This document shows, in pieces, positions 1-64,000 of a stretch of DNA of 64,000 nucleotides. The notes beneath the pieces are model-generated. The model did not search any database, had not been told where the DNA came from, and saw only the letters and a list, made by a program, of their open reading frames with translations. The position numbers and the translations under genes were made by a program. The stretch lies in assembly GCF_002854065.1 (NCBI RefSeq), contig NZ_CP024152.1; one strand, given 5' to 3'. This DNA is from Escherichia coli. Lineage in GTDB: Bacteria; Pseudomonadota; Gammaproteobacteria; Enterobacterales; Enterobacteriaceae. Position 1 is the first letter of the stretch, and each line of letters opens with the position of its first letter.

Positions 1-4
1 TACG

Positions 5-23
5 CCAGGTACCGGATTGGCAC
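5..23 (-). repeat. Shufflon sfx-type 19-bp recombination repeat, last repeat before rci
   Basis: Reverse complement of 5-23 reads GTGCCAATCCGGTACCTGG, matching the conserved GTGCCAATCCGG core of IncI1 shufflon repeats as I recall them; sits immediately upstream of rci. The rest of the shufflon is outside the window. Confidence 0.5.
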
Positions 24-73
24 GCTTGCAGAGAATGATTGTTGGCATTATTTTTTCCTCTTTTGAGGTTAGC

Positions 74-1228
74 ATGCCGTCTCCACGCATCCGTAAAATG
101 TCCCTGTCACGCGCACTGGATAAGTACCTGAAAACAGTTTCTGTTCACAAGAAAGGGCATCAACAGGAGTTTTACCGGAGCAATGTTATCAAGCGATATC
201 CCATTGCCCTTCGGAATATGGACGAAATAACAACCGTTGATATTGCTACATACAGAGACGTTCGTTTAGCAGAAATCAACCCCCGAACGGGTAAAGCCAT
301 TACAGGTAATACTGTACGTCTTGAACTCGCCCTTCTGTCATCTCTGTTCAATATTGCTCGTGTTGAATGGGGAACCTGTCGTACTAACCCGGTTGAACTG
401 GTTCGCAAGCCGAAAGTATCCTCCGGACGAGATCGTCGGCTAACGTCTTCAGAAGAACGTCGCCTTTCTCGCTATTTCCGCGAAAAAAATCTGATGTTGT
501 ATGTCATTTTCCATCTTGCCCTTGAAACAGCCATGCGGCAGGGCGAAATACTGGCCTTACGTTGGGAACACATTGATTTGCGCCACGGTGTGGCTCATTT
601 ACCTGAAACCAAAAACGGTCACTCACGGGATGTTCCTCTGTCCAGACGTGCCCGTAACTTTCTTCAGATGATGCCCGTTAATCTCCACGGCAATGTTTTT
701 GATTACACCGCATCCGGCTTTAAAAATGCCTGGAGAATAGCCACACAACGACTTCGCATCGAGGACCTGCATTTTCACGATCTACGGCATGAAGCAATAA
801 GCCGCTTCTTCGAACTGGGTAGCCTGAATGTAATGGAGATTGCTGCAATATCAGGACATCGTTCCATGAATATGCTGAAACGGTATACTCATCTTCGTGC
901 ATGGCAACTGGTCAGTAAGCTTGATGCCCGCCGGCGGCAGACACAAAAAGTGGCAGCATGGTTTGTGCCGTATCCTGCCCATATCACGACCATCGATGAA
1001 GAAAATGGGCAGAAAGCGCATCGTATTGAGATCGGTGATTTTGATAACCTTCACGTCACTGCCACAACGAAAGAGGAAGCAGTTCACCGCGCCAGTGAGG
1101 TTTTGTTGCGTACACTGGCCATTGCAGCACAGAAAGGCGAACGTGTCCCATCTCCCGGAGCGTTACCTGTTAACGACCCTGACTACATTATGATTTGCCC
1201 TCTGAACCCGGGCAGCACCCCGCTGTAA
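74..1228 (+). CDS. rci: Shufflon-specific tyrosine recombinase Rci (384 aa)
   Basis: ORF 17-1228; ATG at 74 preceded by GAGG. Tyrosine recombinase motifs ([16 protein letters not shown]) plus a ~110-aa C-terminal extension; position next to the sfx repeat. Confidence 0.8.
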
Positions 1229-1378
1229 ACATCATTCAAAACACATACAGAAAGGCGAGTTGCAACAACTCGCCAAACACATTCGATCTGCATGATCGAA
1301 ATTATTCGTTTCACCAGAAAAAACACCGAAGATACAATAACCACATGAGCTGAAAAGACTTTTTCAGTCGGAGGAACA

Positions 1379-2203
1379 ATGAGACTGAATACGACCGGTA
1401 TTGCGGCCCGAATGATGCTCTCGCTGGACAAAAAAGCAATCGGCGAAAAACTCATCAACGGTCGTCAGATAAACCCGACACCTCTGCAGGTCCGTTACCC
1501 ACAAGGGGTAAGAGAAGTTCTGGGGATAATGAGCGAACAATTAGCCATATCCACCGCTGATTTAACCCGAATCCTGCTTGAGGATGCTCTTCATAATATG
1601 TTTATGCCTGCGGATAACACCACAGGAAACATAATAAGCAGAATTGAATACATCATGCTGTCGCATGATATAAATGCGCCATTACTGGCAACATTGCTGT
1701 CGCCATGGAATATCCGCTCCACGGTTATACAGGACCCGGCCAGACTTGCAGACTATCTTTCAGCTGACGCTCTCGAACATCTTGCTGAATGTTTTAATCT
1801 CAATCCGGACTGGCTGAATGGCCATGAAAACTATCCGATAGCGTTGTCCGGTGAATGGCCAGATACTGCTGATAATTTCAGAATGCTTATTAATAATAGC
1901 AGCAACACTGAAGTTATTTTCTGGCATAGTTTCCCCTTCGCAGGAAACACGAAAAGAGAATATTGCGGGGTAATATTGAGACAGGAAAAAGAAATAAATG
2001 GCTCTGTAATATATCCGGCACTATCATTATCACCAACACTTCTGAACGATGAAAAAAGAAAATGGTTAACTGAATATACAACCAGGCAGAATACAACAAT
2101 GTCTTTGCGACGCGTCACGTTGAGACCTGGCCTTGCCGAGAACCTTATTACAGGGCAAATACTACCTGTTAGCTTATTTAATACGTCTTTATTACCCTGG
2201 TAA
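1379..2203 (+). CDS. traE: TraE-like protein (274 aa), first gene of the traE-traK block
   Basis: ORF with GGAGG RBS; size and position match R64 traE; contains an LxxLxExFxxNPDWLxxxENxP motif shared with ORF 28438-29424. Confidence 0.6.
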   Translation: MRLNTTGIAARMMLSLDKKAIGEKLINGRQINPTPLQVRYPQGVREVLGIMSEQLAISTADLTRILLEDALHNMFMPADNTTGNIISRIEYIMLSHDINAPLLATLLSPWNIRSTVIQDPARLADYLSADALEHLAECFNLNPDWLNGHENYPIALSGEWPDTADNFRMLINNSSNTEVIFWHSFPFAGNTKREYCGVILRQEKEINGSVIYPALSLSPTLLNDEKRKWLTEYTTRQNTTMSLRRVTLRPGLAENLITGQILPVSLFNTSLLPW

Positions 2204-2288
2204 ATACCAGATAGTACCAAAGTAAAAAATTACGGCACATCCGTGTCATAGCGTTGTTTTGTCTAAATTCTGATAAACAGGAAATTAA

Positions 2289-3491
2289 ATGATGAAGAAA
2301 AATCATATTACCCGCACCATCATTGCATCTGCTGTATTATTTTCCTTTAACGCTGCAGCAGCGACGTCATATTTTGAAGCGCGTAACGATGCAATGGGTG
2401 GCACCGGGGTAGCATCTTCCCATTATGGTGTGGCACCTCTGGCAAACCCGGCTTTACTGACAAAGCACAACAGCAATGATGATTTCAGCCTTCTTCTGCC
2501 GTCTGTTGGGGCACAAGTTGCTGATCCTAATGATGTATCAAATAAAGCTGATGATGTTAAAGATGACTGGGATTTGTTTGACAGTGCTGTAGATAACCAG
2601 CATGGCGTACAACAGGCAGCGGCAAATCTTAAACATCGTCTGCAGGAATTCCGCAATATCAATGCAGATGCTCAGGTAGGTGTATCAGCTGTAGCAGCCA
2701 TGGCAAATGACACTCTGCCGTTTGCCCTTATGGTCAAGTCTTACGGAACTGTCAGCGTAAACGGAAAAGTAAACGATGCAGACCTGGATTATCTGGACAA
2801 AGTTGCCAATGGAACAATTACCGACGTCGATAAGAATGCCCTGACCTCACGCGCATTCGGGCGTGCAGCTGTAATTACCGACGTCGGAATTTCATTTGCC
2901 AAAGAACTGGAAACGGCCGGACAAAAATGGTCTCTTGGCGTCACACCAAAATATCAGCGTGTGGACCTGTTTAACTACAACGTAACGGTTCGTGATTACG
3001 ACAAAGACGATTTTGACGGTGACAAGTACCACAACACGAAAAACGGATTCAACGCCGATATTGGTGCTTATACAGACCTGAATGACAACTGGACTGTCGG
3101 TCTTGTTGCCCAGAACATCATTCCACGCAGTATTGATACTAAAGTCGTCAATGGCTTTAAAGAAACCTTCAAAGTTCGTCCACAGGCAACCGCCGGTGTA
3201 TCCTGGCATAATGACCTGTTTACCACTGCTCTTGACGTTGATCTGACTCCTGCCAGTGGCTTCACTTCTGACAGCAAACGTCAGTTTGCAAGTGTTGGTG
3301 CTGAATTTAACGCATGGAAATGGGCGCAATTGCGTGCCGGTTATCGTCAGAACATGGCATCAAACTCCGGAAGCGCCTTCACCGCTGGCGTTGGTATCTC
3401 TCCATTTGACGTCGTACATATCGATGTTTCCGGCCTGGTAGGAACTGACCACGATTACGGTGCAATGGCACAACTTCAGTTCACTTTCTGA
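2289..3491 (+). CDS. traF: TraF-like outer-membrane protein (400 aa)
   Basis: N-terminal signal peptide (AAAATSYF cleavage region) and a C-terminal ...QLQFTF ending in Phe, typical of beta-barrel outer-membrane proteins. Confidence 0.6.
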   Translation: MMKKNHITRTIIASAVLFSFNAAAATSYFEARNDAMGGTGVASSHYGVAPLANPALLTKHNSNDDFSLLLPSVGAQVADPNDVSNKADDVKDDWDLFDSAVDNQHGVQQAAANLKHRLQEFRNINADAQVGVSAVAAMANDTLPFALMVKSYGTVSVNGKVNDADLDYLDKVANGTITDVDKNALTSRAFGRAAVITDVGISFAKELETAGQKWSLGVTPKYQRVDLFNYNVTVRDYDKDDFDGDKYHNTKNGFNADIGAYTDLNDNWTVGLVAQNIIPRSIDTKVVNGFKETFKVRPQATAGVSWHNDLFTTALDVDLTPASGFTSDSKRQFASVGAEFNAWKWAQLRAGYRQNMASNSGSAFTAGVGISPFDVVHIDVSGLVGTDHDYGAMAQLQFTF

Positions 3492-3550
3492 TTACTGTCC
3501 CCGCCCCCGGCACTAAACCCGGGGGTATTTTTATATTCATTTTAAATAAC

Positions 3551-4135
3551 ATGATGAAACCACGTTCTTCTTATTCAAAGACAGCATTCATTCTTTTATT
3601 TTCTGTTTTCCTGGTAGCTGCAGTGACAAAAGCAAAAAGCTCGCTTCCCGATATCACCCTAGAACAGGCAAAAGAAATTAATGCTGATAACACCGTTATT
3701 TTCCTTTTCCGCCATGGAGAACGTTGCGACCGTTCAGATATGCCATGCTATTCGGATAAAAGCGGAATCACTATTACCGGTACAGAGAAAGCACAGCAGG
3801 AAGGTATTAAGTTCGCAACAATCTTCAGTGAATATGATATTTACTCCAGCAATGCGGTAAGAACCATACAAACTGCAAAATTCTTCTCCGGTAAAGACCC
3901 CGTCGTTATGGACAGTTTATCAGACTGCAATAATGATCTTTATAAGACGCTTGAATCAATCGCAAGAGAATCTCATAAAAGGAACATAGTAATAATGACA
4001 CATAATCATTGTTTATCATTTCTGGCCAGAGATAGGCTCGGCAAGAAATTCAAACCGGCGTACCTTGATGCCCTGATCATGCATTACGATGGTACCCGGC
4101 TCATACTTGACGGAAAATACAACAAAGAGGCATAG
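3551..4135 (+). CDS. traG: TraG-like exported protein with histidine-phosphatase-type motifs (194 aa)
   Basis: Signal/TM segment, then FRHGER and later MTHNHC motifs resembling the RHG catalytic core of the histidine phosphatase fold. Confidence 0.55.
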   Translation: MMKPRSSYSKTAFILLFSVFLVAAVTKAKSSLPDITLEQAKEINADNTVIFLFRHGERCDRSDMPCYSDKSGITITGTEKAQQEGIKFATIFSEYDIYSSNAVRTIQTAKFFSGKDPVVMDSLSDCNNDLYKTLESIARESHKRNIVIMTHNHCLSFLARDRLGKKFKPAYLDALIMHYDGTRLILDGKYNKEA

Positions 4136-4529
4136 AGGATATTTGAATTTACATAAATTCTGATATACTCAGTAAGATACAAGAGTGTACGGGCACATGT
4201 GCCTGTCTGAATTGCAGGTCATCCGGACGAGGGCCGGGAACTGTTTCAGGGACAAGCGCCGGTACGTTCGATTCATAAATCGTCGAGTCATCCATCATGG
4301 ATCGATTCGGCGCGGAGCGTTAAAGATTACGCTCATATTCGTTTTATGTCTGACGACACATCAACCAGCCAGTATCAGGAATAATCACCTTCAGTAAACT
4401 ATGAGGCTATTTACCTGGCCACACTGGCATTTATTTCCGGTAACGCAAGTATAGCCGGAAACAAACATCATCCTGTCTGTACCGGAGCACCGGTATATCC
4501 CATTCTGATTTAACTGCTCAGGAATTATT

Positions 4530-4988
4530 ATGAACCGTATTATACCTGCGGGGTGTCTTGCCGCCCTTTTTCTGGCTGGCTGCAACTCCCCTTCTCAGCA
4601 TACTCCTGTTCCGCGTAACTACGGTGCTGCCTCTGATGTGGCGGTTACCCGGCACACTCAGTACACATTATGGGACAAAGGTGTGTTTTCCGGCCAACTT
4701 CCGGTTTCAACGGGGTCTCATCTTCTGACAGCTAACAGCGATCGCCTTTCCTTTGACTGGGAAGGTGATGCAATTGAATTACTGAACGAACTGGCCAGAG
4801 TCAGGGGGATGCAGTTTAACTACAATGGTGTCCGCCTGCCGTTACCAGTCAACCTTCACGTCCGGGATATGACGTTTTCCAATACGTTGAGACTTATTGA
4901 AGCCCAGACAGCCTGGAGAGCAACAATCCATCAATATCCGGGCTTGTTACAGGTCAGCTTCATGCAGCCGGAGAACCGGAAAAAATGA
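4530..4988 (+). CDS. traH: TraH lipoprotein (DotD-like), 152 aa
   Basis: Lipobox LAGC after a hydrophobic N-terminus; RBS present; gene order matches R64. Confidence 0.65.
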   Translation: MNRIIPAGCLAALFLAGCNSPSQHTPVPRNYGAASDVAVTRHTQYTLWDKGVFSGQLPVSTGSHLLTANSDRLSFDWEGDAIELLNELARVRGMQFNYNGVRLPLPVNLHVRDMTFSNTLRLIEAQTAWRATIHQYPGLLQVSFMQPENRKK

Positions 4989-5803
4989 AAGCACTCACCT
5001 CTCTCATTTTGCCAGTAATACTGCTTACTGGTTGTTCTTCTTCCCCTACCATCTCGCCAGGTGGTGTCAATACGCCACCACCTGACATTAATGCATGGCT
5101 TAAACCACGAAGTGAAAAGCCGGATAGTCTGTCAGAAACACGCTGGAAAATGCTGACCGACGCAGGTAAAACGCTTGGATTTCGTGGTGGCAAGGCTCAG
5201 CGTTCATGGGAGCTGATTCAGGCACTCAACTCCCGGGAAAGCACACTTAATGCCTTATACGATTTCCGGCCACTGATTAGCCCGGAAGGCTGGCTACCAC
5301 CGGTTATTGATGAAGCACAGGACGTAGCTCATATCACGCCAGATCAAATCCGGACCTCTTCCCGGGTCTGGACCATCATTCGCCCTGAACGCTTTGTCAG
5401 CAATCCACCGGGCTGGCGTGACTGGCTTCTCCGGGGGCTTTCAACAACAGCCACTCCGGGTACAGAAGGCAGCGTCGTTCCAGAAGACAGCGTGCAACGA
5501 AAAGTGTGGGAAACCGCATTACGGCAGGGATGGCAGGAAGGAAGACAAAACGCCGACCTGACGCTTGAAGCCAACCAGAAAACCCTCACCCGTGATTACC
5601 GGGGCATGATGCTGTACTCACTTCTCTGGCGTCAGGGCATGATCACCCGTCCGGATGTTTCTGATCAAATGCAAACCGTTACAGGTGACGGGAAAAAACT
5701 GGTCACTGGAGATCGTGTTCGTCGCCTTAAAAATCATGCGGAATTCAATCTTCAGAAATCTCACTGGCGTCCGCTTATAGGCACTGAAGGAGGCTCCCGA
5801 TGA
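4985..5803 (+). CDS. traI: TraI lipoprotein (DotC-like), 272 aa
   Basis: Lipobox LTGC; start overlaps the traH stop (translational coupling). Confidence 0.65.
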   Translation: MKALTSLILPVILLTGCSSSPTISPGGVNTPPPDINAWLKPRSEKPDSLSETRWKMLTDAGKTLGFRGGKAQRSWELIQALNSRESTLNALYDFRPLISPEGWLPPVIDEAQDVAHITPDQIRTSSRVWTIIRPERFVSNPPGWRDWLLRGLSTTATPGTEGSVVPEDSVQRKVWETALRQGWQEGRQNADLTLEANQKTLTRDYRGMMLYSLLWRQGMITRPDVSDQMQTVTGDGKKLVTGDRVRRLKNHAEFNLQKSHWRPLIGTEGGSR

Positions 5804-6948
5804 ATATTCCTGATGAGTTTGGTCTTTTTCCGTTTCAGCGTTTCACTGCAGATGAATTACGGCATTTCTTTGTCTGGTGTGCCGCACATAAAGTCAGTGA
5901 TGTGGATCTGACCGGTGGGTCACCTGTATCTGTCAGTCGCTTTGGCCGACGGGTGCGTTGTTCCAGTGCAACGTTACCAACCACACTCATGTCCTCCCTG
6001 ATTGATGAACTGTTCGGTCGGGAAGTCGTTCCCCGCGTTCTGGCAGGCAATCCGGTTGACAGGACGATACAGATTAACGGGGATGCATCCGGTCGCTATG
6101 GTCTTAAACGCGGAGAACGCATCCGGTTACGCTCCCACCTCATTCAGGGCACATCTGGTGCAGAGGAGAAAGCAGTCTCAATAACCATGCGTGTCATCCC
6201 GACAGAAATACCGGACATTCTCTCCATGAACATTGAACCAGACCTGCTTGAAGCAATGGTCTGCAAAAGCGGTCTGGGATTTGTATGTGGTGAAACCGGG
6301 TCAGGAAAATCAACGCTGTGTTCAGCACTGTACCGTTACATTATGGACAATTTCCCCGACGCCAAAATCGTGACATATGAAGACCCGGTGGAATATATCC
6401 TGGGAAATGAAAACGATCTGCTCCCACCGCATCAGGCAGAAATCGGGCGTGATGTGGTCAGTTTTGCTGCCGGACTGCGTTCTGCTGTACGACGTAATCC
6501 CGAAATTATCGGTGTTGGTGAGATCAGGGATAACGAAACCGCCGACGCAGCGGTACAGGCAGGCAACACCGGGCATTACTGCCTGAGCACCATGCATACG
6601 AAATCTCCTGGTGAAACGCTGGCACGTCTTCTTGGGCTGTTTCCCCCTGTCATCAGGGATTCGATGGCCTGGGCTGTCCTGTCACTGTTGCAGTTCATTC
6701 TGGTTCAGGTTCTGGTCAGAACAAATGACGGTGGTCGTAAAGCCGTCCGGGAATATATCGTCATTAACGATGAGCTTCGCGACAATCTTTCCGGAATGCC
6801 GCATGCAGAGTGGGGGCATCACATTGATGCCATAATCCGGCAGGAGAAGCGCCGTATCCGGGACCAGATTCTGGAAATGTATATCCGGAATGAAGTTGAC
6901 CGAAGAGAAGCGATTCTTTTTATCCCGCCAGGGGAGTTACGGTCATGA
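5800..6948 (+). CDS. traJ: TraJ secretion ATPase (DotB/PilT-like), 382 aa
   Basis: Walker A GETGSGKST and Asp/His boxes typical of PilT/VirB11-family ATPases. Confidence 0.8.
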   Translation: MNIPDEFGLFPFQRFTADELRHFFVWCAAHKVSDVDLTGGSPVSVSRFGRRVRCSSATLPTTLMSSLIDELFGREVVPRVLAGNPVDRTIQINGDASGRYGLKRGERIRLRSHLIQGTSGAEEKAVSITMRVIPTEIPDILSMNIEPDLLEAMVCKSGLGFVCGETGSGKSTLCSALYRYIMDNFPDAKIVTYEDPVEYILGNENDLLPPHQAEIGRDVVSFAAGLRSAVRRNPEIIGVGEIRDNETADAAVQAGNTGHYCLSTMHTKSPGETLARLLGLFPPVIRDSMAWAVLSLLQFILVQVLVRTNDGGRKAVREYIVINDELRDNLSGMPHAEWGHHIDAIIRQEKRRIRDQILEMYIRNEVDRREAILFIPPGELRS

Positions 6949-7235
6949 AAAGAGAAGGTTTCTGGCGATATGCAACACCGCCAGTCAACATCCAGGGCGT
7001 ACCTCTGCCGTTCACCATGATTTATCTGTTTATATGCCCCTTTCCCTCCAAAACAACCTTCTGGATTTGCACCGGCATCATTTTATTTTTCGTCATTCTC
7101 GACCGTTCAGGCTGGACTGTCAGGACGATCTGTACTCGCATTTTCAGCATTCTGAGAGGGGCCATCGCCTCCGGTCGTCCATGGTGGTATCGCCACCATA
7201 CGGAATCACCACGAGACTGGACTGGCCTCGATTAA
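6945..7235 (+). CDS. traK: TraK small inner-membrane protein (IcmT-like), 96 aa
   Basis: Small hydrophobic ORF translationally coupled to traJ; position matches R64 traK. Confidence 0.6.
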   Translation: MKREGFWRYATPPVNIQGVPLPFTMIYLFICPFPSKTTFWICTGIILFFVILDRSGWTVRTICTRIFSILRGAIASGRPWWYRHHTESPRDWTGLD

Positions 7236-7249
7236 ATTCTGGAGTCTTT

Positions 7250-7801
7250 ATGTCAGGTAAAAAAACTATCGTTACTCTGCTCCGGGTATCGCTACTGGCA
7301 TGCCCGTTACTGTTCACGACACCATCGTTTGCAATGATCGACACGCCATCCGTGAAGGTCGGCTTTTCTCCTGAAGGAAGCGCATCCGCTCTGGTGCTTG
7401 ACACAATCAACAGTGCGGAAAGCTCCATCAGGATGATGGCATATTCCTTCACCGACCCGGATGTAATGCATGCGCTGGCAAAAGCGAAAAAACGCGGAGT
7501 GGACGTCCGTATTGTTGTTGATGACAAGGGGAATACGAACCGGGCAAGTCAGGAAGCGATGAAATATATCAACCTGCTGGACATTCCTCTCCGGACTGTA
7601 GATGCCTTCCCCATCCATCACGACAAAGTCATCATTGTTGACGGAAACACGGTTGAAACTGGCTCCTATAACTTCTCTCGTGCTGCTGCACGCAAGAATT
7701 CAGAGAATGTCGTTGTGCTCAAGAATATGCCGGATGTAGCCGCACAATATCTTGAACACTGGCAGGATCGCTGGAATAAGGGTACAGACTGGAGACCCTG
7801 A
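7250..7801 (+). CDS. nuc: Nuc endonuclease, phospholipase D superfamily (183 aa)
   Basis: HxK(x)4D motif (HHDKVIIVDGNTVETGSYNFS), signal peptide, GGAG RBS before the ATG at 7250. Confidence 0.85.
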   Translation: MSGKKTIVTLLRVSLLACPLLFTTPSFAMIDTPSVKVGFSPEGSASALVLDTINSAESSIRMMAYSFTDPDVMHALAKAKKRGVDVRIVVDDKGNTNRASQEAMKYINLLDIPLRTVDAFPIHHDKVIIVDGNTVETGSYNFSRAAARKNSENVVVLKNMPDVAAQYLEHWQDRWNKGTDWRP

Positions 7802-7835
7802 CAAACATTTCTCCCCCGATTTTCTATCCCCCCAG

Positions 7836-7866
7836 CCACCCCCGGCTTTCGGCGGTGGTTTTTTTC
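7836..7866 (+). terminator. Rho-independent terminator after nuc
   Basis: GC-rich hairpin (CCACCCCCG...GGCGGTGG) followed by a T7-8 run. Confidence 0.55.
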
Positions 7867-7890
7867 CGTCTTTTTTCAGGAGAAGCACTC

Positions 7891-10800
7891 ATGCCGTCTG
7901 TATCCCGCTACCGCACCTGGCTTGCCGTGCCTGCAGATGAAATAGAAGATCTCAAAAAAGCACATCCCCCGATGAACGGGCACACGCCCGTCATCTGGGA
8001 CAAGGAGCACAAACTCTGGTTCGCCCGCCCGGGGGCGGACCTGTCCAGGCTGGACCGCTGGCTGCCCCGGCCACAGGACGTCTCCATGAACGGCAGTGAT
8101 CCGGTCACCGAGTTTGCCCAGGTTCTGGAGAATGCCGGACTGGTTCTGAAAGAACTGCCGGTCATGGACGGGAAAATCCACCGTGTCCCGACCGCCGATG
8201 ACAAAAAAGGACAAAAAAGTGGCGCATATCGCGGATTCCTGGACGGCAGACCTGCCGGCTGGTACAGGGATTATCGCAGCGCGGATAATTCGCCGATCAC
8301 CTGGACCTTCTCCGGCGGAGAACAGACAGATCCCCGCGCAAGACTCCACCTGAAAGCGCATTCAATGCAACGCAGGGAGGACGCGGAGCGGGAACTGAAA
8401 GCACAGTACAACCGACAGGCCGCGTATGCCCGCCGCTATATCAACAAATGGCCGCAGGCCACAGCACATGAATACCTGACCCGGAAAGGCATTCAGGCTG
8501 CACCGGGGGTGCGGGTAAACAACAAAAATGAACTGGTTATTCCCTTCAGTAACCGTAACGGCGCGATACGCTCTTACCAGCGTATTCCGGTCACCGGGGG
8601 GAAAGATGCCCGCATCCTGATAGATTCGGAGAAAACCGGTAACTGGTTTGCGCTGGGCACACCGCGCAACGGTCAGCCGGTACTGTTTGCCGAGGGCTAT
8701 GCCACTGCGGCCTCCCTGCACGAAGCCACGGGCCTTCCGGTACTGATGACGGTGGATGGAGGCAACATGATTGCCGTTGCCGAAAATGCCCGGCAAAAGT
8801 GGACGCAAAGCCCCTTTATCTTCTGTGCCGACAACGATCATGCAATCCGGGTTAACAAAGGTATCGTCAGTGCAACAAAAGCCGCAGAACTGACAGGAGG
8901 ATCGGTCATCTTTCCTGCGTTCACCGATGCCGAAAAAGCGCAGGGGCTGACCGATTTCAATGACCTGGACGCAAGCCGGGGACGGGCCGCTTTTCAGCAT
9001 GTCATCAACGCCCAGTTAGAACACATCGGGGTTTCCACCCCCAACAGTAACACCCCGGAAATGCGCGAGGCACTGGTGATAGGCAACCTCGTTTTTACAC
9101 CGGTCCACACTGAGGAAAAAACCATGACTCCGACAGAATATCCTGAAACATCACCCGATACAGGGCACAGCCATGACCAGGGACCTTCTCTGCCGTCCGC
9201 CACGCAGCAGGAACAACCAGCTGCTTCCAGCAGTAACATTGCTGATGAAACACAGTCATTTACCAGTCACGCCACTGAAAATAACGGCAAAGATGAGCGG
9301 CACGCTGATAACGTTCAGGCGCAAACGGAAAGCTCTGTAGTTCAGGACTCCCCTGCAGAATCACTGGCGTCCCCGGAAAGTACAACGGCGTCTGCCCCTG
9401 ATGAACCCGCTCATCCGGCGGAACCTCCGGAAAAAGTTGTCTCGGTGGCCACAGATAAAGACTGGCGTGAATTTGAAGCTGAACTGTCACAACCGGAAAA
9501 AAACGAGTCACAACAGGAATCCGGCACTTCACCTGAAATACCGGCCCCTGCTGCCACCACCGCATCCCCTGAAGACAGTCCCTCATCTGAAACCATGAAT
9601 GAATCAGCCGAGCCATCACCTTCCCCTGATGCAGTCAAAGAGGAAATGACCGCGATGACGGAGCCTGATGACAAACAAAGCACCGGAATATCCCCGGATA
9701 CTCCCCGGGAAGAGGCGGTCAACCATGTAACTGAAGACATTCCCCTTCAGCCAGAGCCGTTCCTTCCTGAGTCAGATGGTCCCGAAGAATACGAAAACTA
9801 CAGCGCATATCAGGAGCTGATGAACAATGAAAATCCTGAGCATCTGCAGGAAAACAGTGATATGCCGTCGCAACCGGACACAGGCCACGTTCAGGCTGAT
9901 GAGTCAGAACTTCAGGCCACAACAGATACAGTAGAACCGGCTGTCCGGGATGACCCCACTCCACAGCAACCTGTTCAGAGCACATCATCTTCTGATAATA
10001 CTTCATCGTTTCTCGACAAAGCGCGTGGCTTTTTTACGCGTAAAAAAACGGATTCACAGGCGCATGAGAACAGTGATCCCACACCCTCACCGGAAACCAC
10101 GACGACCACACCGGCACCTGACAGTATTGTCTACGCCCCGGAACGCCCTGATGCACCGATATCGCTCAATCTGGACGAAATCATTAAATCGCTGGAAGGT
10201 GAAGAACGAGCAGACAGAACCGTCCTGTACAAACTGGATGGCAAACCTGCCTTCATTGACCGGGTAAACCGGCTGGAAATGGTCAACGGTGCCAGCAATG
10301 ACGATCGCAGTGTTCTGGCTGCACTTGCTGTGGCCACTGATTTTTATGGTGGTGTCATTGAGCTGACGGGCAGTGATGCCTTTAAGCAAAAAGCGATGCA
10401 GTTGATCATCGAGCACAACATCAAAGTGCGCATGAAATTCCCGGATCAGCGAGCGGCGCTCGAAAAATTACGCAAGGAAATGGCTGTCGGTAAGGATACT
10501 GTTGTCACCCATAAGCCAACACCGGAACTTAACCGGAATACCCCTGAACAACCAGCAGTCCCAGACCCTGTTCAGGAAAAAGAAGCCACACAATCCCCGG
10601 CGTCCCCAGTAGCCCCTGAAGCATCAACCGTCAGCACCGTCCCTGCATCATCACCGGCTGAACCTGGCAAAACGGCAGATGCGGCACAAGGTGAAGAACC
10701 ACCAGGAAAACTTCGCCCGGGAGAGAGCGTGACTGCCGTACTGCACAATTTTGGTCGTGCTGAATATGCACCCGGCAAAGGAGAGAGTTTCTTTGTTGAG

Positions 10801-11658
10801 CTTAAAAACCGCAGTGGCAGCAAACTCTACTGGGGGGAACAACTGGAAAGTCTGGTCAAAAACCATCAGAAAGGTGACGTGGTGACACTGACACTTCAGA
10901 ACCGCGAACAATTCATCCTCCCGGGAGAGCAAAAAGCACGTTTCCGGAATAAGTGGTCCATGGAGTCAGTTACCAACGGGATCTCGGTATCACATGATAA
11001 TCCGGATAAAGGTCAGCGTATTCAGGCGATTCCGGTCGAAACCTTTATGAAAGTGGCTGCGCAAATCAGCCAGGGGTGGCCCGAAGAGATGAAAGCGTTA
11101 CGTATGCCAGAAAACGTCGGCTCACATCTGTTTATCGGTGAAGACCGACATCCGGTCTCCGCGCCACAGAACGCAAATCAGGTAACAGAAATAACCAGCG
11201 CAGCCCCTGACAAGCTGACACCTGTTCTGGGATCAGTGGATAAGGATACGCGTGAACTCAACCTGCTACTTGTCCAGAGTGCCGATGAACATCTGCAGGG
11301 TGTGGTCCGGCTGAACGGCACATTGTATCCGGCACTGGCCACCCCATCAGCCGACAACAGTCAGCTGGTTATCAATGCGCTGACCGACAAAGGTTTACGC
11401 TTTGCAGGTTATGGTGAAGCGGTAAACCACGATGCTGACAGCACGAATCGCCCTGCACCGGAGCTTATGCAGTTTCATCTGAAAACCCGGGAAGAACCGC
11501 TTTTTGCTGCTGTCTACACGCCGGAAAAACAACCTGATGCGTTGTACCGGAACCTGGGCTTCGAGCAGTCATGGCAGCAGTGGTCCAACAGCCAAAAGCC
11601 GGAGGACAGGCAGGAAAAAACTCTGCATCAGGATCTCTCCCACAGCCCCGGCCGATGA
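7891..11658 (+). CDS. sogL: Sog DNA primase, long form (1255 aa)
   Basis: 1255-codon ORF from the ATG at 7891 (GGAG RBS); N-terminal primase-like domain; long acidic Pro/Ser/Thr/Glu-rich linker; size and position match IncI1 sog. Confidence 0.8.
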   Translation: MPSVSRYRTWLAVPADEIEDLKKAHPPMNGHTPVIWDKEHKLWFARPGADLSRLDRWLPRPQDVSMNGSDPVTEFAQVLENAGLVLKELPVMDGKIHRVPTADDKKGQKSGAYRGFLDGRPAGWYRDYRSADNSPITWTFSGGEQTDPRARLHLKAHSMQRREDAERELKAQYNRQAAYARRYINKWPQATAHEYLTRKGIQAAPGVRVNNKNELVIPFSNRNGAIRSYQRIPVTGGKDARILIDSEKTGNWFALGTPRNGQPVLFAEGYATAASLHEATGLPVLMTVDGGNMIAVAENARQKWTQSPFIFCADNDHAIRVNKGIVSATKAAELTGGSVIFPAFTDAEKAQGLTDFNDLDASRGRAAFQHVINAQLEHIGVSTPNSNTPEMREALVIGNLVFTPVHTEEKTMTPTEYPETSPDTGHSHDQGPSLPSATQQEQPAASSSNIADETQSFTSHATENNGKDERHADNVQAQTESSVVQDSPAESLASPESTTASAPDEPAHPAEPPEKVVSVATDKDWREFEAELSQPEKNESQQESGTSPEIPAPAATTASPEDSPSSETMNESAEPSPSPDAVKEEMTAMTEPDDKQSTGISPDTPREEAVNHVTEDIPLQPEPFLPESDGPEEYENYSAYQELMNNENPEHLQENSDMPSQPDTGHVQADESELQATTDTVEPAVRDDPTPQQPVQSTSSSDNTSSFLDKARGFFTRKKTDSQAHENSDPTPSPETTTTTPAPDSIVYAPERPDAPISLNLDEIIKSLEGEERADRTVLYKLDGKPAFIDRVNRLEMVNGASNDDRSVLAALAVATDFYGGVIELTGSDAFKQKAMQLIIEHNIKVRMKFPDQRAALEKLRKEMAVGKDTVVTHKPTPELNRNTPEQPAVPDPVQEKEATQSPASPVAPEASTVSTVPASSPAEPGKTADAAQGEEPPGKLRPGESVTAVLHNFGRAEYAPGKGESFFVELKNRSGSKLYWGEQLESLVKNHQKGDVVTLTLQNREQFILPGEQKARFRNKWSMESVTNGISVSHDNPDKGQRIQAIPVETFMKVAAQISQGWPEEMKALRMPENVGSHLFIGEDRHPVSAPQNANQVTEITSAAPDKLTPVLGSVDKDTRELNLLLVQSADEHLQGVVRLNGTLYPALATPSADNSQLVINALTDKGLRFAGYGEAVNHDADSTNRPAPELMQFHLKTREEPLFAAVYTPEKQPDALYRNLGFEQSWQQWSNSQKPEDRQEKTLHQDLSHSPGR
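9124..11658 (+). CDS. sogS: Candidate in-frame internal initiation product of sog (SogS-like)
   Basis: In-frame ATG at 9124 preceded by GAGGAAAAAACC. IncI1 sog is known to give two products by in-frame reinitiation; the exact start is not verifiable here. Confidence 0.35.
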   Translation: MTPTEYPETSPDTGHSHDQGPSLPSATQQEQPAASSSNIADETQSFTSHATENNGKDERHADNVQAQTESSVVQDSPAESLASPESTTASAPDEPAHPAEPPEKVVSVATDKDWREFEAELSQPEKNESQQESGTSPEIPAPAATTASPEDSPSSETMNESAEPSPSPDAVKEEMTAMTEPDDKQSTGISPDTPREEAVNHVTEDIPLQPEPFLPESDGPEEYENYSAYQELMNNENPEHLQENSDMPSQPDTGHVQADESELQATTDTVEPAVRDDPTPQQPVQSTSSSDNTSSFLDKARGFFTRKKTDSQAHENSDPTPSPETTTTTPAPDSIVYAPERPDAPISLNLDEIIKSLEGEERADRTVLYKLDGKPAFIDRVNRLEMVNGASNDDRSVLAALAVATDFYGGVIELTGSDAFKQKAMQLIIEHNIKVRMKFPDQRAALEKLRKEMAVGKDTVVTHKPTPELNRNTPEQPAVPDPVQEKEATQSPASPVAPEASTVSTVPASSPAEPGKTADAAQGEEPPGKLRPGESVTAVLHNFGRAEYAPGKGESFFVELKNRSGSKLYWGEQLESLVKNHQKGDVVTLTLQNREQFILPGEQKARFRNKWSMESVTNGISVSHDNPDKGQRIQAIPVETFMKVAAQISQGWPEEMKALRMPENVGSHLFIGEDRHPVSAPQNANQVTEITSAAPDKLTPVLGSVDKDTRELNLLLVQSADEHLQGVVRLNGTLYPALATPSADNSQLVINALTDKGLRFAGYGEAVNHDADSTNRPAPELMQFHLKTREEPLFAAVYTPEKQPDALYRNLGFEQSWQQWSNSQKPEDRQEKTLHQDLSHSPGR

Positions 11659-11675
11659 GCCGGTAAGGAAGCCAT

Positions 11676-12023
11676 ATGAACATGCATAAGTCTCTGGTTG
11701 CCGTGCTCGGCCTTATCCTGATTTCATCCACGGCAAGTGCTGCAACCTGTCGTGCGGGTAGCGCGGCACAGGCCGGTAGTAATACAGGATATGAGCGAGC
11801 ACGTGCAGCTGCGGATGCATGGTCACAACGTGAAAACGATGTTTCCTCATCCCTGCAGTCCTGTCTGTCACGAATCAAAAAAATCAGCATAAACCTCCCC
11901 CAGTTCCCCAGCCTTGACGACATTCTGTCGCAGCTGGAAAACCAGGTCTGCGACGCGGTCGTGGACAAGGTGAATGAAAAGCTGCCGGGGAATATTGATC
12001 CCTGGAAGGACTACAACCTATGA
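11676..12023 (+). CDS. traL: TraL, exported small protein (115 aa)
   Basis: Signal peptide; RBS AAGGAAG; order matches R64. Confidence 0.6.
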   Translation: MNMHKSLVAVLGLILISSTASAATCRAGSAAQAGSNTGYERARAAADAWSQRENDVSSSLQSCLSRIKKISINLPQFPSLDDILSQLENQVCDAVVDKVNEKLPGNIDPWKDYNL

Positions 12024-12712
12024 CCGAAAATACCGAGCCATCCTCGCCATCACATCCGGCACCTGACCCGGAAATACTGAAGAGCACAATCAGGGCTATG
12101 AAGCAGTCAGAACAGCGGGCAAATAATGTCCCTGCGCTGATAAAAGCGCTTTTATGTACGGGCACATGTCTTCTTATCAGTATTACTGGTAACGCCATTC
12201 AGTACTGGCACTCAACGAATGTGGAGCGCGAATATTTCGCTACAGACAATGGTCGTCTGGTCAGGCTGGCACCAACAAGTCAGCCAGCATGGAGTCAGAA
12301 TGATGCAATGGCCTTTGGCAGCCAGGCACTGGCGACCGCATTCAACCTGGATTTTGTGCACTATCGTTCACAGATCTCCTCCCTGTCTCCGCGTTTTTCT
12401 GACGAAGGTTTTGTCGGATATGTGAATGCATTACAGGCATCTAACATTCTGGAGACGATCAAGAAAGAGAAGATGAATCTGACCGCCACGACAGGTGCTG
12501 GCGTTCTGGTACGACAGGGACAAATGTCCGACGGCGTATGGTTCTGGACATTCCAGTATCCTGTCCGTATGCGTCTGGTCGGCCAGACAACCAGCAAGCC
12601 AGAACAGTCTTTTGTTTTCGAAATCACCATCCAGCGTGTTGACCCCAGACTGAAACCATCCGGTATGGAAATCCGGCAGATGATCTCCCGTAACGCCGGA
12701 CCGAACTCCTGA
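12020..12712 (+). CDS. traM: TraM (230 aa)
   Basis: Start overlaps the traL stop; TM segment near the N-terminus. Confidence 0.6.
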   Translation: MTENTEPSSPSHPAPDPEILKSTIRAMKQSEQRANNVPALIKALLCTGTCLLISITGNAIQYWHSTNVEREYFATDNGRLVRLAPTSQPAWSQNDAMAFGSQALATAFNLDFVHYRSQISSLSPRFSDEGFVGYVNALQASNILETIKKEKMNLTATTGAGVLVRQGQMSDGVWFWTFQYPVRMRLVGQTTSKPEQSFVFEITIQRVDPRLKPSGMEIRQMISRNAGPNS

Positions 12713-12722
12713 GATAAGTAAT

Positions 12723-13706
12723 ATGCAATCACGTTATTTACTGAGCACACTGCTCCTGGTGTGCAGCGCCGCCACGTCTGCAGATAACGCAGGATGGCAG
12801 AACGCACGCACACCACAAACGACAAATTCTGCCAGCGATCACGTTCAGAACACCTCCCAAAACACCGGAGGTGTTCCGGCAACACTGGTAAAAGGTGAGC
12901 TGCCTGCCCCCGGGCAGGCCAGCCCGCTGGTACAGGATGCGGCAAGGCTTGATTCTGAGCTCTCCGCCGATGAGATTCGCTCACTACGCAGTCTCATGGC
13001 GGATAACGAGCGGGCCATCAATGCGCCCATCACCAGTGTTGTACCCCGTATCAGCTCTCTGACAGTTAATCTGTCCCCCGGTGCCAGCCTTCCTCTTGTT
13101 CGCACAGCCATGAACAACCTGAGCGTGGTGACATTTACCGATATCAACGGTTCACCATGGCCACAATCCGATCCTCCTTATAACGCGGCACCAAAACTCT
13201 TTGATGTGCAGTACAACGAGAACATGGTGACAATCACACCATTGCGGCCATGGGCATCCGGAAATATTTCTGTCTACCTGAAAGGTCTGTCGGTACCGGT
13301 CATCCTGAACGTAACCAGTGGCGAAACAGATACGCCGTCATCCAGTCAGGAAATGGACAGTCGTCTGGATCTGCGAATACCACGGCAGGGACCAACCAGC
13401 CCAGTTGTCTCCATCCCGACGGATAAGATCGCCCTGCATGATGCAACATTACAGGCATTTCTGGATGGTATTCCTCCCCGGGACCCTTCAGTTAAGAGGC
13501 TGAAATTCACAGGTAATGTCCCGGATACAACGATCTGGCAACACGGCGATGACCTTCTGGTTCGTTCCCGGGCGATGTTGCGCGATGAATTTGAACAGAC
13601 CTTGTCCTCTGCCGACGGAACTCATCTCTGGAAACTTCCCGTCACCCCACTACTGACTTTCTCTGTGAATGGCCAGTCCGTTCACGTGACACCAGAACTG
13701 GAGTAA
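12723..13706 (+). CDS. traN: TraN, exported protein (327 aa)
   Basis: Signal peptide MQSRYLLSTLLLVCSAATSA; order matches R64. Confidence 0.6.
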   Translation: MQSRYLLSTLLLVCSAATSADNAGWQNARTPQTTNSASDHVQNTSQNTGGVPATLVKGELPAPGQASPLVQDAARLDSELSADEIRSLRSLMADNERAINAPITSVVPRISSLTVNLSPGASLPLVRTAMNNLSVVTFTDINGSPWPQSDPPYNAAPKLFDVQYNENMVTITPLRPWASGNISVYLKGLSVPVILNVTSGETDTPSSSQEMDSRLDLRIPRQGPTSPVVSIPTDKIALHDATLQAFLDGIPPRDPSVKRLKFTGNVPDTTIWQHGDDLLVRSRAMLRDEFEQTLSSADGTHLWKLPVTPLLTFSVNGQSVHVTPELE

Positions 13707-13708
13707 TC

Positions 13709-14998
13709 ATGAGTGCTGAACAGGATGCCGGTAAATCCGGAAAGAAACTGGCTGCCCTGCTTGGACTGGGCAGCATCATCTTATTTGGCGGCGGCTATAT
13801 CGCGTTTTCCAAACTATCAGGGAGTAACAGCGATATGCAGTCAGCCGTGAACATTAACAGTGCAGCAAGCGGCGGAACGCGCAGCGTTACCGAAACGCCT
13901 CACTATCGTGAACTGTTAAGAGCGGATAATGAACGAGGGGCCGCAGCTGCAGCCCGCAATAATCAGACGTTCATTGCCAGTCTTCCACAGGGGCTTGATA
14001 TTCCGGACACTCCGGAAAAGCAACAACAGCCTGCAGCAAAACCGGAAAACTATGCTCATCGCCAGGCTTCCGGCACACCACAGGAGGATCGAGCAGCCAG
14101 TGAAAAACGTATGGAGCGGCTGCAAACGCTGATTGTAAGAATAAAAGATCAGCATCCTGCCGGTAGTACACCAACCATAGCAACGACTATGTGGAATAAA
14201 TCTCCGGCAGAAACAACAGGGCAGAATGGTACGCAGCAATTCGCATTACAGAATGCCAGCCTGTCCACGCCTGTAGCAGAAAAAGGGATACAACTGATAC
14301 CTGCTCTGACCCGTATACCGGCATATATTGATACTGCAGTGGATTCTGATAACCCGTCATCCAAGGTTATCGCAACCATTCCCGCTGGCCCCTGGGCAGG
14401 GGCAACGCTGTTCAGTCCGGGAGTCAAACTGGTGGGTAACGGCGTGGAGATCCATTTCGACCGGATGAGCTGGAACGGCATGGACCTTAAGGTCAATGCA
14501 TATGCTCAACGGGAAGACAACCTGATGTCATCCGTGGCCAGCAATGTGAATACACGCTGGTTTAAACATATCATTCTGCCGTCAGTGTTAGGAGGTGTGG
14601 GCAGTATTGGCACACTTTATAAAGATGCCAACACGCAGGTTATTCAGGGTAACTATGGCACGGTTACCGGACGCGTGGGAATGCCCAGTGGTGAAGCTGT
14701 TGCGGGCGTTATTGCCGGTGGTATGGCGGAAAGAGGAAGTCAGATATTAACCCGCCAGGCAGAAAGTGAGCCCTATAAACAGGTAGAAGTGTATCAGCAT
14801 GAAGTCGTATCAATTCTGTTTGTTGACCCGGTAATGACAAACGACGCCAGGTCATCTTCCCTTTCCAGTGGCATTTCCCCTTCAGTTAATCGTACATCAC
14901 AGGCGGAACAACGCTCGCAGGCACGAATGCAGACAGCCATGGAGCAAAGAAAAGCTGTGATGCAACGTCGGTATGATGAACAACCGGAGACACCATAA
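13709..14998 (+). CDS. traO: TraO (DotG/VirB10-like core component), 429 aa
   Basis: N-terminal TM helix, Pro/Gln-rich linker and conserved C-terminal domain; GGAG RBS. Confidence 0.6.
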   Translation: MSAEQDAGKSGKKLAALLGLGSIILFGGGYIAFSKLSGSNSDMQSAVNINSAASGGTRSVTETPHYRELLRADNERGAAAAARNNQTFIASLPQGLDIPDTPEKQQQPAAKPENYAHRQASGTPQEDRAASEKRMERLQTLIVRIKDQHPAGSTPTIATTMWNKSPAETTGQNGTQQFALQNASLSTPVAEKGIQLIPALTRIPAYIDTAVDSDNPSSKVIATIPAGPWAGATLFSPGVKLVGNGVEIHFDRMSWNGMDLKVNAYAQREDNLMSSVASNVNTRWFKHIILPSVLGGVGSIGTLYKDANTQVIQGNYGTVTGRVGMPSGEAVAGVIAGGMAERGSQILTRQAESEPYKQVEVYQHEVVSILFVDPVMTNDARSSSLSSGISPSVNRTSQAEQRSQARMQTAMEQRKAVMQRRYDEQPETP

Positions 14999-15702
14999 TG
15001 AAACCTGAAACAGAAATAGATGAAACCGGCAGCTTCGGTGAACCCGAAGAGAAACCCGCCCCCTTCTGGAAACGTTCCGTCTGGGGGATATCTGTAGCAA
15101 CATGGGGGTTATGTGCAATCGTGTTGCTCGCAGCCATATGGTATCTGTTCCTGAGAGCGCCATCGGAAACAGGCATGCCTCCGTTTAATGATGCGGATGC
15201 TGGCGTACAGACCTGGCAAACCACACAAGAATCATCACCTTCCGTTCAGTCCACTGAGACTATGACTGTCCGGACAGGAGAAGATATGAGCCAGCTTGCC
15301 CGGGATGTAAAAACAGAGCTGGATAACCGCGATGAAAAAATTCAGGCAACACTGAATATGCTTCACGACAGCATTAACAAGCTGGGCGAAGCTATAAAAA
15401 AGGATGAAGAATACGCACAGGAAACACGCCGTCAGCTGGATGATATCCGGAGCCGCCTGAACGGAATAATGACACAGAAAAGCGTCACTGAATCCTCTTC
15501 CACACCGCATCCAGCAAAGAAAAAAACGTCGTCTGTACTTAACGGAATGAAAATCATGTCGATGGAAACTGGTATGGCCTGGATTCGCTGGCAGGGTAGT
15601 ACCTGGGCTGTCAGAGAAGGTCAGACGCTGGGCAATGTGGTGATCCAGCGGATTGATCCGACTACCCGGACCATCATCACCAGTGCAGGGACGTTACGCT
15701 GA
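14998..15702 (+). CDS. traP: TraP (234 aa)
   Basis: TAATG overlap with traO; single TM segment then a coiled-coil region. Confidence 0.6.
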   Translation: MKPETEIDETGSFGEPEEKPAPFWKRSVWGISVATWGLCAIVLLAAIWYLFLRAPSETGMPPFNDADAGVQTWQTTQESSPSVQSTETMTVRTGEDMSQLARDVKTELDNRDEKIQATLNMLHDSINKLGEAIKKDEEYAQETRRQLDDIRSRLNGIMTQKSVTESSSTPHPAKKKTSSVLNGMKIMSMETGMAWIRWQGSTWAVREGQTLGNVVIQRIDPTTRTIITSAGTLR

Positions 15703-16229
15703 TGAACATGGATGCCCTGACCGCCATTGAGAACTTTGCCAGCAGTATTTTCAGTGCCGGAATGGATTTCCTGTTTACCTGGGGAGAATTCATCGGGGTG
15801 ATCAGCATGATTACCCTGTTTGCCCGCGCCCGTTCAGCCGGTCCGGTAAAAATGTCTCCCGGAAAATTTATTGCGGGGATGTTAACCAGCTGCATGCTCG
15901 TATCACTCCCGGCAATGATTAACGCCGGAGGCGTACAAATGGGATTCAGGGCTGACTCATTTGGCCCGATTGCATATGTACAACCTCAGACGTTTGGCGC
16001 TGCTGCTGGCGCAGCAAATGCAGTTCTGTCGCTGGCCAAGCTGGCCGGTGTTGGATTTGTAATGAACGGGATATCCATCTGGCGCAAGGCCGGACTCGAT
16101 GGACATACCGCACTGAGTGCCAGTGAATCCGTCAGTAAGGGAAACGTCAAATTTATTGCCGGCGTCCTGCTGGTCTTTATCGATCGTGTCCTCAATGCCC
16201 TGCTGGCAAGCATTGGAATCGTCTTCTGA
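15702..16229 (+). CDS. traQ: TraQ membrane protein (175 aa)
   Basis: Overlapping start; several hydrophobic segments. Confidence 0.6.
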   Translation: MNMDALTAIENFASSIFSAGMDFLFTWGEFIGVISMITLFARARSAGPVKMSPGKFIAGMLTSCMLVSLPAMINAGGVQMGFRADSFGPIAYVQPQTFGAAAGAANAVLSLAKLAGVGFVMNGISIWRKAGLDGHTALSASESVSKGNVKFIAGVLLVFIDRVLNALLASIGIVF

Positions 16230-16279
16230 TTTTTTTCACCTTCATATAAACCACTGATATATCCATTTAAGGAGAAACT

Positions 16280-16684
16280 ATGTCACGTATTCGTGTCGTA
16301 GCGGCCCGTCTGTACGCCGCATTTATCCACGCACAACTGTTTGTAATGTCATGCCGGAGCAAACTGACTAAGTTCCTGCTGCTCATTCCCATGATGTTGC
16401 TGCCCAAAGCCGTTCTTGCCGATGGAGATCTTGCCGATATGGTTCGCAATGTCGAACAAGGTGCCAAAACAGCACAGTCATCATCACTGACTATTGCGCA
16501 GTTCATCGGCGTAATTCTGTTTCTCGGGGGCCTGATTGGCCTGAAAAAAGTTGGGAAACAAGGGGGGATGGGACTGGCTAGTTGCATTGTATCTATCGTC
16601 ATTGGGGCGGTACTTGTCGCCGGACCTGAAATGATGAGTCGCAGCCAGAAACAGTTGGGGATTTCCTCAATTTCCATTGGCTAA
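16280..16684 (+). CDS. traR: TraR membrane protein (134 aa)
   Basis: AAGGAG RBS; hydrophobic helices. Confidence 0.6.
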   Translation: MSRIRVVAARLYAAFIHAQLFVMSCRSKLTKFLLLIPMMLLPKAVLADGDLADMVRNVEQGAKTAQSSSLTIAQFIGVILFLGGLIGLKKVGKQGGMGLASCIVSIVIGAVLVAGPEMMSRSQKQLGISSISIG

Positions 16685-16747
16685 TCTTGTCCAGGGCACT
16701 GGCATTTATCCGGTGCCCTTCCTGTTCGGCAATACAAGGAGGCACAT

Positions 16748-16936
16748 ATGTCTGCCTGGAGCCCGGAGCACATAACGTTACGACGAACAGAAAACGGCAA
16801 TGTGATTGCCCACGACAGTCGGGACGATCAGGAATTCATTTTTGCAGAATGCTGTTCCGATGAAATCGCAAACATCATTCTGGAAGCCGTGAAACGTTAC
16901 ACCAGTACGGAGCCTGCTCATGCAACACAGCATTAA
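16748..16936 (+). CDS. traS: TraS small protein (62 aa)
   Basis: AAGGAGG RBS 7 nt upstream; position matches R64. Confidence 0.5.
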   Translation: MSAWSPEHITLRRTENGNVIAHDSRDDQEFIFAECCSDEIANIILEAVKRYTSTEPAHATQH

Positions 16937-17720
16937 AAACTTGTGGTTGTATCCCTTTCCAGAAATTGATGTGGTTCATACACAGGAGCCACTGTTACCG
17001 GAACCGGAATTAACAACGCCCGGTCGATGTATCTGCTGCCGGCAAAACGTCAGGCACCGTTTCAGACTGGATGACTCATGGCCACTCAGACAGCTTACCG
17101 ACACAATCAGTGACACACGAGTTCGTCTTAATAAGGCCACAGAACATCTGGTTAAGTTAATCAGGCGTGGTGAACCAGTCGCAACCGGCGAAAAGGAAAA
17201 GTACAACACGGCAGTAAAAGCCGCTGAACGGGCGCTTGAGCAGGCCCGTCTGTCTGCCAGACGTCTTTCACTCCGCCATGTACAGAAAGCTGAAATCACC
17301 AGTACAGAGCCGTTGTCAGAGAAAGAGCAGGAACTGTTTCATGAAGACGGCCCGCCTTACAGCTTATGTGCTTTCTGCCACGCCTGGCATTCACTGAATG
17401 GTTATGCCGCAGCACAGGGCGTTATGGTGTGGCTACCCGACCTTCATCCATCCACAGTCGTGGCCCTTAACCGCCGTTCATTACAGGAAGTTTTCAGTAA
17501 TGATAAGTTCCGGGTCCGGCGGGGACGGGAAGCGCTCTCTGCACTGATGCAAAACAGACTGGCGGTTGAGGATAAATTCCGCAGTTTCCGCCCGGCCGAT
17601 TTCGCTGACGTTTTTCGTCGCTATCCACCTTCCGGTCGTTCGCCCCTGCGTGAAAAAATGAACGGGATTGCCCTGATTCTGACACCAGATTCATTCATCA
17701 AAAAAGAATACGTTGATTGA
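16920..17720 (+). CDS. traT: TraT (266 aa)
   Basis: ORF overlapping the traS end; Cys-rich N-terminal region. Confidence 0.55.
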   Translation: MQHSIKNLWLYPFPEIDVVHTQEPLLPEPELTTPGRCICCRQNVRHRFRLDDSWPLRQLTDTISDTRVRLNKATEHLVKLIRRGEPVATGEKEKYNTAVKAAERALEQARLSARRLSLRHVQKAEITSTEPLSEKEQELFHEDGPPYSLCAFCHAWHSLNGYAAAQGVMVWLPDLHPSTVVALNRRSLQEVFSNDKFRVRRGREALSALMQNRLAVEDKFRSFRPADFADVFRRYPPSGRSPLREKMNGIALILTPDSFIKKEYVD

Positions 17721-17809
17721 TTTTTCTTCATGCCACTCCAGCGCGGGGTGGCATTAAAAAAATCAAACTGCACAAACCTCCCTCCTGTAAGTCCGGAGTT
17801 CCCTCACCT

Positions 17810-20800
17810 ATGAACATAAACCGTTTAATCTTCACTATCGAAGACTGTCTGAACACGCTATCCCGTTTCTCTGTCGCAAGCAGTTTTGTTGAATATTGCG
17901 ATTTACGTACTGTAATTGGTCTGGACAGACAGGATCGTGAACGCCGCCCATGGCTGAATTCGCCCTATATTGCAGCCACAAAGCGTGGAGAATATCTCTC
18001 TGTCTTTGAAGTCAGCGGTGCTTTCAGGGAAATGGATGAAGCATCCGACCAGACTGGCCCAGGTTCACTGGAATCGCTGATCACCAGCATGAGTGACAGC
18101 CTGAATACGGCATATAAAAACAGCGGTCATAAAATCAGCTTCGTTTTTGAGCGTGATCCTGACATGGGGAAAGAAGAAATCGAAGACATGGTCGCCCCAC
18201 AAAAGCGCTCACTGGCTAATACAGGTATCCAGTTACAGGATGTGGTCGATGAGAAAGTCACAACACTGTCCCCATGGCTGGTCCGGGAGCGTTGCTGGCT
18301 GGCGATCTGGAGTGGACCCGACCTTATCAGCAACAGCGATCGCACCGCCCATGATGAGCTTGTCAGAAGACTGGCTGAACGGGTACCGAAAGCACGCTTT
18401 GCCCAGTCCCCCTGGCAGTGGGCCTTATCTGCACTGAAAATCCGCCACGAAGCTTTTCTTGATAATGTGGAACAGGCACTGAGACATTCATCTGATGGCC
18501 TGATTCTCCGGCTACTGGATATACACGAGGTCGGGCGTGAAATACGTCGTCAGACAGAACGGCACAGCACACCGCGTAACTGGCAACCCCACCTGCCTGA
18601 AGATGCCCAGCCAGCGGGATATCGCTGGACTGACGATGAATCCGTACTACATGCTCCTTCATTGCATTTGCAGTTATTCAACACTCAGGTGACCACACAG
18701 GGCAACCTGGTTCAGGCGGGCGGACTCTGGCACGGAATGGTATCGATTACTTTACCTCCGCAAAATCTGCAGACGTTTAACGAACTGGTCCGTGCCGTCC
18801 CCCGCGCAGTCCCCTGGCGCATCAGAATGGATCTGATGCCCGGCGGGATGAAGGCTCTTAATCTGAAGAAAACGCTTCTGACTTACAGCAGCTTCATTTC
18901 TGCCGTTCGTCCAATGTATGAATCCGTTATGACCCTGGCTGCAACGGATGAAAAAGAACCTGTCTGCATAATGACCATCATGGCCTCCACGTGGGGAAAA
19001 ACACGTGAAATATGCACACGAAACCAGGCCATTCTGAAATCGGCCATTGAAGGCTGGGGCGTATGTGGCACCACGACAACATTTGGCGATCCCCGACGCG
19101 CCTGGGTGAATACCATTCTCGCGGCATCCGGAGGCTCCGGCCCGGTTCCCCTGTATCCCCCGTTGTCACATGCCATCTCGCTTTTCCCGCTTAACAGGGC
19201 AGGCTCTGTCTGGCGAGGCAAAGGGAATCTGATGTTACATACAGAAGACGGTTCCGCATTTGAGGTTGGTCTGGCGTCATCCCAACAAAATAAACATACA
19301 GAACTGGCACCAGGCGATCCGGGACTGGGTAAATCAGTTCTGATTAATACGTTGTCGGAAATACAGATATCATCTGCTCAGAAAAACCTGCCCTTCATTG
19401 CCTATATCGATAAGGGATACAGTGCTCAGGGACTGGTTCAGCTTATTCGCGACAGTCTTCCTCCGGAAAGAAAAGACGAAGCTGTCGGTATTATTCTGAG
19501 CAATGATCCGGAATACACCCGTAACCTTTTTGACGTGATGTACGGCGCTAAAAAGCCTATTACGCCGGAAAAGAATTTCATGTCATCTGTGCTGTGTGCT
19601 CTCTGTGTCGATACCGGTACCGGTCAACCCTGTAACCCCGGAGACACCCGACAAATTATCAACCAGCTTATCGAGCTGGCTTTTAAAGAGTACGGTGAAA
19701 ATAATCCGCGACTTTATCGCGCCTCAACGGAAGAACTGGTGGATTCAGCACTGCAGGACTCGGGACTGTATGAAAAACATGATGCAGCCTGGTGGGCCAG
19801 ATCAACCTGGTTCGAAGTCCGGGATATGCTCCACAATGCCGGGTATATCATGGCGGCTCAGCGGGCACATTATCAGGCAATGCCCCAGCTTCCCGAAGTG
19901 TCCTCGATGCTGGGCCATACCAGTCTCAGGGATGTTTTCGGTACTGTTCAGCGTGATGGTTCAAACGAACTTCTGCTGGACTACATCCGCCGCGCTCTCG
20001 AGCAGGGACATAACGACTACCCCATGATATCCGGGTATACCCGGTTTATGATCAACCCGGAAACCCGGGTCATCGCTGTCGATCTGAATAATGTTGCCGG
20101 TGACAAAACGCCTGCAGGCAGGCTTAAAACCGGCATCATGTACCTGCTTGCAGGTCAGATCGCCGGTGGTGACTTCACCCTGCCACAATACAGGGATGAA
20201 GTGTTAAAGCAGCTTCCACGGGAATACCATGAAATCGCTCTTAAACGTATTAACCAACTTGATCAGGAGGTTAAGACAAAAGTTTATGATGAACTGCATA
20301 ACGCCCGGGGCATTGACTTCATCTGGGAAAATCTGGATACCCAGGAGCGTGAGCAACGCAAGTTTGCTATCCGCACGGTTCTGAGTACGCAGTATCTGAG
20401 GGACTACCCGGAAAGCGTTCTTAAGTCAGCAAATACTCTCTGGTTACTGCGCTACAAACCCGAAGATATCCCCGTACTGAGGGATAACTTCAACGTGCCT
20501 GAATTTATGCTGAAACGCTTCCTGAAAATGCCGGAAGGCCCGGCACCAGATGGTAGTGGTGTTCCTGTTCTGGGAGTATTCAGGGTAAAAAGTGGCACGC
20601 TTGCGAGAATACTCAAATTTACCGTCGGTCCACTGGAGCTATGGGCGCTGAACTCATCGCCAAAAGACAGTGCCCTGCGTAAAACACTGACAAATAAGTT
20701 AGGTTCAGTTCGGGCACGTAAGATTCTGGCCGAAAACTTCCCCAGAGGTTCTGCAACGTCATTAATTGAGCACCGGGCGGGCCAACATAACAGTGACAAT

Positions 20801-20854
20801 GTTATTGAAGAACTGGCCTCGGAGCTCATCCGAAAACAGGGATACAATCTCTGA
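17810..20854 (+). CDS. traU: TraU, VirB4/DotO-like ATPase (1014 aa from the ATG at 17810)
   Basis: Walker A GDPGLGKS; the ORF track opens at a TTG at 17717, but the ATG at 17810 gives 1014 aa, the size I recall for R64 TraU. Confidence 0.75.
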   Translation: MNINRLIFTIEDCLNTLSRFSVASSFVEYCDLRTVIGLDRQDRERRPWLNSPYIAATKRGEYLSVFEVSGAFREMDEASDQTGPGSLESLITSMSDSLNTAYKNSGHKISFVFERDPDMGKEEIEDMVAPQKRSLANTGIQLQDVVDEKVTTLSPWLVRERCWLAIWSGPDLISNSDRTAHDELVRRLAERVPKARFAQSPWQWALSALKIRHEAFLDNVEQALRHSSDGLILRLLDIHEVGREIRRQTERHSTPRNWQPHLPEDAQPAGYRWTDDESVLHAPSLHLQLFNTQVTTQGNLVQAGGLWHGMVSITLPPQNLQTFNELVRAVPRAVPWRIRMDLMPGGMKALNLKKTLLTYSSFISAVRPMYESVMTLAATDEKEPVCIMTIMASTWGKTREICTRNQAILKSAIEGWGVCGTTTTFGDPRRAWVNTILAASGGSGPVPLYPPLSHAISLFPLNRAGSVWRGKGNLMLHTEDGSAFEVGLASSQQNKHTELAPGDPGLGKSVLINTLSEIQISSAQKNLPFIAYIDKGYSAQGLVQLIRDSLPPERKDEAVGIILSNDPEYTRNLFDVMYGAKKPITPEKNFMSSVLCALCVDTGTGQPCNPGDTRQIINQLIELAFKEYGENNPRLYRASTEELVDSALQDSGLYEKHDAAWWARSTWFEVRDMLHNAGYIMAAQRAHYQAMPQLPEVSSMLGHTSLRDVFGTVQRDGSNELLLDYIRRALEQGHNDYPMISGYTRFMINPETRVIAVDLNNVAGDKTPAGRLKTGIMYLLAGQIAGGDFTLPQYRDEVLKQLPREYHEIALKRINQLDQEVKTKVYDELHNARGIDFIWENLDTQEREQRKFAIRTVLSTQYLRDYPESVLKSANTLWLLRYKPEDIPVLRDNFNVPEFMLKRFLKMPEGPAPDGSGVPVLGVFRVKSGTLARILKFTVGPLELWALNSSPKDSALRKTLTNKLGSVRARKILAENFPRGSATSLIEHRAGQHNSDNVIEELASELIRKQGYNL

Positions 20855-21468
20855 TGTGTACAATTCATATCACCCCACGCTGCCGGAGACCTGCCAGAGG
20901 GCAGGTATTTCTTAAAAAACTTGAGGTAAAAGGTGACAGTTTCTCATTCACTCTGCCGTCACGTGTCTTCAGGTTACATCCGGCCCCCAATCCCAGAGTG
21001 ATATACGCCTCGGATGCCAGAACACAGGGAAAGGTTACAGGCATGCGGCTGTTGTTGCCGTCCAGCACAGATGAGCTGATAACAACGGCAATATGGCAGG
21101 TTTCTGTCCCGGATGAAGCACCATTCGACGTTCAGCATGTCATCCAGTGGATACTCCCTTCACCGCTGGCTTCGCTGATGTCCGATGATACCTGGTTATG
21201 GCCATCCGTTCCCGGAACGCCGGCACTGAGTGCCGGTGACTGGCCTGTAATGGATACTGACCCTTCCACCTTACGGCGCGTCAGACGTCGTTCTTTCAGC
21301 ATCATCGATAACCGGAACAGGAAAGGTTATATCACCAGGCGATATCAGTGTTTCCCACTGGCCCCACTACCTGAAGACAGAAAATACGACAGCCTTCCTG
21401 ACCTTGTGCTCCACCCCGAGCAGGAGACAATAAAATGCAAAGAAAAACATTACTCGCAGCCCTTATAG
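20854..21468 (+). CDS. traV: TraV (204 aa)
   Basis: ORF coupled to the traU stop; order matches R64. Confidence 0.5.
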   Translation: MCTIHITPRCRRPARGQVFLKKLEVKGDSFSFTLPSRVFRLHPAPNPRVIYASDARTQGKVTGMRLLLPSSTDELITTAIWQVSVPDEAPFDVQHVIQWILPSPLASLMSDDTWLWPSVPGTPALSAGDWPVMDTDPSTLRRVRRRSFSIIDNRNRKGYITRRYQCFPLAPLPEDRKYDSLPDLVLHPEQETIKCKEKHYSQPL

Positions 21469-22637
21469 CTATCCTGAATGGAACGGCATACCAGGCTCAT
21501 GCTTATTCAGTCACCGTCGTCGCCAGCCGTCCCGTTGAACAGCAGGTCGTCCCCAGAATGGAGGCCATCAAAGGTGTGCTGAGTGACATACTGAGTACCC
21601 AGACAGCCACGGGTACCGCTATCAATCAGAACTCTGAAAAGCTGGCAAGTGTCATTGCCCAGAACGGACAGGCGACACGTCAGCAGATGATTTTCAGTAA
21701 TGAAACTCAGCGCCTCGAGGAGGCACGGAAAAGCTTCACCGTGCCAGACTCCATCTGCAGTGAATCCGCATCAGGGATTGCAACAGAAAGCAAAAGTGCC
21801 TCAGCATCCGCAGCCTCAAAACTCAGTAAAGGTGGCGGTGTGAGCAACCGTAGCATCCGCGACCGTCTGGCCAGCGCAGCAAACTCTCCCGTGCGGGAAG
21901 CTTATGATGGCGCGGCCATACACGCCAGTTACTGTACAGAAGCAGAATATGCACGTTTTGGAGGAACCGCCGTTTGTCCTTCTGTGGGCGAAATACCAGG
22001 TGGAGACAGTCAGGTACGCTCGATTTACCACGGCGCAGGTACAGCGGACACACCTGCGGCACTGACATGGGATCAGAAGCAAATAGATGCAGCGACGGCT
22101 TACATGAAAAACACTTCCCGCCCCTCTGCCGGTCGTGCTCTGGGTAAAGGAGAAGTGAATACCCAGAGTGGGCGAACCTACGTCGGACTCCAGAACGAAT
22201 ACAACGGCATCATTGATTCTGCGTCGAATCCCCAACTGACGTTGATTGCTGACAGCACGCCTAATGAAAGCACACGTAAAGCACTGGCTGAAACACTGCA
22301 GTCAGACTCAGCGGCCGCTTACTTCGACCAGGTGGCTTCACCAGAAGCAAAAGCACGGGGATATATGAGTACCCGTGAGTTTGAAGCTTTTGAGGCTGGC
22401 CGGCGCTACGCCAACACAGCATACCTGGTGGATTTACAGGAAATGCAGGGGGATAACCTGCTCCGTGAACTGGTAAGAATCACTGCGCAAATGAACTGGC
22501 AGCTGAACGATCTGAAAGAACAGATCCGCCAGGGTAATGTTATCTCTGGCCAGCAACTGGCTCTGACTGCCCGCCAGTATTATGAAAAACAACTCGGTAG
22601 CCTTGAGAAAACAATCAATCAGGCAAACGCACGTTGA
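21435..22637 (+). CDS. traW: TraW, exported protein (400 aa)
   Basis: Signal peptide MQRKTLLAALIAILNGTAYQAHA. Confidence 0.6.
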   Translation: MQRKTLLAALIAILNGTAYQAHAYSVTVVASRPVEQQVVPRMEAIKGVLSDILSTQTATGTAINQNSEKLASVIAQNGQATRQQMIFSNETQRLEEARKSFTVPDSICSESASGIATESKSASASAASKLSKGGGVSNRSIRDRLASAANSPVREAYDGAAIHASYCTEAEYARFGGTAVCPSVGEIPGGDSQVRSIYHGAGTADTPAALTWDQKQIDAATAYMKNTSRPSAGRALGKGEVNTQSGRTYVGLQNEYNGIIDSASNPQLTLIADSTPNESTRKALAETLQSDSAAAYFDQVASPEAKARGYMSTREFEAFEAGRRYANTAYLVDLQEMQGDNLLRELVRITAQMNWQLNDLKEQIRQGNVISGQQLALTARQYYEKQLGSLEKTINQANAR

Positions 22638-22665
22638 AAGCTGACGTCAGAACAGGACTGAAAAA

Positions 22666-23250
22666 ATGAATAAGTTACCGGAAAATTCAGACCAGACGAA
22701 AAACGTCAAAAAATCACCATCCATAACCCGCATAGCCACCCGGAGGATTATTAACATTTTTGTTCCGCTGATGGAGACTCGCCTGATAACGAATTCTGTA
22801 CAGCATATGCTGGAACAACAAAAACGCAGGCTGGACAGATTTCGTCAGGTAAATAATAAAAAGGCGCAACTCCACCTCACGTGGGAAGAAGCTCTGCAGG
22901 CCAGCCATATGTCAGTAGACGATCTGGATCGTCGTTTCCGCCGGCGCAGAACAGTATGGCGATTCTGTTGCTGGAGTCTGCTGGCCATCGCTTTGTTTCT
23001 CAGTGGTATGCTCTTTGCCGCCTCTTCATTACCTCTTACGACTCTGGTACGCGCCATCAGCACTCTTGTGTTGATACTGTCAGGCGTCGCTCTTTGTGCT
23101 TCCAGAGCACTGATTGTTACATACCGCCTCTGGCAGTTGCATGAACGAAAAGTCAGCGAACCCGAGCAGGGGACTTTCCGTGATTTTCTGAACGACCGCA
23201 ATGGCTGGCGCAATGCCACATTAATTGCCGTAACCAGTAAACAATACTGA
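22666..23250 (+). CDS. traX: TraX membrane protein (194 aa)
   Basis: Two TM helices in the C-terminal half; RBS present. Confidence 0.55.
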   Translation: MNKLPENSDQTKNVKKSPSITRIATRRIINIFVPLMETRLITNSVQHMLEQQKRRLDRFRQVNNKKAQLHLTWEEALQASHMSVDDLDRRFRRRRTVWRFCCWSLLAIALFLSGMLFAASSLPLTTLVRAISTLVLILSGVALCASRALIVTYRLWQLHERKVSEPEQGTFRDFLNDRNGWRNATLIAVTSKQY

Positions 23251-23277
23251 TCACGTCCAGATGCCAGTACCAGTGGC

Positions 23278-25515
23278 ATGTCGCCATCCCCCTTAATTAA
23301 ATCCTGTGTGGCCTTTGCCCATACGCAATTCTATTCCGGAGTTACTGTGAAAATTTTACTTCGCGCACTCTGTGCAGGCCTTGCTATATCCTCACTGCCG
23401 GCAATGGCTTCAGTGACCTATCAGGATATTGTGTCTGCCGCCACCAATCCTGACGATCTGTCCCGCCAGGCGCTGGTCACGATATTCGGTGATGTGGTCA
23501 CCAATCCACTGTCAACCAGCGACCCCACCCTGATCGGAAGCATGTTCTGGGTGTTCAACAATATCATTGCCGTACTTGCTATCGTCTGGTGTATCTTCAT
23601 TAGTATCCGCCATGTTGTGCGTTCGGGGCATCAGGGACAGGTATTCAGCGTCGGGCGCGATATTGTCGGCATACTGAGTTTCGTCGCAGGTTTTCTGATG
23701 ATCGTTCCTACCGGAAATGGCTGGAGTCTCGCTCAGCTCATTATGTTATGGGGCGCATCGATAATGGGGGTTGGGTCCGCCAATGTGATGGTGCAAGTTG
23801 CCGCTGATAATATCGCAAATGGTTATTCAATGACTGTACAGCCAGTTCAGGCATCCACACGAACAGCAGCGCGTGGCATTTTTGAAATGGAACTGTGTAA
23901 GTATGCGGTTAACGCAGGGCTAAATGATTTTAATCAGACGGCCAAATCCTCGACTTCACTGATGACAGAATCAGCTAAAACCGCCAGTGGTAATTACACT
24001 GTCACAGTATCCAATGGCAGCGGTATCTGTGGTACTGCCAGCCTGTCAGTAGAAGGGAACGGAACAACAGATCAGTCGACGATTGGAAAATTCTTTAATC
24101 CCTTCAGTAAAAACGAATACAGCGGTGTTATCTCAGCACAACGTGCAGCCATGGATAATATGATTAGCGACATGGACAACGCTGCCAGTGAGTTTGTGAC
24201 AACATTTCTGGAAAAAAGAAATTCTGGCAACGGAACACTGCCGGATATCGAGACACGAATTCAGAAAGCAGCCGACGAATACGAACGTGCTGTGCAAAAA
24301 TCGCTACCCACTGATAACGGAGAGCAATCCAGAAAAGAGGCTCTTAAATCTTATCTCACAACCTACGGGTGGGTAACGCTTGGCGCGTGGTATCAGACCT
24401 TTGCGACAGCTAACCAACGTCTGGCAGAGCTGGCTGACAGAGCTCCAGCTGTAACCTCAATGTCATCACTGGGAGAAGTTGGTGATACTGACTTATTCAG
24501 TGCAGTCATGAGTGCCTACAAGACTCAATTACAGAACACCACCTATACACCACCTCTGGGCACTGTTACATCAGCCAATGAGCAACGAATGGCCAATGCG
24601 CAAGATCCTAAGTCTGCCTTATCTGAAATGATGAGCTTCTTTGTCTATCGAACCAACTGGATAGCAACAGAGATAAGTGGCACAGGAACAACAAGCGATC
24701 AGGTCAATCCATTGATAAAGATGAAAAATATTGGTGATTATACATTAGGAACAACAGAGATTCTCTGGAGTGGATATACAACAGTTAGAGTTCTCGCGAC
24801 AGTAGGTGATAACTCTATTTTCGGAAAGGTTGCCAATTTATTCTCTGGATTACCTAAAGGATTAGTTGCTCTGCTGGATGCTGCAGCTCCCCCAATATAT
24901 TTCTTGTTGTTCCTGTTGTTTTGTGCGGGTTTTTCCTTATCAATTTACCTACCATTTATACCATTCATTTTCTGGATGACAGGCATTGGGAACTGGATAG
25001 TCAGTGTATTAATAGGATGTACCGCCGGACCTCTGTGGGCTGCAACACATCTCGGAACATCAGAAGACAGAGGAAGTCGGGCAGCCTACGGTTATATATA
25101 CTTAATTGATAGTATGATAAGGCCGCCCATCATGGTCTTTGGTTTTTTCTTTGCTTCTGTTGCCATCATCGCCGTAGGCACAATACTGAATGCATTATTT
25201 GGCGCTGCCCTGGTTAACGTACAGTTCAATTCGCTGACCGGTATTTTCAGTCTTGCTGGTTTCTTGCTGATATACGCCAGAATTTGTACAACCACTGTGG
25301 CTGCCATATTTGCCCTTCAGGCCTACCTACCTGATCATGTTATTAATTTCCTTGGTGGGCGTGAGGGAGCCAACACTCTTGGCAGCATGGCAAATTCTGT
25401 TAAAGAAATATTTATTGGAGGAAGTCGCAATATCCGACATACTCCTGGAATGAAAACAGATCGTCTTAAAAATAATACAAATGGAAGTGACGACAAGGAC
25501 GGAATAAAAGGATAA
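23278..25515 (+). CDS. traY: TraY polytopic inner-membrane protein (DotA-like), 745 aa
   Basis: Large ORF with many TM segments directly upstream of excA; exact start uncertain. Confidence 0.7.
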   Translation: MSPSPLIKSCVAFAHTQFYSGVTVKILLRALCAGLAISSLPAMASVTYQDIVSAATNPDDLSRQALVTIFGDVVTNPLSTSDPTLIGSMFWVFNNIIAVLAIVWCIFISIRHVVRSGHQGQVFSVGRDIVGILSFVAGFLMIVPTGNGWSLAQLIMLWGASIMGVGSANVMVQVAADNIANGYSMTVQPVQASTRTAARGIFEMELCKYAVNAGLNDFNQTAKSSTSLMTESAKTASGNYTVTVSNGSGICGTASLSVEGNGTTDQSTIGKFFNPFSKNEYSGVISAQRAAMDNMISDMDNAASEFVTTFLEKRNSGNGTLPDIETRIQKAADEYERAVQKSLPTDNGEQSRKEALKSYLTTYGWVTLGAWYQTFATANQRLAELADRAPAVTSMSSLGEVGDTDLFSAVMSAYKTQLQNTTYTPPLGTVTSANEQRMANAQDPKSALSEMMSFFVYRTNWIATEISGTGTTSDQVNPLIKMKNIGDYTLGTTEILWSGYTTVRVLATVGDNSIFGKVANLFSGLPKGLVALLDAAAPPIYFLLFLLFCAGFSLSIYLPFIPFIFWMTGIGNWIVSVLIGCTAGPLWAATHLGTSEDRGSRAAYGYIYLIDSMIRPPIMVFGFFFASVAIIAVGTILNALFGAALVNVQFNSLTGIFSLAGFLLIYARICTTTVAAIFALQAYLPDHVINFLGGREGANTLGSMANSVKEIFIGGSRNIRHTPGMKTDRLKNNTNGSDDKDGIKG

Positions 25516-25579
25516 TATAAATATTGCACAACCTCCCCATCGGCATTAAAATAATAGATAGTACGAGGGGAGGCATTGT

Positions 25580-26242
25580 ATGAAAGCTAAAAAAGAGACA
25601 CCTGACAGATTTCCAACTTGGTGGTTGTTATATTATGTATTAAGGAAGGCTTACTTCTTTTTAGGAATACCTTTCTTTTTATTTTGCGCACTGACATCTA
25701 CACTGATGTTATTTAGTTCTCGTTATTATGGTGACAACATTGAAGATTATGTTGTCACTTTTGGTAGTTGGTTCTTATTACTTGCACCAGGTATATGGAT
25801 GTATTCACGTGCAAAAACAAGGAGAGAAAAGATAAGAAAAGTTGTACAAACAATAAAAGAGTCAGGCTTCTACTCTCCAGAGAAGGGGTATGAAGGATTA
25901 TCTTTAACTCAGGGAGCTTATTTTGGTATTGACCTTAAAAATGGCACAATGTTGTATGTCCGTATCTATCCAGGCAACATTATGGATGTTATCGGTTTTG
26001 ACATTCATAATTTCACTCGTACTGTAACAGACGACAAAACACTGGAAATTCATACGAAATACATCAATCTGCCAATGGTTCCTATTCCATCATGGTGTAC
26101 TCATCCAGAAACCGCATCAAACACCATGCACGCTATGGCAAGTCGAGGATATGATTACCCTGTCGACTTTCCTCGTCTGATTCAGGAAAAGCGTAAGGAG
26201 TGGGAGCAGATTGCAGGCGTGCCTGTAGCCGAAGTATTTTAA
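25580..26242 (+). CDS. excA: Entry exclusion protein ExcA (220 aa)
   Basis: 220-aa AT-rich ORF with N-terminal TM segments immediately after traY; RBS GAGGGGAGG. Confidence 0.7.
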
Positions 26243-26261
26243 GATAAGCTCCCCCCATAAC

Positions 26262-26288
26262 AGCCGGTTCAAATGAGCCGGCTTTTGT
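26262..26288 (+). terminator. Rho-independent terminator after excA
   Basis: Hairpin AGCCGG...CCGGCT followed by TTTT. Confidence 0.5.
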
Positions 26289-26313
26289 TCATTACAACAG
26301 ATAACTTATGCCG

Positions 26314-26523
26314 TTACCGATAAATTCGACCAAGTGCTTTAATCGCAGCAATTTTTATTTCCATATCATCACTTTGACTCAATCTCTCTAATTCACGAAT
26401 GATGTTATCCGCCTGGCATCGACCTTCACCTAATGCATAGATCGCAGCAAGCGTAATGTCTTTTGATTTACTCTTCATCATTTCAAACAAGAAAGTATTA
26501 GCTATCGCAGGAGGCATGCTCAT
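26314..26523 (-). CDS. Small hypothetical protein with HEAT-like repeat signature (about 69 aa)
   Basis: Minus-strand ORF with AGGA RBS; repeated AA(I)xALG motifs; AT-rich context. Possibly a gene remnant. Confidence 0.3.
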   Translation of the reverse strand: MSMPPAIANTFLFEMMKSKSKDITLAAIYALGEGRCQADNIIRELERLSQSDDMEIKIAAIKALGRIYR

Positions 26524-26854
26524 AATCAATCCTCTTCATGAAATAAACAATGGCACTCACTTACAAACAGGAGTCCACTATCGCAAGCGACTCAACTTAG
26601 TAATATCTCTCAATTTGAATGAAAAAACCAGATGGCATGTGACAGGGAACCGTCCGCATGATGTCCGTGACCATTTAACCCCATAAACTGATAAAAAATG
26701 AATACCGGTATCTCAATGCGAAGAAATAATCTCCGTAGAATCCCCCATGAGAAAAATATCATATGGGAGAAAATCGCAATTATCACAGCCAGCGCATTCA
26801 TTATTTTCGCTGTCTTCTGGCATTAATTATTTTCAACACAAAAAGGAAAAAACA

Positions 26855-27031
26855 ATGAATCTGGTAGACGCCTTTGTCAAAAAAGTAATATCCGGTCCAT
26901 ATGAAGAATATGGAAAATGGTGGATAGATGTTGAATACATTTCATGGGGTGTTCCCGGGAAAACAAGACTGATGTTTGAGTCAAAGGAGCAGGCACTGGA
27001 AGTTAAAGAAGGGTACAAATTTTTAACGTGA
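26855..27031 (+). CDS. Hypothetical small protein (58 aa)
   Basis: ATG at 26855 preceded by AAAAGGAAAA; followed by a hairpin at 27047-27077. Confidence 0.35.
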   Translation: MNLVDAFVKKVISGPYEEYGKWWIDVEYISWGVPGKTRLMFESKEQALEVKEGYKFLT

Positions 27032-27095
27032 GATCTCTTTTTGTTAAAGGGCAGGAAGCGGTAACTCCCTGCCCTTAGTTACGTTTCCAGGCTTA

Positions 27096-27203
27096 TCAGT
27101 CGACAAGTTCCCGGATCAGTTCCAGAACAGCAATCAGCGCGTTTGCAACGGCAACTACTGCCCTGAGAACGATGATTAACAGATTAATCATCCGCTTCTC
27201 CAT
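27096..27203 (-). CDS. Candidate type I toxin, DinQ/TisB-like hydrophobic peptide (35 aa, or 31 aa from the ATG at 27191)
   Basis: Manual translation of the minus strand gives MEKRMINLLIIVLRAVVAVANALIAVLELIRELVD; GGAG sits 6 nt before the internal ATG; single predicted TM helix with a charged C-terminus; not in the 60-aa ORF track. Confidence 0.4.
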   Translation of the reverse strand: MEKRMINLLIIVLRAVVAVANALIAVLELIRELVD

Positions 27204-27449
27204 CACTGGAGGAAATCACCGTTGCTTACTCTTACATTGCCTGTCACAACGGCACTTTCAGTGTTAGTTGAAAAGAGACTTCCTCCTGCCAGAGCACTGA
27301 ACACAGCACCACCTGTTTGTTCAGCCAGGACTTAAAATCTTGCATCCATAGTCCCGATGGATATCACGGCAGAAGTGTCGCCAGACAGAGCTAACCTGCG
27401 GATTATAAGGATGGTTGCTATCAAATGAACAGCTCGCTATTATAAGAAC

Positions 27450-27537
27450 GTTAGTTGAAAAGAGATTTCCTCCGGTCAGGGCCACCCACTCTGTAACGGA
27501 ACAGTAAAAAAACCGACCTCACCAGTCGGTTTTTTTA
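27450..27537 (+). ncRNA. Candidate antisense sRNA (putative antitoxin) for the 27096-27203 peptide gene
   Basis: Sigma70-like -35 TTGCTA (27415-27420) and -10 TATTAT (27438-27443); intrinsic terminator hairpin plus T7 at 27511-27536. The transcript carries GTTAGTTGAAAAGAGATTTCCTCC, a near-exact copy of 27262-27285, so it would be complementary to the opposite-strand mRNA leader. Confidence 0.3.
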
Positions 27538-27689
27538 CATCTGTTGTTTCTCAAAATCCGCCCAACATGCCCGTCACACCGGGGAAACTCATGCTCTGAA
27601 TCAGAACCAACCATCTCAACTTTGCCGTCTCCTGAAAAAACTGGCACATTCAGTTCGATAACTACCCATAAATACAGAGAGAAAATCCG

Positions 27690-27941
27690 ATGTCAGAAAA
27701 GTGGAGTAAAGAATTCGACTCTTGCTTTCAGGTGGGGAGCATAGAAGAAATTGCAGATGCTCTCGAGAAACGCAGCGGAAGCGAGGAAAATGCGTTAGCC
27801 ATGCTGGCAATGACAGCCTTCACACTCATGACCCGACGTGGTATCTGCGAAATGCAGAACGTGGCCCCCGATGGCAAAGGCATTCGGCTGGAGCTAATCG
27901 GCTTCAGGGAAAATGAAACAATACCGGATACGCTTCATTGA
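27690..27941 (+). CDS. Hypothetical protein (83 aa)
   Basis: ORF with a weak RBS; ends just before the bidirectional terminator at 27981-28003. Confidence 0.35.
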   Translation: MSEKWSKEFDSCFQVGSIEEIADALEKRSGSEENALAMLAMTAFTLMTRRGICEMQNVAPDGKGIRLELIGFRENETIPDTLH

Positions 27942-27980
27942 AGAAGAAAGGGCGCAATGAGGTCAGCCTTCGCAACAAAG

Positions 27981-28003
27981 CGGCGGCAGAAAACCTGCCG
28001 CCG
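27981..28003. terminator. Bidirectional hairpin terminator shared by pndA and the 27690-27941 gene
   Basis: CGGCGGCAG-AAAAC-CTGCCGCCG perfect stem with T-rich flanks on both strands. Confidence 0.55.
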
Positions 28004-28012
28004 TGTTGCCCG

Positions 28013-28165
28013 TTAACGTTTAACTTCGTAGGCTAACGTTGCCACAAGCACTGTGTTTCCCTGCTGGAGCCGGAGTCCGCAAAGCGAATCCCTCACCATC
28101 CAGACAAAACACAGAATCGTCACACAGATGACGATTAACATCATTAAAAACGTTCGCTGTGGCAT
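28013..28165 (-). CDS. pndA: PndA, Hok-family type I toxin (50 aa)
   Basis: Manual translation: MPQRTFLMMLIVICVTILCFVWMVRDSLCGLRLQQGNTVLVATLAYEVKR, with the Hok-family pattern of a TM helix followed by SLC and AYE. Below the ORF-track size cutoff. Confidence 0.8.
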   Translation of the reverse strand: MPQRTFLMMLIVICVTILCFVWMVRDSLCGLRLQQGNTVLVATLAYEVKR

Positions 28166-28223
28166 CATAGCCCCTCCATTGCCTTACGGCGGTTATCGGG
28201 CTACTATAATGTTGTCTAGGCAT
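28020..28223 (-). CDS. pndC: PndC, Mok-like overlapping reading frame enabling pndA translation
   Basis: Overlapping frame (ORF 28020-28358) with an ATG at 28223; hok/mok/sok architecture. Confidence 0.5.
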   Translation of the reverse strand: MPRQHYSSPITAVRQWRGYDATANVFNDVNRHLCDDSVFCLDGEGFALRTPAPAGKHSACGNVSLRS

Positions 28224-28280
28224 TACAGTAGAGCCCTTGGTTGATTGATAAAAAAATCTCCAGGGGCTTTCTGCTGTATA
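28217..28280 (+). ncRNA. pndB: PndB, Sok-like antisense RNA (approximate)
   Basis: Plus-strand -10 TATAAT at 28205-28210; the transcript would be antisense to the pndC start region; imperfect hairpin plus U-rich tail near 28230-28280. Confidence 0.4.
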
Positions 28281-28437
28281 TGGTTTAGTTAACAAAGAGA
28301 GCCAGTGTTCCACTGAGCAAAACCAGTAGCTATTCATGCTTACAATTATCTTCTCCATATCTGAAATAACTCAAACAGCCCAATAGAAACATATTGTTAC
28401 ATCTAAGATCTTGAAAAGACCTCTTTGAGAAATCAAT

Positions 28438-29424
28438 ATGAGATCACGGTATGTTGATAGGATAATATATATGAAGAAACTATTGATTCGATTAATACCT
28501 GATGCAATATATGAGGCTCTGGAAAAGACAGCTCTGCATTCTGAACGCTCCCTGGAAGCACAGGCCAGATATATCCTTAGTTGCTCCGTAGATAATGAAA
28601 AACAATTAACTGGTGGTGAACGCTATCAAAGAGAAATAACCGCGCGTCTTAATCAAGCGTTATCAGAAGCTAATGAGGTCATAACAGCCATTAATCTTGT
28701 TCCCGCAAGAATTGCAGAACAATTAGGCCATCATGACGCCATAGAATCCGAAAATTGGTTCACCGGAAATGCTGTTCCTAGCTTTACAGAGCTTGACGAA
28801 TTAAGCGATATCTTTGGATGCTCTCCAGATTGGTTAAAGTTTGGCGAAAATGTACCTTATCCAAAGAGTTCTAAAGGAAGGATAAACTGGAATCGTGGCG
28901 GAGAAAAAGATATCGATGCACTTTTAGAGCCTGACAACAAAGGTCGTAAAGTCTCATCTATTCATATTTTCAGGGTAAATGAATCTGGCAATATACTAAT
29001 ACTGAGAGAATTTGAAAACAGCATAACTACAGATTTTTTCTCAACAAACCTTTACTTATCAGACAAAGAAAAAATAGGACAGGGCGGATTCCACGACCTG
29101 GTCGATTTCCTTGTAATTTTACAATCCCTTTATTTAAAATATATAAATAGCAATCTGTTAGTGAAAAGCTATAACATTAGCCAATATGTACTGGATTCCT
29201 GTTATAAGAGCGGAGAAAAGCACCCCATAACTATATGTAGTGCAGGTGAGACAAGTACCTGGTGGGAAGACATATGGCATGAAGACATGATAGCTCAATC
29301 GAGGAATAATGAGTCCTACTTCTGGGATGGTGACAAACCTCTTATTGATAGCCTTCATAAAGAACTTCAAAAAAATAACAGATTAAAGCCAAACAGTGAG
29401 TTAGATATGCCACTAATTGGTTAA
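28438..29424 (+). CDS. Low-GC hypothetical protein with N-terminal ribbon-helix-helix-like region, paralogous to TraE (328 aa)
   Basis: About 38% GC; Arc/MetJ-like N-terminus (LIPDAIYEALEKTALHSERSLEAQARYIL); shares the SPDWLKFGENVPYP motif with TraE (NPDWLNGHENYPIA). Confidence 0.5.
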   Translation: MRSRYVDRIIYMKKLLIRLIPDAIYEALEKTALHSERSLEAQARYILSCSVDNEKQLTGGERYQREITARLNQALSEANEVITAINLVPARIAEQLGHHDAIESENWFTGNAVPSFTELDELSDIFGCSPDWLKFGENVPYPKSSKGRINWNRGGEKDIDALLEPDNKGRKVSSIHIFRVNESGNILILREFENSITTDFFSTNLYLSDKEKIGQGGFHDLVDFLVILQSLYLKYINSNLLVKSYNISQYVLDSCYKSGEKHPITICSAGETSTWWEDIWHEDMIAQSRNNESYFWDGDKPLIDSLHKELQKNNRLKPNSELDMPLIG

Positions 29425-29641
29425 ACACCAATTAAAGATTATCTAGCTAAAACAACATCGTACACGCATACTGCAAAGCCCTTGGTGAGTTAATAGAAGA
29501 ATTACTAAGGGCTTATAAAAAATATATACCCCCACATTGGTGACACATTAAAATATTTTTTGTTGATGTGTTACCAGCCTGACCCAAAAACAATTTTTAA
29601 TCTTTCCGTTCGATTTAAATTCCAGAAATGGAGACTTTGTC

Positions 29642-30850
29642 ATGTCTTACAATCGACAGCCTGTCGCAGAAGATCCTATGCAGATATGGGGCGCTGTTGG
29701 TGTCCTTCTTATCCTGCTGCTGTTCGTCATATGGTTATTCTTGCCGGAAGTGGTTTACACCAGCTGCCTGATTCTTCATACCTTATGGGGACTGGTCGAC
29801 TGGGGACCATTTCATAACTATGCAGCACCACGATACAACCTGCTTGCCATGACCGGTAACAACGCCGCCAACATAAGCTATAGCCAGTGGGTTAACGTCA
29901 TGGAACAGACCATAGGTATTCTGTGGATGTACCTCTTACCTGTGACACTCTGGTGTTTGTGGGAATGGTATCAACATCCGGGACAAAGCCGTTTCACCCG
30001 CAGACCAGTAGATATTACCCGACTGCCACACATCTTTGCTTCGTTATCCCCTGCTATCGCCCCTGTACTGGCAGATGGTGATCCGAAAAAACTCTTTCAT
30101 GGTGGTAAACGACCTGAACGGCGGGTTGCTCTCACCCCGGAAGCATTTGTCGAACAGCATACTCTCATCACCAATATGCAGCTCGATGTTGCAGCTGCAA
30201 GACGATGTTTCATGGCCCAGTTGGGTAAACCTTTAACGTCCTGGAAAGACATGGCACCACATGAAAAAGCGCTCTTTGCCATATTTGGCCTTCAGTATTT
30301 CCTGGATGATCGGAAGGCAGCATTAAAGCTCATGGATACACTGAACCTCTCATGCAGAATTAAAAGCAAACGGGACAGCGGGAAATTCTGTACCCCTGTT
30401 TATTCACTGGCCAAATCAGCTTTCCAGAGAGTGATTAAAAGCAACGGAGCACAGCAATGGCTGAAACAACATCGCTACGTCCGCAGTGGGCTGGTCTGGC
30501 TGTATGCACATGACCTGCGGCTTACGCCACCCAACTGGATTTGGCTGAAAGGCGTGGACAGAACGCTGTTTTATGCATTACACCGCGCCAATACCACGAA
30601 AGGATTTATTGAAGGCGCTGGCGTGGTGGCCGTTGCACGTGCAGAGGCCGAAGCCATGCGTTTTGGTCTTCCCTGCCCTGAACCCTGTGTTGATGAAGCG
30701 GTGGAAGGCTTACGGCGGGATATGCTCAGTCTCGGTCTTATCTGGGATGAACCACAACCAGATCGCGACCGGAAACGCCGCATCCTGACCAACTGGTCCC
30801 TCACCGACGACATCCTGCCCCGCACACCTGCTACAGACAACGAATTCTGA
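29642..30850 (+). CDS. trbA: TrbA membrane protein (402 aa)
   Basis: GGAG RBS; N-terminal TM helices; size and position match R64 trbA. Confidence 0.65.
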   Translation: MSYNRQPVAEDPMQIWGAVGVLLILLLFVIWLFLPEVVYTSCLILHTLWGLVDWGPFHNYAAPRYNLLAMTGNNAANISYSQWVNVMEQTIGILWMYLLPVTLWCLWEWYQHPGQSRFTRRPVDITRLPHIFASLSPAIAPVLADGDPKKLFHGGKRPERRVALTPEAFVEQHTLITNMQLDVAAARRCFMAQLGKPLTSWKDMAPHEKALFAIFGLQYFLDDRKAALKLMDTLNLSCRIKSKRDSGKFCTPVYSLAKSAFQRVIKSNGAQQWLKQHRYVRSGLVWLYAHDLRLTPPNWIWLKGVDRTLFYALHRANTTKGFIEGAGVVAVARAEAEAMRFGLPCPEPCVDEAVEGLRRDMLSLGLIWDEPQPDRDRKRRILTNWSLTDDILPRTPATDNEF

Positions 30851-30868
30851 TTATCCGGAGAACTGAAA

Positions 30869-31939
30869 ATGACAATCGAGTACTTTGCAACACGCATTGC
30901 AAAACATATTTCCGTGCAGGCAATCTGGCCGGATGGCAGGACAGAAATTATTGCTGTCCTTCCACGGGATGCCCTGTCAGGGCTGGTAACACGAAATAAT
31001 CAACTGATTCATATAGCCTTTGACGCCATGGGCACCCGTAACAGAGAAACCGTCCTGATTGATAAACAGGAGCATAACGCTGACCAGATACTTACAGCTA
31101 TTGATTCCTGCCTGCGCCTTGAATATCTGATGGAACGCCGCTTCAGCAGAACACCTTTGTTCCGTGGCATAATCGCCAGCGTTGTGCTGTTCGTAATGGC
31201 AACGATTGGCTTCTCTCTGTTCCGCTATGTTGATCGTGTATTCTGGGATGATACAACGCCTGAAGCAGTACAGACAGCAGGTGAGCCACGACTGCTACCC
31301 CCTCACCTGAATCACACTGTGCCATTAAATGAAGGCATTCAACTCCCGGTTCCCCCGAAAAAAGACGTCCAGGTCCCGGAGAAAACAATCACAAGCAAAA
31401 ATCCGGAAGCCGCAGCTGCGCGACATAATCTGGCTACTGTTCTGAAGCGGAACGCCGATCGGGGCATGTTTACCATCAACCTGTCATCCGGTCATGAACG
31501 AACCCTGTTCGCATTTCTCGATCCTGCCTGTCCTAACTGCAGACTTCTGGAGCCGGCCTTAAAACGCCTGGCCAGCGACTTCAATGTCGTTATCTACCCG
31601 GTTTCAGTTATTGGTGGAGAGGAATCCACCGACCGTGTGGCACCACTGCTGTGTGAAAAAGATGCTCAGAAACGTGCTGCCGGCTGGCACCGACTGTATT
31701 CCGCAGATAACGGAATGATGACGCCATCAGAAGAAACAACGCCTGCAGATGAAACATGCCTGAAAGCAGCCAGAGCTGCGATTGATGTTAACAATGTCGC
31801 CTTCCGTAAGTTCGGATTTGCCGGTACCCCATGGGTGCTGTCCGACACCGGCTGGCATCTGCCTACAGGAATTCTGCAGGAAACTGGCACGCTTAATTTA
31901 TTCCTGAAAACCACCGACAGCGAGTCTGGCCATGAGTGA
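30869..31939 (+). CDS. trbB: TrbB, thioredoxin-fold disulfide isomerase-like protein (356 aa)
   Basis: CPNC active-site motif (FLDPACPNCRLLEP) in the C-terminal domain; TM anchor. Confidence 0.7.
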   Translation: MTIEYFATRIAKHISVQAIWPDGRTEIIAVLPRDALSGLVTRNNQLIHIAFDAMGTRNRETVLIDKQEHNADQILTAIDSCLRLEYLMERRFSRTPLFRGIIASVVLFVMATIGFSLFRYVDRVFWDDTTPEAVQTAGEPRLLPPHLNHTVPLNEGIQLPVPPKKDVQVPEKTITSKNPEAAAARHNLATVLKRNADRGMFTINLSSGHERTLFAFLDPACPNCRLLEPALKRLASDFNVVIYPVSVIGGEESTDRVAPLLCEKDAQKRAAGWHRLYSADNGMMTPSEETTPADETCLKAARAAIDVNNVAFRKFGFAGTPWVLSDTGWHLPTGILQETGTLNLFLKTTDSESGHE

Positions 31940-34223
31940 ACATCGCGTTAACCCCGAGCTTTTACACCGTACAGCCTGGGGAAATCCTGTCTGGAATGCA
32001 CTCCAGAGTCTCAATATCTATGGCTTTTGCCTGGTGGCAAGTCTTGTGGCCAGTTTTATCTGGCCACTTGCATTACCGGCATGTCTGTTGTTCACACTGA
32101 TAACAATGCTGGTATTTAGTCTGCAGCGATGGCGCTGCCCTCTTCGTATGCCCATGACGCTGGAATGTGCTGACCCGTCACAGGACAGAATGATTAAAAG
32201 AAGTCTTTTCAGCTTCTGGCCAACCCTGTTCCAGTATGAGGTCATTCTGGAATCACCGGCCAGCGGCATATTCTATGTTGGTTATCAACGCGTCAGGGAT
32301 ATTGGCAGGGAGTTATGGCTGAGTATGGACGATCTGACCCGCCATATAATGTTTTTCGCCACCACCGGTGGCGGTAAAACGGAAACCATCTTTGCCTGGG
32401 CGATTAACCCACTTTGCTGGGCAAGAGGATTCACCCTTGTCGATGGCAAGGCACAGAATGATACGGCAAGAACGATCTGGTATCTGGCCAGACGCTTTGG
32501 ACGTGAAGACGATGTGGAAGTCATTAACTTCATGAACGGAGGAAAATCCCGCAGTGAAATCATTCTGAGTGGTGAAAAAACGCGTCCTCAGTCAAATACC
32601 TGGAATCCCTTCTGTTACAGCACTGAGGCATTCACAGCGGAGACAATGCAGTCAATGCTGCCCCAGAACGTCCAGGGGGGCGAGTGGCAGTCCCGGGCCA
32701 TTGCCATGAATAAGGCACTGGTATTTGGTACTAAATTCTGGTGTGTGCGCGAAGGCAAAACAATGTCGCTGCAGATGCTCCGTGAACATATGACTCTCGA
32801 AGGGATGGCCAAACTTTACTGTCGTGGCCTCGATGATCAGTGGCCGGAAGAAGCTATCGCACCGTTACGTAACTACCTTCAGGACGTTCCCGGTTTCGAC
32901 CTGTCGCTGGTCAGGACACCATCAGCCTGGACGGAAGAACCCAGAAAACAACATGCTTATCTCTCCGGGCAGTTTTCTGAAACTTTCAGCACATTCACGG
33001 AAGCATTCGGGGATATTTTTGCTGAAGATTCCGGTGATATCGATATCCGTGACAGCATTCACAGCGACAGGATTCTGATGGTAATGATCCCCGCTCTGGA
33101 TACATCAGCGCATACAACGTCTGCTCTTGGACGAATGTTTATCACCCAGAAAAGTATGATTCTCGCCCGTGATTTGGGCTACCGCCTCGAAGGAACTGAT
33201 TCCGATGCACTGGAAGTCAAAAAATATAAGGGGCGTTTCCCTTATCTGTGTTTCCTTGATGAAGTGGGGGCATACTATACGGACCGTATTGCTGTGGAAG
33301 CCACTCAGGTGCGTTCACTGGATTTTGCTCTGATTTTGATGGCACAGGACCAGGAACGTATAGAAGGACAGACAACAGCCACGAATACGGCAACACTGAT
33401 GCAGAACACGGGGACAAAATTTGCCGGCAGGATTGTCAGCGAGGGCAGTACGGCCAGAACGCTGAAAAGCGCCGCCGGTGAAGAAGCCAGGGCGAGGATG
33501 AACAACCTGCAGCGTCAGGACGGCATATTTGGTGAATCATGGATTGACAGCCCACAAATCAGCATCCTGATGGAAAGTAAGATAGATGTTCAGGAGTTGA
33601 TTGAACTTCATCCTGGCGAGTTCTTTTCTATTTTCCGGGGAGAAACCGTACCATCAGCATCATTCTTCATCCCTGACGATGAGAAAAGCTGCAGCAGCGA
33701 TCCCGTTGTTATAAACAGGTATATCAGCGTGGATGCGCCACGCCTGGACCGTCTCCGCCGTCTTGTTCCCCGTACTACTCAACGTCGAATACCGTCACCG
33801 GAAAATGTCAGTGCCATCATTGGCGTCCTGACTGCAAAACCCTCCAGAAAAAGACGAAAAATTCGCACAGAGCCGCACACGATCGTGGATACATTCCAGC
33901 AACGCATTGCAGGACGTCAGGCGGCTATGGCAATGCTGGAAGAGTACGACACAGATATCAACGCACGTGAAAGTGCCTTGTGGGAAACAGCGGTGAATAC
34001 GCTTAAAACGACCACACGGGAAGAGCGACGAATTCGCTATATCACGCTGAACAGACCAGAACTACCTGAAACAAAAGAGGAAAATCAGATATCAGTGAGA
34101 GCAGAAAGAGCAGGTATAAACCTGTTAACGCTTCCACAGGACAATAACCACCCGACAGGGCGTCCTGTAAACGGGTTTCATCATAAAAAAAACAACCGTC
34201 CGGACTGGGACGGAATGTACTGA
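31932..34223 (+). CDS. trbC: TrbC, P-loop NTPase, probable coupling-type ATPase (763 aa)
   Basis: N-terminal TM helices; Walker A-like TTGGGKT; start overlaps the trbB stop. Confidence 0.65.
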   Translation: MSEHRVNPELLHRTAWGNPVWNALQSLNIYGFCLVASLVASFIWPLALPACLLFTLITMLVFSLQRWRCPLRMPMTLECADPSQDRMIKRSLFSFWPTLFQYEVILESPASGIFYVGYQRVRDIGRELWLSMDDLTRHIMFFATTGGGKTETIFAWAINPLCWARGFTLVDGKAQNDTARTIWYLARRFGREDDVEVINFMNGGKSRSEIILSGEKTRPQSNTWNPFCYSTEAFTAETMQSMLPQNVQGGEWQSRAIAMNKALVFGTKFWCVREGKTMSLQMLREHMTLEGMAKLYCRGLDDQWPEEAIAPLRNYLQDVPGFDLSLVRTPSAWTEEPRKQHAYLSGQFSETFSTFTEAFGDIFAEDSGDIDIRDSIHSDRILMVMIPALDTSAHTTSALGRMFITQKSMILARDLGYRLEGTDSDALEVKKYKGRFPYLCFLDEVGAYYTDRIAVEATQVRSLDFALILMAQDQERIEGQTTATNTATLMQNTGTKFAGRIVSEGSTARTLKSAAGEEARARMNNLQRQDGIFGESWIDSPQISILMESKIDVQELIELHPGEFFSIFRGETVPSASFFIPDDEKSCSSDPVVINRYISVDAPRLDRLRRLVPRTTQRRIPSPENVSAIIGVLTAKPSRKRRKIRTEPHTIVDTFQQRIAGRQAAMAMLEEYDTDINARESALWETAVNTLKTTTREERRIRYITLNRPELPETKEENQISVRAERAGINLLTLPQDNNHPTGRPVNGFHHKKNNRPDWDGMY

Positions 34224-34228
34224 ACAGT

Positions 34229-34261
34229 GGCCGCGCCGGATTCTGGCGCGGCCTTTTTTTT
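34229..34261 (+). terminator. Rho-independent terminator between convergent trbC and nikB
   Basis: GGCCGCGCC...GGCGCGGCC stem followed by T8. Confidence 0.6.
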
Positions 34262-36959
34262 AACCTGGAGAAGGCGGTTCCCAGCGTTTATCCTGCTCCG
34301 GCGGAGGCAGTGATGCGTCATCGTTGCTGTTCGCCGCGATATAATCGCGGTAGTAGCGTTCACTTCCTTCACGGTGATGATCCACGTCCGGTCGCGTAAT
34401 CCTGTAGTCTTCGTGACCGGTACGGCCTGTCACATTATGCCAGGCAACCATTTCAGCAAAGACCTGGTTAAATTGTTTGTCGTTTCCTTCTGGTTCAAAA
34501 CCCATGCGTGGATCACGCCCGAATAATACCGGTGCAATCAAATCCAGTTTATCTGCCAGCGCATTGCGGTCATGGTGATTACGGAAAACAACCCTGTCAC
34601 CATAATCCGTACAGACAAACTCTCCCGTCCGACGGTCACGGAAACGAACACTCCCGTTCTTCTGCAGACGGGCCTCGAGATCACCGGTATTACCGTATAC
34701 CGGCGTTCCGCCCGGTTCACAAAGCACGACACAGCGGTCTGTCGTCGTTGTGCGTGACCTGTCTTTACGGCGATCGCGATAATCCCAGCCTCTCAACTGC
34801 GATACAGCAGCCCTGTCTCCCTGAGCAGCCTGAATTTCGACCCACTGACGGTAAGAGGGTGGATACCACTTCCCGTCAGCAATAAGTTTCTGTCGCTCAT
34901 CCCTGATGTCTTCTTTCAGCCTGATCAATGCCTGCATTCGCTGAACTTCTGCAATGTGATAATGCAGCTTACGTAATGCCGGATCATCGTACTGCGCACG
35001 AATGTGTGACTTCCGCAGACGGCATGCCTGATGAATTTCCCGACAACGTTCCCCATAACGCAGATCTGGTTTACGCCATTGTTCACGCCATGCCAGATAG
35101 CGGGCACGCAGGTCAGCACGGGCCTCAGCTCTGGCTTCACGTCGCTGCCGGCGCAGCATTGGGTCACGTTTACTGCTGACCCCGTACCTGTCACTGACAG
35201 CCAGCTCCGGGTTATAGCGACTTTCAGGTTGCACCCTGTCAAACAAATCTGCTGGGGCACTCACAAAAGGTCCGGCCTGTGGCTCTGCACGCCCCAGTGT
35301 CAGATCAGGATGAATGCTGCTGGCCTTCACCGGCGTTTGCTCATGATTAAAGGCATCAACGACAACAAGCCCGTGATGTTGTTTCTGTAGCATCAGTCCC
35401 TGTTGTGCAAACAGCTCATGACAACGCTGCCAGGTAAACTCACCCTGTGTGATCATTTCTTCAATCTGAGGGCTACAATGGCTGATGCTGTATCCCCACA
35501 GACTTTCTTTGTCAGAAAACAGTTCGCGTTTGATAGCCCCCTGCGGCCCCGTGCCTGTACGCATACGGTGCCATTCTTTATCGGTCGCAGGACAGCTCTC
35601 CATACGACGACCACGGAAGCGTTCTGTTGGCGTAACCTGGCGGAAAATATCTGTTGGTACAGGCTGCCAGCCACCATCGAGTTGATTCACATTGTCGAGC
35701 GTCAGCAGCGACCATACGCTGTCAGCACGAACGGGAGTCTGGTTATGATCATAACCGTCACAGATAACCAGGTGACCATGCTGAACACGCATCCATAATC
35801 CCGCTTCAGCCAGTGTGCGGTGAATAGCCTGGCAGTTTTCCAGCCGTCCTTCCCGTGCCATTTCCGGCAGACGTTCTCCAAGGTGACGACAGGCATACTG
35901 CTGCAGACTTTCTGTTTCAGCGATTTTTTCCGGGCGAACATCAGCGGCAATGAAGTCCGGATTATAGCGTCCTGGTGCTTCCACCTGGCTGAAAATGTCT
36001 TTTGGTACTGGCGTGTAGTCACCCATTTTTTTCATGAGTTTTTCTGCACACCAGGAGGGACCAAACGAGTCAAGCTGTACACCTTCCCTGTTGCGATCCC
36101 AGCCATCCATCACCAGAAATTTTCCTTCCATCTGAGACAGGTACAGACCATCTTCCGCAAGACGACGATGCAGGGATAACCAGTCATTTACAGGTTCACT
36201 GCGTAAACCAGCGACCGCTGTCTGCGCGACATACTCGCGAAAAGTTTGTTTTTTTCCGCGTGTCCACGCGTTCTGGCGATCACGTTCAACGGCAGTTTTG
36301 CGAACGATACGATTTCCCGGCGCATGGACCCAGCAACCGTTATCCGGAGCAAAACCATGCTTCAGTTCAAGTTCACGGCAGGCACGGCTGAGTTTTTCCT
36401 GACTCCATGAAAGGCAATTCAGATAACCTGTAACCGGATGTACCCGGTTGACCGCAACGTGAACATGCAGGTTATCAGTATCGGTATGTACGGCAGAAAC
36501 ATACTGATGTTCACCCAGCCCGAGGGATTTCAGGGTATGGCGTACACTGTCATAAATCTGTTCCGGACGCGGGCTTTCATGGGCCTGCCAGGAAAGAATG
36601 TAGTGAAAAACAGGATCAGTATTATCTTTCGCATAGTGTGCCTGCTGTGCAATGTACTCCATATCTGCAGCAGCAGTTTCAAGCGATGTACAGTTGTGAA
36701 AACAGGTCACACCGTAAAAGTTAACCCATTCGCAGCCGTCCTTCATGACATCAACCAGCGCCACGAATGACTCATTTCGAAGGCGTGTCGCATAATCAAC
36801 AAGGCGACTGAAACGGCTCCGGTGCGGTTGTTCAGCCTGCGAAGAAGAAGATAAATTCAGTTCCTCATCGGTCATGTCATCCCGGACCGAGACGTAGGAC
36901 ACCAGGTCTTCGAACGAAGACTTGCCGTCCCTTCTCTTTTTCGGAATGACTGCATTCAC
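34260..36959 (-). CDS. nikB: NikB relaxase (899 aa)
   Basis: Relaxase His-triad motif HTDTDNLHVHVAVN; large ORF adjacent to nikA and oriT; GTG start with GAGGA RBS. Confidence 0.85.
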   Translation of the reverse strand: MNAVIPKKRRDGKSSFEDLVSYVSVRDDMTDEELNLSSSSQAEQPHRSRFSRLVDYATRLRNESFVALVDVMKDGCEWVNFYGVTCFHNCTSLETAAADMEYIAQQAHYAKDNTDPVFHYILSWQAHESPRPEQIYDSVRHTLKSLGLGEHQYVSAVHTDTDNLHVHVAVNRVHPVTGYLNCLSWSQEKLSRACRELELKHGFAPDNGCWVHAPGNRIVRKTAVERDRQNAWTRGKKQTFREYVAQTAVAGLRSEPVNDWLSLHRRLAEDGLYLSQMEGKFLVMDGWDRNREGVQLDSFGPSWCAEKLMKKMGDYTPVPKDIFSQVEAPGRYNPDFIAADVRPEKIAETESLQQYACRHLGERLPEMAREGRLENCQAIHRTLAEAGLWMRVQHGHLVICDGYDHNQTPVRADSVWSLLTLDNVNQLDGGWQPVPTDIFRQVTPTERFRGRRMESCPATDKEWHRMRTGTGPQGAIKRELFSDKESLWGYSISHCSPQIEEMITQGEFTWQRCHELFAQQGLMLQKQHHGLVVVDAFNHEQTPVKASSIHPDLTLGRAEPQAGPFVSAPADLFDRVQPESRYNPELAVSDRYGVSSKRDPMLRRQRREARAEARADLRARYLAWREQWRKPDLRYGERCREIHQACRLRKSHIRAQYDDPALRKLHYHIAEVQRMQALIRLKEDIRDERQKLIADGKWYPPSYRQWVEIQAAQGDRAAVSQLRGWDYRDRRKDRSRTTTTDRCVVLCEPGGTPVYGNTGDLEARLQKNGSVRFRDRRTGEFVCTDYGDRVVFRNHHDRNALADKLDLIAPVLFGRDPRMGFEPEGNDKQFNQVFAEMVAWHNVTGRTGHEDYRITRPDVDHHREGSERYYRDYIAANSNDDASLPPPEQDKRWEPPSPG

Positions 36960-36969
36960 CGGAGAATCC

Positions 36970-37302
36970 TCAACCTTCCATTAACTGTTTACGCAATGTA
37001 TTTGTAAGTTCGGTTATGGCAACAAGCACTTCTGCGTATTCCTTGTCACCGGTTCTTTTTCCCTGAACAAACAGATGCTTCTGCATCCTTCCCAGTCTCA
37101 TTAACTCCTTCAGAAAAGCATCATCTGTACGGGAGTTAATTCGCTTATTCAGTGCTGCATTTCGGATGTAAGCAGATACAGTAAGTCCGGAATCTTCAGC
37201 TTTTTTCCTGATGGTTTCATCCTCAACAGGAGAGAATCTGAGTGTCCTGACAACTGTCTTTTGCCGTACCTCACTTTTCTTTCTTACCGCACTATCACTC
37301 AC
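36970..37302 (-). CDS. nikA: NikA, oriT-binding relaxosome accessory protein (110 aa)
   Basis: Small basic ORF immediately upstream of nikB and next to the oriT inverted repeats. Confidence 0.8.
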   Translation of the reverse strand: MSDSAVRKKSEVRQKTVVRTLRFSPVEDETIRKKAEDSGLTVSAYIRNAALNKRINSRTDDAFLKELMRLGRMQKHLFVQGKRTGDKEYAEVLVAITELTNTLRKQLMEG

Positions 37303-37420
37303 TTCAGGCTCCTTACGGGGTGTCGGGGCGAAGCCCTGACCAGATGGTAATTGTAATAGCGTCGCGTGTGACGGTATTACAATTACACATCCTGTCCCGT
37401 TTTTCAGGCCATTATAGCCT
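37303..37420. other. Origin of transfer (oriT) region with inverted repeats
   Basis: Inverted repeat GTCGGGGC...GCCCTGAC (37331-37349) and AATTGTAATA-N16-TATTACAATT (37358-37393), directly upstream of nikA; a nick site is expected at the 3-prime side of the right arm. Confidence 0.6.
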
Positions 37421-37529
37421 GTTATTTTTGTGCATCATAGTCTTATGCAGACGGCAGAAGCAGGGCGCAGCCCTGCCAGGAGTCAGTTTTTGATGATAAA
37501 ATCAGACTTCAACATGAAACGGAGAGAAA

Positions 37530-37871
37530 GTGCCAATGGCTTCTAAAAAATTTTACTCAGATGATGACATCCAGCTGGCAAAAGCTGCCTTATCGGAATT
37601 GCCGGACCTCACCGCTCAACGGAAAACATTGCGTGATTTTCTTGATGCCATTCGTGATGACATCATTGTCCTGGTAAGGACAAAGGGTTATACACTGGCA
37701 GATGTTCGTGACACGCTTAAAAATGCAGGGTATGAAGTAGGAGAGAAGGCACTTCGTGACATTATTCGGGAAGCAGAATCGAAAAAACCATCCCGCCGTT
37801 CTTCCTCTAAAACAGCACCTAAAAAGACAGATTCAGGCAGGAAAGATGGCATCGATATGAACAACAATTGA
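37530..37871 (+). CDS. Hypothetical protein with basic C-terminal tail (113 aa), first gene right of oriT
   Basis: ORF with a perfect palindrome GATGTGACAATGTCACATC immediately after the stop; no recognisable catalytic motif. Confidence 0.45.
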   Translation: MPMASKKFYSDDDIQLAKAALSELPDLTAQRKTLRDFLDAIRDDIIVLVRTKGYTLADVRDTLKNAGYEVGEKALRDIIREAESKKPSRRSSSKTAPKKTDSGRKDGIDMNNN

Positions 37872-37956
37872 TGTGACAATGTCACATCGTGTTCTGAGAT
37901 TATGATGGTTACAGAAAAAAAAGCCCCGGCATAAATACCAGGGCTTTTCTGTTTAA

Positions 37957-38808
37957 TCAGACTCGTGGCGGCAATGCACCAGGATAATGCCGTGCAATAA
38001 TATCATTCAGTTTTTCAACAAGGTCAGGACGCTTAAAGACAATGTGTACGGTCCCTTTCTGGTAGCCACGCACCGTAAAATATTCCCCTTCTAACAGCTT
38101 ACCGACGTTGTCGCCGTTCCCGAGAAATTCACCATACTGCGCCCCGATGCTGCTCCGGAAGTCAGGAACGTTGCGCCCCTCCAGCAGATAAAAAGGACGT
38201 ACCAGGTCATCCAGTGCCTCCCGTCCGCTGCAGTCCAGCGTCACACGCCCGTTACTCCAGCGGTACAGCATGTTTTCAATAATGATTCTCTTGCCCAGAC
38301 GGCAGGGATTATTGGTTCTGTAATCCCATGACAATTTCCGGTAGACATCAATCAGTCCCTGTTCAAACGTCTGCATCTTGCTGGTATTAAGATGGCGGAA
38401 TGTTGCCAGTACATTGTCCAGGGTGATTTCAGGACAGGTGTCGCTCATCAGCTGGCTGTTCCACTCATCACGCTGGCATGAACTCATGAAGGTGTACATG
38501 CCCGTATCTGTCATCAGGCGGTCCCAGATTTTCCGGTCGGCAAGACGGGTGATATTCCTTTTCGCTTCTTCCGGCTTATCCATGCGACGAACGGAATCAG
38601 TCACGCAGTCTTCAAACCCGTAAAGAAAAATATCACCTGACGCATCGAGCAGAATCCTGCGCGCTGTCGCCAGGCATTCCATCGCCTGCATGAATAGTGC
38701 AATACCTTCGTTACGCTGCGCGATGATGCGGTCGATAGCCACAGACGGAATAACATCTGTCGTGCCGGCAGTATTCAGGTCAGCAGTGGGTAAAGTCTGA
38801 TTCATCAC
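37957..38808 (-). CDS. Hypothetical leading-region protein (283 aa)
   Basis: Minus-strand ORF directly downstream (in transcription sense) of structured repeat copy 1; function not recognisable from sequence. Confidence 0.5.
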   Translation of the reverse strand: MMNQTLPTADLNTAGTTDVIPSVAIDRIIAQRNEGIALFMQAMECLATARRILLDASGDIFLYGFEDCVTDSVRRMDKPEEAKRNITRLADRKIWDRLMTDTGMYTFMSSCQRDEWNSQLMSDTCPEITLDNVLATFRHLNTSKMQTFEQGLIDVYRKLSWDYRTNNPCRLGKRIIIENMLYRWSNGRVTLDCSGREALDDLVRPFYLLEGRNVPDFRSSIGAQYGEFLGNGDNVGKLLEGEYFTVRGYQKGTVHIVFKRPDLVEKLNDIIARHYPGALPPRV

Positions 38809-38853
38809 ATTGTCTCCTCATCGTCACGACTGCCGGGTCAGCCAGGTCATTTC

Positions 38854-39180
38854 CCGGAGGAGCGAAGCTCCTTCTGCCGTCCGGGTCTTAGGGTATTTCC
38901 CCGCAGTGGACCTTTCCGACGGGGGACGCTCACCACGTCACGGGGCAGTTGTCCGGGGGCAGACGCAAAAGTTTTTGACGCCAGCGGCAAAAAGTTTTGT
39001 GGCTGGTACATCTCTCCCCTGGACGACTGAAACGGGATGTGGTCGTGTATGTACCCCCGGAAAGTCCGTCTGCGGAGAACAGGCCGCAGTGCGGCGGCAG
39101 ACAGGCAAGAGACAGCTGCGCCATCAGGCGCAGTGGCCTTACACACCGTAAGGTGTGCAGGGAGCGCCGCATCCGGCGCG
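38854..39180. promoter_or_regulatory. Structured repeat family 1, copy 1 (ssi/Frpo-like single-strand promoter candidate)
   Basis: About 330 bp, highly similar to 41711-42207 and 48054-48551; contains internal palindromes (GCGCCATCAGGCGC, ACACACCGT-AGGTGTG). Confidence 0.55.
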
Positions 39181-39281
39181 TCTGAAGAAAAACGACGGCA
39201 CAACAATGGCATGTGGTGGTCACTGGCACACCACTCCCGCACAGGTGAAAACAGAGAAAACCGCACGACATTTACAAACAA

Positions 39282-39378
39282 AAAAAGTGAAATTTCTTCA
39301 CTTTTTTACACTTATTTATCGCGCTGATTTGGCAATTGTGATGATAAAATAAAGTGAAGTTTTTTCACTTTTTCAAAG
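39282..39378. promoter_or_regulatory. Two palindromic operator-like sites flanking the putative promoter of the HTH gene
   Basis: AAAAAGTGAA-ATTTC-TTCACTTTTT (39282-39307) and AAAGTGAA-GTTTTT-TCACTTT (about 39350-39375), sharing the half-site AGTGAA. Confidence 0.45.
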
Positions 39379-39385
39379 GTGTTTT

Positions 39386-39637
39386 ATGACCGGCTGGGAA
39401 CTGCGAATCTGGCGAAAAAGCATGCTATGGTCACGCGAAAAAGCGGCCAGAGAATTTGGCGTGACGCAGAGAACATGGCACGCCTGGGAAAATGCGGAAC
39501 AGGTGGACGTCACCGTCTGGAGGACCACTCAGGCACTTTCAGTCCGTGACCTGCTGCCTCACATGCAGGGGATGCGCAAGGCAGATATCATCAGGCGTCT
39601 GGAAAATGAACTGGGGGAAACGGCAGGGAATGTGTGA
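39386..39637 (+). CDS. Helix-turn-helix (XRE-like) DNA-binding protein (83 aa)
   Basis: HTH signature SREKAAREFGVTQRTWHAWE; AGGTG RBS; palindromic sites upstream. Confidence 0.55.
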   Translation: MTGWELRIWRKSMLWSREKAAREFGVTQRTWHAWENAEQVDVTVWRTTQALSVRDLLPHMQGMRKADIIRRLENELGETAGNV

Positions 39638-39667
39638 GCGTGATTCACAGCCTGGCAGAATGTCAGG

Positions 39668-39838
39668 CTACTGCTCATCAGGAAACAGCTTTTTCAGTTC
39701 TTCACCGGAAAGTCCGGTCGCCTCCTGAATCCGTTCCGGCGTCCAGCCCATATCCCGCAGCCGGCAGGCTATTTCCCGCGCCACTTCAAGAGCACCTTTT
39801 TCAAAACCTTTCTGTATAAGACGTTCTGCAATCGTCAT
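39668..39838 (-). CDS. Standalone small protein homologous to the Rpn C-terminal tail (56 aa; RpnS-like)
   Basis: MTIAERLIQKGFEKGALEVAREIACRLRDMGWTPERIQEATGLSGEELKKLF aligns residue by residue with the last 57 aa of the upstream Rpn protein; separated from rpn by an intrinsic terminator. Confidence 0.5.
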   Translation of the reverse strand: MTIAERLIQKGFEKGALEVAREIACRLRDMGWTPERIQEATGLSGEELKKLFPDEQ

Positions 39839-39862
39839 GCTGTTTGCTCTGCTCCTGCTGAC

Positions 39863-39887
39863 AAAAAAGCCCGGCATTTTGCCGGGC
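39863..39887 (-). terminator. Rho-independent terminator after the rpn-like gene
   Basis: On the minus strand, GCCCGGC-AAAAT-GCCGGGC hairpin followed by T6. Confidence 0.55.
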
Positions 39888-39900
39888 TGTGAGGTTCTCA

Positions 39901-40860
39901 TCAGTGAATGATTTTCTTCAGTTCGTCATCGGAAAGTCCGGTAGCCTGCTTAATCTGCTCCGGCGTCATCCCCATTTTCTGAAGCTGGCACGCAATAGCC
40001 AGGGCTTTTTCAAGCGCACCTTCCATCCTGCCCTCCTGGCGACCTTTTTGCTCAAGACGTTCTGCGATAGTCATCAGTTTATCCTCATGCTGCGGCAGAC
40101 GCTCAGCCAGCGCCCGCATAAATTCCGGTGATACAGAGTCCCCTGCGTTAACGATGTAATGAATCAGAACACGCACCTGCTCGTCTGAAATTTCCACCAT
40201 GACCTGCGGGAGTTTGTCCAGCAGCTCCATCATGTCACGATGGCGGATATGCTTCATCAGCAGCGTCAGTGCGGCCATCCGGCGATGGTTCATGATTTCA
40301 TTGTCATCAACGACAGTGATATCAACCAGCGGAAACGGCTTTGTGTATATTTTAGCCGCAAGTGCCGGATTCTCAAAACAGTCCAGCCAGTTCATGCTGT
40401 ACGGGTACGGGCTGCGCTCACCATGATAGAACAGCACAGGAATCACCAGTGGCAACGTTTTGTGCTGCTCCAGATGTCTCTGCATCGCCGCCACACTGTA
40501 ACGTAACATGCGGAAAGGCATGTACAGATTTTCGGTGCTCTGGTGCTCGATGAGCGTATAAACATAGCCGTCTTCACCCCCGGTGGTTTTCACACTCCAG
40601 AGGATATCGCTGGCGTACTGATGCAGGTCCGGCTCAACAAAGGTGGCGGGTTCCAGCTTCAGCGTGGACAGGTCGCACAACTGCCGGTACTCCGCCGGAA
40701 GATGCAGTTCCAGAAAATCTCTGGCGACGTCGGGATTCGCCAGGAACGACCGGAACGCGGCATCATGCGGCGTGGGCGTCGTGGTGGTTTTCTTCTTACT
40801 CACGGTTCCTCCTGGTGAGATGTCTGAACGTATCCTGCCGCCTGCACAGGCAGACGGCAA
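39901..40860 (-). CDS. Rpn-family (YhgA-like, PD-(D/E)xK) recombination-promoting nuclease (319 aa)
   Basis: Rpn/YhgA-type N-terminal nuclease-domain signature and the characteristic C-terminal tail; internal in-frame ATG at 40074 with a GAGGA SD could produce the C-terminal small protein. Confidence 0.6.
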   Translation of the reverse strand: MPSACAGGRIRSDISPGGTVSKKKTTTTPTPHDAAFRSFLANPDVARDFLELHLPAEYRQLCDLSTLKLEPATFVEPDLHQYASDILWSVKTTGGEDGYVYTLIEHQSTENLYMPFRMLRYSVAAMQRHLEQHKTLPLVIPVLFYHGERSPYPYSMNWLDCFENPALAAKIYTKPFPLVDITVVDDNEIMNHRRMAALTLLMKHIRHRDMMELLDKLPQVMVEISDEQVRVLIHYIVNAGDSVSPEFMRALAERLPQHEDKLMTIAERLEQKGRQEGRMEGALEKALAIACQLQKMGMTPEQIKQATGLSDDELKKIIH

Positions 40861-40867
40861 GGGTTAA

Positions 40868-41134
40868 TCAGTGGCAGACCCGCTCAATTTCAAGCGCGCG
40901 GAGCAGGTGGCCCCATTCGCTGACTTTCATAGCGGGGATACGCACCCGCTTCTGCTCACTGCAGCGTCTGGCGATATGGCCGCTCATCGCCAGGACGTCC
41001 GGGTTAATCTCATCCTGTGCCAGCTCCTGACGTCTGAAGCGGGTATGGCGGTGCAGGGGTTTATTCTCCCGCAGGCACTCTTCACGCAGACGCTTTACAT
41101 ACTCGGCGGTTGCGAAGATAATTGATGGTCTCAC
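40868..41134 (-). CDS. Hypothetical leading-region protein (88 aa)
   Basis: ORF downstream of structured repeat copy 2. Confidence 0.4.
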   Translation of the reverse strand: MRPSIIFATAEYVKRLREECLRENKPLHRHTRFRRQELAQDEINPDVLAMSGHIARRCSEQKRVRIPAMKVSEWGHLLRALEIERVCH

Positions 41135-41225
41135 AAATATTTCTCCTTATGTTGTTGATGACTGCCGCTCTTCCTGGCGGGGAAGTAACGGCGGAGAGAG
41201 GCAGGGTTTATCGCCCTGCCTTTTT

Positions 41226-41660
41226 TCATTTCGGACAGCGACGCAGTGCCAGCGCGAGCGCTTTCATCTTCCAGCCTTCCGGCGTGCGGTACATCACCTT
41301 CCAGTAGCCGTCGATGAACACATAATGGAAGCGCACCTCTTCAGTGCTTTCAGTGGCAATAGCCTCCATGAAAGAACGGTACTCACGCGCCTCACTGTCC
41401 ATCCGGAAACCACTGTCACGTCCGTAATAAGCCGTCACACCGTCCACCGGGTTCTGAAGCGTATGCCCGGCGGGTTTGTCGCAACGGGGACCGAGGCAAC
41501 GGATATCACCGTGTTCAACCAGGGCTTCGGCCTGCTGACCGGTGGCATAGTGGGTATGCAGGATGCGACCGTTCCAGGTCGGCTCACCGTGCAGGTGGCA
41601 GTAAACGGTACGGAACACCCCGTCGCGGCAAAAAACGGAAATCGTGCTGCTGACTGTCAT
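41226..41660 (-). CDS. Hypothetical leading-region protein (144 aa)
   Basis: First ORF downstream of structured repeat copy 2; Cys/His-containing N-terminus. Confidence 0.45.
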   Translation of the reverse strand: MTVSSTISVFCRDGVFRTVYCHLHGEPTWNGRILHTHYATGQQAEALVEHGDIRCLGPRCDKPAGHTLQNPVDGVTAYYGRDSGFRMDSEAREYRSFMEAIATESTEEVRFHYVFIDGYWKVMYRTPEGWKMKALALALRRCPK

Positions 41661-41710
41661 GAAAACGTCTCCTTCTGCTGAATCAGGTCGCCGGGCCGAC
41701 CGGTTGCTCC

Positions 41711-42207
41711 CCGGAGGGGCGAAAGCCCCTTCTGCCGTCCACTTCTTCGGGGTTTCTCCCCGCAGTGGACCTTTCCGATGGGGCGTCCGTCACCACGTCA
41801 CGGGGCAGCTGTCCGGGGGCGGACGCAAAATTTTTTGCCGGGTTTATGGCTAAAAATTTTGTGGACGGTATATCTTCCCCTGGACTGCTGAAACGGGATG
41901 TGGTTACTCCAGCCCCCGGAAAGTCCACAGCGGGAAACAGGCCGCAGGGGTGGCGGCGGAAGGGTTGACTGCGCCATCAGGCGCAGTGGCCTTACACACC
42001 GTCAGGTGTGCAGGGAGCGCCGTTTCCGGCGCGACAGGGGCGGCGCGACCGGAACGGTCGCTGCAAGCCTGGTTTTTCAGACATCGGACCGTAGCGGCAG
42101 CCCGAAACCGCGCCAGCGGGTTCGGCGGAGACTGGCGGGTGCGCCAGCAGCTGCCTGTCGGAGTCGGGCCTGACGACCGGATGCCGCCAGGCAGCCGGGA
42201 GCCGAAG
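41711..42207. promoter_or_regulatory. Structured repeat family 1, copy 2 (ssi/Frpo-like)
   Basis: About 500 bp, near-identical over most of its length to 48054-48551 and over about 330 bp to 38854-39180. Confidence 0.6.
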
Positions 42208-42388
42208 GTGTCCCCGCCTCCGGAAATCAGAACAACAGAAACGACATAACAGAAAAATGCCTCACACCATGACGGGCAGGAAGGGCAGCGCCGCAGGCGC
42301 GGCCCTCCTGCATTTCAGGCAGGCGTAAGCCTGCCAGGGTTTTCCGGCGGCCTGGCAGGCCATACCCCCGCCGGAGCGGGGGAGTAAA

Positions 42389-42889
42389 TCACCGACGGAA
42401 CACATGACCGTCAATAAAGGTGAAGGAGTCCAGGAATAAATCCCGCGCATACGCCTCATAGTCAAAATAGAGCGCCACCGTCTCCGGCACGTCAGCCAGC
42501 AGGCCGGTATCACTGGCGAACTCAACCGCAAAAGCCTCCTCACTGTCAGCCTCGCCCCACCAGGCATCGCGGAAGGTGTCAAAATCCGTCTCACCGGTAT
42601 CCTCCACCCAGAGACGATAAGCCTCTTCGCAGCCTTCATCCCGTGCCTGGCGGAAGCCTTCAACCCAGGCCCAGTTGATATGGCATTCAGAGGCCATATT
42701 CCCCGGGAATCCCTCATAATCCTGAAACATCAGTTCAGGATCGGCTTCATCCTGGTGAAGAGCACGGCAGGCGGCGAAAAAGTCGCGCTCATCATCAAAC
42801 GTGGTCAGGTCAAACCAGCGTCCGGCGATGCTTCCACAGTTGTATTTGTGCCAGGTTCCAACGTATACAGCAGGTGCAACAACAGACAT
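42389..42889 (-). CDS. ardA: Antirestriction protein ArdA (166 aa)
   Basis: Starts [27 protein letters not shown] and has the acidic DNA-mimic composition; GGAGGA RBS. The ORF-track 301-aa reading is an upstream extension through the repeat. Confidence 0.85.
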
Positions 42890-42921
42890 TCCCGAATCCT
42901 CCATAGTCACATGTTCTGCGG

Positions 42922-43248
42922 CACCGGGCGGTGCCGTGCCTCCATAAAAGCCGGGCGATAAGGCGGGGATGCATAGGGCGCAAGGGAAGCCGCAGCCTGA
43001 CGCACACGGCTGGCGGGAGTTGGAGGGTGAGACCGCGAAATCTGAGCGGGTGAACGACCGGAAAATCACGGCAGACGGGAAGGAGGGACCGGGTGACCGC
43101 AGCGGCGAAGCGTACCCTTGCATCCCTGCCAGCCCGGCTAAGATGGAGGCACGGCACAGCCCGCACACGACGCTGAGGCCACAGAGCTGAAAACCCACAA
43201 GGCCATGCCCCGCATGGCCGGGTAAAAGCGGAGCCGCCGGCGACTTCC
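42922..43248. promoter_or_regulatory. Structured repeat family 2, copy A (ssDNA promoter candidate upstream of ardA)
   Basis: Perfect 15-bp inverted repeat GTGCCGTGCCTCCAT (42931-42945) / ATGGAGGCACGGCAC (43143-43157) about 200 bp apart, plus further paired arms; second copy at 49870-50192. Confidence 0.55.
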
Positions 43249-43351
43249 TTATTCCGGCGAGTGCAGAGGACACGCCGCATGACCTCCAGACCACCCCTGA
43301 TATGAAACGATCATGATCGGCGTGTCCCTGCGTAAAATATACATGTCTGGT

Positions 43352-43948
43352 TCACCGGAGAATATCTGTGATATCCACAAGTTTTCTGTCGCACAGCCAG
43401 TCCTGCGCTTCACGCACCACGCTACTGTCGGGTTTCACCGCTTTCAGCGATGATGCCAGTCGCTTGATCAACATAACCAGTTCCCGTGTCTGTATGTCCG
43501 GCATTGTCTCCGGCGGAGCAGAGGGACTCTCATTTCCGACGCCCATCCCATGCGCTTCCAGTGTGGCACGGACAAACCAGGCGGCATCGACCAGTTGCTG
43601 GCGAATCCAGGTCAGATCGGCATTTCTGTCACGGGCTGCCATTCGCTCACCCGACAGCGCCTTGCTGATATGGCTGCGCACCAGATTATCCAGGAGTTCC
43701 TGCGCTTCTTCCGGTGAAAAGCCACCTGGTATCTCTGTGCGCAACAGTCCTTTCCTGTACAGTAGCTGCAGCAGATCAATCTGCGACCGCACTGCAACTA
43801 TCAGTACATAACGGACAATATTCGCACTGGCGGTGGTTTCTGTATCATTCAGCAGTTCCTCCGGATCATTACCACCGGTATTGCAGAGCAACGGCAACAG
43901 AGGTCGCATCCACACGGGAACCTGATATTGTTCGTCTGATTTCATCAT
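43352..43948 (-). CDS. Hypothetical protein (198 aa), coupled to psiA
   Basis: ATGA overlap with the psiA stop at 43945-43948. Confidence 0.45.
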   Translation of the reverse strand: MMKSDEQYQVPVWMRPLLPLLCNTGGNDPEELLNDTETTASANIVRYVLIVAVRSQIDLLQLLYRKGLLRTEIPGGFSPEEAQELLDNLVRSHISKALSGERMAARDRNADLTWIRQQLVDAAWFVRATLEAHGMGVGNESPSAPPETMPDIQTRELVMLIKRLASSLKAVKPDSSVVREAQDWLCDRKLVDITDILR

Positions 43949-44664
43949 ATTGCGTTCTCCAGCTTGTTCGGGATCATCCACTGCTCAAGTGCACGTACCT
44001 GTACCGGTGCACCACGACCGGCCTCACCGGCTTCAAAAATCAGCCGCCAGAGTGGTTCCTCCTGCCAGAAAAACCGGTCAAATGATGACAGTGATGGAAA
44101 ACGCCCGCACCACCCCCAGAAAATCGTTTCCAGATCATGCTCCTCAACAACACCAGACCAGCGGGACAACCAGCTTCCGACCGTGGCGGGAGTATGAAAC
44201 GCAAGGTCAATCTGCGCCTGAGCAAAACATGTCTGGTATTCCAGTTCCCGTCGTTCTGCCTCACGTTCCCGCTGGCGGCTGTATTTCTGCTCTGTCAGCG
44301 TGGTTTTCTGACGACGACGCTCACCTTCACGAAAAGGCACGGACGGGAACAGACGGTGCCCCGCATCGGATGGCAGGGGAAGAACACAGACTTCCCCAAA
44401 ACTTTCAATCAGTTTATCCACGGCAGCCAGCCACAGGAGACGGTTGCCATGAAATTCCTCCTTCGTCAGCGCAGGGGCAAAAAAGCGGAGATCGGTCAGC
44501 GAAATCCGGCGACTGCCATTCAGGCAGCGAAAGAAAGCGGTGGCATAAGGCCATGCTGGAAGTGTGCGTCCCTGACGACGACGTTGTTCTGTGACAGCCA
44601 CCGCCTGCATGGCGGCCTGTTGTTCTGCGCTGAGGGGGATCAGTGCCCGTGAACGTGCGCTCAT
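43945..44664 (-). CDS. psiA: PsiA (239 aa)
   Basis: 239-aa ORF immediately downstream of psiB, overlapping its stop; recognised PsiA sequence. Confidence 0.8.
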
Positions 44665-45098
44665 GCCTGACCTCCTTCTGCCATCAGGATATGGATGATG
44701 TCGTTAACACTGTATCCCTGCGCATCAAGTGTCGCGGCAAGCGCCAGCGTGTGACTGATCGCGACAGGCGTGAAGATATGTTGCACCTGAACGACGGCGA
44801 AAGGCTGTCCACCACCATTCACCAGAACCAGCATCCAGAGCTGAGAGACGTCTCCCGGCGAACATAATGCCAGGTGGAAACGTTCGTGGGCTGGCGTGAA
44901 ACGAACCTGGACGGGGAAAAAGCCCCCGAACTCGCTGCCATACTCTCCGTTCATCATCCAGTTAGCCGGTGCGTCCACTTCACGCATCACCTCGTGAGTG
45001 AGATTACGGCGCATATCGCTTCCCGCAGCACGGATTTCTTCATATTCCTGGGCATTCATGGACTGCAGGGCATTCAGTGTCAGTTCGGTATTCATCAT
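44661..45098 (-). CDS. psiB: PsiB, plasmid SOS inhibition protein (145 aa)
   Basis: Sequence [25 protein letters not shown]...[12 protein letters not shown] is recognisable as PsiB. Confidence 0.85.
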
Positions 45099-45149
45099 CG
45101 TATTTCTCCCTCTGCCGCCCCGTCTCCGGCGGGGCGGTGTGGTTGTTCA

Positions 45150-47114
45150 TCAGGCGGCATCAGCCAGGTTATCGGCGCGTTCAGTGGCATCCGTCTGTGG
45201 ACGTGGTGAACACATCCAGCCAGGCACCCAGCGGTTGTCTTTCATATGGAACTCTGCATGTTCAGCGGCATCGCCTTTCTTCATCTTCTCTGCGTCCCGT
45301 GCGGCACCGGACAGTCCGGCATCATTCAGGGCTGCGATAATCTGCGGCTTTTTCAGGTGTCCGAAGAAGTTTGCTTTCGTCGGCTGCCACCAGTCGCGCA
45401 TGTGAAAACCGATGGCGCTCTCCAGTGAGTCAAGCGGACTGCGTGACGTGCGACCACACTCGCGGGTCTGGACACCGTTAAGGCTGCATGCGGTGCAGAA
45501 ACTGAGCAGGGATAACAGCACCTCCTGACTGAGTGACAGGAACGTCGTCATGTCCCGTGACCATCCCTCCGGTAACAGGGCCGCAAGACGGGCTTTTTCT
45601 GCCATCAGCGCCAGGAATGCGGCACCTTCCTTCCCTGACGGCGCATCGCTGGTCAGCGAATAATGTTTACATTCCAGGCTGATTTGTGCTGGTTTACTGT
45701 ACGCTCCGCTGTCAAACACATTCAGGCAGAGCGTCCATGCCAACAGTGCCAGAGATTTGTCCGGTTGCTGCATCAGTGCTGCCTGGACTGCCAGCGTGCG
45801 TTCGGAAGACATTTTCGTCAGCAGTGGCAGACTGATTTCCTCCACTGACGCTTTTTCCTGCACCTGTTCCGTGCGGTCAGCGTCGTCAGCCGCATCATCC
45901 TCACTGCGTAACTGCACACCACGCTGGACACATACGTTTCCATAACGCCAGGACACCACCACTCCACCTTCGGCACGCATCTCCGGCGTCCACGCTCTGA
46001 CCTTCGCCATGCAGCGCATCAGCTTCATTTCTGCTTCCAGCAGGTCAGATTCCTCACACTGGTTTTCCAGCGCGTCGTAACGTGCCATCAGTTCGTTCAG
46101 ACGTTCTTCTTCCGCCTCGGTCAGCACCGCTTCCGGCTCCGGCAGACAGCGGTATGTTCCGGCATCCTCACGGCACTCACCGACAGGCTCCATGCGTCCG
46201 GCGCACCATTCCCAGCCTTCGGCTTCCCGAAGGAACTCTGCGACAGCCTGGAGTTTTTCCAGCAGGGCGGCATCGAGCGCCACGCAGTCCACATAGCCAC
46301 CCTCGTCGTCGCTGAACAAATCGGTGCGCAGTTCGTCTGGCGAGAAGGCATCAGCCCCCACGAAGCGGAATTTACTGTTCCCCGCCACCGCCACTTCACT
46401 TTCCGTAATCAGATTGCGGATAACCCGCACATCCGGTTTACCGCCCCATCCCGACTGACAGGCAGCTTCAAACACCTGCACCTGACGCGCGGTGTCGTTC
46501 TCCAGCGCCAGCGCCTGACAGTGTTCGGTGGTGATGCGGTCTTCTGCCAGCGCATCGAGGATGACAGGCGCAAGGTCAGCCAGTTTCAGCATTCGCTGAA
46601 CGTGGCGGGGTGAATAGCCCAGCAAATCACCGATTTGTGCAGGTGTTTTGCCTTCCTGCGCCATTGCGCGGAATCCGGCAATCTGTTCAGCAGGGTGCAT
46701 ATCCCGACGATGACCGTTTTCAGTCATTGATGCCGCCGTCGCCAGCTCCTGCGGAATGACCTTCACACGGACAGGCCAGTCAGCCGGAATGATGCCACGC
46801 TCTGCCAGCATGTTGAGTGCAGCCAGTCGGCGACCACCTGCGGCGACACCGTAACGGTCACCAGGCAGGGTATGCACGACCAGATTCTGCAACAGGCCAA
46901 CGCCCTTAATGGACTCCGCCAGTTCGCTGACGGACTCCGCAGAATACGGCACCGTGCGCACATTCAGCGGTGATTTAATCAGCGAGGCCAGCGGCACGCT
47001 CACTTCCTCCGTCTGCGCCAGCAGGGCAGACAGGACAGTTTCCTGCGTTTTTGCAGATTTACGGCTTGCTTTGCGGGTGGTTTCTGGTTCACACTTCGTT
47101 ACAGGCATAATCAT
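45150..47114 (-). CDS. ParB-like nuclease-domain protein (654 aa)
   Basis: N-terminal ParB/Srx-type motifs (GLLQNLVVH, AGGRRLAAL); no adjacent ParA partner. Confidence 0.65.
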   Translation of the reverse strand: MIMPVTKCEPETTRKASRKSAKTQETVLSALLAQTEEVSVPLASLIKSPLNVRTVPYSAESVSELAESIKGVGLLQNLVVHTLPGDRYGVAAGGRRLAALNMLAERGIIPADWPVRVKVIPQELATAASMTENGHRRDMHPAEQIAGFRAMAQEGKTPAQIGDLLGYSPRHVQRMLKLADLAPVILDALAEDRITTEHCQALALENDTARQVQVFEAACQSGWGGKPDVRVIRNLITESEVAVAGNSKFRFVGADAFSPDELRTDLFSDDEGGYVDCVALDAALLEKLQAVAEFLREAEGWEWCAGRMEPVGECREDAGTYRCLPEPEAVLTEAEEERLNELMARYDALENQCEESDLLEAEMKLMRCMAKVRAWTPEMRAEGGVVVSWRYGNVCVQRGVQLRSEDDAADDADRTEQVQEKASVEEISLPLLTKMSSERTLAVQAALMQQPDKSLALLAWTLCLNVFDSGAYSKPAQISLECKHYSLTSDAPSGKEGAAFLALMAEKARLAALLPEGWSRDMTTFLSLSQEVLLSLLSFCTACSLNGVQTRECGRTSRSPLDSLESAIGFHMRDWWQPTKANFFGHLKKPQIIAALNDAGLSGAARDAEKMKKGDAAEHAEFHMKDNRWVPGWMCSPRPQTDATERADNLADAA

Positions 47115-47166
47115 CCCCTTATAATTGCTTATGTCCTGCCGGACGTTCGCGCGTCCGGCACCTCTC

Positions 47167-47400
47167 TTACTTAAGAATCCCGAAATCCCTGATGTACTGG
47201 TTCATCCAGTACCCGGCACAGTCCTCAAAATTCCAGGAGCGCCAGATCAACGTGCCATCCTGACGGACAACCAGGCGAAAATGCGTTCCCTGATCATCCT
47301 CGATAAAGACGTTCTGGTACTGTGCGGCAACGGCTTCCGCCTGTTCGCGGGTAAAGGAGCCGTCCGGCAGTCCCTGAAGTATTCTGAAATATTCGCTCAT
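47167..47400 (-). CDS. Hypothetical small protein (77 aa)
   Basis: ATG at 47400 with GGAG RBS; lies between ssb and the parB-like gene. Confidence 0.4.
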
Positions 47401-47457
47401 CCTCATATCTCCGGTGATGCCCCGCACAGGGCGGGGCGGTTGTCACAGTCAGCCCGA

Positions 47458-47985
47458 TCAGAACGGGATGTCGTCTGAAAACCCGTAATCCTCCCCCTCC
47501 GGCGGTTGCGGCTGAGGCTCTGGCTGCGCGGCCTTACGTCCACGGCCTTTCGTTTTCGCGCCACCTTTTTTCGTCGCGTCAGCACTCTGTGGCTGCCCAT
47601 TCTGCTGAGGCTTCGGTTGCGCCTGAGCGTTCTGCTGTGGTGCACGTCCCAGCATCTGCACGGTGCCCGTGGTCTTAACAAGAATTTCAGTGACGTAACG
47701 GGTGATACCGTTATCTTCCCAGCTACGGGTGCGAAGCTGACCTTCGATGTAGACCTGCGCACCCTTGCGCAGATATTCACCTGCCACTTCCGCGAGCTTG
47801 CCGAACAGCACCACGCGGTGCCATTCCGTCTGCTCCCGCATCTCCCCCGTCTGTTTGTCACGCCAGCTTTCTGATGTGGCCACCTGCAGGTTTGCCACTG
47901 CGCCCCCGTTGGGGATGTAACGGACTTCCGGATCATTGCCCAGACGCCCGACGAGGATGACCTTGTTGATACCACGTGCACTCAT
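47458..47985 (-). CDS. ssb: Plasmid single-stranded DNA-binding protein (175 aa)
   Basis: OB-fold N-terminus ([15 protein letters not shown]), Gly/Pro/Gln-rich linker and acidic C-terminal tail DDIPF. Confidence 0.9.
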
Positions 47986-48053
47986 AAGAACCTCCTGACT
48001 GAAAGATGTGAGATAAACCGGATACCGGCGACGGGACGTTCATGTGCCCCTTC

Positions 48054-48551
48054 AGAGGAGCGAAAGCTCCTCCTGCCGTCCACTTCACAGGGGTTTCTCC
48101 CCGCAGTGGACCTTTCCGATGGGGGCCCGTTTACCGCCTCACGGGACAGCTGTCCGGGGGCGGACGCAAAATTTTTAGCCGGGTTCATGGCTAAAAATTT
48201 TGTGGCCGGTGCATCTCACCCTGGACAGATGGAACGGGAGGGGGTTACGTCTGCCCCCCGGAAAGTCCACAGCGGGAAACAGGCCGCAGGGGTGGCGGCA
48301 GGAGGGAGGACTGCTGCGCCATCAGGCGCAGTTTCCTCACACACCGTCAGGTGTGCAGGGAGCGCAGGTCACGGCGCGACAGGGGCGGCGCGACCGGAAC
48401 GGTCGCTGCAAGCCGGGTTTTCACGCATCGGACCGTAGCGGCAGCCCGAAACCGCGCCAGCGGGTTCGGCGGAGACTGGCGGGTGCGCCAGCAGCTGCCT
48501 GTCGGAGTCGGGCCTGACGACCGGATGCCGCCAGGCAGCCGGGAGCCGAAG
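48054..48551. promoter_or_regulatory. Structured repeat family 1, copy 3 (ssi/Frpo-like), upstream of ssb
   Basis: About 500-bp near-duplicate of 41711-42207, positioned immediately upstream (minus sense) of ssb. Confidence 0.6.
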
Positions 48552-48753
48552 TGGGCGCAATAAAAGACAGCCAGAAACGGTGACAGTGTCACGGAATATC
48601 ACACCTGTTCCCTGCATACAGCCATACACTACCTTCTGACCGGAAAGCCGGGCCGGCAGCGCCGCAGGCGCTGCACCCCGCATTTCCGGCAGGCGTCAGC
48701 CTGCCAGGGGTTTTCGCGCGGGCTGACAGGCGGCCTCCACCGCCTGCCCTGTA

Positions 48754-48945
48754 TCACCTGTTTCTGCTGCCCTGAAGGATATAGTGACCACCGAGGAAAA
48801 CCGCCTGCTGATTCGCCACAAAATCGCAGATTTCATCAACAATCTGCGCAGTGGTGAGCGGTTTCTGCCCCATTTCACGACGCCGCGCATTAATCACGGC
48901 TTTGTAATTGCGCAGAATTTCGCGGGTTTCTGTGCTGATATTCAT
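48754..48945 (-). CDS. Hypothetical small protein (63 aa)
   Basis: ORF coupled to the upstream 140-aa gene. Confidence 0.35.
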   Translation of the reverse strand: MNISTETREILRNYKAVINARRREMGQKPLTTAQIVDEICDFVANQQAVFLGGHYILQGSRNR

Positions 48946-49364
48946 GACATGTGCTCCCCGTCCAGCGCCTGTAACACAACGTCCATTGCTTCGCGTTCTT
49001 CCCTGACGAACGCATCACCGTCGCCCCCGTTCTCACTCCCGACGGCATACAGGCGCTTCATTTCACTGCCTGCCAGCGCCAACACTTTTTCCAGCATCAC
49101 CGCCGGGACTGTCACCTGACGGCTGGCGCGCTTTTCTTCCATCAGTTCACGAACAACGTCGTGAACAACGCTGACATCCGCACCATGCTCAAAGGCATCG
49201 TCCAGCCGCTGCATGACGGTTTCCAGCTCATCGTCTGTCAGACTCCAGTCCTGGGCTATGTGACGCACATCCCCACGGGTCAGCACCACGGCAAAAACGC
49301 ATTCACTGTCCGGCACGTCTGTATCCAGCACTTCGCGGATAATTTCTTTAACAGTACAGTACAT
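48942..49364 (-). CDS. Hypothetical acidic leading-region protein (140 aa), paralog of 51063-51497
   Basis: Shares N-terminal architecture and the RQVTVPA motif with the protein at 51063-51497. Confidence 0.5.
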   Translation of the reverse strand: MYCTVKEIIREVLDTDVPDSECVFAVVLTRGDVRHIAQDWSLTDDELETVMQRLDDAFEHGADVSVVHDVVRELMEEKRASRQVTVPAVMLEKVLALAGSEMKRLYAVGSENGGDGDAFVREEREAMDVVLQALDGEHMS

Positions 49365-49410
49365 GTTCTCGTCTCCTTTACAGGGGCGGCATTGCCGCCC
49401 CGTCCGTTAA

Positions 49411-49836
49411 TCAGTCCAGAGCCGCGTAAATCGCGTTGCATTCGGGGTGAAATTCGATGTGACGCCACAACTGCGCATCGCGCATCCGGTAAAGCTGGGT
49501 CAGTCCTGCATCCCCGCTGTCGTGGTACAGCCACAACTGGCGGTTAATCACAAGGGAGGTCAGGATGATGCCTGCGGCATCAGCACTCACGGTACGGTCA
49601 AACCAGTTTGCACCGTTCACCATGTGGAAACGGTCGCCATCCGGCATCATGTAACCGCCACCGTCCGGCAGGCGGATGAAGTGCCAGAAGCCTCCCTGAT
49701 ATTCCGGCATCATTTTTTGCGCCAGCGCGTACACATACGCCTCGGCATACAGAAAATCGTTGCCAAACAGATACGGCAGAAAGGAGAGACGGTCGCACTC
49801 TTCAACATTCAGAGTGACAGGTTTCGCATATTGCAT
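49411..49836 (-). CDS. KlcA/ArdB-family antirestriction-like protein (141 aa)
   Basis: Family-typical motifs EYQGGFWHF and [10 protein letters not shown]; located directly downstream of a structured repeat, like ardA. Confidence 0.65.
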
Positions 49837-49869
49837 GATGTTTTCCTCCGTTGTTCACATATTCCGCGA

Positions 49870-50192
49870 CACCGGGCGGTGCCGTGCCTCCATAAAAGCC
49901 GGGCGAACAGGCGGGGATGCAGGGGCGCAAGGGAAGCCGCAGCCTGACGCACACGGCTGACGGGAGTTGCAGGGTGAGACCGCGAAATCTGAGCGGGTGA
50001 ACGACCGGAAAATCACGGCAGACGGGAAGGAGGGACCGGGTGACCGCCGCGTTCATTTTACCCTTGCATCCCCGCCAGCCCGGCTAAGATGGAGGCACGG
50101 CACAGCCCGCACACGACACGGCGGCCACATAACTGAAAACCCACAAGGCCATGCCCCGCATGGCCGGGTAAAGCGGAGCCGGCGGCGACTTC
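49870..50192. promoter_or_regulatory. Structured repeat family 2, copy B (ssDNA promoter candidate)
   Basis: Near-duplicate of 42922-43248 including the 15-bp inverted repeat arms. Confidence 0.55.
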
Positions 50193-50247
50193 CTTTGTGC
50201 TCTGTCCGGGACCGGCAGGAAAAAGGCGGGGATTTTCCCCGCCATCA

Positions 50248-51018
50248 TCAGCCCCTGATTTTTGCCAGGGCATCCGCCACGCTACGGATTTCGGCCCGGG
50301 CTTCCCGGACAACTTCCCGCAGAACACAACGGTCAAACCACCGGCGGGGCGGTTCATCCGGTATACGCAGCACATCGCAGGCCAGCCCACTGGACAGGAT
50401 ATGCTCAATACAATCGCTGACCAGATACATTTCCACCGCCGAAAAACGTGCGCCCCGGTTCAGGATGGCATCGAGCACCACGGGCAGGTTTTCGTCATCT
50501 TCATCAAGCCAGCAGGGGTAATCGCTTTCCTTCACGACCAGGCGAAAGCGGCGCGTCTGGCGGGTCAGTAACGTCTGACCGGTTGTGGTCAGCGCCGCCC
50601 GGATACGCCGCGTATCTTCTGCCACCTGGTAACTGACACAGCGTACTGCATCGCGTACCGCATCAAGAACTGCCCTGATTTCGTCCTCTGCCAGCCACTC
50701 ACCGGCATACGGAAAAGACACCTGTGTTCCGTCTGCCGGAAGTACCGGCAGCGACTGCCACTGACTGCCGGACAGTACCAGTTCCGCCCCGGTTCCGGTC
50801 AGTTTCTGAATGGCGGAGGCCAGGTGCGGCGGCAGCACGCCATCGTGGCGGTTAACGAGTAACGTCGCCAGCCGGGGCGCATCCAGCCGCACGTAAATGC
50901 TGATCCAGCCCGGATAGTTCGGATTTCGCTGGTCAACATCCGTCTCTTCCGGCCAGCCCTGCGCCAGCAGCAGGTTACGGGCGTGGCGACAAATCAGTGC
51001 ATTCAGCGTTTCGTTCAT
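50248..51018 (-). CDS. Hypothetical leading-region protein (256 aa)
   Basis: ORF with no recognisable motif; reads toward repeat family 2 copy B. Confidence 0.45.
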
Positions 51019-51062
51019 GATTCATGGTCTCCCTGAATCGCCGCCCGGAGGCGGCGATAACA

Positions 51063-51497
51063 TCAGTCGGTTTCGCGTGTGTTGTTTTTCAGCAGGGCGC
51101 GGGCCTGATTAACCACCGCCTGTCGGCGGGTGACGCATTCCGGGACGGCGAGGTCGTTATCACGGGCGGCCCACTCACGTTTCCACAGTGCCTGTTCAGC
51201 GGTCTGAATCAGGGACGCCAGCAGTTCAGCAGGGACGGTCACCTGGCGGTTTTCTCTCACGTTATTGATGATCTCCATCGCCACGCCGGAAGAAATACCG
51301 GACTCAATCCGCTGGTCTTCCGGGATGTCCTCCAGGCGCGCCAGGACGGTCCTGATTTCATGATCGGACAGGGAAATATCCATTCCGTCAGCGAGGGCCT
51401 GAATCTCTTCAGGGGACCAGACAACCAGCATCAGCGGCGTGTCTCCCTGATACTTTGCTGCCAGCTCCCGGCAGAGTATTTCGCATGTTCCGTACAT
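51063..51497 (-). CDS. Hypothetical acidic leading-region protein (144 aa), paralog of 48942-49364
   Basis: ATG at 51497 with GGGGAG RBS; RQVTVPAELL motif shared with the paralog. Confidence 0.5.
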   Translation of the reverse strand: MYGTCEILCRELAAKYQGDTPLMLVVWSPEEIQALADGMDISLSDHEIRTVLARLEDIPEDQRIESGISSGVAMEIINNVRENRQVTVPAELLASLIQTAEQALWKREWAARDNDLAVPECVTRRQAVVNQARALLKNNTRETD

Positions 51498-51508
51498 ACT
51501 CTCTCCCC

Positions 51509-51730
51509 TCAATCTTTGAAGCAGGAATCCAGTTCCAGAATTTCGGTATATGCCTCCATCAGGAGGCGGTTTGCGCGAAACAACGTCTGACGCACCAGAC
51601 GTTCCGGCAGGGTGTCAGCATTAAAGCTGTACCGCCGCTCCATCTCATTCATGGTTGTACGCAGGTCGCACATGGCATTGGCCACCTCCGCCACTTCGGC
51701 GCGAAGTTTTTCATGTCCGGCATAGTTCAT
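51509..51730 (-). CDS. Hypothetical small protein (73 aa)
   Basis: ORF immediately downstream of the methyltransferase gene. Confidence 0.35.
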   Translation of the reverse strand: MNYAGHEKLRAEVAEVANAMCDLRTTMNEMERRYSFNADTLPERLVRQTLFRANRLLMEAYTEILELDSCFKD

Positions 51731-52414
51731 TTACGCAGCCTCCGGCATAAACCAGTCATCATTCGCGGCCCCCTGCTGCATGGCCCGCTGTACGGCAGCC
51801 AGACGTTGCTGTCCGGCACGGTGATACTGCTCAAGCAGCTCGATACCGATATACCGGCGTCCGGACTGGAGGGCGGCGACGCAGGTTGAGCCGCTGCCTG
51901 CAAACGGGTCCAGCACAATCGCGTTCGGGTGTGTGAAGCTCTCAATCAGCGGTTGCAGGCTGGTAACGGGCTTTTCCGTCGGGTGATGACGGTTGCCCGA
52001 ATATTTCCAGCCCAGCACGTCCGGCAGCGGGTTTTGTGGCAGACGTGGACGGCCTTTTGCCAGGATGTAGGCGCATTCGTGGCGATAGCCCACATATGCG
52101 GCCTTCGATGTGTAGTTTTTGGTAAACACCAGGTGTCCGACCACGCTGAATCCCGCATTTTTCCAGGCGGCCATAAAGCGATCGACGCGGTTCCAGCCGT
52201 AGAAGCTCACCATCAGCGCGTCTTTTTTGAGTACGCGGTACATTTCATTACAGGCCGGTTGCAGCCATTCATCGGTTTTATCGCCGGCGATGGTGCGCCC
52301 GGAACGGTCACGAAAACCGACGAGATATGGCGGGTCAGTTAATATGAAATCAATGGCGTTATCAGGGATACGCGTCATAACATCGATGCAGTTACCAAGG
52401 ACAAAACGGGACAT
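51731..52414 (-). CDS. Orphan DNA methyltransferase, N6-adenine/N4-cytosine beta-class (227 aa)
   Basis: Motif IV DPPY precedes the AdoMet motif I FAGSGST; no adjacent restriction endonuclease. Confidence 0.75.
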   Translation of the reverse strand: MSRFVLGNCIDVMTRIPDNAIDFILTDPPYLVGFRDRSGRTIAGDKTDEWLQPACNEMYRVLKKDALMVSFYGWNRVDRFMAAWKNAGFSVVGHLVFTKNYTSKAAYVGYRHECAYILAKGRPRLPQNPLPDVLGWKYSGNRHHPTEKPVTSLQPLIESFTHPNAIVLDPFAGSGSTCVAALQSGRRYIGIELLEQYHRAGQQRLAAVQRAMQQGAANDDWFMPEAA

Positions 52415-52797
52415 ACGAAACTCCTTCTCTTACAGAGGGCACCGGGAGGGCACCCCTGTGGTGCCCGTTCCCCGCTGCCTGTGGGCTGTTCACCGCGTCC
52501 GGTAACGGGTCAGGCCGACCGTGGAATATCGCAGCCGTCGTCTTTTTGACGGCGAGAATATGCCGCGAAAGCGGCTTGAAGGGCGTTCATCAGAAAAGGG
52601 CGACAGGCTGGCGTACACTGTCATCGACGCCAGCCGGGAGCGGTAAAAGCGCCCGTCCCGTGCCCGCCGGACGCGGGACACTGACCACAGGCAGCGTTTA
52701 TGCCGCGCCGCGTCAGCCGGCGCAGTAAAAAGAGGAGCACGGCGACATCCTTTGTCGGAAAAGAAGCGGGCGGTTTCCCGCCCGTCTCCGTCATACT

Positions 52798-53553
52798 TCA
52801 TCCGCCATAATGCGCCACATTGTCGACTATCCACGCAGGTCCGGTGACTTCCGGCAGCTCATCGTCATCTGTCGGGGAAGACCATTCCAGTTCCCCCCAC
52901 AGCACATCAACAAGCTCTCCGCGCTCATACAACTGCCAGCCACAGAAATCACAGCCCTGTTCGGCGTACCAGTGCTCCAGCGTGCAGCCGAAAAGGCGGC
53001 TTAATTCTGCAACAACGTCGCTCTCCGGCTGACACCACGGCGTGTCGAAATCTACCTGAATGAAGTTTTCCCCCTGACTGCTGATATTCAGGTCATACCC
53101 ACAAGGCCACTTCACGCCATACCGTTCTGTATACCAGTGATATGCAGAAGGAACACCGTTCAGAACACCGCCGTTAAAGCCATTCACTTCAATATCCAGG
53201 CGGGTCGGCAAAACCGTCAGCAGGTCAAACGGCATGGTTTTTTCCGGCAGTACGTTGTCACACAGACGGTTCCACCACACCGATACATCCTCGTTACTCC
53301 AGAAGCCACACCAGTCACCTCTCTTTGCGGTGAAAAGTGCGGTGATGGTATCCCTGACATCGTCCGGTAATCCTTCCCAGCGACGCTGTTCAGTACCGCT
53401 CTGCAGCCAGAGTTCATGCAGCATCAGGCAGTTTTGTTCATCCAGTAGCACACCGTTCTGCAGGTGTGTCAGCCAGCGTGTGAACGCGATATTCTCCGGC
53501 GATACAACACCACGTCCGGCAGCCGTCAGTCCGGGGCACGGTTCAAACTGCAC
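52798..53553 (-). CDS. Hypothetical Trp-rich leading-region protein (251 aa)
   Basis: ORF with GTG start; no recognisable catalytic motif. Confidence 0.4.
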   Translation of the reverse strand: MQFEPCPGLTAAGRGVVSPENIAFTRWLTHLQNGVLLDEQNCLMLHELWLQSGTEQRRWEGLPDDVRDTITALFTAKRGDWCGFWSNEDVSVWWNRLCDNVLPEKTMPFDLLTVLPTRLDIEVNGFNGGVLNGVPSAYHWYTERYGVKWPCGYDLNISSQGENFIQVDFDTPWCQPESDVVAELSRLFGCTLEHWYAEQGCDFCGWQLYERGELVDVLWGELEWSSPTDDDELPEVTGPAWIVDNVAHYGG

Positions 53554-54077
53554 ATCTTCGTGGTCTGCAGAAGTCCGGCACTTCCGGCCAGAAACAGCTG
53601 AATACCTTCATTTGTGGCGCGGCGATAAAACGGTGTGACTGCGCCGCTGGCCAGTCGTTTAATCTCAGCGATCTGTGCCGGTTCACCAGAAAAATACATA
53701 CGATTCGAGCACCAGTTTGGCATGGGAATTCTCCTCTCACATGCGGCCTCCATCAGGCCGTGCCGCACCTGTAACCGGGCGACCGCATACGAATGCAGGT
53801 GCGGCCCCGAAGCCGCAGCGCGTGGAGGAGGAACGACGAAACGTGACCGGGTGAGGAGGCCGGCGACAGCGACACACTTGCATCGGATGCAGCCCGGTTA
53901 ACGTGCCGGCACGGCCTGGGTAACCAGGTATTTTATTCACAGAACCGTGCGCAAAATGCTGTGGATAAGCTGAACACAGCAGTCCACAGCAGGCATACAG
54001 CCACACTCTCAGAGAATTGAGCGCTTTTTAGTCACAATAATGACATTTGACTGTGTGTGGATTCAGTTATTAGAATA

Positions 54078-54093
54078 CTGTATATGCATACAG
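54078..54093 (+). promoter_or_regulatory. LexA (SOS) box at the impCAB promoter
   Basis: CTGTATATGCATACAG matches CTGT-N8-ACAG exactly and sits about 24 nt upstream of the impC start. Confidence 0.75.
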
Positions 54094-54116
54094 CAACAGA
54101 AAAGGGAGATGAGAAC

Positions 54117-54365
54117 ATGATCCGCATTGAAATTCTTTTCGACCGCCAGAGCACAAAAAACCTCAAATCAGGCACACTTCAGGCGCTACAGAATGAAATC
54201 GAACAACGTCTGAAACCACACTACCCGGAAATCTGGCTGCGTATAGACCAGGGCAGCGCCCCGTCTGTATCTGTCACAGGAGCCCGCAACGACAAGGATA
54301 AAGAACGTATCCTGTCTCTGCTGGAAGAAATCTGGCAGGACGACAGCTGGCTGCCTGCAGCATGA
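54117..54365 (+). CDS. impC: ImpC, DinI-like small SOS protein (82 aa)
   Basis: ATG at 54117 with GGGAGATGAG RBS; DinI-like size; first gene of the imp operon. Confidence 0.7.
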   Translation: MIRIEILFDRQSTKNLKSGTLQALQNEIEQRLKPHYPEIWLRIDQGSAPSVSVTGARNDKDKERILSLLEEIWQDDSWLPAA

Positions 54366-54800
54366 GTACCGTTTATCACCGTCCGGCTGACCCTTCAGGC
54401 GATGACAGTTACGTGCGCCCGTTGTTTGCCGATCGTTGCCAGGCCGGTTTTCCTTTCGCCTGCCACTGATTATGCTGAGCAGGAACTGGATCTGAACAGC
54501 TATTGCATCAGCAGACCTGCAGCCACCTTCTTTCTGCGCGCCAGCGGTGAATCGATGAACCAGGCTGGCGTGCAGAATGGTGATCTGCTGGTAGTGGACA
54601 GGGCCGAAAAACCACAACACGGGGACATCGTTATCGCTGAGATCGACGGTGAGTTCACCGTCAAACGACTGCTGTTGCGCCCACGCCCGGCACTGGAGCC
54701 GGTTTCAGACAGCCCGGAGTTCCGCACACTGTATCCGGAAAACATCTGTATTTTTGGTGTTGTCACTCACGTGATACACAGGACGCGGGAGTTACGCTGA
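54362..54800 (+). pseudogene. impA: impA (UmuD-like) interrupted by a +1 frameshift in a T run near 54454-54456
   Basis: The N-terminal 34 codons (MSTVYHRPADPSGDDSYVRPLFADRCQAGFP) are in one frame from the ATGA-coupled start and hit TGA at 54464; the rest (SPATDYAEQ...SGESM...KRL) is in another frame (ORF 54402-54800). The UmuD-type GFPSPA motif is restored by removing one T. Confidence 0.6.
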
Positions 54801-56073
54801 TGTTTGCACTGGCTGATATCAACAGTTTCTACGCCTCATGTGAAAAAGTTTTCCGCCCGGACCTTCGCAACGAACCGGTCATCGTACTCAGCAATAACGA
54901 TGGCTGTGTGATCGCGCGCAGCCCGGAGGCAAAAGCCCTTGGCATCAGAATGGGGCAGCCCTGGTTTCAGGTGAGACAAATGCGCCTGGAGAAGAAAATA
55001 CATGTATTTTCCAGCAATTATGCGCTGTACCACAGCATGAGCCAACGGGTTATGGCTGTTCTGGAGTCGCTTTCTCCCGCAGTTGAGCCCTACTCAATTG
55101 ATGAAATGTTCATTGATTTGCGGGGGGTGAACCGTTGCATCTCTCCGGAGGTTTTGGTCATCAGCTCAGGGAACAGGTAAAGAGCTGGACAGGACTCACC
55201 ATGGGGGTGGGCATTGCGCCTACAAAAACGCTGGCTAAAAGTGCACAGTGGGCAACAAAGCAATGGCCACAGTTTTCCGGTGTGGTCGCGCTGACGGCAG
55301 AAAACCGTAATCGGATCTTGAAGCTACTGGGGCTGCAGCCAGTTGGTGAGGTCTGGGGAGTAGGACGCAGACTGACGGAAAAGCTGAATGCACTGGGTAT
55401 TAACACAGCACTGCAGCTGGCGCAGGCTAACACGGCATTCATCCGGAAAAACTTCAGCGTCATTCTTGAGCGTACGGTACGCGAACTCAACGGCGAGTCC
55501 TGCATATCCCTGGAAGAAGCACCACCGGCAAAACAGCAGATTGTCTGTAGTCGCAGTTTTGGTGAACGAATCACAGACAAAGATGCCATGCACCAGGCTG
55601 TTGTTCAGTATGCAGAGCGGGCCGCAGAGAAACTACGTGGGGAGCTTCAGTATTGCCGGCAGGTGACGACATTTGTACGGACATCCCCCTTTGCAGTAAA
55701 AGAACCCTGTTACAGCAATGCCGCTGTGGAAAAGCTTCCATTGCCCACACAGGACAGCCGGGACATTATTGCCGCCGCATGCAGAGCCTTAAACCATGTC
55801 TGGCGTGAAGGGTACCGCTATATGAAGGCAGGAGTCATGCTGGCTGATTTCACACCATCGGGTATAGCGCAGCCGGGATTATTTGATGAAATCCAGCCCC
55901 GTAAAAACAGTGAAAAGTTAATGAAAACACTCGATGAACTGAACCAGTCGGGAAAAGGGAAAGTGTGGTTTGCGGGGCGAGGAACCGCCCCTGAATGGCA
56001 AATGAAACGGGAAATGTTGAGTCAGTGTTATACAACTAAATGGCGAGATATTCCCCTGGCCAGGCTGGGTTAG
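54800..56073 (+). pseudogene. impB: impB (UmuC-like Y-family polymerase) interrupted by a -1 frameshift in a T run near 55152-55155
   Basis: ORF 54800-55180 (MFALADINSFYASCEKVFRPD...DEMFIDLRGVNRC) and ORF 55135-56073 (FGHQLREQV...) are consecutive parts of a UmuC-like protein in different frames; adding one T to GTTTTG restores continuity. Confidence 0.6.
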
Positions 56074-56074
56074 T

Positions 56075-56491
56075 TCAGTCATCTCCGAACATATTTTCAG
56101 CGTTTCTTCTGGTCTGGTCTTCACCGTCATTTCTCGACAGACTCTGCTCTGTAAGAGGAGTACTGCAATCCACAGACGTATGGAGACCAGATTGTTTTTC
56201 CAGTAATTCAAGCAATTTCTTTTCAACCGAAAAAGCACCTGGTATCACGCTGGAAATCACCTTATTAATATCATCCAGAGTCGTATTTTCTGTCAGTAAC
56301 TCCGATATCAGCAAAGGAAGACGTTTATCTATAGCTGCAAACGCCGCACCAGTAACTAACATCGCGCGCATGAAACGTCCCCGCTCCTTCAGTTTTTCAT
56401 TTGCAATGAGCTCATCTGCTATCTTATCTCCTGTCCGTTCATCCGGGAAAAGTTCAAATGAGCAGCGTCTGGATTTATTTTCATCACTCAT
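56075..56491 (-). CDS. parR: ParR/StbB-like partition adaptor protein (138 aa)
   Basis: Small gene immediately downstream of, and overlapping, the ParM-like gene. Confidence 0.5.
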   Translation of the reverse strand: MSDENKSRRCSFELFPDERTGDKIADELIANEKLKERGRFMRAMLVTGAAFAAIDKRLPLLISELLTENTTLDDINKVISSVIPGAFSVEKKLLELLEKQSGLHTSVDCSTPLTEQSLSRNDGEDQTRRNAENMFGDD

Positions 56492-57464
56492 TAGTCACAC
56501 CACCTTTCATTTTTATCATTCCCATGACTAAATCAAACTGCGGGGATGAGCTCAGATAAAAGCGCTCATCAGGAACCTTAGTCAGGTTCTTCACAGCCTC
56601 GGCCACAATTTCAGCCCCACCACCAACACACATTACATGTGTATAGTCGGTGAAACGGCTGATGACATCATTAACTCGTTTAATAAGCAACTTCTGCCGT
56701 TCATTGATAACATTAATGATAGACTCACGCTGTTCAGCATTATAAATGCGACGGGAAAGGTAGTCAGGTTCATTACGGTGCACAATGATATTGTCAGCCT
56801 GGAATGAGCTCACTCTTGTATTAGCATGTACAGCCATCTGTTCCTTAACCCCGGATGTAATCAGGGACACGCCGATATTTGGATCACACCAGGTTTTTGT
56901 AATCCCTGTCATTTTGCTACGAACATGCGACACATCAAGAGTTGTACCACCGAGATCTACGATCAAAAGGGATTCATCATCCTCAAGCCCCGCAAGAACA
57001 CTGAAACCAGCGGGAATACTTTCAGGAAGAACGGAAACACTGCGAATAACAAATGCATCACTCCCCTGCACCCGTACTTCACGCATCACATTTTTTTTCT
57101 TTCTTTCAATGTTTTGCTTATTTTTCTGATTGTTGGCGTCAAGGTATTCAGAGATCGGCAATGTGACGATGACATCAACAGGCTGCGCTTTCAGGCCGGT
57201 CTGCTGTAGCGCATGCTGAATGGCCACAACATTCACATCACTGTACTGATAGCGTGTTTCAGTCGTTACGACAGCATCAGCACTTAATGGATCAAATGAA
57301 AACTTCTCGCCGTCGATCTCGTAATTAGCCGGGGCAGCATCATCCAGTAAACTAAAAGACCATTCCGGTTTAAAGCTGTTAGGGCTGATTAACGTTTTCA
57401 CGTCACCATCCTCCAACCAGGCAAGTTTAATGTTGGTAGAACCATCATCAATAAAGATTTTCAT
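56484..57464 (-). CDS. parM: ParM/StbA-like actin-type segregation ATPase (326 aa)
   Basis: Actin-fold phosphate motifs (KIFIDDGSTNIKLAW, VDLGGTTLD, CVGGGA); ATG at 57464. Confidence 0.7.
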   Translation of the reverse strand: MKIFIDDGSTNIKLAWLEDGDVKTLISPNSFKPEWSFSLLDDAAPANYEIDGEKFSFDPLSADAVVTTETRYQYSDVNVVAIQHALQQTGLKAQPVDVIVTLPISEYLDANNQKNKQNIERKKKNVMREVRVQGSDAFVIRSVSVLPESIPAGFSVLAGLEDDESLLIVDLGGTTLDVSHVRSKMTGITKTWCDPNIGVSLITSGVKEQMAVHANTRVSSFQADNIIVHRNEPDYLSRRIYNAEQRESIINVINERQKLLIKRVNDVISRFTDYTHVMCVGGGAEIVAEAVKNLTKVPDERFYLSSSPQFDLVMGMIKMKGGVTNE

Positions 57465-57720
57465 AACCAGTCTCCGTTGCTCATAAACAAATAGAAAAAA
57501 CAAACATGCTTCATACATGCAATGTATATTCAATTATAATGAAAAAACGGTCTTTCTGAAAGGACAAATGCAACATAAAAACACGATAAATTGCATGTAC
57601 ATTGTACACACAACTTTAAGACCAGAGGAAATCATAGATACAAAAACATTATGAAGGTTATATGTGATACATAAATGCAATATAAAAACATCGTGGACAT
57701 CATGGTTCAGGTTAGGGGAA
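57465..57720. promoter_or_regulatory. AT-rich centromere/promoter-like region upstream of parM with repeated TGCA-containing motifs
   Basis: Repeated ACATGCAATGTA / AAATGCAACATA / AATTGCATGTACATTGTACA / AAATGCAATATA elements in an AT-rich leader. Confidence 0.35.
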
Positions 57721-57877
57721 AAGGAATGAAATGGTGAAACTGAGAGGAAAGGAAAGCGGTGACGAATCATGTCACCATAAACAGAAAGATGTCTAATGGG
57801 GACTCTTTAGGTACGTGAAGAATCCCCATAACGCATTTAAAAGACACACATCAGATACCTTTAAGGTATCCGATAGT

Positions 57878-58186
57878 TTATTGACCTATTGCACCATCAC
57901 GTTCAAGCTTCTCTCTTATAGCCTCAATAATATATGAGCTAAAATCCAGAGATGTTTTACTGGTCGCTTTAAGTTCCGCATGAGCTTCAAAATACGACAG
58001 CGGTATGGCCTTAAGATTCTTAGCCTTCGTCCTGGCAGCCACGGGACGACCTGAAACTTCCTCTGCACCTTCATTTGGCTGAGACGGGGCTGTTGCTGTT
58101 ACGGCAGAAGAAGAAGTTTGTAATCTGGCAGAATCCACCAGGTTTTTCAGTTTTTCAGCCTGTGCACTAAATTTCGCTTTGCTCAT
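57878..58186 (-). CDS. ParG-like small centromere-binding protein (102 aa)
   Basis: Small ORF directly downstream of parA; flexible N-terminus and C-terminal helices consistent with ParG/RHH partition proteins. Confidence 0.5.
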   Translation of the reverse strand: MSKAKFSAQAEKLKNLVDSARLQTSSSAVTATAPSQPNEGAEEVSGRPVAARTKAKNLKAIPLSYFEAHAELKATSKTSLDFSSYIIEAIREKLERDGAIGQ

Positions 58187-58272
58187 GAGATAACCCAGGA
58201 TGTTTGTTAGATACTTAAAAGATATCCATTAAAAGCCCAAAGGATACTATATGGATACCCAATAGACACACC
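58187..58272. repeat. GATATCC / GGATAC iteron cluster between parA and parG-like genes
   Basis: GATATCC (58221-58227), GGATACT (58242-58248) and GGATACC (58253-58259); related motifs at 57853-57874 and 58973-59077. Confidence 0.4.
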
Positions 58273-58917
58273 TTACTGTTTGTTATTTTCAATCAGATGA
58301 TTGATTTCTTCGATCAGGGCAATAACTTCCTTACCTCCTGCCGAATAGCGCCCATGAACAGACTCTGTGATTCCCATCCCAGTCTCAATGACATCCTCAA
58401 ATTCTGCACGAGCAGAAATGCGGCTCTTCATCAGCTTCAGATGTTTGAACGATGGCAGGATTGCATCAAGCTTAGGGAATTTCTTCTTGTTAGGATTAAC
58501 TTTACAGAGATACAGGTGAGCAGTTATATCGGTCCCCATGATAGAGCTGATTTCGTCCAGTACTCCATCAAAATGCATCAGACCAATACGTTCAGTCAGG
58601 GAGTCTTTTGAAGGAACAATAACGCAGTCTGCAAAGGCAATCGCAGTACGGGTAAGATCTGAGTCAAATCCCCCACAGTCAATAAGTAACGTCTTATCGC
58701 TGTTCTTGTAGGGAGTCATAATTTCGATTAACTCATCCACTGTTTTGGGTACTTTCACGGAAATTTCTTTTCCTTCAGGTCTCAGCCCCAGAATGATAGA
58801 AAGCCCGGTATGAGTATCCAGATCAACTGTATCAGACTTCATTTCACCAACAATGTTTACGGATGAAGTTGTCTTACCCACACCACCTTTGGGATGCGTA
58901 TTAGCAATAACAGGCAT
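58273..58917 (-). CDS. parA: ParA-family Walker-type partition ATPase (214 aa)
   Basis: Deviant Walker A KGGVGKTT; ATG at 58917 with GGAGA RBS. Confidence 0.75.
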   Translation of the reverse strand: MPVIANTHPKGGVGKTTSSVNIVGEMKSDTVDLDTHTGLSIILGLRPEGKEISVKVPKTVDELIEIMTPYKNSDKTLLIDCGGFDSDLTRTAIAFADCVIVPSKDSLTERIGLMHFDGVLDEISSIMGTDITAHLYLCKVNPNKKKFPKLDAILPSFKHLKLMKSRISARAEFEDVIETGMGITESVHGRYSAGGKEVIALIEEINHLIENNKQ

Positions 58918-58959
58918 AGTGTATCTCCAGAATCCACATGTAATACCCATAAAGACCCC

Positions 58960-59096
58960 ATAAGACACCTTTCGGATATCCAAGAGGTACTCAATAGATG
59001 TTTTTTTACTCTATACCGGTCCTGCATGTCAACAGAATATGAAATACCGATAATATATCCATGAGATATCCGAAAGGGATTTAAAAAAGTCAGAGC
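58960..59096. repeat. Iteron cluster upstream of parA (putative centromere/operator)
   Basis: CGGATATCC (58973-58981), ATATATCC (59053-59060) and GAGATATCCGAAAGG (59063-59077). Confidence 0.4.
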
Positions 59097-59876
59097 TTAT
59101 GGAATTCTTTTGAGCATAGACACCGCATCGGACTCAGGCATCGAAAACTGCACCCGGTGCCGTGCAGCCACATCCAGTGCAAACACCTTCGTGTAGACCT
59201 CCGTTGAGCTGATGGACTTATGCCCCATCAGACTCTGCAGGACCTTCAGCGGTATACCGGCATACAGCATATGCATCGCATAGGAATGGCGGAACGTATG
59301 TGGCGTGACCGGGACAGAGAACGTCACACCATCAGCGGCAGCGGCGGCAACCGCCTCCCCAATCCAGGTCCTGACCGTTCTGTCCGTCACTTCCCAGATC
59401 CGCGCTTTCTCTGTCCTGCCTGTTCGTTTATTACGCCGTTCCATGGGGATTTTCAGTGTGGCCACCATCGTCTGCAGCTGGCTGACGTACCAGGCGTCGG
59501 AGAGCGGAACCAGACGGTGAGTCTGCTGACCGGCGGGCATCCTTCCTGCCGTCCTGGCGGCTTTTTCTGTCCGCTGCTTCAGAGTGGCCAGTTGCACAAA
59601 CGGATACGGAGACGTGAGCGAAAAATCCCCCCGCGTCAGCGCCAGTGCTTCATTAATGCGCGCACCGGTGTTCCACAGTGTGGCCAGCAGCATTTTGCGG
59701 CGCAGATCCGGCACGTAATGGAGCAGGGCGCTCACTTCAGGGGCCAGCAGGTATTTTGGCAGTTCATCATGAACCATCGACATCTGGCGGAGTGCCAGCG
59801 CTGCCGGATAATCGATGGCAACAGGAAGCTGAGCGGCATCCCGGGCATGGTGGATCGGTGACGGCAGGTGCTGCAT
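59097..59876 (-). CDS. Tyrosine site-specific recombinase, probable multimer resolvase (259 aa)
   Basis: Catalytic motifs HTFRHSYA and LGHKSISSTEVYT (R...H-x-x-R...Y); ATG at 59876. Confidence 0.75.
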   Translation of the reverse strand: MQHLPSPIHHARDAAQLPVAIDYPAALALRQMSMVHDELPKYLLAPEVSALLHYVPDLRRKMLLATLWNTGARINEALALTRGDFSLTSPYPFVQLATLKQRTEKAARTAGRMPAGQQTHRLVPLSDAWYVSQLQTMVATLKIPMERRNKRTGRTEKARIWEVTDRTVRTWIGEAVAAAAADGVTFSVPVTPHTFRHSYAMHMLYAGIPLKVLQSLMGHKSISSTEVYTKVFALDVAARHRVQFSMPESDAVSMLKRIP

Positions 59877-59877
59877 A

Positions 59878-60291
59878 TCAGTGTTCACTCCACGGGGAAA
59901 CGTCGGGCAGTTTTTCCACAACACGGTACTTTCCCGGATAACGGAGCTGGTTACCGCCACGCGTCCAGACGGTGACAACAAAACCCCCTCCCTGGTTGTT
60001 TTCGGGGAGCAGGCGATCGCACTGCTCACTCAGCATGTGGATCACAAACGGCGCATCGCTGCCGTCTTCAAATACCAGTTCCAGCGCATCGCGGCCATTC
60101 AGCGTTCCCTTACTGATGATGACGTACTCAGCCCCCCGCATCTCCCTGAGTAAATGTTTTGCCGCATCCGGGACAAGCAGCCTGGCTGCGCCGGCATTCC
60201 AGCTGAGGTAGACATATCCGGCCTGCGCCTGTACAGACTGCCAGTAATCCGTTCTGGCGACAGCCTGACCTTCATTCTCAATAAAAAACAT
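59878..60291 (-). CDS. Hypothetical protein coupled to the resolvase gene (137 aa)
   Basis: AAGGAG RBS before the ATG at 60291; its stop overlaps the resolvase start (TGATATG). Confidence 0.45.
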   Translation of the reverse strand: MFFIENEGQAVARTDYWQSVQAQAGYVYLSWNAGAARLLVPDAAKHLLREMRGAEYVIISKGTLNGRDALELVFEDGSDAPFVIHMLSEQCDRLLPENNQGGGFVVTVWTRGGNQLRYPGKYRVVEKLPDVSPWSEH

Positions 60292-60859
60292 GGGTGACTC
60301 CTTTTTTCTTTTCCGGGCAGGGACGGTCATGCGATAACGTCATCCATCATCACTGCCCTTACCGTCACGCCGTCAGATAACATCATGCCGTTATCATCAT
60401 CACCATGATAACAAGCATCCATATAACCACGCCGTTAAATTACCGGAGAGCCGTTTCCGTCAGATCCGACTTTCCGAAATATCACAACTTTCCGGAAGTG
60501 TACCACGCTGAGAAAATCATCATATCGCTGTTTTCCGCCCCTGCGCGGCGCATCACAGGTCAGGGAGATGACACAACATATAGTGTCATCAGCAGCTGAA
60601 TTCAGCACTACATGTTGTGCTGACAGGAGGTGGCGTTATGTGGGGGAAGAGGAAGATCCGTCTCCGCCGGAAACCGGATCTGCGCGACGGGAAACGGGCA
60701 AGTGATATGATAATTGAGCAATACACACAAAATCATATCAGATATGATTTTCATCATTGATGATAAAACCATATATGATATTATCAGAAATCAGGAGCAC
60801 ACAAATCATGCGGGATATTATTTTTACCTGTCAGAACATTATCAGATGGAGCGTGCAGG

Positions 60860-61114
60860 ATGGATGAAGAAAGGGTGTTTTCACTCAGCTATGAGCAACT
60901 AACCCGAATAGCGGAAAAAAATATCCGTGAATGTGGGCTGGACAACCAGAGCGCCAGGTGTATCAGTGAACTGAAGGCCTCAGCTCTGCTGTGGTTGTGG
61001 TATGAACTGGCCATTCATGGTGCGCCACAGAACAATCACGCACAGGCCCGGGAACGCATCGATACCGATTATCAGCGCCTCAAAAAACTCATCTGGTCGG
61101 AGGGTGACAGTTAA
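60860..61114 (+). CDS. Hypothetical protein (84 aa)
   Basis: ORF translationally coupled (TAATG) to the downstream 196-aa gene. Confidence 0.35.
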   Translation: MDEERVFSLSYEQLTRIAEKNIRECGLDNQSARCISELKASALLWLWYELAIHGAPQNNHAQARERIDTDYQRLKKLIWSEGDS

Positions 61115-61704
61115 TGACTCAGAGCCGCCGACCGTCGCCACTGCAGCGGAGAGTGCTGATTGTGCTGGCTGCGCTTGATGAAAAACGGCCGGGCCCCGTG
61201 CTGACGCGGGACCTGGAACGGGTGCTGGAGCGAAGCGGGGAAGCCCCGGTCTACGGGCCAAACCTGCGCGCCTCCTGCCGTCGTCTGGAGGATGCCGGCT
61301 GGCTGCGTACCCTGCGCGCCCCGAACCTGCAGCTGGCAGTGGAGCTGACGGACGCCGGCCGGGCCGTGGCACAGCCTCTGCTGCTGGCAGAACAGGACCG
61401 CCTCCGGGCAGAACAGCGTGCGGCAGAAGTCGTCGTACTGCCGCTGGTCCCGGCAGCAGGTCTGCCCGCAGACGGCACTTCTGCCACTGATCTGGCGGTG
61501 GAGCTGAACGGCATAACGTATCAGGCCTGCCGCGGGGATTTTGTGGTGCGTCTCGACGGCAGCACCTGTCTGCAGTTATGGAATAAAGAAGGCAGGGTGG
61601 TACGCCGGGAGGGCGATCCGCTGGAAGTGGCGCAGTGGCTGCAGGCCTGTCATGACGCAGGAATAGAGGTTCGCGTACAGATAAATGAAAGTGCCGCTCC
61701 GTAA
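61114..61704 (+). CDS. GC-rich hypothetical protein with winged-helix-like N-terminus (196 aa)
   Basis: GGAGGG RBS; N-terminal RRVLIVLAALDEKRPGPVLTRDLERVLERSG resembles a wHTH; about 65% GC versus neighbours. Confidence 0.45.
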   Translation: MTQSRRPSPLQRRVLIVLAALDEKRPGPVLTRDLERVLERSGEAPVYGPNLRASCRRLEDAGWLRTLRAPNLQLAVELTDAGRAVAQPLLLAEQDRLRAEQRAAEVVVLPLVPAAGLPADGTSATDLAVELNGITYQACRGDFVVRLDGSTCLQLWNKEGRVVRREGDPLEVAQWLQACHDAGIEVRVQINESAAP

Positions 61705-61723
61705 GAACACGCCTGTGCACGGT

Positions 61724-62071
61724 TTACACATCATCCCATGGTGGCAGCCGGTTAACTTTCCTGCGCCACCAGTGGAAAGAGGCCATGCACAGTCCGAACA
61801 AAAAACCACCCGTGATACTTATAATAATGGCCTCACCTGCCACCATTCCTGACGGCCCCCAGTAGGTAAACCACATTACACATCCCCAGGAAATGCCCCA
61901 TAAGCCCCCCGTCAGCACCGTGACCTGCCAGAACGGCATAAAGGGTAATGGCGGAAGCCGGATACCCAGCCGCCATAGAATACGCAGAAGAGGAGGGGCA
62001 TAATTGCTCCGCCACATCTTTTTGCTGTCCATCAGGGCAATGGCCCGGGCTTTTTTCTGCTCAAAGGTCAC
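61724..62071 (-). CDS. Hypothetical integral membrane protein (115 aa)
   Basis: Three predicted TM helices, Trp-rich; adjacent to the colicin immunity gene. Confidence 0.4.
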   Translation of the reverse strand: MTFEQKKARAIALMDSKKMWRSNYAPPLLRILWRLGIRLPPLPFMPFWQVTVLTGGLWGISWGCVMWFTYWGPSGMVAGEAIIISITGGFLFGLCMASFHWWRRKVNRLPPWDDV

Positions 62072-62199
62072 AGGAGCACCTCCGTTCCATGATGTAAACG
62101 TGACACAGCTTATTGTTATTGATTATTATTATCATGCTGTGGTTATGTTGTCATGCATCAGTACACTGACAAAAGTGCAAAAGAAAGGAAAACTGGCAG

Positions 62200-62535
62200 A
62201 TGAACAGAAAATATTATTTTAATAATATGTGGTGGGGATGGGTGACGGGGGGATATATGCTGTATATGTCATGGGATTATGAGTTTAAATACAGATTACT
62301 GTTCTGGTGTATTTCTCTCTGCGGAATGGTTTTGTATCCGGTTGCAAAATGGTATATTGAAGATACAGCTCTGAAATTTACCCGGCCTGATTTCTGGAAC
62401 AGCGGTTTTTTTGCTGATACACCTGGAAAAATGGGGTTGCTTGCGGTTTATACGGGTACTGTTTTCATATTATCTCTTCCGTTAAGTATGATATATATTC
62501 TTTCTGTTATTATAAAAAGGCTGTCTGTAAGATAG
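62200..62535 (+). CDS. Colicin Ia/Ib-type immunity protein (111 aa)
   Basis: Starts MNRKYYFNNMWWGW; polytopic membrane protein convergent with the colicin gene; 111 aa fits colicin Ia immunity better than Ib. Confidence 0.7.
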   Translation: MNRKYYFNNMWWGWVTGGYMLYMSWDYEFKYRLLFWCISLCGMVLYPVAKWYIEDTALKFTRPDFWNSGFFADTPGKMGLLAVYTGTVFILSLPLSMIYILSVIIKRLSVR

Positions 62536-62556
62536 ACAGCCTGTCTTATATTTTAT
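62519..62556. terminator. Bidirectional terminator between the immunity and colicin genes
   Basis: GGCTGTCTG-TAAGATA-GACAGCC hairpin with T-rich flanks. Confidence 0.5.
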
Positions 62557-64000
62557 TTAAATACCCCAGAACTTATTCGCTTTTTCCACAAGCGATTCAT
62601 CAATCAGCGCACCGGTGACAGCCATCAGTAAACCATACCCGATAATGCCTAAAGCGCTTCCGGTAAGAATACTGAAGACCAGTGCCACAAGAGCCGTTGC
62701 GGCATTGCCTGCTATGATGGTTTCTGTTTTAACAAAAAGAGGACGCCAGTTCTCTGTCCGGACAGCCTTACCAAACTCAGTGATCCAGTCAGCAAGACTT
62801 GTAAATTTTCCTGCATATCCCAGTCCCCGACTGAATCTGTTCAGATTAGACGATATATCAGACAGCTTCACAGACTCAAGGGCTGCGGCAATCGCTGCAC
62901 GATCTTTTGCATTAATTTTTTTGTTAATGTCAGCCCGGTACTTTTCATACGTTTTTAATGCCTCTTCAACATTACGTATTTTCTTCCCTTTAGCCTGCCC
63001 GGCCATCTCTCTGGCTAACTGCTCAGCTTTTGCACCATATTTTTCTGAAACTGATTTCAGGAACTCTGTTGTGAAATTAATTGCGTCTTTCGTTGCCTTC
63101 AGTTCATCCTGTTTTCTTTTCTCTTCCGCTATCTTCTGATTGATGCCGGAAAGCTGGTTACGGATATTCTCTTTTTCCTTCAACAGGGCATTAAGAGCGT
63201 CATTTGCATGCTTTTGCTCATTTGTTCTGGCACTGAGGTTATTTCTCGCCGAATTTACCGCAGATTCAGCAGAGGTGATTTTATTTCTGGCATCAAGCAA
63301 TCTTTGCCGTAACTTATCCCATTCAGCAACTTCAGCATTATAAATTTTCTTGTCACCTTCCACATCCTCTGTCACCACCGGATTCCGGTCATTCAGAATA
63401 TTGCGTTTATAGTCCAGACCGGAATGGCTCAGAAGATAATTCAGGTTTGCACGGTTATCGATGACTGCGCTGGTTGTGATTTTTATCGTACCGGCAAATC
63501 TCGGATCACCGCTCACAACAATAGAATGATTTGTTGATGAACGCCCCGGGAATTTTTCAGGGGAAACTATCGTTTTGCCGTCAGGCGTGTTTTTCTGTTG
63601 CGTCAGCTGTTGTTCAGCTCTGGTTAATGCATTACGGGCCGTGTTAAGCGATTCCGTCACTGAACTGAGTTTATTCCGGGCCTCTGAAATGGCCCTGTCA
63701 TTCCGTGTCTGCTGCCCGAGCAGACGGGCCTGTTGTGCATCAAGAACGGCAAGGGCTGCCCCGCCATTTTTTTCCAGCTCTGACAACCGGGTGTCCAGAA
63801 TACCTTTTCTGCGCTCGTATTCAGCAAGCATATCAGCGGCCTTCTTGTCTGCGTTCTGCGCATCCTTCTGCCGTTTTTCAGCCTGTTCGATTAACGACCT
63901 GGCCTCCCGGGGAGATATACGAAGAGAATCAGCATCAGCAAACAGCATCCGGCTCTCTGTATGCAGCCGGAGGGCGTCATATCCGGCGATTTCAGTACGG
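62557..64000 (-). CDS. cia: Pore-forming colicin Ia/Ib, C-terminal ~480 aa (5-prime end beyond the window)
   Basis: Ends ...ALVALVFSILTGSALGIIGYGLLMAVTGALIDESLVEKANKFWGI (channel-forming hairpin); the reading frame stays open to the window edge. Ia versus Ib not resolved. Confidence 0.7.
   Translation of the reverse strand, partial: RTEIAGYDALRLHTESRMLFADADSLRISPREARSLIEQAEKRQKDAQNADKKAADMLAEYERRKGILDTRLSELEKNGGAALAVLDAQQARLLGQQTRNDRAISEARNKLSSVTESLNTARNALTRAEQQLTQQKNTPDGKTIVSPEKFPGRSSTNHSIVVSGDPRFAGTIKITTSAVIDNRANLNYLLSHSGLDYKRNILNDRNPVVTEDVEGDKKIYNAEVAEWDKLRQRLLDARNKITSAESAVNSARNNLSARTNEQKHANDALNALLKEKENIRNQLSGINQKIAEEKRKQDELKATKDAINFTTEFLKSVSEKYGAKAEQLAREMAGQAKGKKIRNVEEALKTYEKYRADINKKINAKDRAAIAAALESVKLSDISSNLNRFSRGLGYAGKFTSLADWITEFGKAVRTENWRPLFVKTETIIAGNAATALVALVFSILTGSALGIIGYGLLMAVTGALIDESLVEKANKFWGI

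Follow-up and report, generated by a model that had tools for sequence, protein, structure and literature searches.

A 64,000-nucleotide stretch of Escherichia coli DNA (NCBI RefSeq GCF_002854065.1, contig NZ_CP024152.1; hereafter the window) carries two copies of a structured repeat, each placed upstream of an anti-restriction gene. Do these repeats control the genes behind them and, if so, in the single-stranded or the double-stranded state of the DNA? An earlier note, made from the sequence alone, read them as a dedicated class of single-strand promoters. The analysis presented here indicates that each copy is very probably a class-2 ssDNA promoter (ssp2/Frpo3) of a plasmid leading region. 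Our own evidence consists of homology, folding, covariation, strand-specific conservation of the -35 and -10 motifs and the association with particular genes; the zygotic induction, the 5'RACE starts and the roadblock activity discussed below are taken from the literature on orthologues. Class-2 ssDNA promoters have already been described and experimentally characterised in papers of 2024-2026, and the observation is therefore correct but not new. What is new is the family-wide comparative picture and a candidate third family member at 53752-53922.

Two repeat copies in a plasmid leading region

The window contains the leading region of an IncI (I-gamma/K1-like) conjugative plasmid. Its best relative in the database is NZ_CP039299.1, in which a 371-nt query was matched at 100% identity and the surrounding 15 kb at 96.5%. 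The oriT core lies on the + strand at 37347-37395 and consists of the inverted repeat GTAATTGTAATA...TATTACAATTAC followed by ACATCCTG|T. The motif CATCCTG|T at 37388-37395 (+), which the inverted repeat precedes, is presumably the nick site, judged by the MOBP nick consensus. The genes nikB and nikA (34.3-37.3 kb) are on the other side of the nick from the leading region. On this layout the + strand is the predicted transferred strand, entering the recipient 5' end first and running rightwards, with the leading region at 37.4-56 kb. The leading-region genes are all on the - strand, and the incoming + strand would therefore be their template. As a separate observation, the degenerate form YATCCTGY is in excess in the window, with 21 occurrences where 8.2 are expected, a count reached in 0 of 100 shuffles.

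Copy A of the repeat occupies 42897-43250 and copy B 49844-50195, both on the + (transferred) strand; copy A was matched by nhmmer with 188.5 bits. The copies, each of about 354 nt, are 92.1% identical across 355 alignment columns. The pair of about 320 bp that the earlier note had placed at 42922-43248 and 49870-50192 is thus real, with an extent slightly longer than was given. Both copies stop 8-12 nt short of the ribosome binding site and ATG of a minus-strand gene. Behind copy A this gene is ardA (42389-42889, -), identified by the Pfam ArdA domain (PF07275, E 2.7e-29) and by the annotation of the related plasmid. Behind copy B it is a klcA/ardB-type anti-restriction gene (49411-49836, -), which carries the Pfam Antirestrict domain (PF03230) and is annotated as 'antirestriction protein' in related plasmids. 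The two genes are 5.5 and 12.5 kb from the nick, and the position of the repeats just upstream of them is as the earlier note had described it. The location is also that of class-2 promoters: the leading region, the transferred strand and a site directly upstream of a co-oriented gene.

The exact inverted arms of 15 bp, claimed to lie about 200 bp apart, were found in both copies. The 15-mer GTGCCGTGCCTCCAT is on the + strand at 42931-42945 in copy A and at 49879-49893 in copy B, and its exact reverse complement is at 43143-43157 and 50089-50103, so that the arms are separated by 197 and 195 nt, respectively. Together the 15-mer and its reverse complement have 4 matches in the window against 0.16 expected, and 4 matches were reached in 0 of 100 shuffles. 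The arms form a perfect basal clamp. In copy A its 5' arm (42931-42945) would be part of the template strand of a promoter mimic, and its 3' arm (43143-43157) part of the non-template strand, with the discriminator and the predicted start region.

Hairpin structure and promoter motifs

Prediction of ssDNA secondary structure, proposed in the earlier note as a check, gave one long + strand hairpin for each copy, with -96.2 kcal/mol and a z score of -5.7 for copy A and -93.6 kcal/mol and -4.6 for copy B. Folding and covariation place the long stem-loop of copy A at 42925-43163 (+), and folding places the hairpin of copy B at 49873-50109 (+). Folded alone, the stems of the two copies reach -74 to -76 kcal/mol; for the stem-loop of copy A the values as ssDNA are -73.7 kcal/mol on the + strand and -62.0 on the - strand.

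When one genome per species was scanned with a sequence pattern, 57 distinct homologous hairpins were recovered, which span the Enterobacterales (Escherichia, Salmonella, Klebsiella, Enterobacter, Yersinia, Pantoea, Erwinia, Buttiauxella, Kosakonia, Rahnella and others). They comprise a long form of about 245-255 nt and a short form of about 193 nt, which is without part of the apical domain. When a structure of 49 pairs was laid over these homologues, 85.5% of the cells were paired, compared with 32-40% when the partner was slid. Changes on both sides were found in 25 pairs against 9-15 in the slid controls, and the covariation score was 0.228 against at most 0.057; the observed values were reached in 0 of 500 shuffles. 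Some invariant stem columns are fixed by the search pattern and filter, but the covarying columns are not. The covariation thus supports the maintenance of the class-2 stem across the Enterobacterales. The balance of G.T and A.C pairs (74 vs 48 cells overall, 27 vs 33 in well-paired columns) does not discriminate between the strands.

These results bear on whether the repeats have a function of their own at all. They could be a duplicated gene fragment, as the earlier note had allowed, a mobile repeat of the MITE type or a neutral palindrome; both the dispersal of the repeat and its inverted arms would fit, and a mechanical ORF (42389-43294) passes through copy A. This ORF is an upstream extension of ardA, in which the Pfam domain begins at residue 8 of the 166-aa protein. 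Compensatory changes maintain the stem across genera, and in about 80 loci its orientation and its spacing from the start codon that follows do not vary. The fragment reading is disfavoured by this covariation and start-codon geometry, and a repeat without function is extremely improbable.

The promoter motifs are located on the 3' arm of the stem. In copy A a -35-like hexamer, TTGCAT, is at 43118-43123 (+), and a -10-like hexamer, TAAGAT, follows after 15 nt at 43139-43144 (+); both hexamers recur in copy B, at 50064-50069 and 50085-50090 (+). In copy A a 3x3 internal loop is formed by nucleotides 43140-43142 (AAG) and 42946-42948 (AAA). Since the -11, -10 and -9 columns are paired in just 9-16% of the homologues, against 77-100% for the columns on either side, the -10 element is predicted to be held partly open in an internal loop. 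The 3' arm would be the non-template strand, because from loop to base it runs 5' to 3', as transcription into the gene does. The hexamer TTGCAT agrees with the -35 consensus at 3 of 6 positions only, the spacer is 15 nt long rather than the canonical 16-18, and the template arm has 4 extra nucleotides in the spacer. With so weak a -35 and so short a spacer, recognition would have to rest on the geometry of the hairpin.

The conservation of these motifs was compared between the arms in 22 homologues that were found by profile search and do not match the search pattern, as the search pattern itself had fixed TA...T in the 57 hairpins selected with it. TAnnnT was present on the 3' arm in 21 of the 22 and on the mirror, the complement of the 5' arm, in none (0/22). 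The TTG of the -35 was present in all 22 on the 3' arm and in 2 on the mirror. What the duplex presents toward the gene is only degenerate sequence of the type CTGCAT-N19-TTTTAT, and a consensus scan of 42300-43500 found no duplex promoter toward the gene and no convincing intrinsic terminator. Because the motifs are conserved on the 3' arm alone, the duplex is probably silent toward the gene. One-sided conservation of this kind is what a single-strand promoter predicts.

Anti-restriction genes are under the control of repressors on some other plasmid types, and the arms could accordingly be read as a duplex-DNA operator palindrome for a plasmid repressor of ardA and klcA. This is highly improbable. 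The arms are about 196 nt apart and their internal mismatches fall exactly at the -10; the consensus scan showed no duplex promoter that could be repressed; and induction of the orthologues is tied to the single-stranded state, lasts longer in uvrD mutants and is shut off after conversion to duplex.

The structure could also act at the level of the minus-strand RNA, for instance as a folded 5'UTR, as a site for RNase III or as a terminator or insulator between operons. Stable folding is predicted for the minus strand too (-85.4 kcal/mol, z -4.4), and each copy has, between its promoter stem and its 3' edge, a small hairpin that is conserved, GGCCATGC CCC GCATGGCC (43201-43219 and 50147-50165, +). 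This small hairpin shows compensatory changes in a homologue (GGCCCG...CGGGCC) and, when read on the - strand upstream of the gene, is followed by TTGTGGGTTTTC, a weak terminator-like run of T. A scan of 36-56 kb with the covariance models of Rfam 15 gave no match in either copy, and three chance-level matches elsewhere. The hexamers are conserved on one + strand arm only, which an RNA helix would not need. The starts published for the orthologues, which are said to fit the hairpin-promoter predictions, leave most of the hairpin untranscribed. A function of the repeats at the RNA level is thus very unlikely.

For the promoter reading, we predicted the transcription starts by counting 7 nt from the end of the -10 on the 3' arm (43151 in copy A) and mapping this nucleotide to its pairing partner on the template arm. 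The predicted start of ardA is 42937 (-), with a 5'UTR of about 48 nt, and that of klcA/ardB is template nucleotide 49885; the 5'UTRs of both genes would be about 48-49 nt. During conjugation the + strand would enter the recipient 5' end first from the nick at about 37395, and each element of about 240 nt, while single-stranded, would fold back on itself. Its 3' arm would then act as the non-template strand of a sigma-70-type promoter (TTGCAT, 15-nt spacer, TAAGAT, with -11 to -9 unpaired) and its 5' arm as the template strand, which runs straight into ardA or klcA. Host RNA polymerase would bind this duplex mimic, start near the base of the stem and transcribe the anti-restriction gene immediately. 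Once the complementary strand is made, the hairpin would be lost, only the degenerate duplex sequence would face the gene, and expression would stop. By analogy with the orthologue of plasmid F, the G+C-rich stem would probably also stall complementary-strand synthesis until it is unwound by UvrD, and thereby prolong expression from the single strand; for the two IncI copies this roadblock activity is extrapolated from the F element.

Downstream genes and neighbouring hairpins

Among 94 family matches, a ribosome binding site and ATG are nearly always found 21-35 nt past the base of the stem and on the expected strand. The downstream gene encodes an M.EcoGIX-like DNA methylase (NCBIfam PRK13699) in 28 cases, ArdB/KlcA in 22, ArdA in 21 and a DUF1281 protein in 7; another 11 are other or unclassified genes (singletons and two pairs). 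NCBIfam is without models of ArdA, KlcA and DUF1281, and Pfam was used for these. The census supports dedication of the family to anti-restriction genes, extended to methylases. A dedicated single-strand promoter class, as proposed in the earlier note, is thus supported by class 2 of plasmid pESBL and, independently, by the covariation, the asymmetry of the motifs and the census, but the class is not confined to ardA and klcA, since it also serves M.EcoGIX-like methylase and DUF1281 genes.

Other hairpins are present in the same region. The repeat family that the earlier note called family 1 has three + strand copies, at about 38860-39190, 41710-42040 and 48050-48385, which correspond to ssi1, ssi2 and ssi3 of ColIb-P9. 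Since ssi2 lies downstream of ardA, it does not serve this gene; the ssi3 copy is directly upstream of ssb, with psiB and psiA beyond, and not upstream of an anti-restriction gene. When the hairpin scan of Wen et al. was repeated on the window (300-nt windows, threshold -75 kcal/mol), it flagged ssi1-3, the two class-2 copies and a separate hairpin 5' of a methylase gene (windows starting at 52400-52490). This last hairpin, at 52420-52745 on the T-strand (+), is directly 5' of an M.EcoGIX-like methylase gene (51731-52414, -), and the segment 52405-52810 folds to -111.6 kcal/mol with a z score of -7.2. It is probably the published class 3 of Wen et al. It overlaps a mechanical ORF (52490-52834) that is annotated as 'hypothetical protein' in related plasmids; this ORF may be spurious.

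The candidate third member of the family is a short, diverged copy at 53752-53922 (+), located some 30 nt 5' of the ATG (53723) of a DUF1281 gene. The family profile matched it in nhmmer at 53757-53917 with an E value of 2.8e-14. Its clamp is GGCCGTGCCG/CGGCACGGCC, and it has a -35 TTGCAT (53878-53883, +), a 15-nt spacer and a -10 TAACGT (53899-53904, +) with looped-out AA, as well as the conserved motifs GAAGCCGCAGC and ACCGGGTGAG. It folds into a shorter hairpin of the same layout as the class-2 copies, and at -50.3 kcal/mol for its own fold it was left unflagged by the scan with the -75 kcal/mol threshold. We had considered that this short copy might be class 3, an assignment that was dropped, as the scan flags the methylase-proximal hairpin instead. 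The same short copy is present in pESBL, in F and in 4359 plasmid records. It is probably absent from the six published pESBL promoters and thus probably unreported. The DUF1281 gene behind it (52798-53723, -) begins with MPNWCSN... at 53723 and changes frame near 53540, while its orthologues are intact in pESBL and NZ_CP039299.1; the copy in the window is either a frameshifted pseudogene or the result of a sequencing error.

The 3' edge of the class-2 units is marked by a conserved tail motif, GGCGACTTCCTT, at 43239-43250 and 50184-50195 (+). In the form GGCGAC(A/T)TCCTT it has three exact + strand matches in the window, at these two sites and at 52741-52752, against 0.03 expected, and it thus closes both class-2 units and the class-3-like hairpin; a AAAGCGGAGC-like sequence precedes it. 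Many homologues, including ones in other genera, have the motif as well, 50-86 nt 3' of the stem. A wider reading would join these observations, and we would put its chances a little below even. On that reading, class 2 is one large Enterobacterales family of ssDNA promoters with long (~245-255 nt) and short (~193 nt) forms, dedicated to restriction evasion (ArdA, ArdB/KlcA and M.EcoGIX-type methylases); the element at 53752-53922 is a seventh functional promoter beyond the six of pESBL; and the GCGAC(A/T)TCCTT tail is a so far unrecognised module with a function in the class-2 units and in the class-3-like hairpin (52420-52745). If the element at 53752-53922 is indeed functional, DUF1281 proteins would be early-expressed candidate anti-defence factors.

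Comparison with known single-strand promoters

Class 1, which comprises Frpo1/2 of F and ssi1-3 of ColIb-P9, works by the same principle: a hairpin of the T-strand mimics a duplex sigma-70 promoter and works only as long as the second strand has not been made (Masai & Arai 1997; Bates et al. 1999; Nasim et al. 2004). Between class 1 and class 2, there is no detectable sequence similarity. The sequences of ColIb-P9 ssi1-3 are listed in Samuel et al. 2024, and family 2, the family of the repeats studied here, is absent from the five classical Frpo/ssi sequences of that paper. The family-2 nhmmer profile had no match to the ssi copies in the window at E<1e-5. The separateness of the two families that the earlier note had claimed is thus upheld. 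A comparison of the repeats with published ssi sequences, also suggested there, finds its correspondence in family 1, whereas family 2 is without similarity to them.

It might be asked whether the hairpins are mainly priming signals, at which an RNA or a primosome primes complementary-strand synthesis, with gene expression in second place. The original characterisation of Frpo was as an origin of primer RNA, transcripts of class 1 are reported to prime DNA synthesis, and early conversion events downstream of class-1 promoters are sensitive to rifampicin (Fraikin et al.). The class-2 element of F, in contrast, blocks DNA synthesis and delays conversion in a manner insensitive to rifampicin (Fraikin et al.). 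Because F ssp2 delays rather than initiates conversion, priming would be at most a side role, in which it is plausible. The tight spacing to the ribosome binding site and ATG and the restriction to anti-restriction genes also point to expression as the selected function. Priming as the main function of these hairpins is thus unlikely, and a promoter for anti-restriction genes is the reading that we retain.

Under the control of class-2 elements, anti-restriction proteins are produced in the first minutes after a resistance plasmid has entered a new cell, and in F the same element delays second-strand synthesis and extends the window of expression. By this timing and delay, class-2 elements would be central to the evasion of host restriction by IncI and IncF resistance plasmids. 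The value of the present analysis lies in confirmation, as a reading of the raw sequence recovered a real and recently validated regulatory class. It adds comparative support in the form of the covariation, the looped-out -10, the promoter motifs on one arm and the gene census.

Hairpins of single-stranded DNA that are recognised by an RNA polymerase also include the minus-strand origin of filamentous phages and the early promoters of phage N4. These phage hairpins differ in polymerase or role, since the former serves primer synthesis and the latter are used by the N4 virion RNA polymerase with SSB.

Closer relatives are found among the candidates of Samuel et al. (Nature 2024, Supplementary Table 2), where Frpo' 4 is a clear homologue of family 2 of the window and Frpo* 1 and Frpo* 3 are short-form relatives. 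These candidates were computational, came from an insect-gut metagenome and were not set apart from the Frpo family as a class; their loci were recovered again in contigs of Candidatus Erwinia dacicola. Enterobacterial leading regions with a class-2 element at 87-97% identity were also met at loci filed under other names, namely Streptomyces morookaense and Oscillibacter, Oscillospiraceae, Collinsella and Lachnospiraceae MAGs (loci L007, L008, L010, L012, L025, L053 and L057). Contamination or misbinning is most likely the origin of these records.

In F the class-2 element, named Frpo3 or ssp2, drives yfgB, which is an ArdB homologue (Fraikin et al., bioRxiv 10.64898/2026.01.09.698686; see also bioRxiv 10.1101/2025.04.03.647016). 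With the family profile we located it at NC_002483.1 56478-56720, upstream of this klcA/ardB homologue (nhmmer, 185 bits). F thus has one full-length copy, compared with two, at ardA and klcA, in the IncI window. The F element acts as a promoter and as a cis roadblock to complementary-strand synthesis; the stall is resolved by UvrD and prolongs zygotic expression (Fraikin et al.). Roadblock activity has been demonstrated for the F copy only, to which the window stems (-74 to -76 kcal/mol) are comparable in stability.

The closest counterpart is pESBL. In Wen et al. (NAR 2025, PMC12672017), transcription profiling of early pESBL transconjugants by RNA-seq revealed six induced leading-region operons, and the hairpins 5' of ardA and klcA were named class 2 ssDNA promoters. 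They are described there as being without homology to ssi1-3/Frpo (class 1) and distinct also from the M.EcoGIX promoter (class 3). Zygotic induction of the ardA and klcA operons is reported there as well, with 5'RACE starts that fit the predicted hairpin promoters. Nothing substantive differs between pESBL and the window, which represents another IncI (I-gamma/K1-like) plasmid. By homology as well as by their stem-loops and -35 and -10 elements (folds, covariation and looped-out -10), the two window copies belong to class 2: they are about 97% identical to both pESBL hairpins and share with them the strand, the hairpin and the positions 5' of ardA and klcA.

What the first reader, a model, noticed from the sequence alone, without database searches (positions are those of the whole stretch)
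48942..49364. Paralogous pair of acidic leading-region proteins sharing an RQVTVPA motif
The proteins at 48942-49364 and 51063-51497 share N-terminal architecture and an identical RQVTVPA(E/V) core, with diverged acidic tails. Each is followed by a small co-transcribed ORF (48754-48945 and, for the second, the block toward 50248-51018). Duplicated and diverged anti-defence-like genes in a leading region suggest specialisation against different host targets.
Basis: seen in the sequence. Interest (0 to 1): 0.35.

Follow-up and report, generated by a model that had tools for sequence, protein, structure and literature searches.

The report
Two DUF1380 paralogues in plasmid leading region
The two genes are real, anciently duplicated members of the uncharacterised DUF1380 family found in the first-transferred region of thousands of enterobacterial plasmids; each copy is tied to a different anti-restriction operon, and their function is still untested.

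Summary
The proteins at 48942-49364 (copy A) and 51063-51497 (copy B), both on the minus strand, are homologous: 32% identity over 111 aa, E=9e-10, and z=13 against shuffles. They share the motif RQVTVPA, which is the conserved core of Pfam DUF1380.

The window is an IncI-gamma/K1 plasmid, 100% identical to pWP2-W18-CRE-03_2. The genes lie about 11.6 and 13.7 kb from oriT and are transcribed towards it.

None of this is new. RefSeq calls both genes "DUF1380 family protein" on plasmid F and on thousands of other plasmids. Samuel et al. 2024 list them as uncharacterised leading-region families 7 and 14.

What this analysis adds:
- Copy B is always the third gene of a methyltransferase (M.EcoGIX-like)–YubE–DUF1380 module.
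- Copy A always directly follows the anti-restriction gene klcA/ardB.
- The family tree splits exactly along this context (185 of 200 bootstraps).
- Each operon has its own strongly folded upstream region. For homologous plasmids these regions are published as single-stranded-DNA promoters.

Both proteins are small, acidic and all-helical. No informative relative was found by sequence or fold. Homologues are dispensable in laboratory matings.

The most likely role is a non-enzymatic accessory factor for plasmid establishment or anti-restriction, one specialised per module. This is inferred, not shown. Interest is modest.

The parts
48942..49364 (-). DUF1380 paralogue A (also called YcjA/YcgC/YubJ/YfeC; Hp12 of pESBL). 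140 aa, pI 4.41. Second gene of the klcA operon.
   Evidence: ORF and translation. Pfam DUF1380 at 22.6 bits, E=1.2e-4, below the gathering score of 26. PHROG 9024 at 8.7e-6. RefSeq product WP_000271744.1 'DUF1380 family protein'. Present at 90% identity or more in at least 5000 PLSDB plasmids. dN/dS against plasmid F is 0.19. AF2 model pLDDT 79.
49101..49121 (-). Codons for RQVTVPA in A (residues 82-88). This is the family-wide R-x-V-T-V-P-A core, placed between the N-terminal domain and the C-terminal helical hairpin.
   Evidence: R82 and V84 are nearly invariant across 31 diverse members.
51063..51497 (-). DUF1380 paralogue B (also called YcgB/YubF/YfcB; Hp10 of pESBL). 144 aa, pI 4.65. Third gene of the methyltransferase operon.
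   Evidence: Pfam DUF1380 at 179 bits, E=4.8e-53. PHROG 9024 at 3e-71. dN/dS against F is 0.38. AF2 model pLDDT 86. RefSeq marks it 'frameshifted', but the indel lies in the spacer upstream of the true ATG, so the 144-aa ORF is intact.
51228..51248 (-). Codons for RQVTVPA in B (residues 84-90).
49411..49836 (-). KlcA/ArdB-family antirestriction gene (YubI). First gene of the operon that contains paralogue A.
   Evidence: Pfam Antirestrict PF03230, E=1.5e-26. RefSeq 'antirestriction protein'. An Antirestrict gene lies immediately upstream of the A-type copy in all 6 lineages examined.
48754..48945 (-). 63-aa basic protein (YffA/Hp13). Its start overlaps the stop of A by 4 nt (ATGA), which suggests translational coupling.
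   Evidence: The protein is identical to the plasmid F protein WP_001027495.1. No family or PDB match. It is not conserved next to distant A-type genes.
49837..50224 (-). Strongly structured intergenic region upstream of klcA. Interpreted as a class 2 single-stranded-DNA promoter.
   Evidence: Single-stranded DNA fold of 49837-50250: -114 kcal/mol, z=-6.7. About 340 nt are roughly 93% identical to the region upstream of ardA at 42890-43351. This matches the class 2 klcA/ardA promoters mapped by 5' RACE in pESBL (PMC12672017).
50225..50243 (-). Intrinsic-terminator-like hairpin plus T-run, just after the 256-aa gene. Marks the end of the methyltransferase operon.
   Evidence: 8-bp stem, 7 G-C pairs, TTTTT.
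50248..51018 (-). 256-aa YchA/YubG-family protein of unknown function. Fourth gene of the methyltransferase operon.
   Evidence: PHROG 8919 at 7e-139. Listed as family 10 in Samuel et al.. Absent from several distant methyltransferase-YubE-DUF1380 modules.
51509..51730 (-). 73-aa YubE-family protein (Hp9). Second gene of the methyltransferase operon.
   Evidence: PHROG 4830 at 5e-34. Positional counterparts carry Pfam PF27407 YubE in every distant locus.
51731..52414 (-). Orphan N6-adenine DNA methyltransferase, a homologue of M.EcoGIX/YfeA. First gene of the operon that contains paralogue B.
   Evidence: Pfam N6_N4_Mtase at 1.9e-40. NCBIfam PRK13699 at 3e-151. M.EcoGIX is a single-strand-specific methyltransferase that protects pESBL from restriction in recipients (PMC7736820, PMC4288162).
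52415..52766 (-). Strongly structured region upstream of the methyltransferase gene. Interpreted as a class 3 single-stranded-DNA promoter.
   Evidence: Single-stranded DNA fold of 52415-52800: -112 kcal/mol, z=-9.1. The class is defined in PMC12672017.
52767..52784 (-). Terminator-like hairpin after the DUF1281 gene. Separates it from the methyltransferase operon.

Best explanation
These are two anciently diverged paralogues of one narrow, plasmid-borne family (DUF1380). They sit in the leading region of an IncI-complex conjugative plasmid.

Each lies in its own operon, and each operon is preceded by a long hairpin-forming region. In the homologous plasmids pESBL and F these regions act as single-stranded-DNA promoters that fire briefly when the plasmid strand enters a new cell. 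Copy B is the third gene of the operon [M.EcoGIX-like methyltransferase – YubE – DUF1380-B – YchA]. Copy A is the second gene of the operon [KlcA/ArdB – DUF1380-A – 63-aa protein].

Both proteins are small, acidic and all-helical, with no catalytic signature. Each has an N-terminal globular domain, the conserved R-x-V-T-V-P-A linker and a C-terminal hairpin of two long helices. The copies differ most in that hairpin.

The most likely function (inferred, not shown) is a non-enzymatic, protein-binding accessory factor for plasmid establishment or anti-restriction. Each copy would be specialised for its own module, with the hairpin carrying the specificity. The benefit would be conditional, appearing only in recipients with particular defences.

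Shown here: homology, purifying selection, operon anatomy, module-specific synteny and the matching tree split. Taken from papers: early induction of the two operons, and the anti-restriction roles of the methyltransferase and KlcA. Inferred: that the DUF1380 proteins bind partners, and what they bind.
For: - Homology: BLASTP E=9e-10 and shuffle z=13.3. Both copies match DUF1380 and PHROG 9024.
- Real genes: dN/dS against plasmid F is 0.19 for A and 0.38 for B. The 7-kb block holding both copies is at least 80% covered in at least 2271 PLSDB plasmids.
- Location: nikA/oriT is about 11.6 kb from A and 13.7 kb from B, and both genes point towards it.
- Operon anatomy: the upstream regions fold strongly as single-stranded DNA (z=-6.7 and -9.1). 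The klcA upstream element is repeated upstream of ardA. Terminators lie at 50225-50243 and 52767-52784, and no sigma-70-type promoters are found in 47.9-53 kb. In pESBL and F the operons encoding the KlcA and M.EcoGIX homologues are induced early in transconjugants, and the start sites of the six pESBL operons were mapped by 5' RACE (PMC12672017).
- Synteny: all 7 lineages of methyltransferase-linked copies show methyltransferase-YubE-DUF1380. All 6 lineages of A-type copies sit directly after an Antirestrict (KlcA/ArdB) gene. Sequence identity falls to about 20-35% across these lineages.
- Tree: the KlcA-linked versus methyltransferase-linked split has 185 of 200 bootstraps.
- Structure: both AF2 models have the same architecture. 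Clade-specific signatures sit in the hairpin: a 'GGGD' loop in the A type and 'W-x-x-E-W...VPE' in the B type.
- Conditional role: Hp10 and Hp12 of pESBL are non-essential for maintenance and transfer into laboratory E. coli. The same was true of M.EcoGIX until recipients carrying restriction systems were used.
Against: - No direct evidence exists for any activity or any binding partner.
- KlcA/ArdB and M.EcoGIX both work when expressed alone (PMC7736820; abstracts of the ArdB papers). The DUF1380 proteins therefore cannot be obligatory cofactors.
- KlcA occurs without an A-type gene (L005). The methyltransferase triad occurs without KlcA (L008).
- Tight linkage on a plasmid backbone can reflect shared descent and operon inertia, not functional coupling.
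- Gene-level induction of the two DUF1380 genes could not be read from the paper. Only operon-level statements were available.
- The models have modest pTM values (0.52 and 0.57), so the relative placement of the domains is uncertain.
Confidence: 0.45

Rival explanations
1. The two copies are independent anti-defence inhibitors, each blocking a different host immune protein, for example as acidic DNA or protein mimics. They simply ride in early-expressed operons and have no functional tie to the methyltransferase or to KlcA.
For: Both proteins are acidic: net charge -17 for A and -9 for B. Both are small, lack enzymatic motifs and lie in the leading region, which is enriched for anti-defence genes (PMC11541004). 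They are dispensable in laboratory matings. They have diverged in the part most likely to be a binding surface.
Against: No similarity to ArdA, Ocr, ArdB, anti-CRISPRs or PADLOC families. Samuel et al.'s own Foldseek screen against anti-CRISPR and anti-restriction structures gave 'NA' for family 7, and for family 14 only a few ArdB hits that look like mis-clustered KlcA. The perfect link between clade and upstream partner over deep divergence is not predicted by simple hitch-hiking.
Confidence: 0.25
2. They are small dimeric regulators. The R-x-V-T-V-P-A strand plus two helices would form a ribbon-helix-helix-like DNA-binding module that shuts off or tunes the early operons once the plasmid is double-stranded.
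For: The order strand-helix-helix after the motif. Weak Pfam RHH_5 matches in 4 members, best E=0.004, aligned to the motif plus the first helix.
Against: The RHH_5 hits are below threshold and none was found in the A-type members tested; the one hit examined was in a non-A member. hhalign against seven ribbon-helix-helix proteins gives under 2% probability, no better than unrelated controls. A profile search of PDB sequences finds no such protein. The helices are about 24 residues long, roughly twice the usual length. The proteins are acidic, and the C-terminal part of A has net charge about -5, which is unfavourable for DNA binding.
Confidence: 0.08
3. They are establishment factors that act on host physiology or on plasmid DNA processing and not on immunity. 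Examples would be modulating replication or repair proteins, or restraining the promiscuous methyltransferase. This would parallel the neighbouring ParB-like YfjB/HerB, which reprogrammes host transcription.
For: They share the early-expressed region with Ssb, PsiB and HerB, whose roles are not anti-restriction (PMC13370423). They are acidic helical proteins with no defence-related homology.
Against: There is no evidence either way. The specific linkage to two anti-restriction modules points more naturally to restriction evasion.
Confidence: 0.15
4. The similarity is a chance short motif and the genes are unrelated.
For: None beyond the low overall identity (23% in the global alignment).
Against: E=9e-10 over 111 aa. 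z=13.3 against shuffles. The same Pfam and PHROG families are hit. The predicted architecture is the same. Intermediate sequences bridge the two copies.
Confidence: 0.01

Closest known systems
Pfam PF07128 DUF1380 / PHROG 9024 (YcgB/YubF and YcjA/YubJ of F-like and IncI plasmids; Hp10 and Hp12 of pESBL)
   Same: Both window proteins belong here. Length (about 140 aa), the N-terminal MYGT, the R-x-V-T-V-P-A core and the genomic position match. RefSeq names both 'DUF1380 family protein' on F and on thousands of plasmids.
   Different: Nothing differs in kind. Copy A scores just under Pfam's gathering threshold (22.6 against 26 bits), because the Pfam model is built around the B type.
Leading-region uncharacterised families 7 and 14 of Samuel et al. 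2024 (Nature 635:186)
   Same: These are the same genes. Family 7 has 3957 members (DUF1380/YcgB/YubF), median 19th ORF from oriT. Family 14 has 3145 members (YcjA/YcgC/YubJ/YfeC), median 15th ORF. Both are on the T-strand orientation and both are leading-region enriched.
   Different: The table files them as two separate families and does not state that they are homologous. It labels them by contaminating neighbour names such as 'adenine-specific methyltransferase' and 'KlcA'. The module-specific linkage and the matching tree split are shown here.
Known plasmid anti-restriction proteins (ArdA and Ocr DNA mimics; ArdB/KlcA)
   Same: Small, acidic, leading-region, early-expressed, and dispensable without restriction pressure. 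Copy A is co-transcribed with a KlcA/ArdB gene.
   Different: No sequence or fold relationship was found. The charge density is lower than is usual for DNA mimics (from general knowledge). No activity has been tested.
Operons driven by single-stranded-DNA promoters in pESBL and F (Wen et al. 2025, NAR; classes 1-3)
   Same: Gene order and gene sizes match pESBL. The klcA and ardA upstream elements are near-identical copies of each other. The upstream regions fold strongly as single strands.
   Different: Promoter activity and start sites were not measured for this plasmid. They are inferred by homology.

Membership tests
DUF1380 (Pfam PF07128) | Match to the family HMM above the curated gathering score (26 bits) | tested here: met
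   Copy B: 179.4 bits, E=4.8e-53, covering positions 1-137 of 137.
DUF1380 (Pfam PF07128) | Match to the family HMM above the gathering score, tested for copy A | tested here: inconclusive
   Copy A scores 22.6 bits (E=1.2e-4), just under the cut-off, and covers HMM positions 1-102. Membership is supported by other routes: BLASTP to B at E=9e-10, PHROG 9024 at 8.7e-6, a joint profile that scores A at 165 bits, though this is partly circular because the profile includes A and its close relatives, bridging sequences and the NCBI name 'DUF1380 family protein'.
DUF1380 (Pfam PF07128) | Conserved R-x-V-T-V-P-A core between the N-terminal domain and a C-terminal two-helix hairpin | tested here: met
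   RQVTVPA is present in both copies. R and the first V are nearly invariant in 31 diverse members. Both AF2 models place the motif between the N-domain helices and two helices of about 24 residues.
Leading-region genes expressed from single-stranded-DNA promoters | Located within the first-transferred region and transcribed towards oriT | tested here: met
   nikA/nikB/oriT map to about 37 kb in the window. The genes from DUF1281 to ardA are all on the minus strand pointing towards oriT.
Leading-region genes expressed from single-stranded-DNA promoters | Long hairpin-forming element upstream of the operon | tested here: met
   z=-6.7 upstream of klcA and z=-9.1 upstream of the methyltransferase gene. 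The klcA element is about 93% identical to the ardA element, as described for class 2 promoters. The -35 and -10 boxes within the hairpins were not mapped here.
Leading-region genes expressed from single-stranded-DNA promoters | Transient induction in new transconjugants | not testable with these tools
   Reported at operon level for the pESBL and F homologues (PMC12672017).
Anti-restriction / anti-defence proteins (ArdA, ArdB/KlcA, Ocr, Acr) | Homology or fold similarity to a characterised anti-defence family | tested here: not met
Anti-restriction / anti-defence proteins (ArdA, ArdB/KlcA, Ocr, Acr) | Measured inhibition of a defence system | not testable with these tools
   No experiment was found in the literature. 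TnSeq shows only dispensability in laboratory E. coli.
Ribbon-helix-helix superfamily | Significant profile match to ribbon-helix-helix families or structures | tested here: not met
   RHH_5 matches only at E of 0.004 or higher, in 4 members; none in the A-type members tested. hhalign probability under 2%, the same as controls. No such protein in the PDB profile search.

The most novel reading that the evidence does not exclude
DUF1380 would be a modular adaptor family whose two ancient clades physically partner two mechanistically different anti-restriction effectors. The B type (with YubE) would direct or restrain the promiscuous single-strand methyltransferase on the entering strand, or shield the newly m6A-marked DNA from modification-dependent (Type IV, Mrr-like) restriction. 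The A type would couple KlcA/ArdB to its still-unknown cellular target. From general knowledge, ArdB/KlcA has long been reported to work in vivo but not in vitro.
Probability: 0.12. Interest if true: 0.6.

Novelty: already known. Interest (0 to 1): 0.3.

Why it matters
These two families are among the most common genes of unknown function in the leading regions of IncF and IncI resistance plasmids. Copy A alone is found in at least 5000 PLSDB records. They are ranked 7th and 14th by family size among the 100 largest leading-region families of Samuel et al. 2024. If they help plasmids escape restriction, or help them establish, they bear on how resistance plasmids widen their host range.

The practical value of this analysis is a sharper experiment. 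The copies should be tested together with their operon partners (methyltransferase plus YubE for one, KlcA for the other), in recipients that carry defence systems, and not alone in laboratory strains.

As a finding it is ordinary: a known, annotated gene pair with no new mechanism demonstrated.

Tried and rejected
1. Function by homology. Pfam, NCBIfam, PHROGs, PADLOC and phmmer against PDB gave only DUF1380 and 'unknown function' families.
3. Ribbon-helix-helix idea. It was prompted by the motif and by weak RHH_5 hits.
4. Fusion proteins as clues to partners. The longer database entries (with TrbI, KlcA or YubE fused) are single-member clusters and look like assembly or gene-calling artefacts.
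5. Phage origin. IMG/VR holds only one partial locus. A scan with the diverse alignment A3 could not be run because it has no conserved stretch long enough.
6. Literature. There is no functional paper on DUF1380, YubF, YubJ, YcgB, YcjA or YfeC. One search with the yub* names was swamped by unrelated words.
7. The downstream 63-aa ORF as a conserved partner. ORFs after distant A-type genes are not homologous to it.
8. Rfam. No RNA family matches in 42-54.5 kb.
9. Pseudogene status of copy B. RefSeq flags it as frameshifted. This was rejected as an artefact of the N-terminally extended 184-aa reference model.

Full report
**What the window is**

The 7-kb stretch around the finding is 100% identical to E. 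coli plasmid pWP2-W18-CRE-03_2 (NZ_AP021916.1). PLSDB types this plasmid as conjugative, replicon IncI-gamma/K1, MOBP relaxase, MPF_I. More than 5000 PLSDB plasmids from Escherichia, Klebsiella, Salmonella and Shigella match the stretch at 90% identity or more, and at least 2271 of them cover 80% or more of it. nikA, nikB and oriT map to about 37 kb in the window. The block from 53.5 kb down to ardA at about 42.4 kb is entirely on the minus strand and is transcribed towards oriT.

**Checking the observation**

- Copy A (48942-49364, 140 aa) and copy B (51063-51497, 144 aa) are intact ORFs with good ribosome-binding sites.
- BLASTP gives 32% identity over 111 aa, E=9e-10.
- The local alignment score is 101. 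Across 2000 shuffles the mean was 30 and the maximum 55, so z=13.3.
- RQVTVPA is identical in the two proteins, but its codons differ at four synonymous sites. Selection on the protein keeps the motif, not recent gene conversion.
- B matches Pfam DUF1380 at 179 bits. A matches at 22.6 bits, just below the cut-off. Both hit PHROG 9024.
- A joint profile finds exactly these two copies in the 64 kb.
- dN/dS against the plasmid F orthologues is 0.19 for A and 0.38 for B, so both are under purifying selection.

Three details need correcting. Only the C-terminal part of A is acidic. The gene after B encodes 256 aa, not a small protein. RefSeq flags copy B of this plasmid as 'frameshifted', but this is an artefact: the indel lies in the spacer upstream of the real ATG and matters only for an over-extended 184-aa reference model.

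**How much is already known**

RefSeq already names both genes 'DUF1380 family protein' on plasmid F, and annotations of many of the other matching plasmids do the same. In Samuel et al. 2024 they are families 7 (3957 members) and 14 (3145 members) among the 100 largest leading-region families. Both are listed as uncharacterised. In pESBL they are Hp10 and Hp12, and TnSeq scored both as non-essential for maintenance and for transfer. No paper on their function was found.

The family is narrow. Only 282 clusters at 50% identity, out of 1.84 billion proteins, reach E of 0.001 or better, and many of those are fragments. IMG/VR holds a single partial locus.

**Anatomy and operons**

Reading in the direction of transcription, the layout is:

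1. A terminator at 52767-52784.
2. A strongly structured region (52415-52800 folded; z=-9.1 as single-stranded DNA).
3. The methyltransferase gene (an M.EcoGIX homologue), then the 73-aa YubE gene, DUF1380-B and the 256-aa YchA gene.
4. A terminator at 50225-50243.
5. A second structured region (z=-6.7).
6. KlcA/ArdB, then DUF1380-A, then a 63-aa ORF whose start overlaps A's stop by 4 nt.
7. The large structured element upstream of ssb (z=-11.8).

No sigma-70-type promoters are found anywhere in 47.9-53 kb. About 340 nt upstream of klcA are roughly 93% identical to the region upstream of ardA. Wen et al. 2025 describe exactly this for their 'class 2' single-stranded-DNA promoters in pESBL. They place the M.EcoGIX promoter in 'class 3', map six start sites by 5' RACE, and report up to about 500-fold early induction of leading-region genes in transconjugants; the operons encoding the KlcA and M.EcoGIX homologues are among those induced, in F as well. 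The two paralogues therefore belong to two separate early operons. Their own expression is inferred from operon membership.

**Module-specific linkage (the new observation)**

I looked up the genomic context of diverse family members, down to about 20-35% identity.

- Methyltransferase-linked copies: all seven lineages show methyltransferase–YubE–DUF1380. These are the window, F, L003/4, L005-7, L008-10, L011/12 and L015. The module persists even where YchA is missing, and in L008 even where the next operon is ardA instead of klcA.
- A-type copies: all six lineages sit directly after an Antirestrict (KlcA/ArdB) gene. These are the window, F, L003/4, L011/12, L014 and L016.
- A neighbour-joining tree separates all KlcA-linked proteins from all methyltransferase-linked proteins, with 185 of 200 bootstraps. 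One old duplication was followed by stable residence in two different modules.
- The linkage is not obligatory in the other direction. KlcA occurs without an A-type gene in L005.

**Structure**

The two AF2 models (pLDDT 79 and 86; pTM 0.52 and 0.57) share one architecture. There is an N-terminal helical domain of about 80 residues, then the R-x-V-T-V-P-A segment, then a hairpin of two helices of about 24 residues each. Clade-specific signatures lie in the hairpin. The A type has a Gly-rich acidic 'GGGD' loop. The B type has 'W-x-x-E-W ... V-P-E'.

Fold searches returned nothing informative. A ribbon-helix-helix reading of the C-terminal part was tested and is not supported.

**Interpretation**

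The secure part is that this is a known pair of DUF1380 paralogues, each embedded in a distinct early anti-restriction operon. M.EcoGIX protects the plasmid from restriction in recipients, and KlcA/ArdB inhibits Type I systems.

The mechanistic part is inferred. The proteins are small, acidic and non-enzymatic. Their most variable region is a helical hairpin, and each clade has stayed with one partner module over deep divergence. The best guess is that each is a protein-binding accessory factor specialised for its module and useful only in some recipients.

Against an obligatory-cofactor role, both the methyltransferase and KlcA work when expressed alone, and linkage on a plasmid backbone may simply reflect shared history. 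A regulator role and a host-physiology role are less likely.

**Verdict**

The pair is already annotated and catalogued, so its novelty is low. The module-specific linkage and the matching tree split are a modest refinement that tells experimenters what to co-express. Interest is about 0.3.

Noticed in passing
window 51063-51552 (-); RefSeq NZ_AP021916.1 17519-18005: RefSeq annotates copy B on this plasmid as a 'frameshifted' pseudogene. The 144-aa ORF that starts at MYGT is intact. The 1-2 nt indel lies in the spacer between the yubE stop and the true ATG, so it disrupts only an over-extended 184-aa reference model that starts inside yubE.
   Followed up: yes
window 49850-50190 and 42890-43240 (-): A repeat of about 340 nt, roughly 93% identical, lies upstream of both klcA and ardA. 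It corresponds to the 'class 2' single-stranded-DNA promoters described for pESBL by Wen et al. 2025.
   Followed up: partly
window 47986-48753: The intergenic region upstream of ssb folds very strongly as single-stranded DNA (-221 kcal/mol, z=-11.8), as expected for an Frpo/ssi-type element. RefSeq places a 104-aa 'hypothetical protein' (window 48369-48683, -) inside it, which may be a spurious call.
   Followed up: partly
window 52490-52801 (-): RefSeq annotates a 103-aa 'hypothetical protein' (record 16267-16578) that overlaps the structured region upstream of the methyltransferase gene and the terminator at 52767-52784. It may also be a spurious ORF inside a promoter element.
   Followed up: no
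window 45150-47114 (-): The 654-aa ParB-like protein is the counterpart of F YfjB. A July 2026 preprint (PMC13370423) renames YfjB as HerB, a CTP-binding ParB-like protein that reprogrammes host transcription after transfer.
   Followed up: partly
window 48754-48945 (-): The 63-aa basic protein that overlaps the stop of copy A is identical in protein sequence to the plasmid F product (WP_001027495.1), although dS is 0.19. This points to very strong purifying selection on a protein with no family or structural match.
   Followed up: partly
window 49384-49402 (-), between klcA and copy A: A perfect G+C-rich hairpin (GGGGCGGCAATGCCGCCCC) without a T-run sits in the 46-nt spacer between klcA and DUF1380-A. 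A similar one follows the 63-aa ORF, at about 48720-48745. They could be mRNA stabilisers or attenuators.
   Followed up: no
window 24000-30000 and 56000-58000: These stretches have markedly lower G+C (0.40-0.44) than the leading region (0.57-0.60). They were not examined.
   Followed up: no

Follow-up and report, generated by a model that had tools for sequence, protein, structure and literature searches.

Clustered one-base frameshifts in the impCAB region of an I-complex plasmid sequence from Escherichia coli

Three one-base indels, one each in impA, in impB and in a neighboring DUF1281 gene, interrupt reading frames in and beside the impCAB operon in the 64,000-nucleotide stretch of plasmid DNA analyzed here (the window). 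The locus belongs to an I-complex (IncI1/IncI-gamma type) conjugative plasmid and is an ordinary impCAB operon under LexA repression; the operon is already known, and nothing at this locus is new in kind. As the sequence is written, the one-base frameshifts would destroy both ImpA and ImpB, and the polymerase could not be made. The lesions are clustered, they are unique among the plasmids compared, and a single-base change restores each imp gene perfectly; we infer that errors in one patch of the consensus of the deposited plasmid record (87,351 bp) are the probable source of the three indels. That some or all of the genes have truly been inactivated, and recently, is a serious possibility, though not the one that we favor.

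The impCAB Operon

The impCAB operon was first described on the IncI1 plasmid TP110 (Lodwick, Owen and Strike, 1990, as cited in PMC12211044; PMC10286972); as summarized from earlier references in these two papers, most I-complex plasmids carry it (references cited in PMC10286972, PMC12211044), and imp operons confer UV protection and SOS mutagenesis (literature cited in PMC12211044, PMC10286972). In the window the operon occupies positions 54047-56073 (Table 1). As in the impCAB operons of TP110, pTF2 and pMS7163B, the genes follow the order impC-impA-impB, each stop codon overlapping the next start; the impA start lies at 54362, and that of impB, at 54800, overlaps the impA stop codon. In contrast to these operons, the window carries a private one-base indel in each of impA and impB; the repaired ImpA and ImpB are identical to the proteins annotated in approximately 20 of the closest plasmids.

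Table 1. Features of the impCAB region, with positions given in the window.
Feature	Position	Strand	Basis or remark
DUF1281 gene by the imp promoter, frameshifted	52798..53699	-	One-base deletion between 53559 and 53560
imp operon promoter, sigma-70 type	54047..54076	+	TTGACT, 18-nt spacer, TAGAAT; consensus scan 10/12
LexA (SOS) box 2, AACTGAATCCACACACAGTC	54049..54068	-	Overlaps -35 hexamer
LexA (SOS) box 1, TACTGTATATGCATACAGCA	54076..54095	+	Overlaps -10 hexamer
impC, intact, 82-aa DinI-like protein	54117..54365	+	PF06183 DinI 65 bits, cutoff 24.2
impA (umuD-like, S24 self-cleaving subunit), frameshifted	54362..54800	+	ORF table, alignment
impA lesion, +1 T, codon 32	54454..54456	+	TTT here, TT in all relatives
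impB (umuC-like Y-family polymerase), frameshifted	54800..56073	+	ORF table, alignment
impB G6 run, intact here	55122..55127	+	+G/-G frameshifts in other read-derived assemblies
impB lesion, -1 T, after codon 118	55152..55155	+	T4 here, T5 in all relatives

The imp promoter sequence is the same in the reference plasmids (alignment to NZ_AP021916.1 and NZ_CP180602.1), and a predicted LexA box of the form CTGT-N8-ACAG overlaps it, as would be expected of an SOS operon. LexA box 1 differs by one base from the impCAB box TACTGTATATACATACAGCA of the IncI1 plasmid pTF2, which has a heterology index of 1.60 (PMC12211044), and the second box predicted for impCAB in that plasmid has exactly the sequence of LexA box 2 (PMC12211044). 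In pTF2, SOS induction raises the levels of the ImpC, ImpA and ImpB proteins (PMC12211044). The impC gene has the same DNA sequence as the WP_000618110.1 gene in NZ_AP021916.1; its product scores below the equivalog cutoff for chromosomal DinI (41.1 vs. 111) and is therefore regarded as DinI-like, not as DinI itself. A preliminary description of this DNA, made from the sequence, had placed an intact LexA box and impC upstream of the damaged genes, and the promoter and box scan, the DinI match and the intact impC reading frame all confirm this arrangement. Its recognition of the impC-impA-impB operon of an I-complex plasmid was likewise correct, as was its advice against annotating impA and impB as intact.

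The chromosomal counterpart is E. coli umuDC, which encodes DNA polymerase V (UmuD'2C). ImpA aligns with UmuD residues 16-140 (E = 3e-36; PDB 8gmt_B) and, judging by this alignment, appears to share the conserved cleavage-site and catalytic-region motifs of UmuD; the match of ImpB to the UmuC subfamily model is full-length. The imp operon differs from umuDC, its paralogue, in being plasmid-borne and in carrying the DinI-like impC in front. In an intact operon, ImpC would act as a DinI-like modulator, the UmuD-like ImpA would have to cleave itself at a predicted site, Ala28/Gly29, on RecA filaments for activity, and ImpB would serve as the UmuC-like Y-family translesion polymerase.

Frameshifts in impA and impB

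The additional T in impA splits the gene into an ORF at 54362-54469 (35 aa) and a second-frame ORF ending at 54800 (ORF listing). As read, ImpA consists of 31 wild-type residues followed by FACH and a stop codon at 54467-54469; this 35-aa product matched no family in a profile search, and the reading frame of impA is interrupted. When one T is removed, the gene encodes a 145-aa protein identical to WP_000109071.1, with the join GFPSPATDYAEQ that the preliminary description had foreseen; the repaired protein scores 143.4 bits against NF007621 (cutoff 110) and 85.2 against PF00717 (cutoff 23.3). The cleavage site Ala28/Gly29 aligns with Cys24/Gly25 of UmuD; the frameshift thus follows only three residues after the cleavage site and detaches the whole catalytic domain.

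The missing T in impB leaves two ORFs, at 54800-55180 (126 aa) and at 55135-56073 (ORF listing). The N-terminal ORF encodes 118 wild-type residues followed by LVISSGNR, and the C-terminal part runs in another frame to 56073. Here, too, the repair proposed earlier held: one added T joins RGVNRCISPEV to FGHQLREQV and yields a 424-aa protein identical to WP_015058887.1. The repaired ImpB reaches 790.7 bits against NF002955 (cutoff 431) over model positions 1-422 of 422, and its IMS palm/fingers, HhH, IMS_C little finger and DUF4113 domains are all found with Pfam. Taken separately, the N-terminal fragment scores 216.7 bits against the same model (positions 1-117), below the cutoff of 431, and the 290-aa C-terminal fragment scores 532 bits (positions 135-422), above it. 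As read, no single polypeptide combines the catalytic N-terminal domain with the C-terminal thumb and little finger that define UmuC/ImpB. The repaired operon has all sequence-level characters of its family; as read, both ImpA and ImpB lack the uninterrupted ORF.

It is scarcely credible that the frameshifts are functional, with programmed ribosomal frameshifting or alternative starts still giving active proteins. A 132-aa ORF beginning at ATG 54402 could supply a pre-activated ImpA'-like protein, and the split ImpB fragments could reassemble; the 132-aa ORF holds ImpA residues 32-145, and with them the region of the Ser64/Lys101 dyad, and scores 131.8 bits against NF007621, above the cutoff of 110, and the score of the C-terminal ImpB fragment given above points the same way. 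However, neither site offers a slippery heptamer of the canonical kind or an extended A/T run; ATG 54402 is preceded by AGG two bases upstream, which makes a poor ribosome-binding site; the ImpB palm residues on the N-terminal fragment and the thumb and little finger on the C-terminal fragment are carried by separate polypeptides; and the arrangement is conserved in no relative, and hence gives no sign of selection. Programmed frameshifting and transcriptional slippage were rejected on sequence context.

A Third Frameshift and the Clustering of Private Indels

The deletion in the DUF1281 gene removes a non-repeated A, changing CTTCAGTGG to CTTCGTGG on the plus strand. This frameshift had been missed in the preliminary description.

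A megablast search with positions 54000-56100 retrieved more than 2,200 plasmids with at least 80% query coverage, and the best matches annotate DinI-like, umuD and umuC genes. In global alignments of this segment to NZ_AP021916.1 and NZ_CP180602.1, the only two differences in 2,101 bases are the additional T in impA and the missing T in impB. Over its entire length the window is a near-clone of NZ_AP021916.1 (pWP2-W18-CRE-03_2): the two are co-linear and differ by 11 substitutions and four one-base indels in 63,998 aligned bases. After polarization against four relatives (AP021916, CP019996, CP050758 and CP180602), six substitutions and three indels remain as private changes of the window; the fourth indel, at 39385, is private to AP021916. 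The three private indels fall inside a segment of 1,597 bp, every one of them disrupts a gene, and the sequence between them is free of substitutions; three events placed uniformly in 64 kb would cluster this tightly with a probability of approximately 0.0018. Recombination that brought in a patch of a divergent imp allele was considered as a source of the lesions and rejected, given zero substitutions in 54000-56100 relative to the closest plasmids.

The preliminary description had located both imp lesions in T homopolymers and had named homopolymer sequencing error as one candidate cause. The location holds for impB, where a T5 run is shortened to T4, but not for impA, where the wild type has only TT. 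The proposed cause agrees poorly with the homopolymers of the window: 101 runs are at least 6 nt long, and none of these is altered in comparison to the relatives; the impA site is a TT, and the DUF1281 gene loses a non-repeated A. Of the 5-nt runs of the relatives, all but one have the same length in the window. Systematic homopolymer error of the 454, Ion Torrent or nanopore style was accordingly rejected as the sole cause, with 101 long runs intact and two of the three lesion sites outside homopolymers. The window contains 76 T5 runs.

Distribution of the Lesion Alleles

Each lesion site was searched for with a 61-nt query centered on it, such that one gap lowers the identity to 98.4% and a full-length match at 100% identifies a shared allele. 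By this measure (megablast), the impA insertion is found in 0 of approximately 2,330 other plasmids in PLSDB and in 0 of 1,699 replicons of complete E. coli genomes, the impB deletion in 0 of approximately 2,256 PLSDB plasmids and 0 of 1,630 E. coli replicons, and the DUF1281 deletion in 0 of 3,055 other plasmids. Two pattern scans of metagenomes and of species-representative genomes yielded 55 contigs, of which 54 span the impB run and 52 the impA site; all 54 have T5 in impB and all 52 have TT in impA, and neither lesion allele occurs among them. The metagenome scan accepted T4, T5 or T6 in impB, and all of its 53 matching contigs have T5. In an exact look-up among approximately 15 billion proteins, the 87,351-bp source contig is the only one to encode the 132-aa ORF of frameshifted ImpA or the 65-aa fragment of DUF1281. 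The ENA contig ERZ27229669:k119_130365, which shares a 251-aa DUF1281 product with the window, was rejected as independent support; its site is wild type, and the shared product goes back to an alternative start call.

The impB allele recurs once, in a 1,253-bp Logan contig of SRR26800289 that encodes the 126-aa ImpB fragment. This contig corresponds to positions 54435-55688 of the window, with T4 in impB and the wild-type TT in impA; the impA insertion is also absent from Logan contig L006. The preliminary description had considered that related plasmids might carry the same sequence with functional alternative starts; no such plasmid was found, and only the impB deletion, by itself, is shared with the SRR26800289 contig. 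A literature search for reports of impB frameshifts in IncI1 plasmids returned none.

Other breaks in impB do occur. The G6 run has lost a G in Logan contigs L009, L010 and L014 and gained one in L007, and an IS3-family insertion interrupts impB in CP093082.1 and in Logan contig L008. As in the window, the reading frame in all six sequences is lost within the first 150 codons, and the +G and -G lesions are likewise one-base changes in a short homopolymer, approximately 30 nt from the impB site of the window. These contigs differ from the window in that impA is intact, the DUF1281 gene is intact where covered, and the T5 run is not shortened to T4. As a caveat, L009 and L010 also have deletions in the T8 run of parM, which look like long-read homopolymer undercalls; read-derived contigs are therefore no proof of a real allele.

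Origin of the Frameshifts

The choice between sequencing error and genuine inactivation that the preliminary description offered still stands, stripped of its homopolymer wording and extended to a cluster of three indels. Consensus error in the record is favored by the crowding of three private indels (P ~0.002) into 1.6 kb free of substitutions; by the mixture of indel types (extension of a TT, loss of a single A, loss from a T5), with the long runs left intact; by the impA and DUF1281 alleles, which are seen nowhere else; and by the one-base repairs, which give 100% identity to common alleles and reveal no further pseudogene decay. Spontaneous indels in E. coli favor long runs and are rarer than substitutions. 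The mixed pattern is what would be expected of a long-read or single-pass consensus with locally low coverage, and not of spontaneous mutation or of a platform-wide homopolymer bias. A stretch of poor consensus at approximately 53.5-55.2 kb of the window would have introduced three random errors of +1 or -1, possibly at a low-coverage stretch or a former contig end in a long-read assembly, and the real plasmid would carry intact genes whose products are identical to WP_000109071.1 and WP_015058887.1. PLSDB does not contain the source record, and the RefSeq set of complete E. coli genomes does not either; this absence is compatible with exclusion on quality grounds and is no proof of it.

Several observations speak against consensus error. 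The T4 allele of impB is present in an independent contig (SRR26800289_99), and may thus exist naturally; impB is broken elsewhere, and overexpression of impCAB is toxic (PMC10286972), so that loss of function is plausible. If all three frameshifts were real, which we consider unlikely, the lineage would very recently have lost ImpA, ImpB and the DUF1281 protein through spontaneous indels; selection against the cost or toxicity of an SOS-induced polymerase could have driven the losses, or neutral decay could have followed a first hit. This scenario can draw on the severe growth defect caused by impCAB overexpression (PMC10286972), on the dispensability of impCAB for conjugation (PMC10286972; PMC12211044), on the independent impB breaks by IS3 insertion (CP093082.1, L008) and by G6 frameshifts (L007, L009, L010, L014), on the recurrence of the impB deletion in one other dataset, and on the genuine private substitutions of the window's lineage. 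Yet three indels would have to have arisen independently in 1.6 kb on a tip branch that gained only six substitutions in 64 kb, and two of the sites, the TT and the single A, are poor substrates for slippage. One hit in impA or impB abolishes function and would render the other hits neutral, yet zero substitutions have accumulated; and the impA or DUF1281 allele is found in 0 of approximately 4,000 related replicons.

As the SRR26800289 contig illustrates, the two imp indels may differ in status. A mixed origin, with the impB change from T5 to T4 as a real, recurrent slippage event and the impA insertion and DUF1281 deletion as errors of the record, would account for the occurrence of the impB deletion on an otherwise identical 1,253 bp with wild-type impA, and for the fact that T5 is the only plausible slippage substrate among the three sites; recurrent gain and loss of G in the neighboring G6 run fits as well. 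We nevertheless regard a mixed origin as unlikely: Logan contigs can hold homopolymer undercalls (the deletions in L009 and L010 affect only G6 and T8), the SRR26800289 contig is short, T4 is absent from the 53 metagenome contigs, the 2,256 plasmids and the 1,630 E. coli replicons, and a common cause is suggested by how closely the impB change clusters with the other two indels.

A broader interpretation of real frameshifts, as marks of an active and very recent shedding of the SOS-linked leading-region genes DUF1281, impA and impB by an I-complex plasmid in circulation, appears very unlikely. ImpCAB toxicity could drive such shedding, or a localized burst of frameshifts could arise from error-prone repair synthesis around a break; the short runs of impB, G6 and T5, would then be recurrent off-switches of the mutagenic polymerase.

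Consequences for Annotation

The main value of these results lies in annotation hygiene. The impA, impB and DUF1281 genes should be flagged as disrupted or as "frameshifted; sequence to be verified"; they should neither be silently repaired nor be counted as evidence for the absence of a mutagenic polymerase from the plasmid. Should the lesions be real, the plasmid would no longer provide its host with SOS-inducible translesion synthesis and mutagenesis, and the case would add a modest data point on the dispensability or cost of impCAB in I-complex resistance plasmids, leaving the understanding of the system unchanged.

Private Substitutions of the Window

The private substitutions of the window are atypical of long-read errors and in this respect also speak against consensus error; they show that the lineage has real divergence. 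A search for an informative sister plasmid through the private SNPs found none: the SNP at 26814 is shared with no plasmid, and the SNP at 57860 is shared with six, mostly of unrelated size. One private substitution changes TraO (K140T), and the variant protein (GenBank AUJ98638.1; WP_101969590.1) comes from a single E. coli plasmid contig.

A cluster of one-base changes around the imp promoter

The DUF1281 gene that adjoins the imp promoter is split by a one-base deletion into open reading frames of 57/65 aa and 251 aa; the lost base is a single non-repeated A, present in the four close relatives of the plasmid, and the deletion was found in none of 3,055 plasmids. It constitutes the third private one-base change in this region, and together with the two imp indels (one T gained in impA, one T lost from impB) it forms a cluster of 1.6 kb.

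Within impA, a 132-aa reading frame that begins at an out-of-frame ATG crosses the site of the additional T and thereby enters the ImpA frame; after an unrelated leader of 18 residues it encodes ImpA residues 32-145, which correspond almost exactly to the activated, self-cleaved form ImpA'. Judged from the sequence, its ribosome-binding site looks poor: an AGG that precedes the ATG by just 2 nt.

Features of the window, with the lesions and substitutions that affect them
Feature	Window position	Strand	Remarks
rci-type integrase gene	~74-1228		window bases 1-4 lie upstream of the gene
traO	13709-14998		private A to C at 14127
DUF1281 gene	52798-53699	minus	adjoins imp promoter; lesion at 53559/53560
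132-aa ORF	54402-54800		begins at out-of-frame ATG inside impA
G6 run in impB	55122-55127		precedes the impB T-run by ~30 nt; intact in window

Disruption of impB and singleton indels in other plasmids

Logan contigs assembled from the reads of other samples carry frameshifts in the G6 run of impB, by one additional G in L007 and by the loss of one G in L009, L010 and L014. These changes may represent either genuine mutations at a hot spot or bases undercalled in long reads; L009 and L010 also lack bases in a T8 run of parM. Loss of impB by other routes does occur, since in at least two further plasmids or assemblies (L008, positions 1596-2907; CP093082.1) impB/umuC is broken up by an insertion sequence of the IS3 family. 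Singleton indels occur in polished reference plasmids too: the closest relative, NZ_AP021916.1, carries a one-base deletion of its own (T4 to T3; position 29683, window 39385), not shared by the window, directly 5' of the start codon (ATG) of a gene for a small HTH regulator.

Private substitutions and the start of the window

The private substitution in traO results in TraO K140T; a single contig is known to encode exactly this protein (AUJ98638.1 / WP_101969590.1), and neither PLSDB nor the RefSeq set of complete E. coli genomes contains the record of that contig. The C to T change at 57860, absent from the four close relatives, is common to six other plasmids, which mostly differ in size (45-52 kb and 88.7 kb); this points to homoplasy or a small recombination tract, rather than to error. 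Window bases 1-4 read TACG, versus CGCC in NZ_AP021916.1. Because this divergence falls exactly where the shufflon of NZ_AP021916.1 begins, the window start is predicted to be a shufflon rearrangement boundary, at which the deposited contig possibly starts as well.

Follow-up and report, generated by a model that had tools for sequence, protein, structure and literature searches.

Organization of the locus

The analysed window, a 64,000-nt stretch of Escherichia coli DNA (contig NZ_CP024152.1), contained a yedA-resD-yefA-yegA-parM-parR block with every gene on the minus strand (Table 1). The names yedA, resD, yefA and yegA were taken from the R64-style annotation of pCH365 (LC567098), which had the matching gene order yedA-resD-yefA-yegA-parA(M)-parB(R). 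The sequence of the locus was 100% identical to that of the IncI1-type plasmid NZ_AP021916, and 80% or more of it was present in at least 1039 PLSDB plasmids. It is the usual stability region of a common E. coli plasmid of IncI1/IncF type, with two unrelated DNA-segregation systems adjoining one another and each having a separate set of repeats; the original prediction of two partition systems with distinct repeats was supported by homology, anatomy and comparison with relatives.

Table 1. Genes, predicted promoters and repeat features of the stability locus (positions in the 64,000-nt window)
Feature	Position	Strand	Description
parR	56075..56491	-	138 aa; 'parB' in R64-style annotation; centromere-binding adaptor of the type II system
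parM	56484..57464	-	326 aa; 'parA' in R64-style annotation; actin-like segregation ATPase
candidate parC	57513..57693	-	TATATTGCATT-type and GTTTTTATATT-type repeats around the parM promoter
predicted parM promoter	57533..57560	-	TTCAGA, 16-nt spacer, TATAAT; consensus match
hairpin GGTGAC-N7-GTCACC	57757..57777	-	3' end of the parA-yegA cassette; possible terminator
downstream iteron array	57785..57877		about 8 units, 11-bp phase
yegA	57878..58186	-	102 aa; putative centromere-binding partner of the Walker ParA
intergenic iteron array	58187..58275	-	eight contiguous 11-bp units; whole parA-yegA gap
yefA	58273..58917	-	214-aa small Walker-type ParA ATPase, type Ib
promoter-proximal iteron sub-array	58920..58995	-	about 7 units, upstream of parA
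predicted parA promoter	59003..59032	-	-35 TTGACA 59027-59032, 18-nt spacer, -10 TAAAAA 59003-59008
promoter-distal iteron sub-array	59040..59078	-	three clear units (cores 59065, 59054, 59043) and a weak fourth
resD	59097..59876	-	tyrosine recombinase, presumed multimer resolvase
yedA	59878..60291	-	137 aa; stop codon 1 nt before the resD start

The protein predicted for resD belonged to the Pfam family Phage_integrase (E 8e-19), gave weak matches to Xer-family NCBIfam models, and had the catalytic motifs R, H-x-x-R and Y visible in its translation (GARINE, HTFRH and EVY). It shared 94% identity with the integrase encoded after ccdAB on an IncF plasmid of the pB171 type. The "resolvase module" anticipated here did include a recombinase, but one of the tyrosine type (phage-integrase family) and not a serine resolvase. 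YedA had no match in Pfam, NCBIfam or PHROG; its gene occupied the place where IncF versions carry ccdAB.

The type II system ParM/ParR and the parM leader

Gene calls and Pfam families agreed on the ParM/ParR pair proposed at 56075-57464. ParM matched StbA_N (E 5e-82) and the ParM C-terminal domain (E 2.5e-72), aligned with the structures of R1 ParM (E 1e-103 to 6e-104), to which it is clearly homologous, and shared 37% identity with the ParM of pB171-type plasmids. ParR belonged to the Pfam family Plasmid_stab_B (E 7.6e-28), that of the StbB-type plasmid stability proteins to which the R1/NR1 adaptor also belongs, and its residues 1 to 83 matched the structure of pB171 ParR (2JD3, E 2e-6). 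The two genes overlapped by 8 nt with parR downstream, so that an actin-fold ATPase was followed by its adaptor gene as in type II systems.

The predicted parM promoter agreed with the consensus at 10 of 12 positions and was the best match of the region. Around it, direct copies of TATATTGCATT were found at 57674-57684, 57567-57577 and 57516-57526 and inverted copies at 57587-57597 and 57525-57535. The repeats reported earlier for this leader are real, since with up to 2 mismatches 21 matches to TATATTGCATT occurred in the 64 kb, five of them inside 57516-57684. An 18-nt direct repeat (94% identical) was present at 57566 and 57673, and the 11-mer count of the leader exceeded that of 100 shuffles. 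Nevertheless, the repeats were few and degenerate; the distal and proximal copies were conserved in relatives and the middle ones varied, as did the TATATTGCATT-type copies beside the -35 box among relatives with nearly identical ParR. In R1, parC consists of ten 11-bp iterons flanking the promoter. The leader here likewise had repeats upstream of parM around the promoter and an 11-bp periodicity, but only about five recognisable degenerate copies, some of them inverted. These candidate parC repeats are presumably bound by ParR.

The type Ib ATPase YefA and its putative partner YegA

The Walker-type ParA with a small partner proposed within 57878-58917 was supported by the gene calls, the KGGVGKT motif and a 102-aa ORF. 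YefA possessed this deviant Walker A motif at residues 10-16 and matched AAA_31, MipZ and CbiA of Pfam, the NCBIfam model ParA_partition from end to end (positions 3-203 of 203, E 1.6e-14), and a PHROG ParA-like partition protein (E 9e-23). Its size (within the ~200-230 aa of type Ib ParA proteins), its deviant Walker A motif and the lack of an N-terminal DNA-binding extension place it among the type Ib ATPases. A small partner encoded directly 3' of parA, a further type Ib trait, was provided by yegA, which lay directly downstream of a ~210-aa ParA gene in 7/7 cassettes, distant ones included.

The "ParG-like" label given to this partner was not upheld. YegA matched phrog_19714, a family of unknown function, and had no sequence match in Pfam, NCBIfam or PDB; sub-threshold matches to DUF3950 were all that was seen. 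Compared directly with the Pfam profiles ParG (PF09274) and RHH_1 (PF01402), it had no match even at E values up to 10, whereas RHH_1 was matched by pB171 ParB in the same test, and hhalign gave a probability of 0.3% against ParG and 0.9% against pB171 ParB. Alignments of YegA proteins revealed conservation at both ends, in an N-terminal helix and in a C-terminal strand-helix-helix segment, joined by a variable linker that is disordered. An AF2 monomer model (pLDDT 64) showed a conserved extended segment (56-62) followed by helices at 63-75 and 82-96; a fused-dimer model was poor (pLDDT 52), and neither model had a Foldseek match. TP228 ParF/ParG/parH likewise combines a small Walker ATPase with a small partner having a flexible N-terminus and a C-terminal strand-helix-helix, and ParG has K-G-T-S at the interhelix place where the YegA family consensus has a G-K-T-S turn between the C-terminal helices. 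Homology between ParG and YegA was nevertheless undetectable, and the sites of ParG, known only upstream of parF, are short tetramer boxes at a spacing of 8 bp. As far as the models allow, the resemblance of YegA to ParG appears to be limited to size, position and the predicted helix-helix C-terminus.

Iteron arrays around yefA and yegA

The GATATCC and GGATAC motifs near parA proved to be GRTAYC cores of iterons phased at 11 bp. They formed three arrays, around the parA promoter (about 58920-59078), in the parA-yegA gap (58187-58275) and downstream of yegA (57785-57877); the repeats noted earlier were thus real, although the ranges then given (58973-59077, 58221-58259 and 57853-57874) were too narrow. 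In the 363 bp of non-coding sequence around parA and yegA, exact GRTAYC occurred six times, where the rate over the whole window predicts 0.40 (Poisson p about 4e-6); the 954 bp of coding sequence in the cassette had none. Cores with at most one mismatch numbered 18, against 5.6 expected. Autocorrelation was strongest at lag 11 in the upstream (z 5.1) and intergenic (z 3.3) segments, and in the downstream segment lag 22 came first and lag 11 second (z 1.9). The ten best 90-bp windows for lag-11 autocorrelation in the 64 kb all lay at 58911-59041.

Within each array the cores kept one phase modulo 11, with two kinds of exception: a single core, at the end of the intergenic array facing the promoter, was off by 1 bp, and the distal upstream sub-array together with the core in the promoter spacer (GGTATA) was in a separate phase. 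The promoter-proximal cores at 58920, 58942, 58964, 58975 and 58986 shared one phase, and this sub-array overlapped the parA 5' UTR and the Shine-Dalgarno sequence (GGAG, 58925-58928). The parA promoter was read from the sequence, the consensus scanner making no call there; in the Klebsiella cassette L007 its -35 bases TTGAC were invariant and the A-rich -10 element was kept. The intergenic unit, in coding orientation, was TnnTGGRTATC. Downstream, GGTATC (57865), GATACC (57854), GGTACG (57810) and GATGTC (57788) fell in a single phase, and the 30 nt at 57784-57813 formed an 80% inverted copy of the upstream iterons at 58944-58973. With short-repeat arrays next to the operon, for which a centromere or operator role is likely, in addition to the small ParA and small partner, yefA-yegA appears from its sequence to have type Ib anatomy.

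Conservation of the arrays in diverged cassettes

Six diverged homologous cassettes were compared. Those from Klebsiella/Yersinia plasmids (ParA 85%, 63% and 45% identical; YegA 69%, 49% and 52%) stood alone without ParMR and kept arrays on both sides of the two genes and between them, the top lag being 11 or 22 in all segments except upstream in L007, where it was 18. Their cores had changed from GGRTATC to ATGTATnT or AGGAWWTCC, and the residues of the predicted YegA strand from KAIPLSY to RAIPETY or KAIPTTY. In three distant family members found by profile search, a YegA homologue directly followed a ~210-aa ParA, and the gaps of 61-110 bp held GATATC/GATATA-type units at 11-bp spacing, with lag 11 significant in two of the three (z 5.5 and 2.9; L015, z 1.1). 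Two of these three also had such units in a short stretch beside the parA promoter, lag 11 not being significant in their upstream segments. Altogether, the intergenic array was present in 6/6 diverged cassettes, with a clear lag-11 signal in five (z 2.9 to 5.9); in L015, where it was weak, the units were read by eye.

The location of the upstream repeats directly downstream of resD and a perfect 13-bp inverted repeat (58968-58980 with 59065-59077) could suggest a recombination site of the adjacent tyrosine recombinase in place of partition sites. The arms of this repeat are, however, 84 bp apart, and the core site of a tyrosine recombinase normally has a spacer of 6-8 bp. Each arm consists of phased iterons belonging to the family that also makes up the arrays away from resD, and in relatives the arms have changed independently of one another, without compensation. 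Moreover, arrays persisted in L007, in which the adjacent resD has decayed to a pseudogene, and in L008 and L009, which lack resD, and the 94%-identical ResD of the pB171-type locus adjoins wholly different repeats with a 7-bp period. A recombination site is therefore very improbable here, and the repeats are better taken as sites of the partition cassette.

A further reading, in which YegA is mainly an autoregulator, the repeats are operators and terminator hairpins, and ParA has another positioning function or none, draws on the arrangement of the arrays. The upstream sub-arrays bracket and invade the predicted parA promoter. The downstream units occur in both orientations, so that the transcript can form two stable 12-bp hairpins, one of them followed by a T-rich tail (RNA fold z -5.25), which could serve merely for transcription termination, and the downstream array was missing in the distant members L016 and L018. 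The separate GGTGAC-N7-GTCACC hairpin was kept in L013, where an IS66 element comes after the cassette. Against such a reading, the parA-yegA array was kept in every cassette examined with no promoter recognisable inside it, type Ib loci are defined by just this anatomy of small ParA, small partner and flanking arrays, and the cassette moves as a unit among plasmids whose replicon types are unrelated. The two roles are also not mutually exclusive, since one set of sites doubles as operator and centromere in the type Ib systems that have been characterised (pB171, as cited in PMC7602700). Regulation as the main task of YegA is thus unlikely, and a partition role for the arrays is preferred.

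Comparison with known double and single partition loci

Double loci that combine type Ib with type II are no new concept, having been known from pB171 onwards. In pB171, too, the two types lie side by side (par1 = parMR and par2 = parAB, with parC1 and parC2), the type Ib operon is flanked by repeat arrays on both sides, a resD-type recombinase closely similar to ResD adjoins, and ParR is of the same Pfam family. A pB171-type layout was nevertheless rejected for the present locus: in the fetched pB171-type locus the par operons diverge from a shared central region (parC1), whereas here both lie in tandem on the minus strand with their own upstream regions. Besides the difference in ParM, ParA shared 19% identity with that of pB171, YegA gave no alignment with pB171 ParB, and the arrays of the pB171 type have a 7-bp period in place of 11 bp. 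Because parA and parB overlap in pB171, it has no array between them. The present locus thus differs from pB171 in its tandem order and in its Walker-type proteins, which are unrelated or only distantly related. The combination of type I RHH and type II systems has been counted in 971 PLSDB plasmids.

For an array placed between the ParA and partner genes, we take the delta/omega system of pSM19035 to be the closest analogue, in which omega-binding arrays lie upstream of both delta (the ParA gene) and omega (the partner gene). That plasmid is, however, from Gram-positive bacteria, with heptad repeats of 7-bp period and separately transcribed genes, and no sequence relation to the present locus is expected.

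Iterons on both sides of a Walker-type pair had been considered unusual, which they are not: pB171 and pSM19035 carry dual arrays, and the IncI1 plasmid pESBL has been shown to do likewise, with experimental proof that its ParB binds the arrays and that the locus stabilises the plasmid (PMC7602700). What sets the present locus apart more clearly is its 11-bp phasing and the presence of a third array, in the gap separating parA from its partner gene. The pESBL locus shares with the present one an IncI1 backbone, a position beside umuDC-like (imp) genes, a small Walker ParA with a ~100-aa partner lacking a recognisable motif, and upstream and downstream arrays with units in both orientations. 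It is, however, a different module allele (ParA 24% identical) without ParMR alongside, its repeats are GATAACAA octamers, none of which occurred at this locus, and its parA and parB overlap, leaving no intergenic array. No functional study of the yefA/yegA system was found in the literature.

Deletion of the only par locus of pESBL hardly reduced plasmid stability (PMC7602700), because conjugation and toxin-antitoxin systems compensated, and a comparable redundancy might leave the present plasmid effectively on a single partition machine, with the other system vestigial or redundant. The plasmid of ATCC 43886 (L011) has a frameshift at the C-terminus of ParM, and the parAB cassette was found alone in several plasmids. 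Nevertheless, 4/4 ORFs (yefA, yegA, parM and parR) were intact here, the tandem junction of the two systems persists in about 1081 PLSDB plasmids, and the substitution patterns indicated purifying selection on both pairs: in comparisons of close relatives that were summed and non-independent, and that rest on small divergence (dS 0.01-0.06), synonymous to non-synonymous changes were about 21 to 3 in parA and about 8.5 to 5.5 in parM. In pB171, moreover, Ebersbach and Gerdes reportedly found in 2001 that each locus alone stabilised a test plasmid and that both together did so better. Dependence on one machine is accordingly improbable, and with intact ORFs and a synonymous excess among close relatives both systems look functional.

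A model for the two systems and its implications

These findings suggest that the block is probably a stability region made up of two independent tandem segregation machines and a multimer-resolution recombinase, all in the same direction on the minus strand. YefA would pair with YegA as a type Ib machine, in which YegA dimers may bind the nearly palindromic GRTAYC cores, one per helical turn of 11 bp, in the three arrays. With the upstream sub-arrays lying on either side of the parA promoter and reaching into its spacer, their occupancy would both repress the operon and build the partition complex, and the basic conserved N-terminal helix of YegA may contact and stimulate ParA-ATP on the nucleoid and in this way space the copies of the plasmid, as other ParA systems do. 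In the type II machine, the TATATTGCATT-type repeats that surround the parM promoter (parC) would be the binding sites of ParR, which would also cap the ParM filaments that push sister plasmids apart and autoregulate its operon, while ResD would resolve plasmid multimers into monomers for both machines to segregate.

More tentatively, YefA/YegA could be an uncharacterised type Ib subfamily whose partner, without detectable kinship to any known RHH protein, reads nearly palindromic GATATC-type hexamers once per helical turn and which always keeps an intergenic array, a proposal with somewhat less than an even chance of being correct. Were it true, the subfamily would be spread across enterobacterial plasmids and phage-like elements, and, the hexamers being exactly one helical turn apart, all partner dimers would lie on one face of the DNA, in contrast to the helical wrapping on 7-8 bp repeats of the pB171, omega and ParG types. 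In such systems the array separating the two genes might serve as the main centromere or fix the proportion of ParA to partner. Both the 11-bp phasing and this array set the locus apart, in a way open to experiment, from the type Ib systems studied so far, whose arrays run at 7-8 bp.

The annotation of these plasmids can be corrected as well: YegA commonly appears as 'molecular chaperone GroEL' or 'hypothetical', and pCH365, with its R64-style names, has the labels of type I and type II interchanged. In E. coli and Salmonella, resistance genes of the ESBL and AmpC kinds are carried to a large extent by IncI1 and related IncF plasmids, and the block is found in over a thousand sequenced plasmids. 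Once the cis sites of the two systems are known, it can be predicted which cloned fragments would cause partition incompatibility, and cleaner deletion constructs can be made for studies of plasmid stability.

Gene organization and distribution of the stability region

The original prediction of two partition systems was confirmed, and the observation extended beyond the repeats that it had listed. All genes of interest were located on the minus strand, in the transcriptional order yedA-resD-yefA-yegA-parM-parR, with umuC convergent with the end of parR. The R64-style gene names were taken from the annotation of pCH365 (LC567098), in which ParM and ParR are named 'parA' and 'parB'; in the same record the type labels are interchanged, 'type I' being given to ParM/ParR and 'type II' to the Walker ATPase. 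None of the Rfam families matched within nt 55500–61000.

Features of the two partition systems and their surroundings (window positions)
Feature	Position	Strand	Remarks
yedA	59878-60291	-	137 aa, no family match
resD	59097-59876	-	tyrosine recombinase; Phage_integrase domain; R, H-x-x-R and Y motifs visible
yefA	58273-58917	-	214-aa Walker ParA; deviant Walker A KGGVGKT; NCBIfam ParA_partition aligned end to end
yegA	57878-58186	-	102 aa
parM	56484-57464	-	both ParM Pfam domains; R1 ParM structures, E 1e-103 to 6e-104
parR	56075-56491	-	Pfam Plasmid_stab_B; matches pB171 ParR structure
Distal upstream sub-array	59040-59078		11-bp units
Proximal upstream sub-array	58920-58995		11-bp units
Intergenic array, yefA-yegA	58187-58275		eight contiguous 11-bp units
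Downstream array, 3′ of yegA	57785-57877		units in both orientations
Last hairpin	57757-57777		GGTGAC-N7-GTCACC
TATATTGCATT, direct copies	57674-57684, 57567-57577, 57516-57526		around the parM promoter
TATATTGCATT, inverted copies	57587-57597, 57525-57535		around the parM promoter

The segment from nt 55800 to 60400 was 100% identical to that of E. coli plasmid NZ_AP021916 (typed IncI-gamma/K1, MOBP, MPF_I), and at least 80% of it was present in at least 1039 PLSDB plasmids, chiefly from Escherichia, Salmonella and Klebsiella. A version of this block with ccdAB replacing yedA was carried by pAA-EA11, an IncF plasmid from E. coli O104:H4. The block is a widespread and already annotated plasmid stability region. 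The stop codon of yedA lay one base ahead of the resD start, and yedA occupied the position held by the ccdAB toxin-antitoxin genes in the IncF versions. The impB homologue umuC (nt 54800–56073) was split into separate ORFs, two in number, because one base near nt 55152 is deleted relative to NZ_AP021916, with zero other mismatches over 1275 bases; the split reflects a pseudogene or else an error in sequencing.

Iteron arrays of the yefA-yegA cassette

The GATATCC/GGATAC repeats noted originally around the Walker-type pair were present, but they were the best-conserved copies within a larger set. The 86-bp gap between yefA and yegA consisted throughout of eight contiguous 11-bp units, TnnTGGRTATC in the coding orientation, and units of this type were also found upstream of yefA, in two sub-arrays, and downstream of yegA, where a 30-nt block repeated three of the upstream units in inverted orientation. 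A promoter-like element (TTGACA, nt 59027–59032; TAAAAA, nt 59003–59008) was situated between the two upstream sub-arrays, and the first five bases of its -35 box, TTGAC, were invariant among all relatives examined, including one from Klebsiella. Inspection by eye of the array between yefA and yegA revealed no convincing promoter.

The core, GRTAYC, reads the same on both strands and would thus suit a dimeric binder. Core counts and phase analysis were used in place of a position weight matrix, as one built from the eight units of the intergenic array was insufficient by itself. Six exact cores were present in the 363 non-coding bp of the cassette versus 0.40 expected (p about 4e-6), and none in its 954 bp of coding sequence; cores with at most one mismatch numbered 18 versus 5.6 expected. 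The cores of a given array shared one residue modulo 11, with the exception of one terminal core of the intergenic array, displaced by 1 bp, and of the distal upstream sub-array and the core in the promoter spacer, which were separately phased. The top autocorrelation lag was 11 in the upstream and intergenic segments and 22 in the downstream segment, where lag 11 ranked second. The ten best 90-bp windows for lag-11 autocorrelation in the 64 kb were all located at nt 58911–59041, and two windows of the parM leader were among the top fifteen. Another of the top fifteen, at about nt 62211–62300, falls by position where the colicin Ia immunity gene begins, its signal being probably due to chance or codon periodicity. 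From anatomy and comparison, we infer that YegA may bind the iterons and that they may be functional.

In the transcript 3′ of yegA, three hairpins are possible (z -5.25 versus shuffles), one of them followed by a T-rich tail. In another plasmid (L013), an IS66 element comes after the cassette, which stops just past the last of these hairpins, near nt 57736, indicating a module boundary there.

The parM leader

The description of the parM leader as AT-rich with TGCA-containing repeats proved right, as copies of the TATATTGCATT and GTTTTTATATT types were clustered there. Around a promoter-like sequence upstream of parM, TTCAGA-16-TATAAT (nt 57560–57533), five GTTTTTATATT-like copies were present in addition to direct and inverted copies of the 11-mer TATATTGCATT, of which 5 of the 21 matches in the window fell within a 170-bp stretch of the leader. 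By analogy with R1 and pB171, it is reasonable to regard the leader as a candidate parC. Neither regulatory region contained iterons of the other system.

Compared with three relatives (L003, L011 and L012), the leader (nt 57465–57700) differed by about 8%, versus 2% to 4% at synonymous sites of the flanking genes, and the changes were concentrated in the repeat copies adjoining the -35 box. In close relatives, the copies at the distal and proximal positions were conserved and those adjoining the -35 box varied, with ParR nearly unchanged. Recombination, relaxed constraint and selection on centromere specificity are possible causes of this divergence. In L011 (NZ_CP024255, a plasmid of ATCC 43886; about nt 1947–2930), ParM had a frameshift near the C-terminus; ParR, ParA and YegA were intact.

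The partner protein YegA

YegA possessed a conserved N-terminal helix (residues 6–20) followed by SARLQTS, a variable middle linker modelled with low confidence, and a conserved C-terminal region of 50 residues predicted to form an extended segment and two helices (residues 63–75 and 82–96). In the consensus of the wider family, the two helices are separated by G-K-T-S, where ParG has K-G-T-S. As modelled, this layout would resemble that expected of a ribbon-helix-helix partner whose flexible tail stimulates ParA. Searches of Pfam, NCBIfam and PDB sequences, with the single sequence or with 21- and 54-sequence profiles, gave no significant match, nor did Foldseek with the AF2 monomer model or with a fused two-copy YegA built to allow ribbon formation, whose modelling failed (pLDDT 52); hhalign probabilities against pB171 ParB and a purpose-built ParG alignment were below 1%.

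The family, for which Pfam and NCBIfam have no model, is widely labelled 'molecular chaperone GroEL' in RefSeq/GenBank, which is a misannotation. About 200 matches to yegA in E. coli chromosomes were rejected as genes, being an IS-flanked 3′ fragment; in NZ_CP023364 (L014, nt 3992–4081), an 81-nt fragment between IS elements shared 90% identity with the yegA 3′ end and is a remnant, not a functional gene. When the literature was searched for the gene names and protein accessions, no paper on the function of yefA or yegA was retrieved; one paper, citing the R64 sequence report, places yefA under site-specific recombination.

Diverged cassettes

The yefA-yegA cassette was also found without ParMR on unrelated plasmids, namely a Klebsiella IncFII plasmid (L007; ParA 85%, YegA 69% identity), a Yersinia plasmid (L008; 63% and 49%) and a Klebsiella MOBC plasmid (L009; ParA 45%, YegA 52% over the C-terminal two thirds). 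All three had upstream, intergenic and downstream arrays, with a top lag of 11 or 22 in every segment but the upstream one of L007 (lag 18). The core shifted from GGRTATC or GGTGTC to ATGTATnT in the Yersinia plasmid and AGGAWWTCC in L009, and in parallel the extended segment of YegA preceding the first C-terminal helix changed from KAIPLSY to RAIPETY and KAIPTTY.

In L007 (pKPN-0d7f), the intact parA iterons were directly preceded by a resD-like pseudogene (nt 2300–2560) containing stop codons and frameshifts. Retention of the arrays beside a resD pseudogene argues against the repeats being a site for ResD, and the association of resD with par is old, yet unnecessary for repeat retention.

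A profile search of 1.8 billion representatives yielded about 55 clusters of 70- to 118-aa proteins sharing the YegA C-terminal domain. Loci of three clusters were retrieved (L015, L016 and L018), and in all three the YegA relative was encoded directly 3′ of a ParA of about 210 aa, across a gap of 61 to 110 bp carrying GATATC/GATATA-type units at 11-bp spacing. The gaps of L016 and L018 gave significant lag-11 signals (z 5.5 and 2.9, respectively); that of L015 gave a weak one (z 1.1), and its units were recognized by eye. Similar units were observed in L016 and L018 in a short stretch adjoining the parA promoter; no lag-11 signal extended across the whole 240-bp upstream segments of the distant loci, and the downstream array was absent from L016 and L018. 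Judged from these sequences, the upstream and intergenic arrays look like family features, with the downstream array being lineage-specific.

Comparison with known double and type Ib par loci

The closest concept is the double par locus of pB171. A pB171-type locus (L006, CP091396), located via the ParR structure sequence, also had ccdAB and ResD as neighbours, its ResD being 94% identical to that of the window. In this locus, parAB and parMR are divergently oriented around a central region that they share, ParA and ParM were 19% and 37% identical to their counterparts, and ParB was not alignable with YegA; identity of the window locus with the pB171 locus was rejected. The arrays flanking the pB171-type parAB (nt 2246–2382 and 3297–3524 of L006) showed a clear 7-bp period with TATGAA-type units, and two AnATTGAGTATT repeats were present just upstream of its parM.

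In the IncI1 plasmid pESBL, an experimentally validated type Ib locus has GATAACAA octamers on both sides (PMC7602700), and its backbone position is equivalent to that of the window locus. The window locus was rejected as the pESBL par locus, since it lacks the octamers and a different ParA/ParB pair stands beside umuC in pESBL. The two represent different alleles, with ParA 24% identical and with neither an intergenic gap nor ParMR in pESBL. A 2026 survey recorded the combination of type I RHH and type II systems in 971 PLSDB plasmids and treated it as previously reported.

The original interpretation was right in outline, but what is unusual is not the feature it had singled out, iterons on both sides of the Walker-type pair. 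Experiments would be worthwhile on the palindromic core at 11-bp phasing, on the conserved array between parA and the partner gene, and on the partner family, for which no relative was detected.
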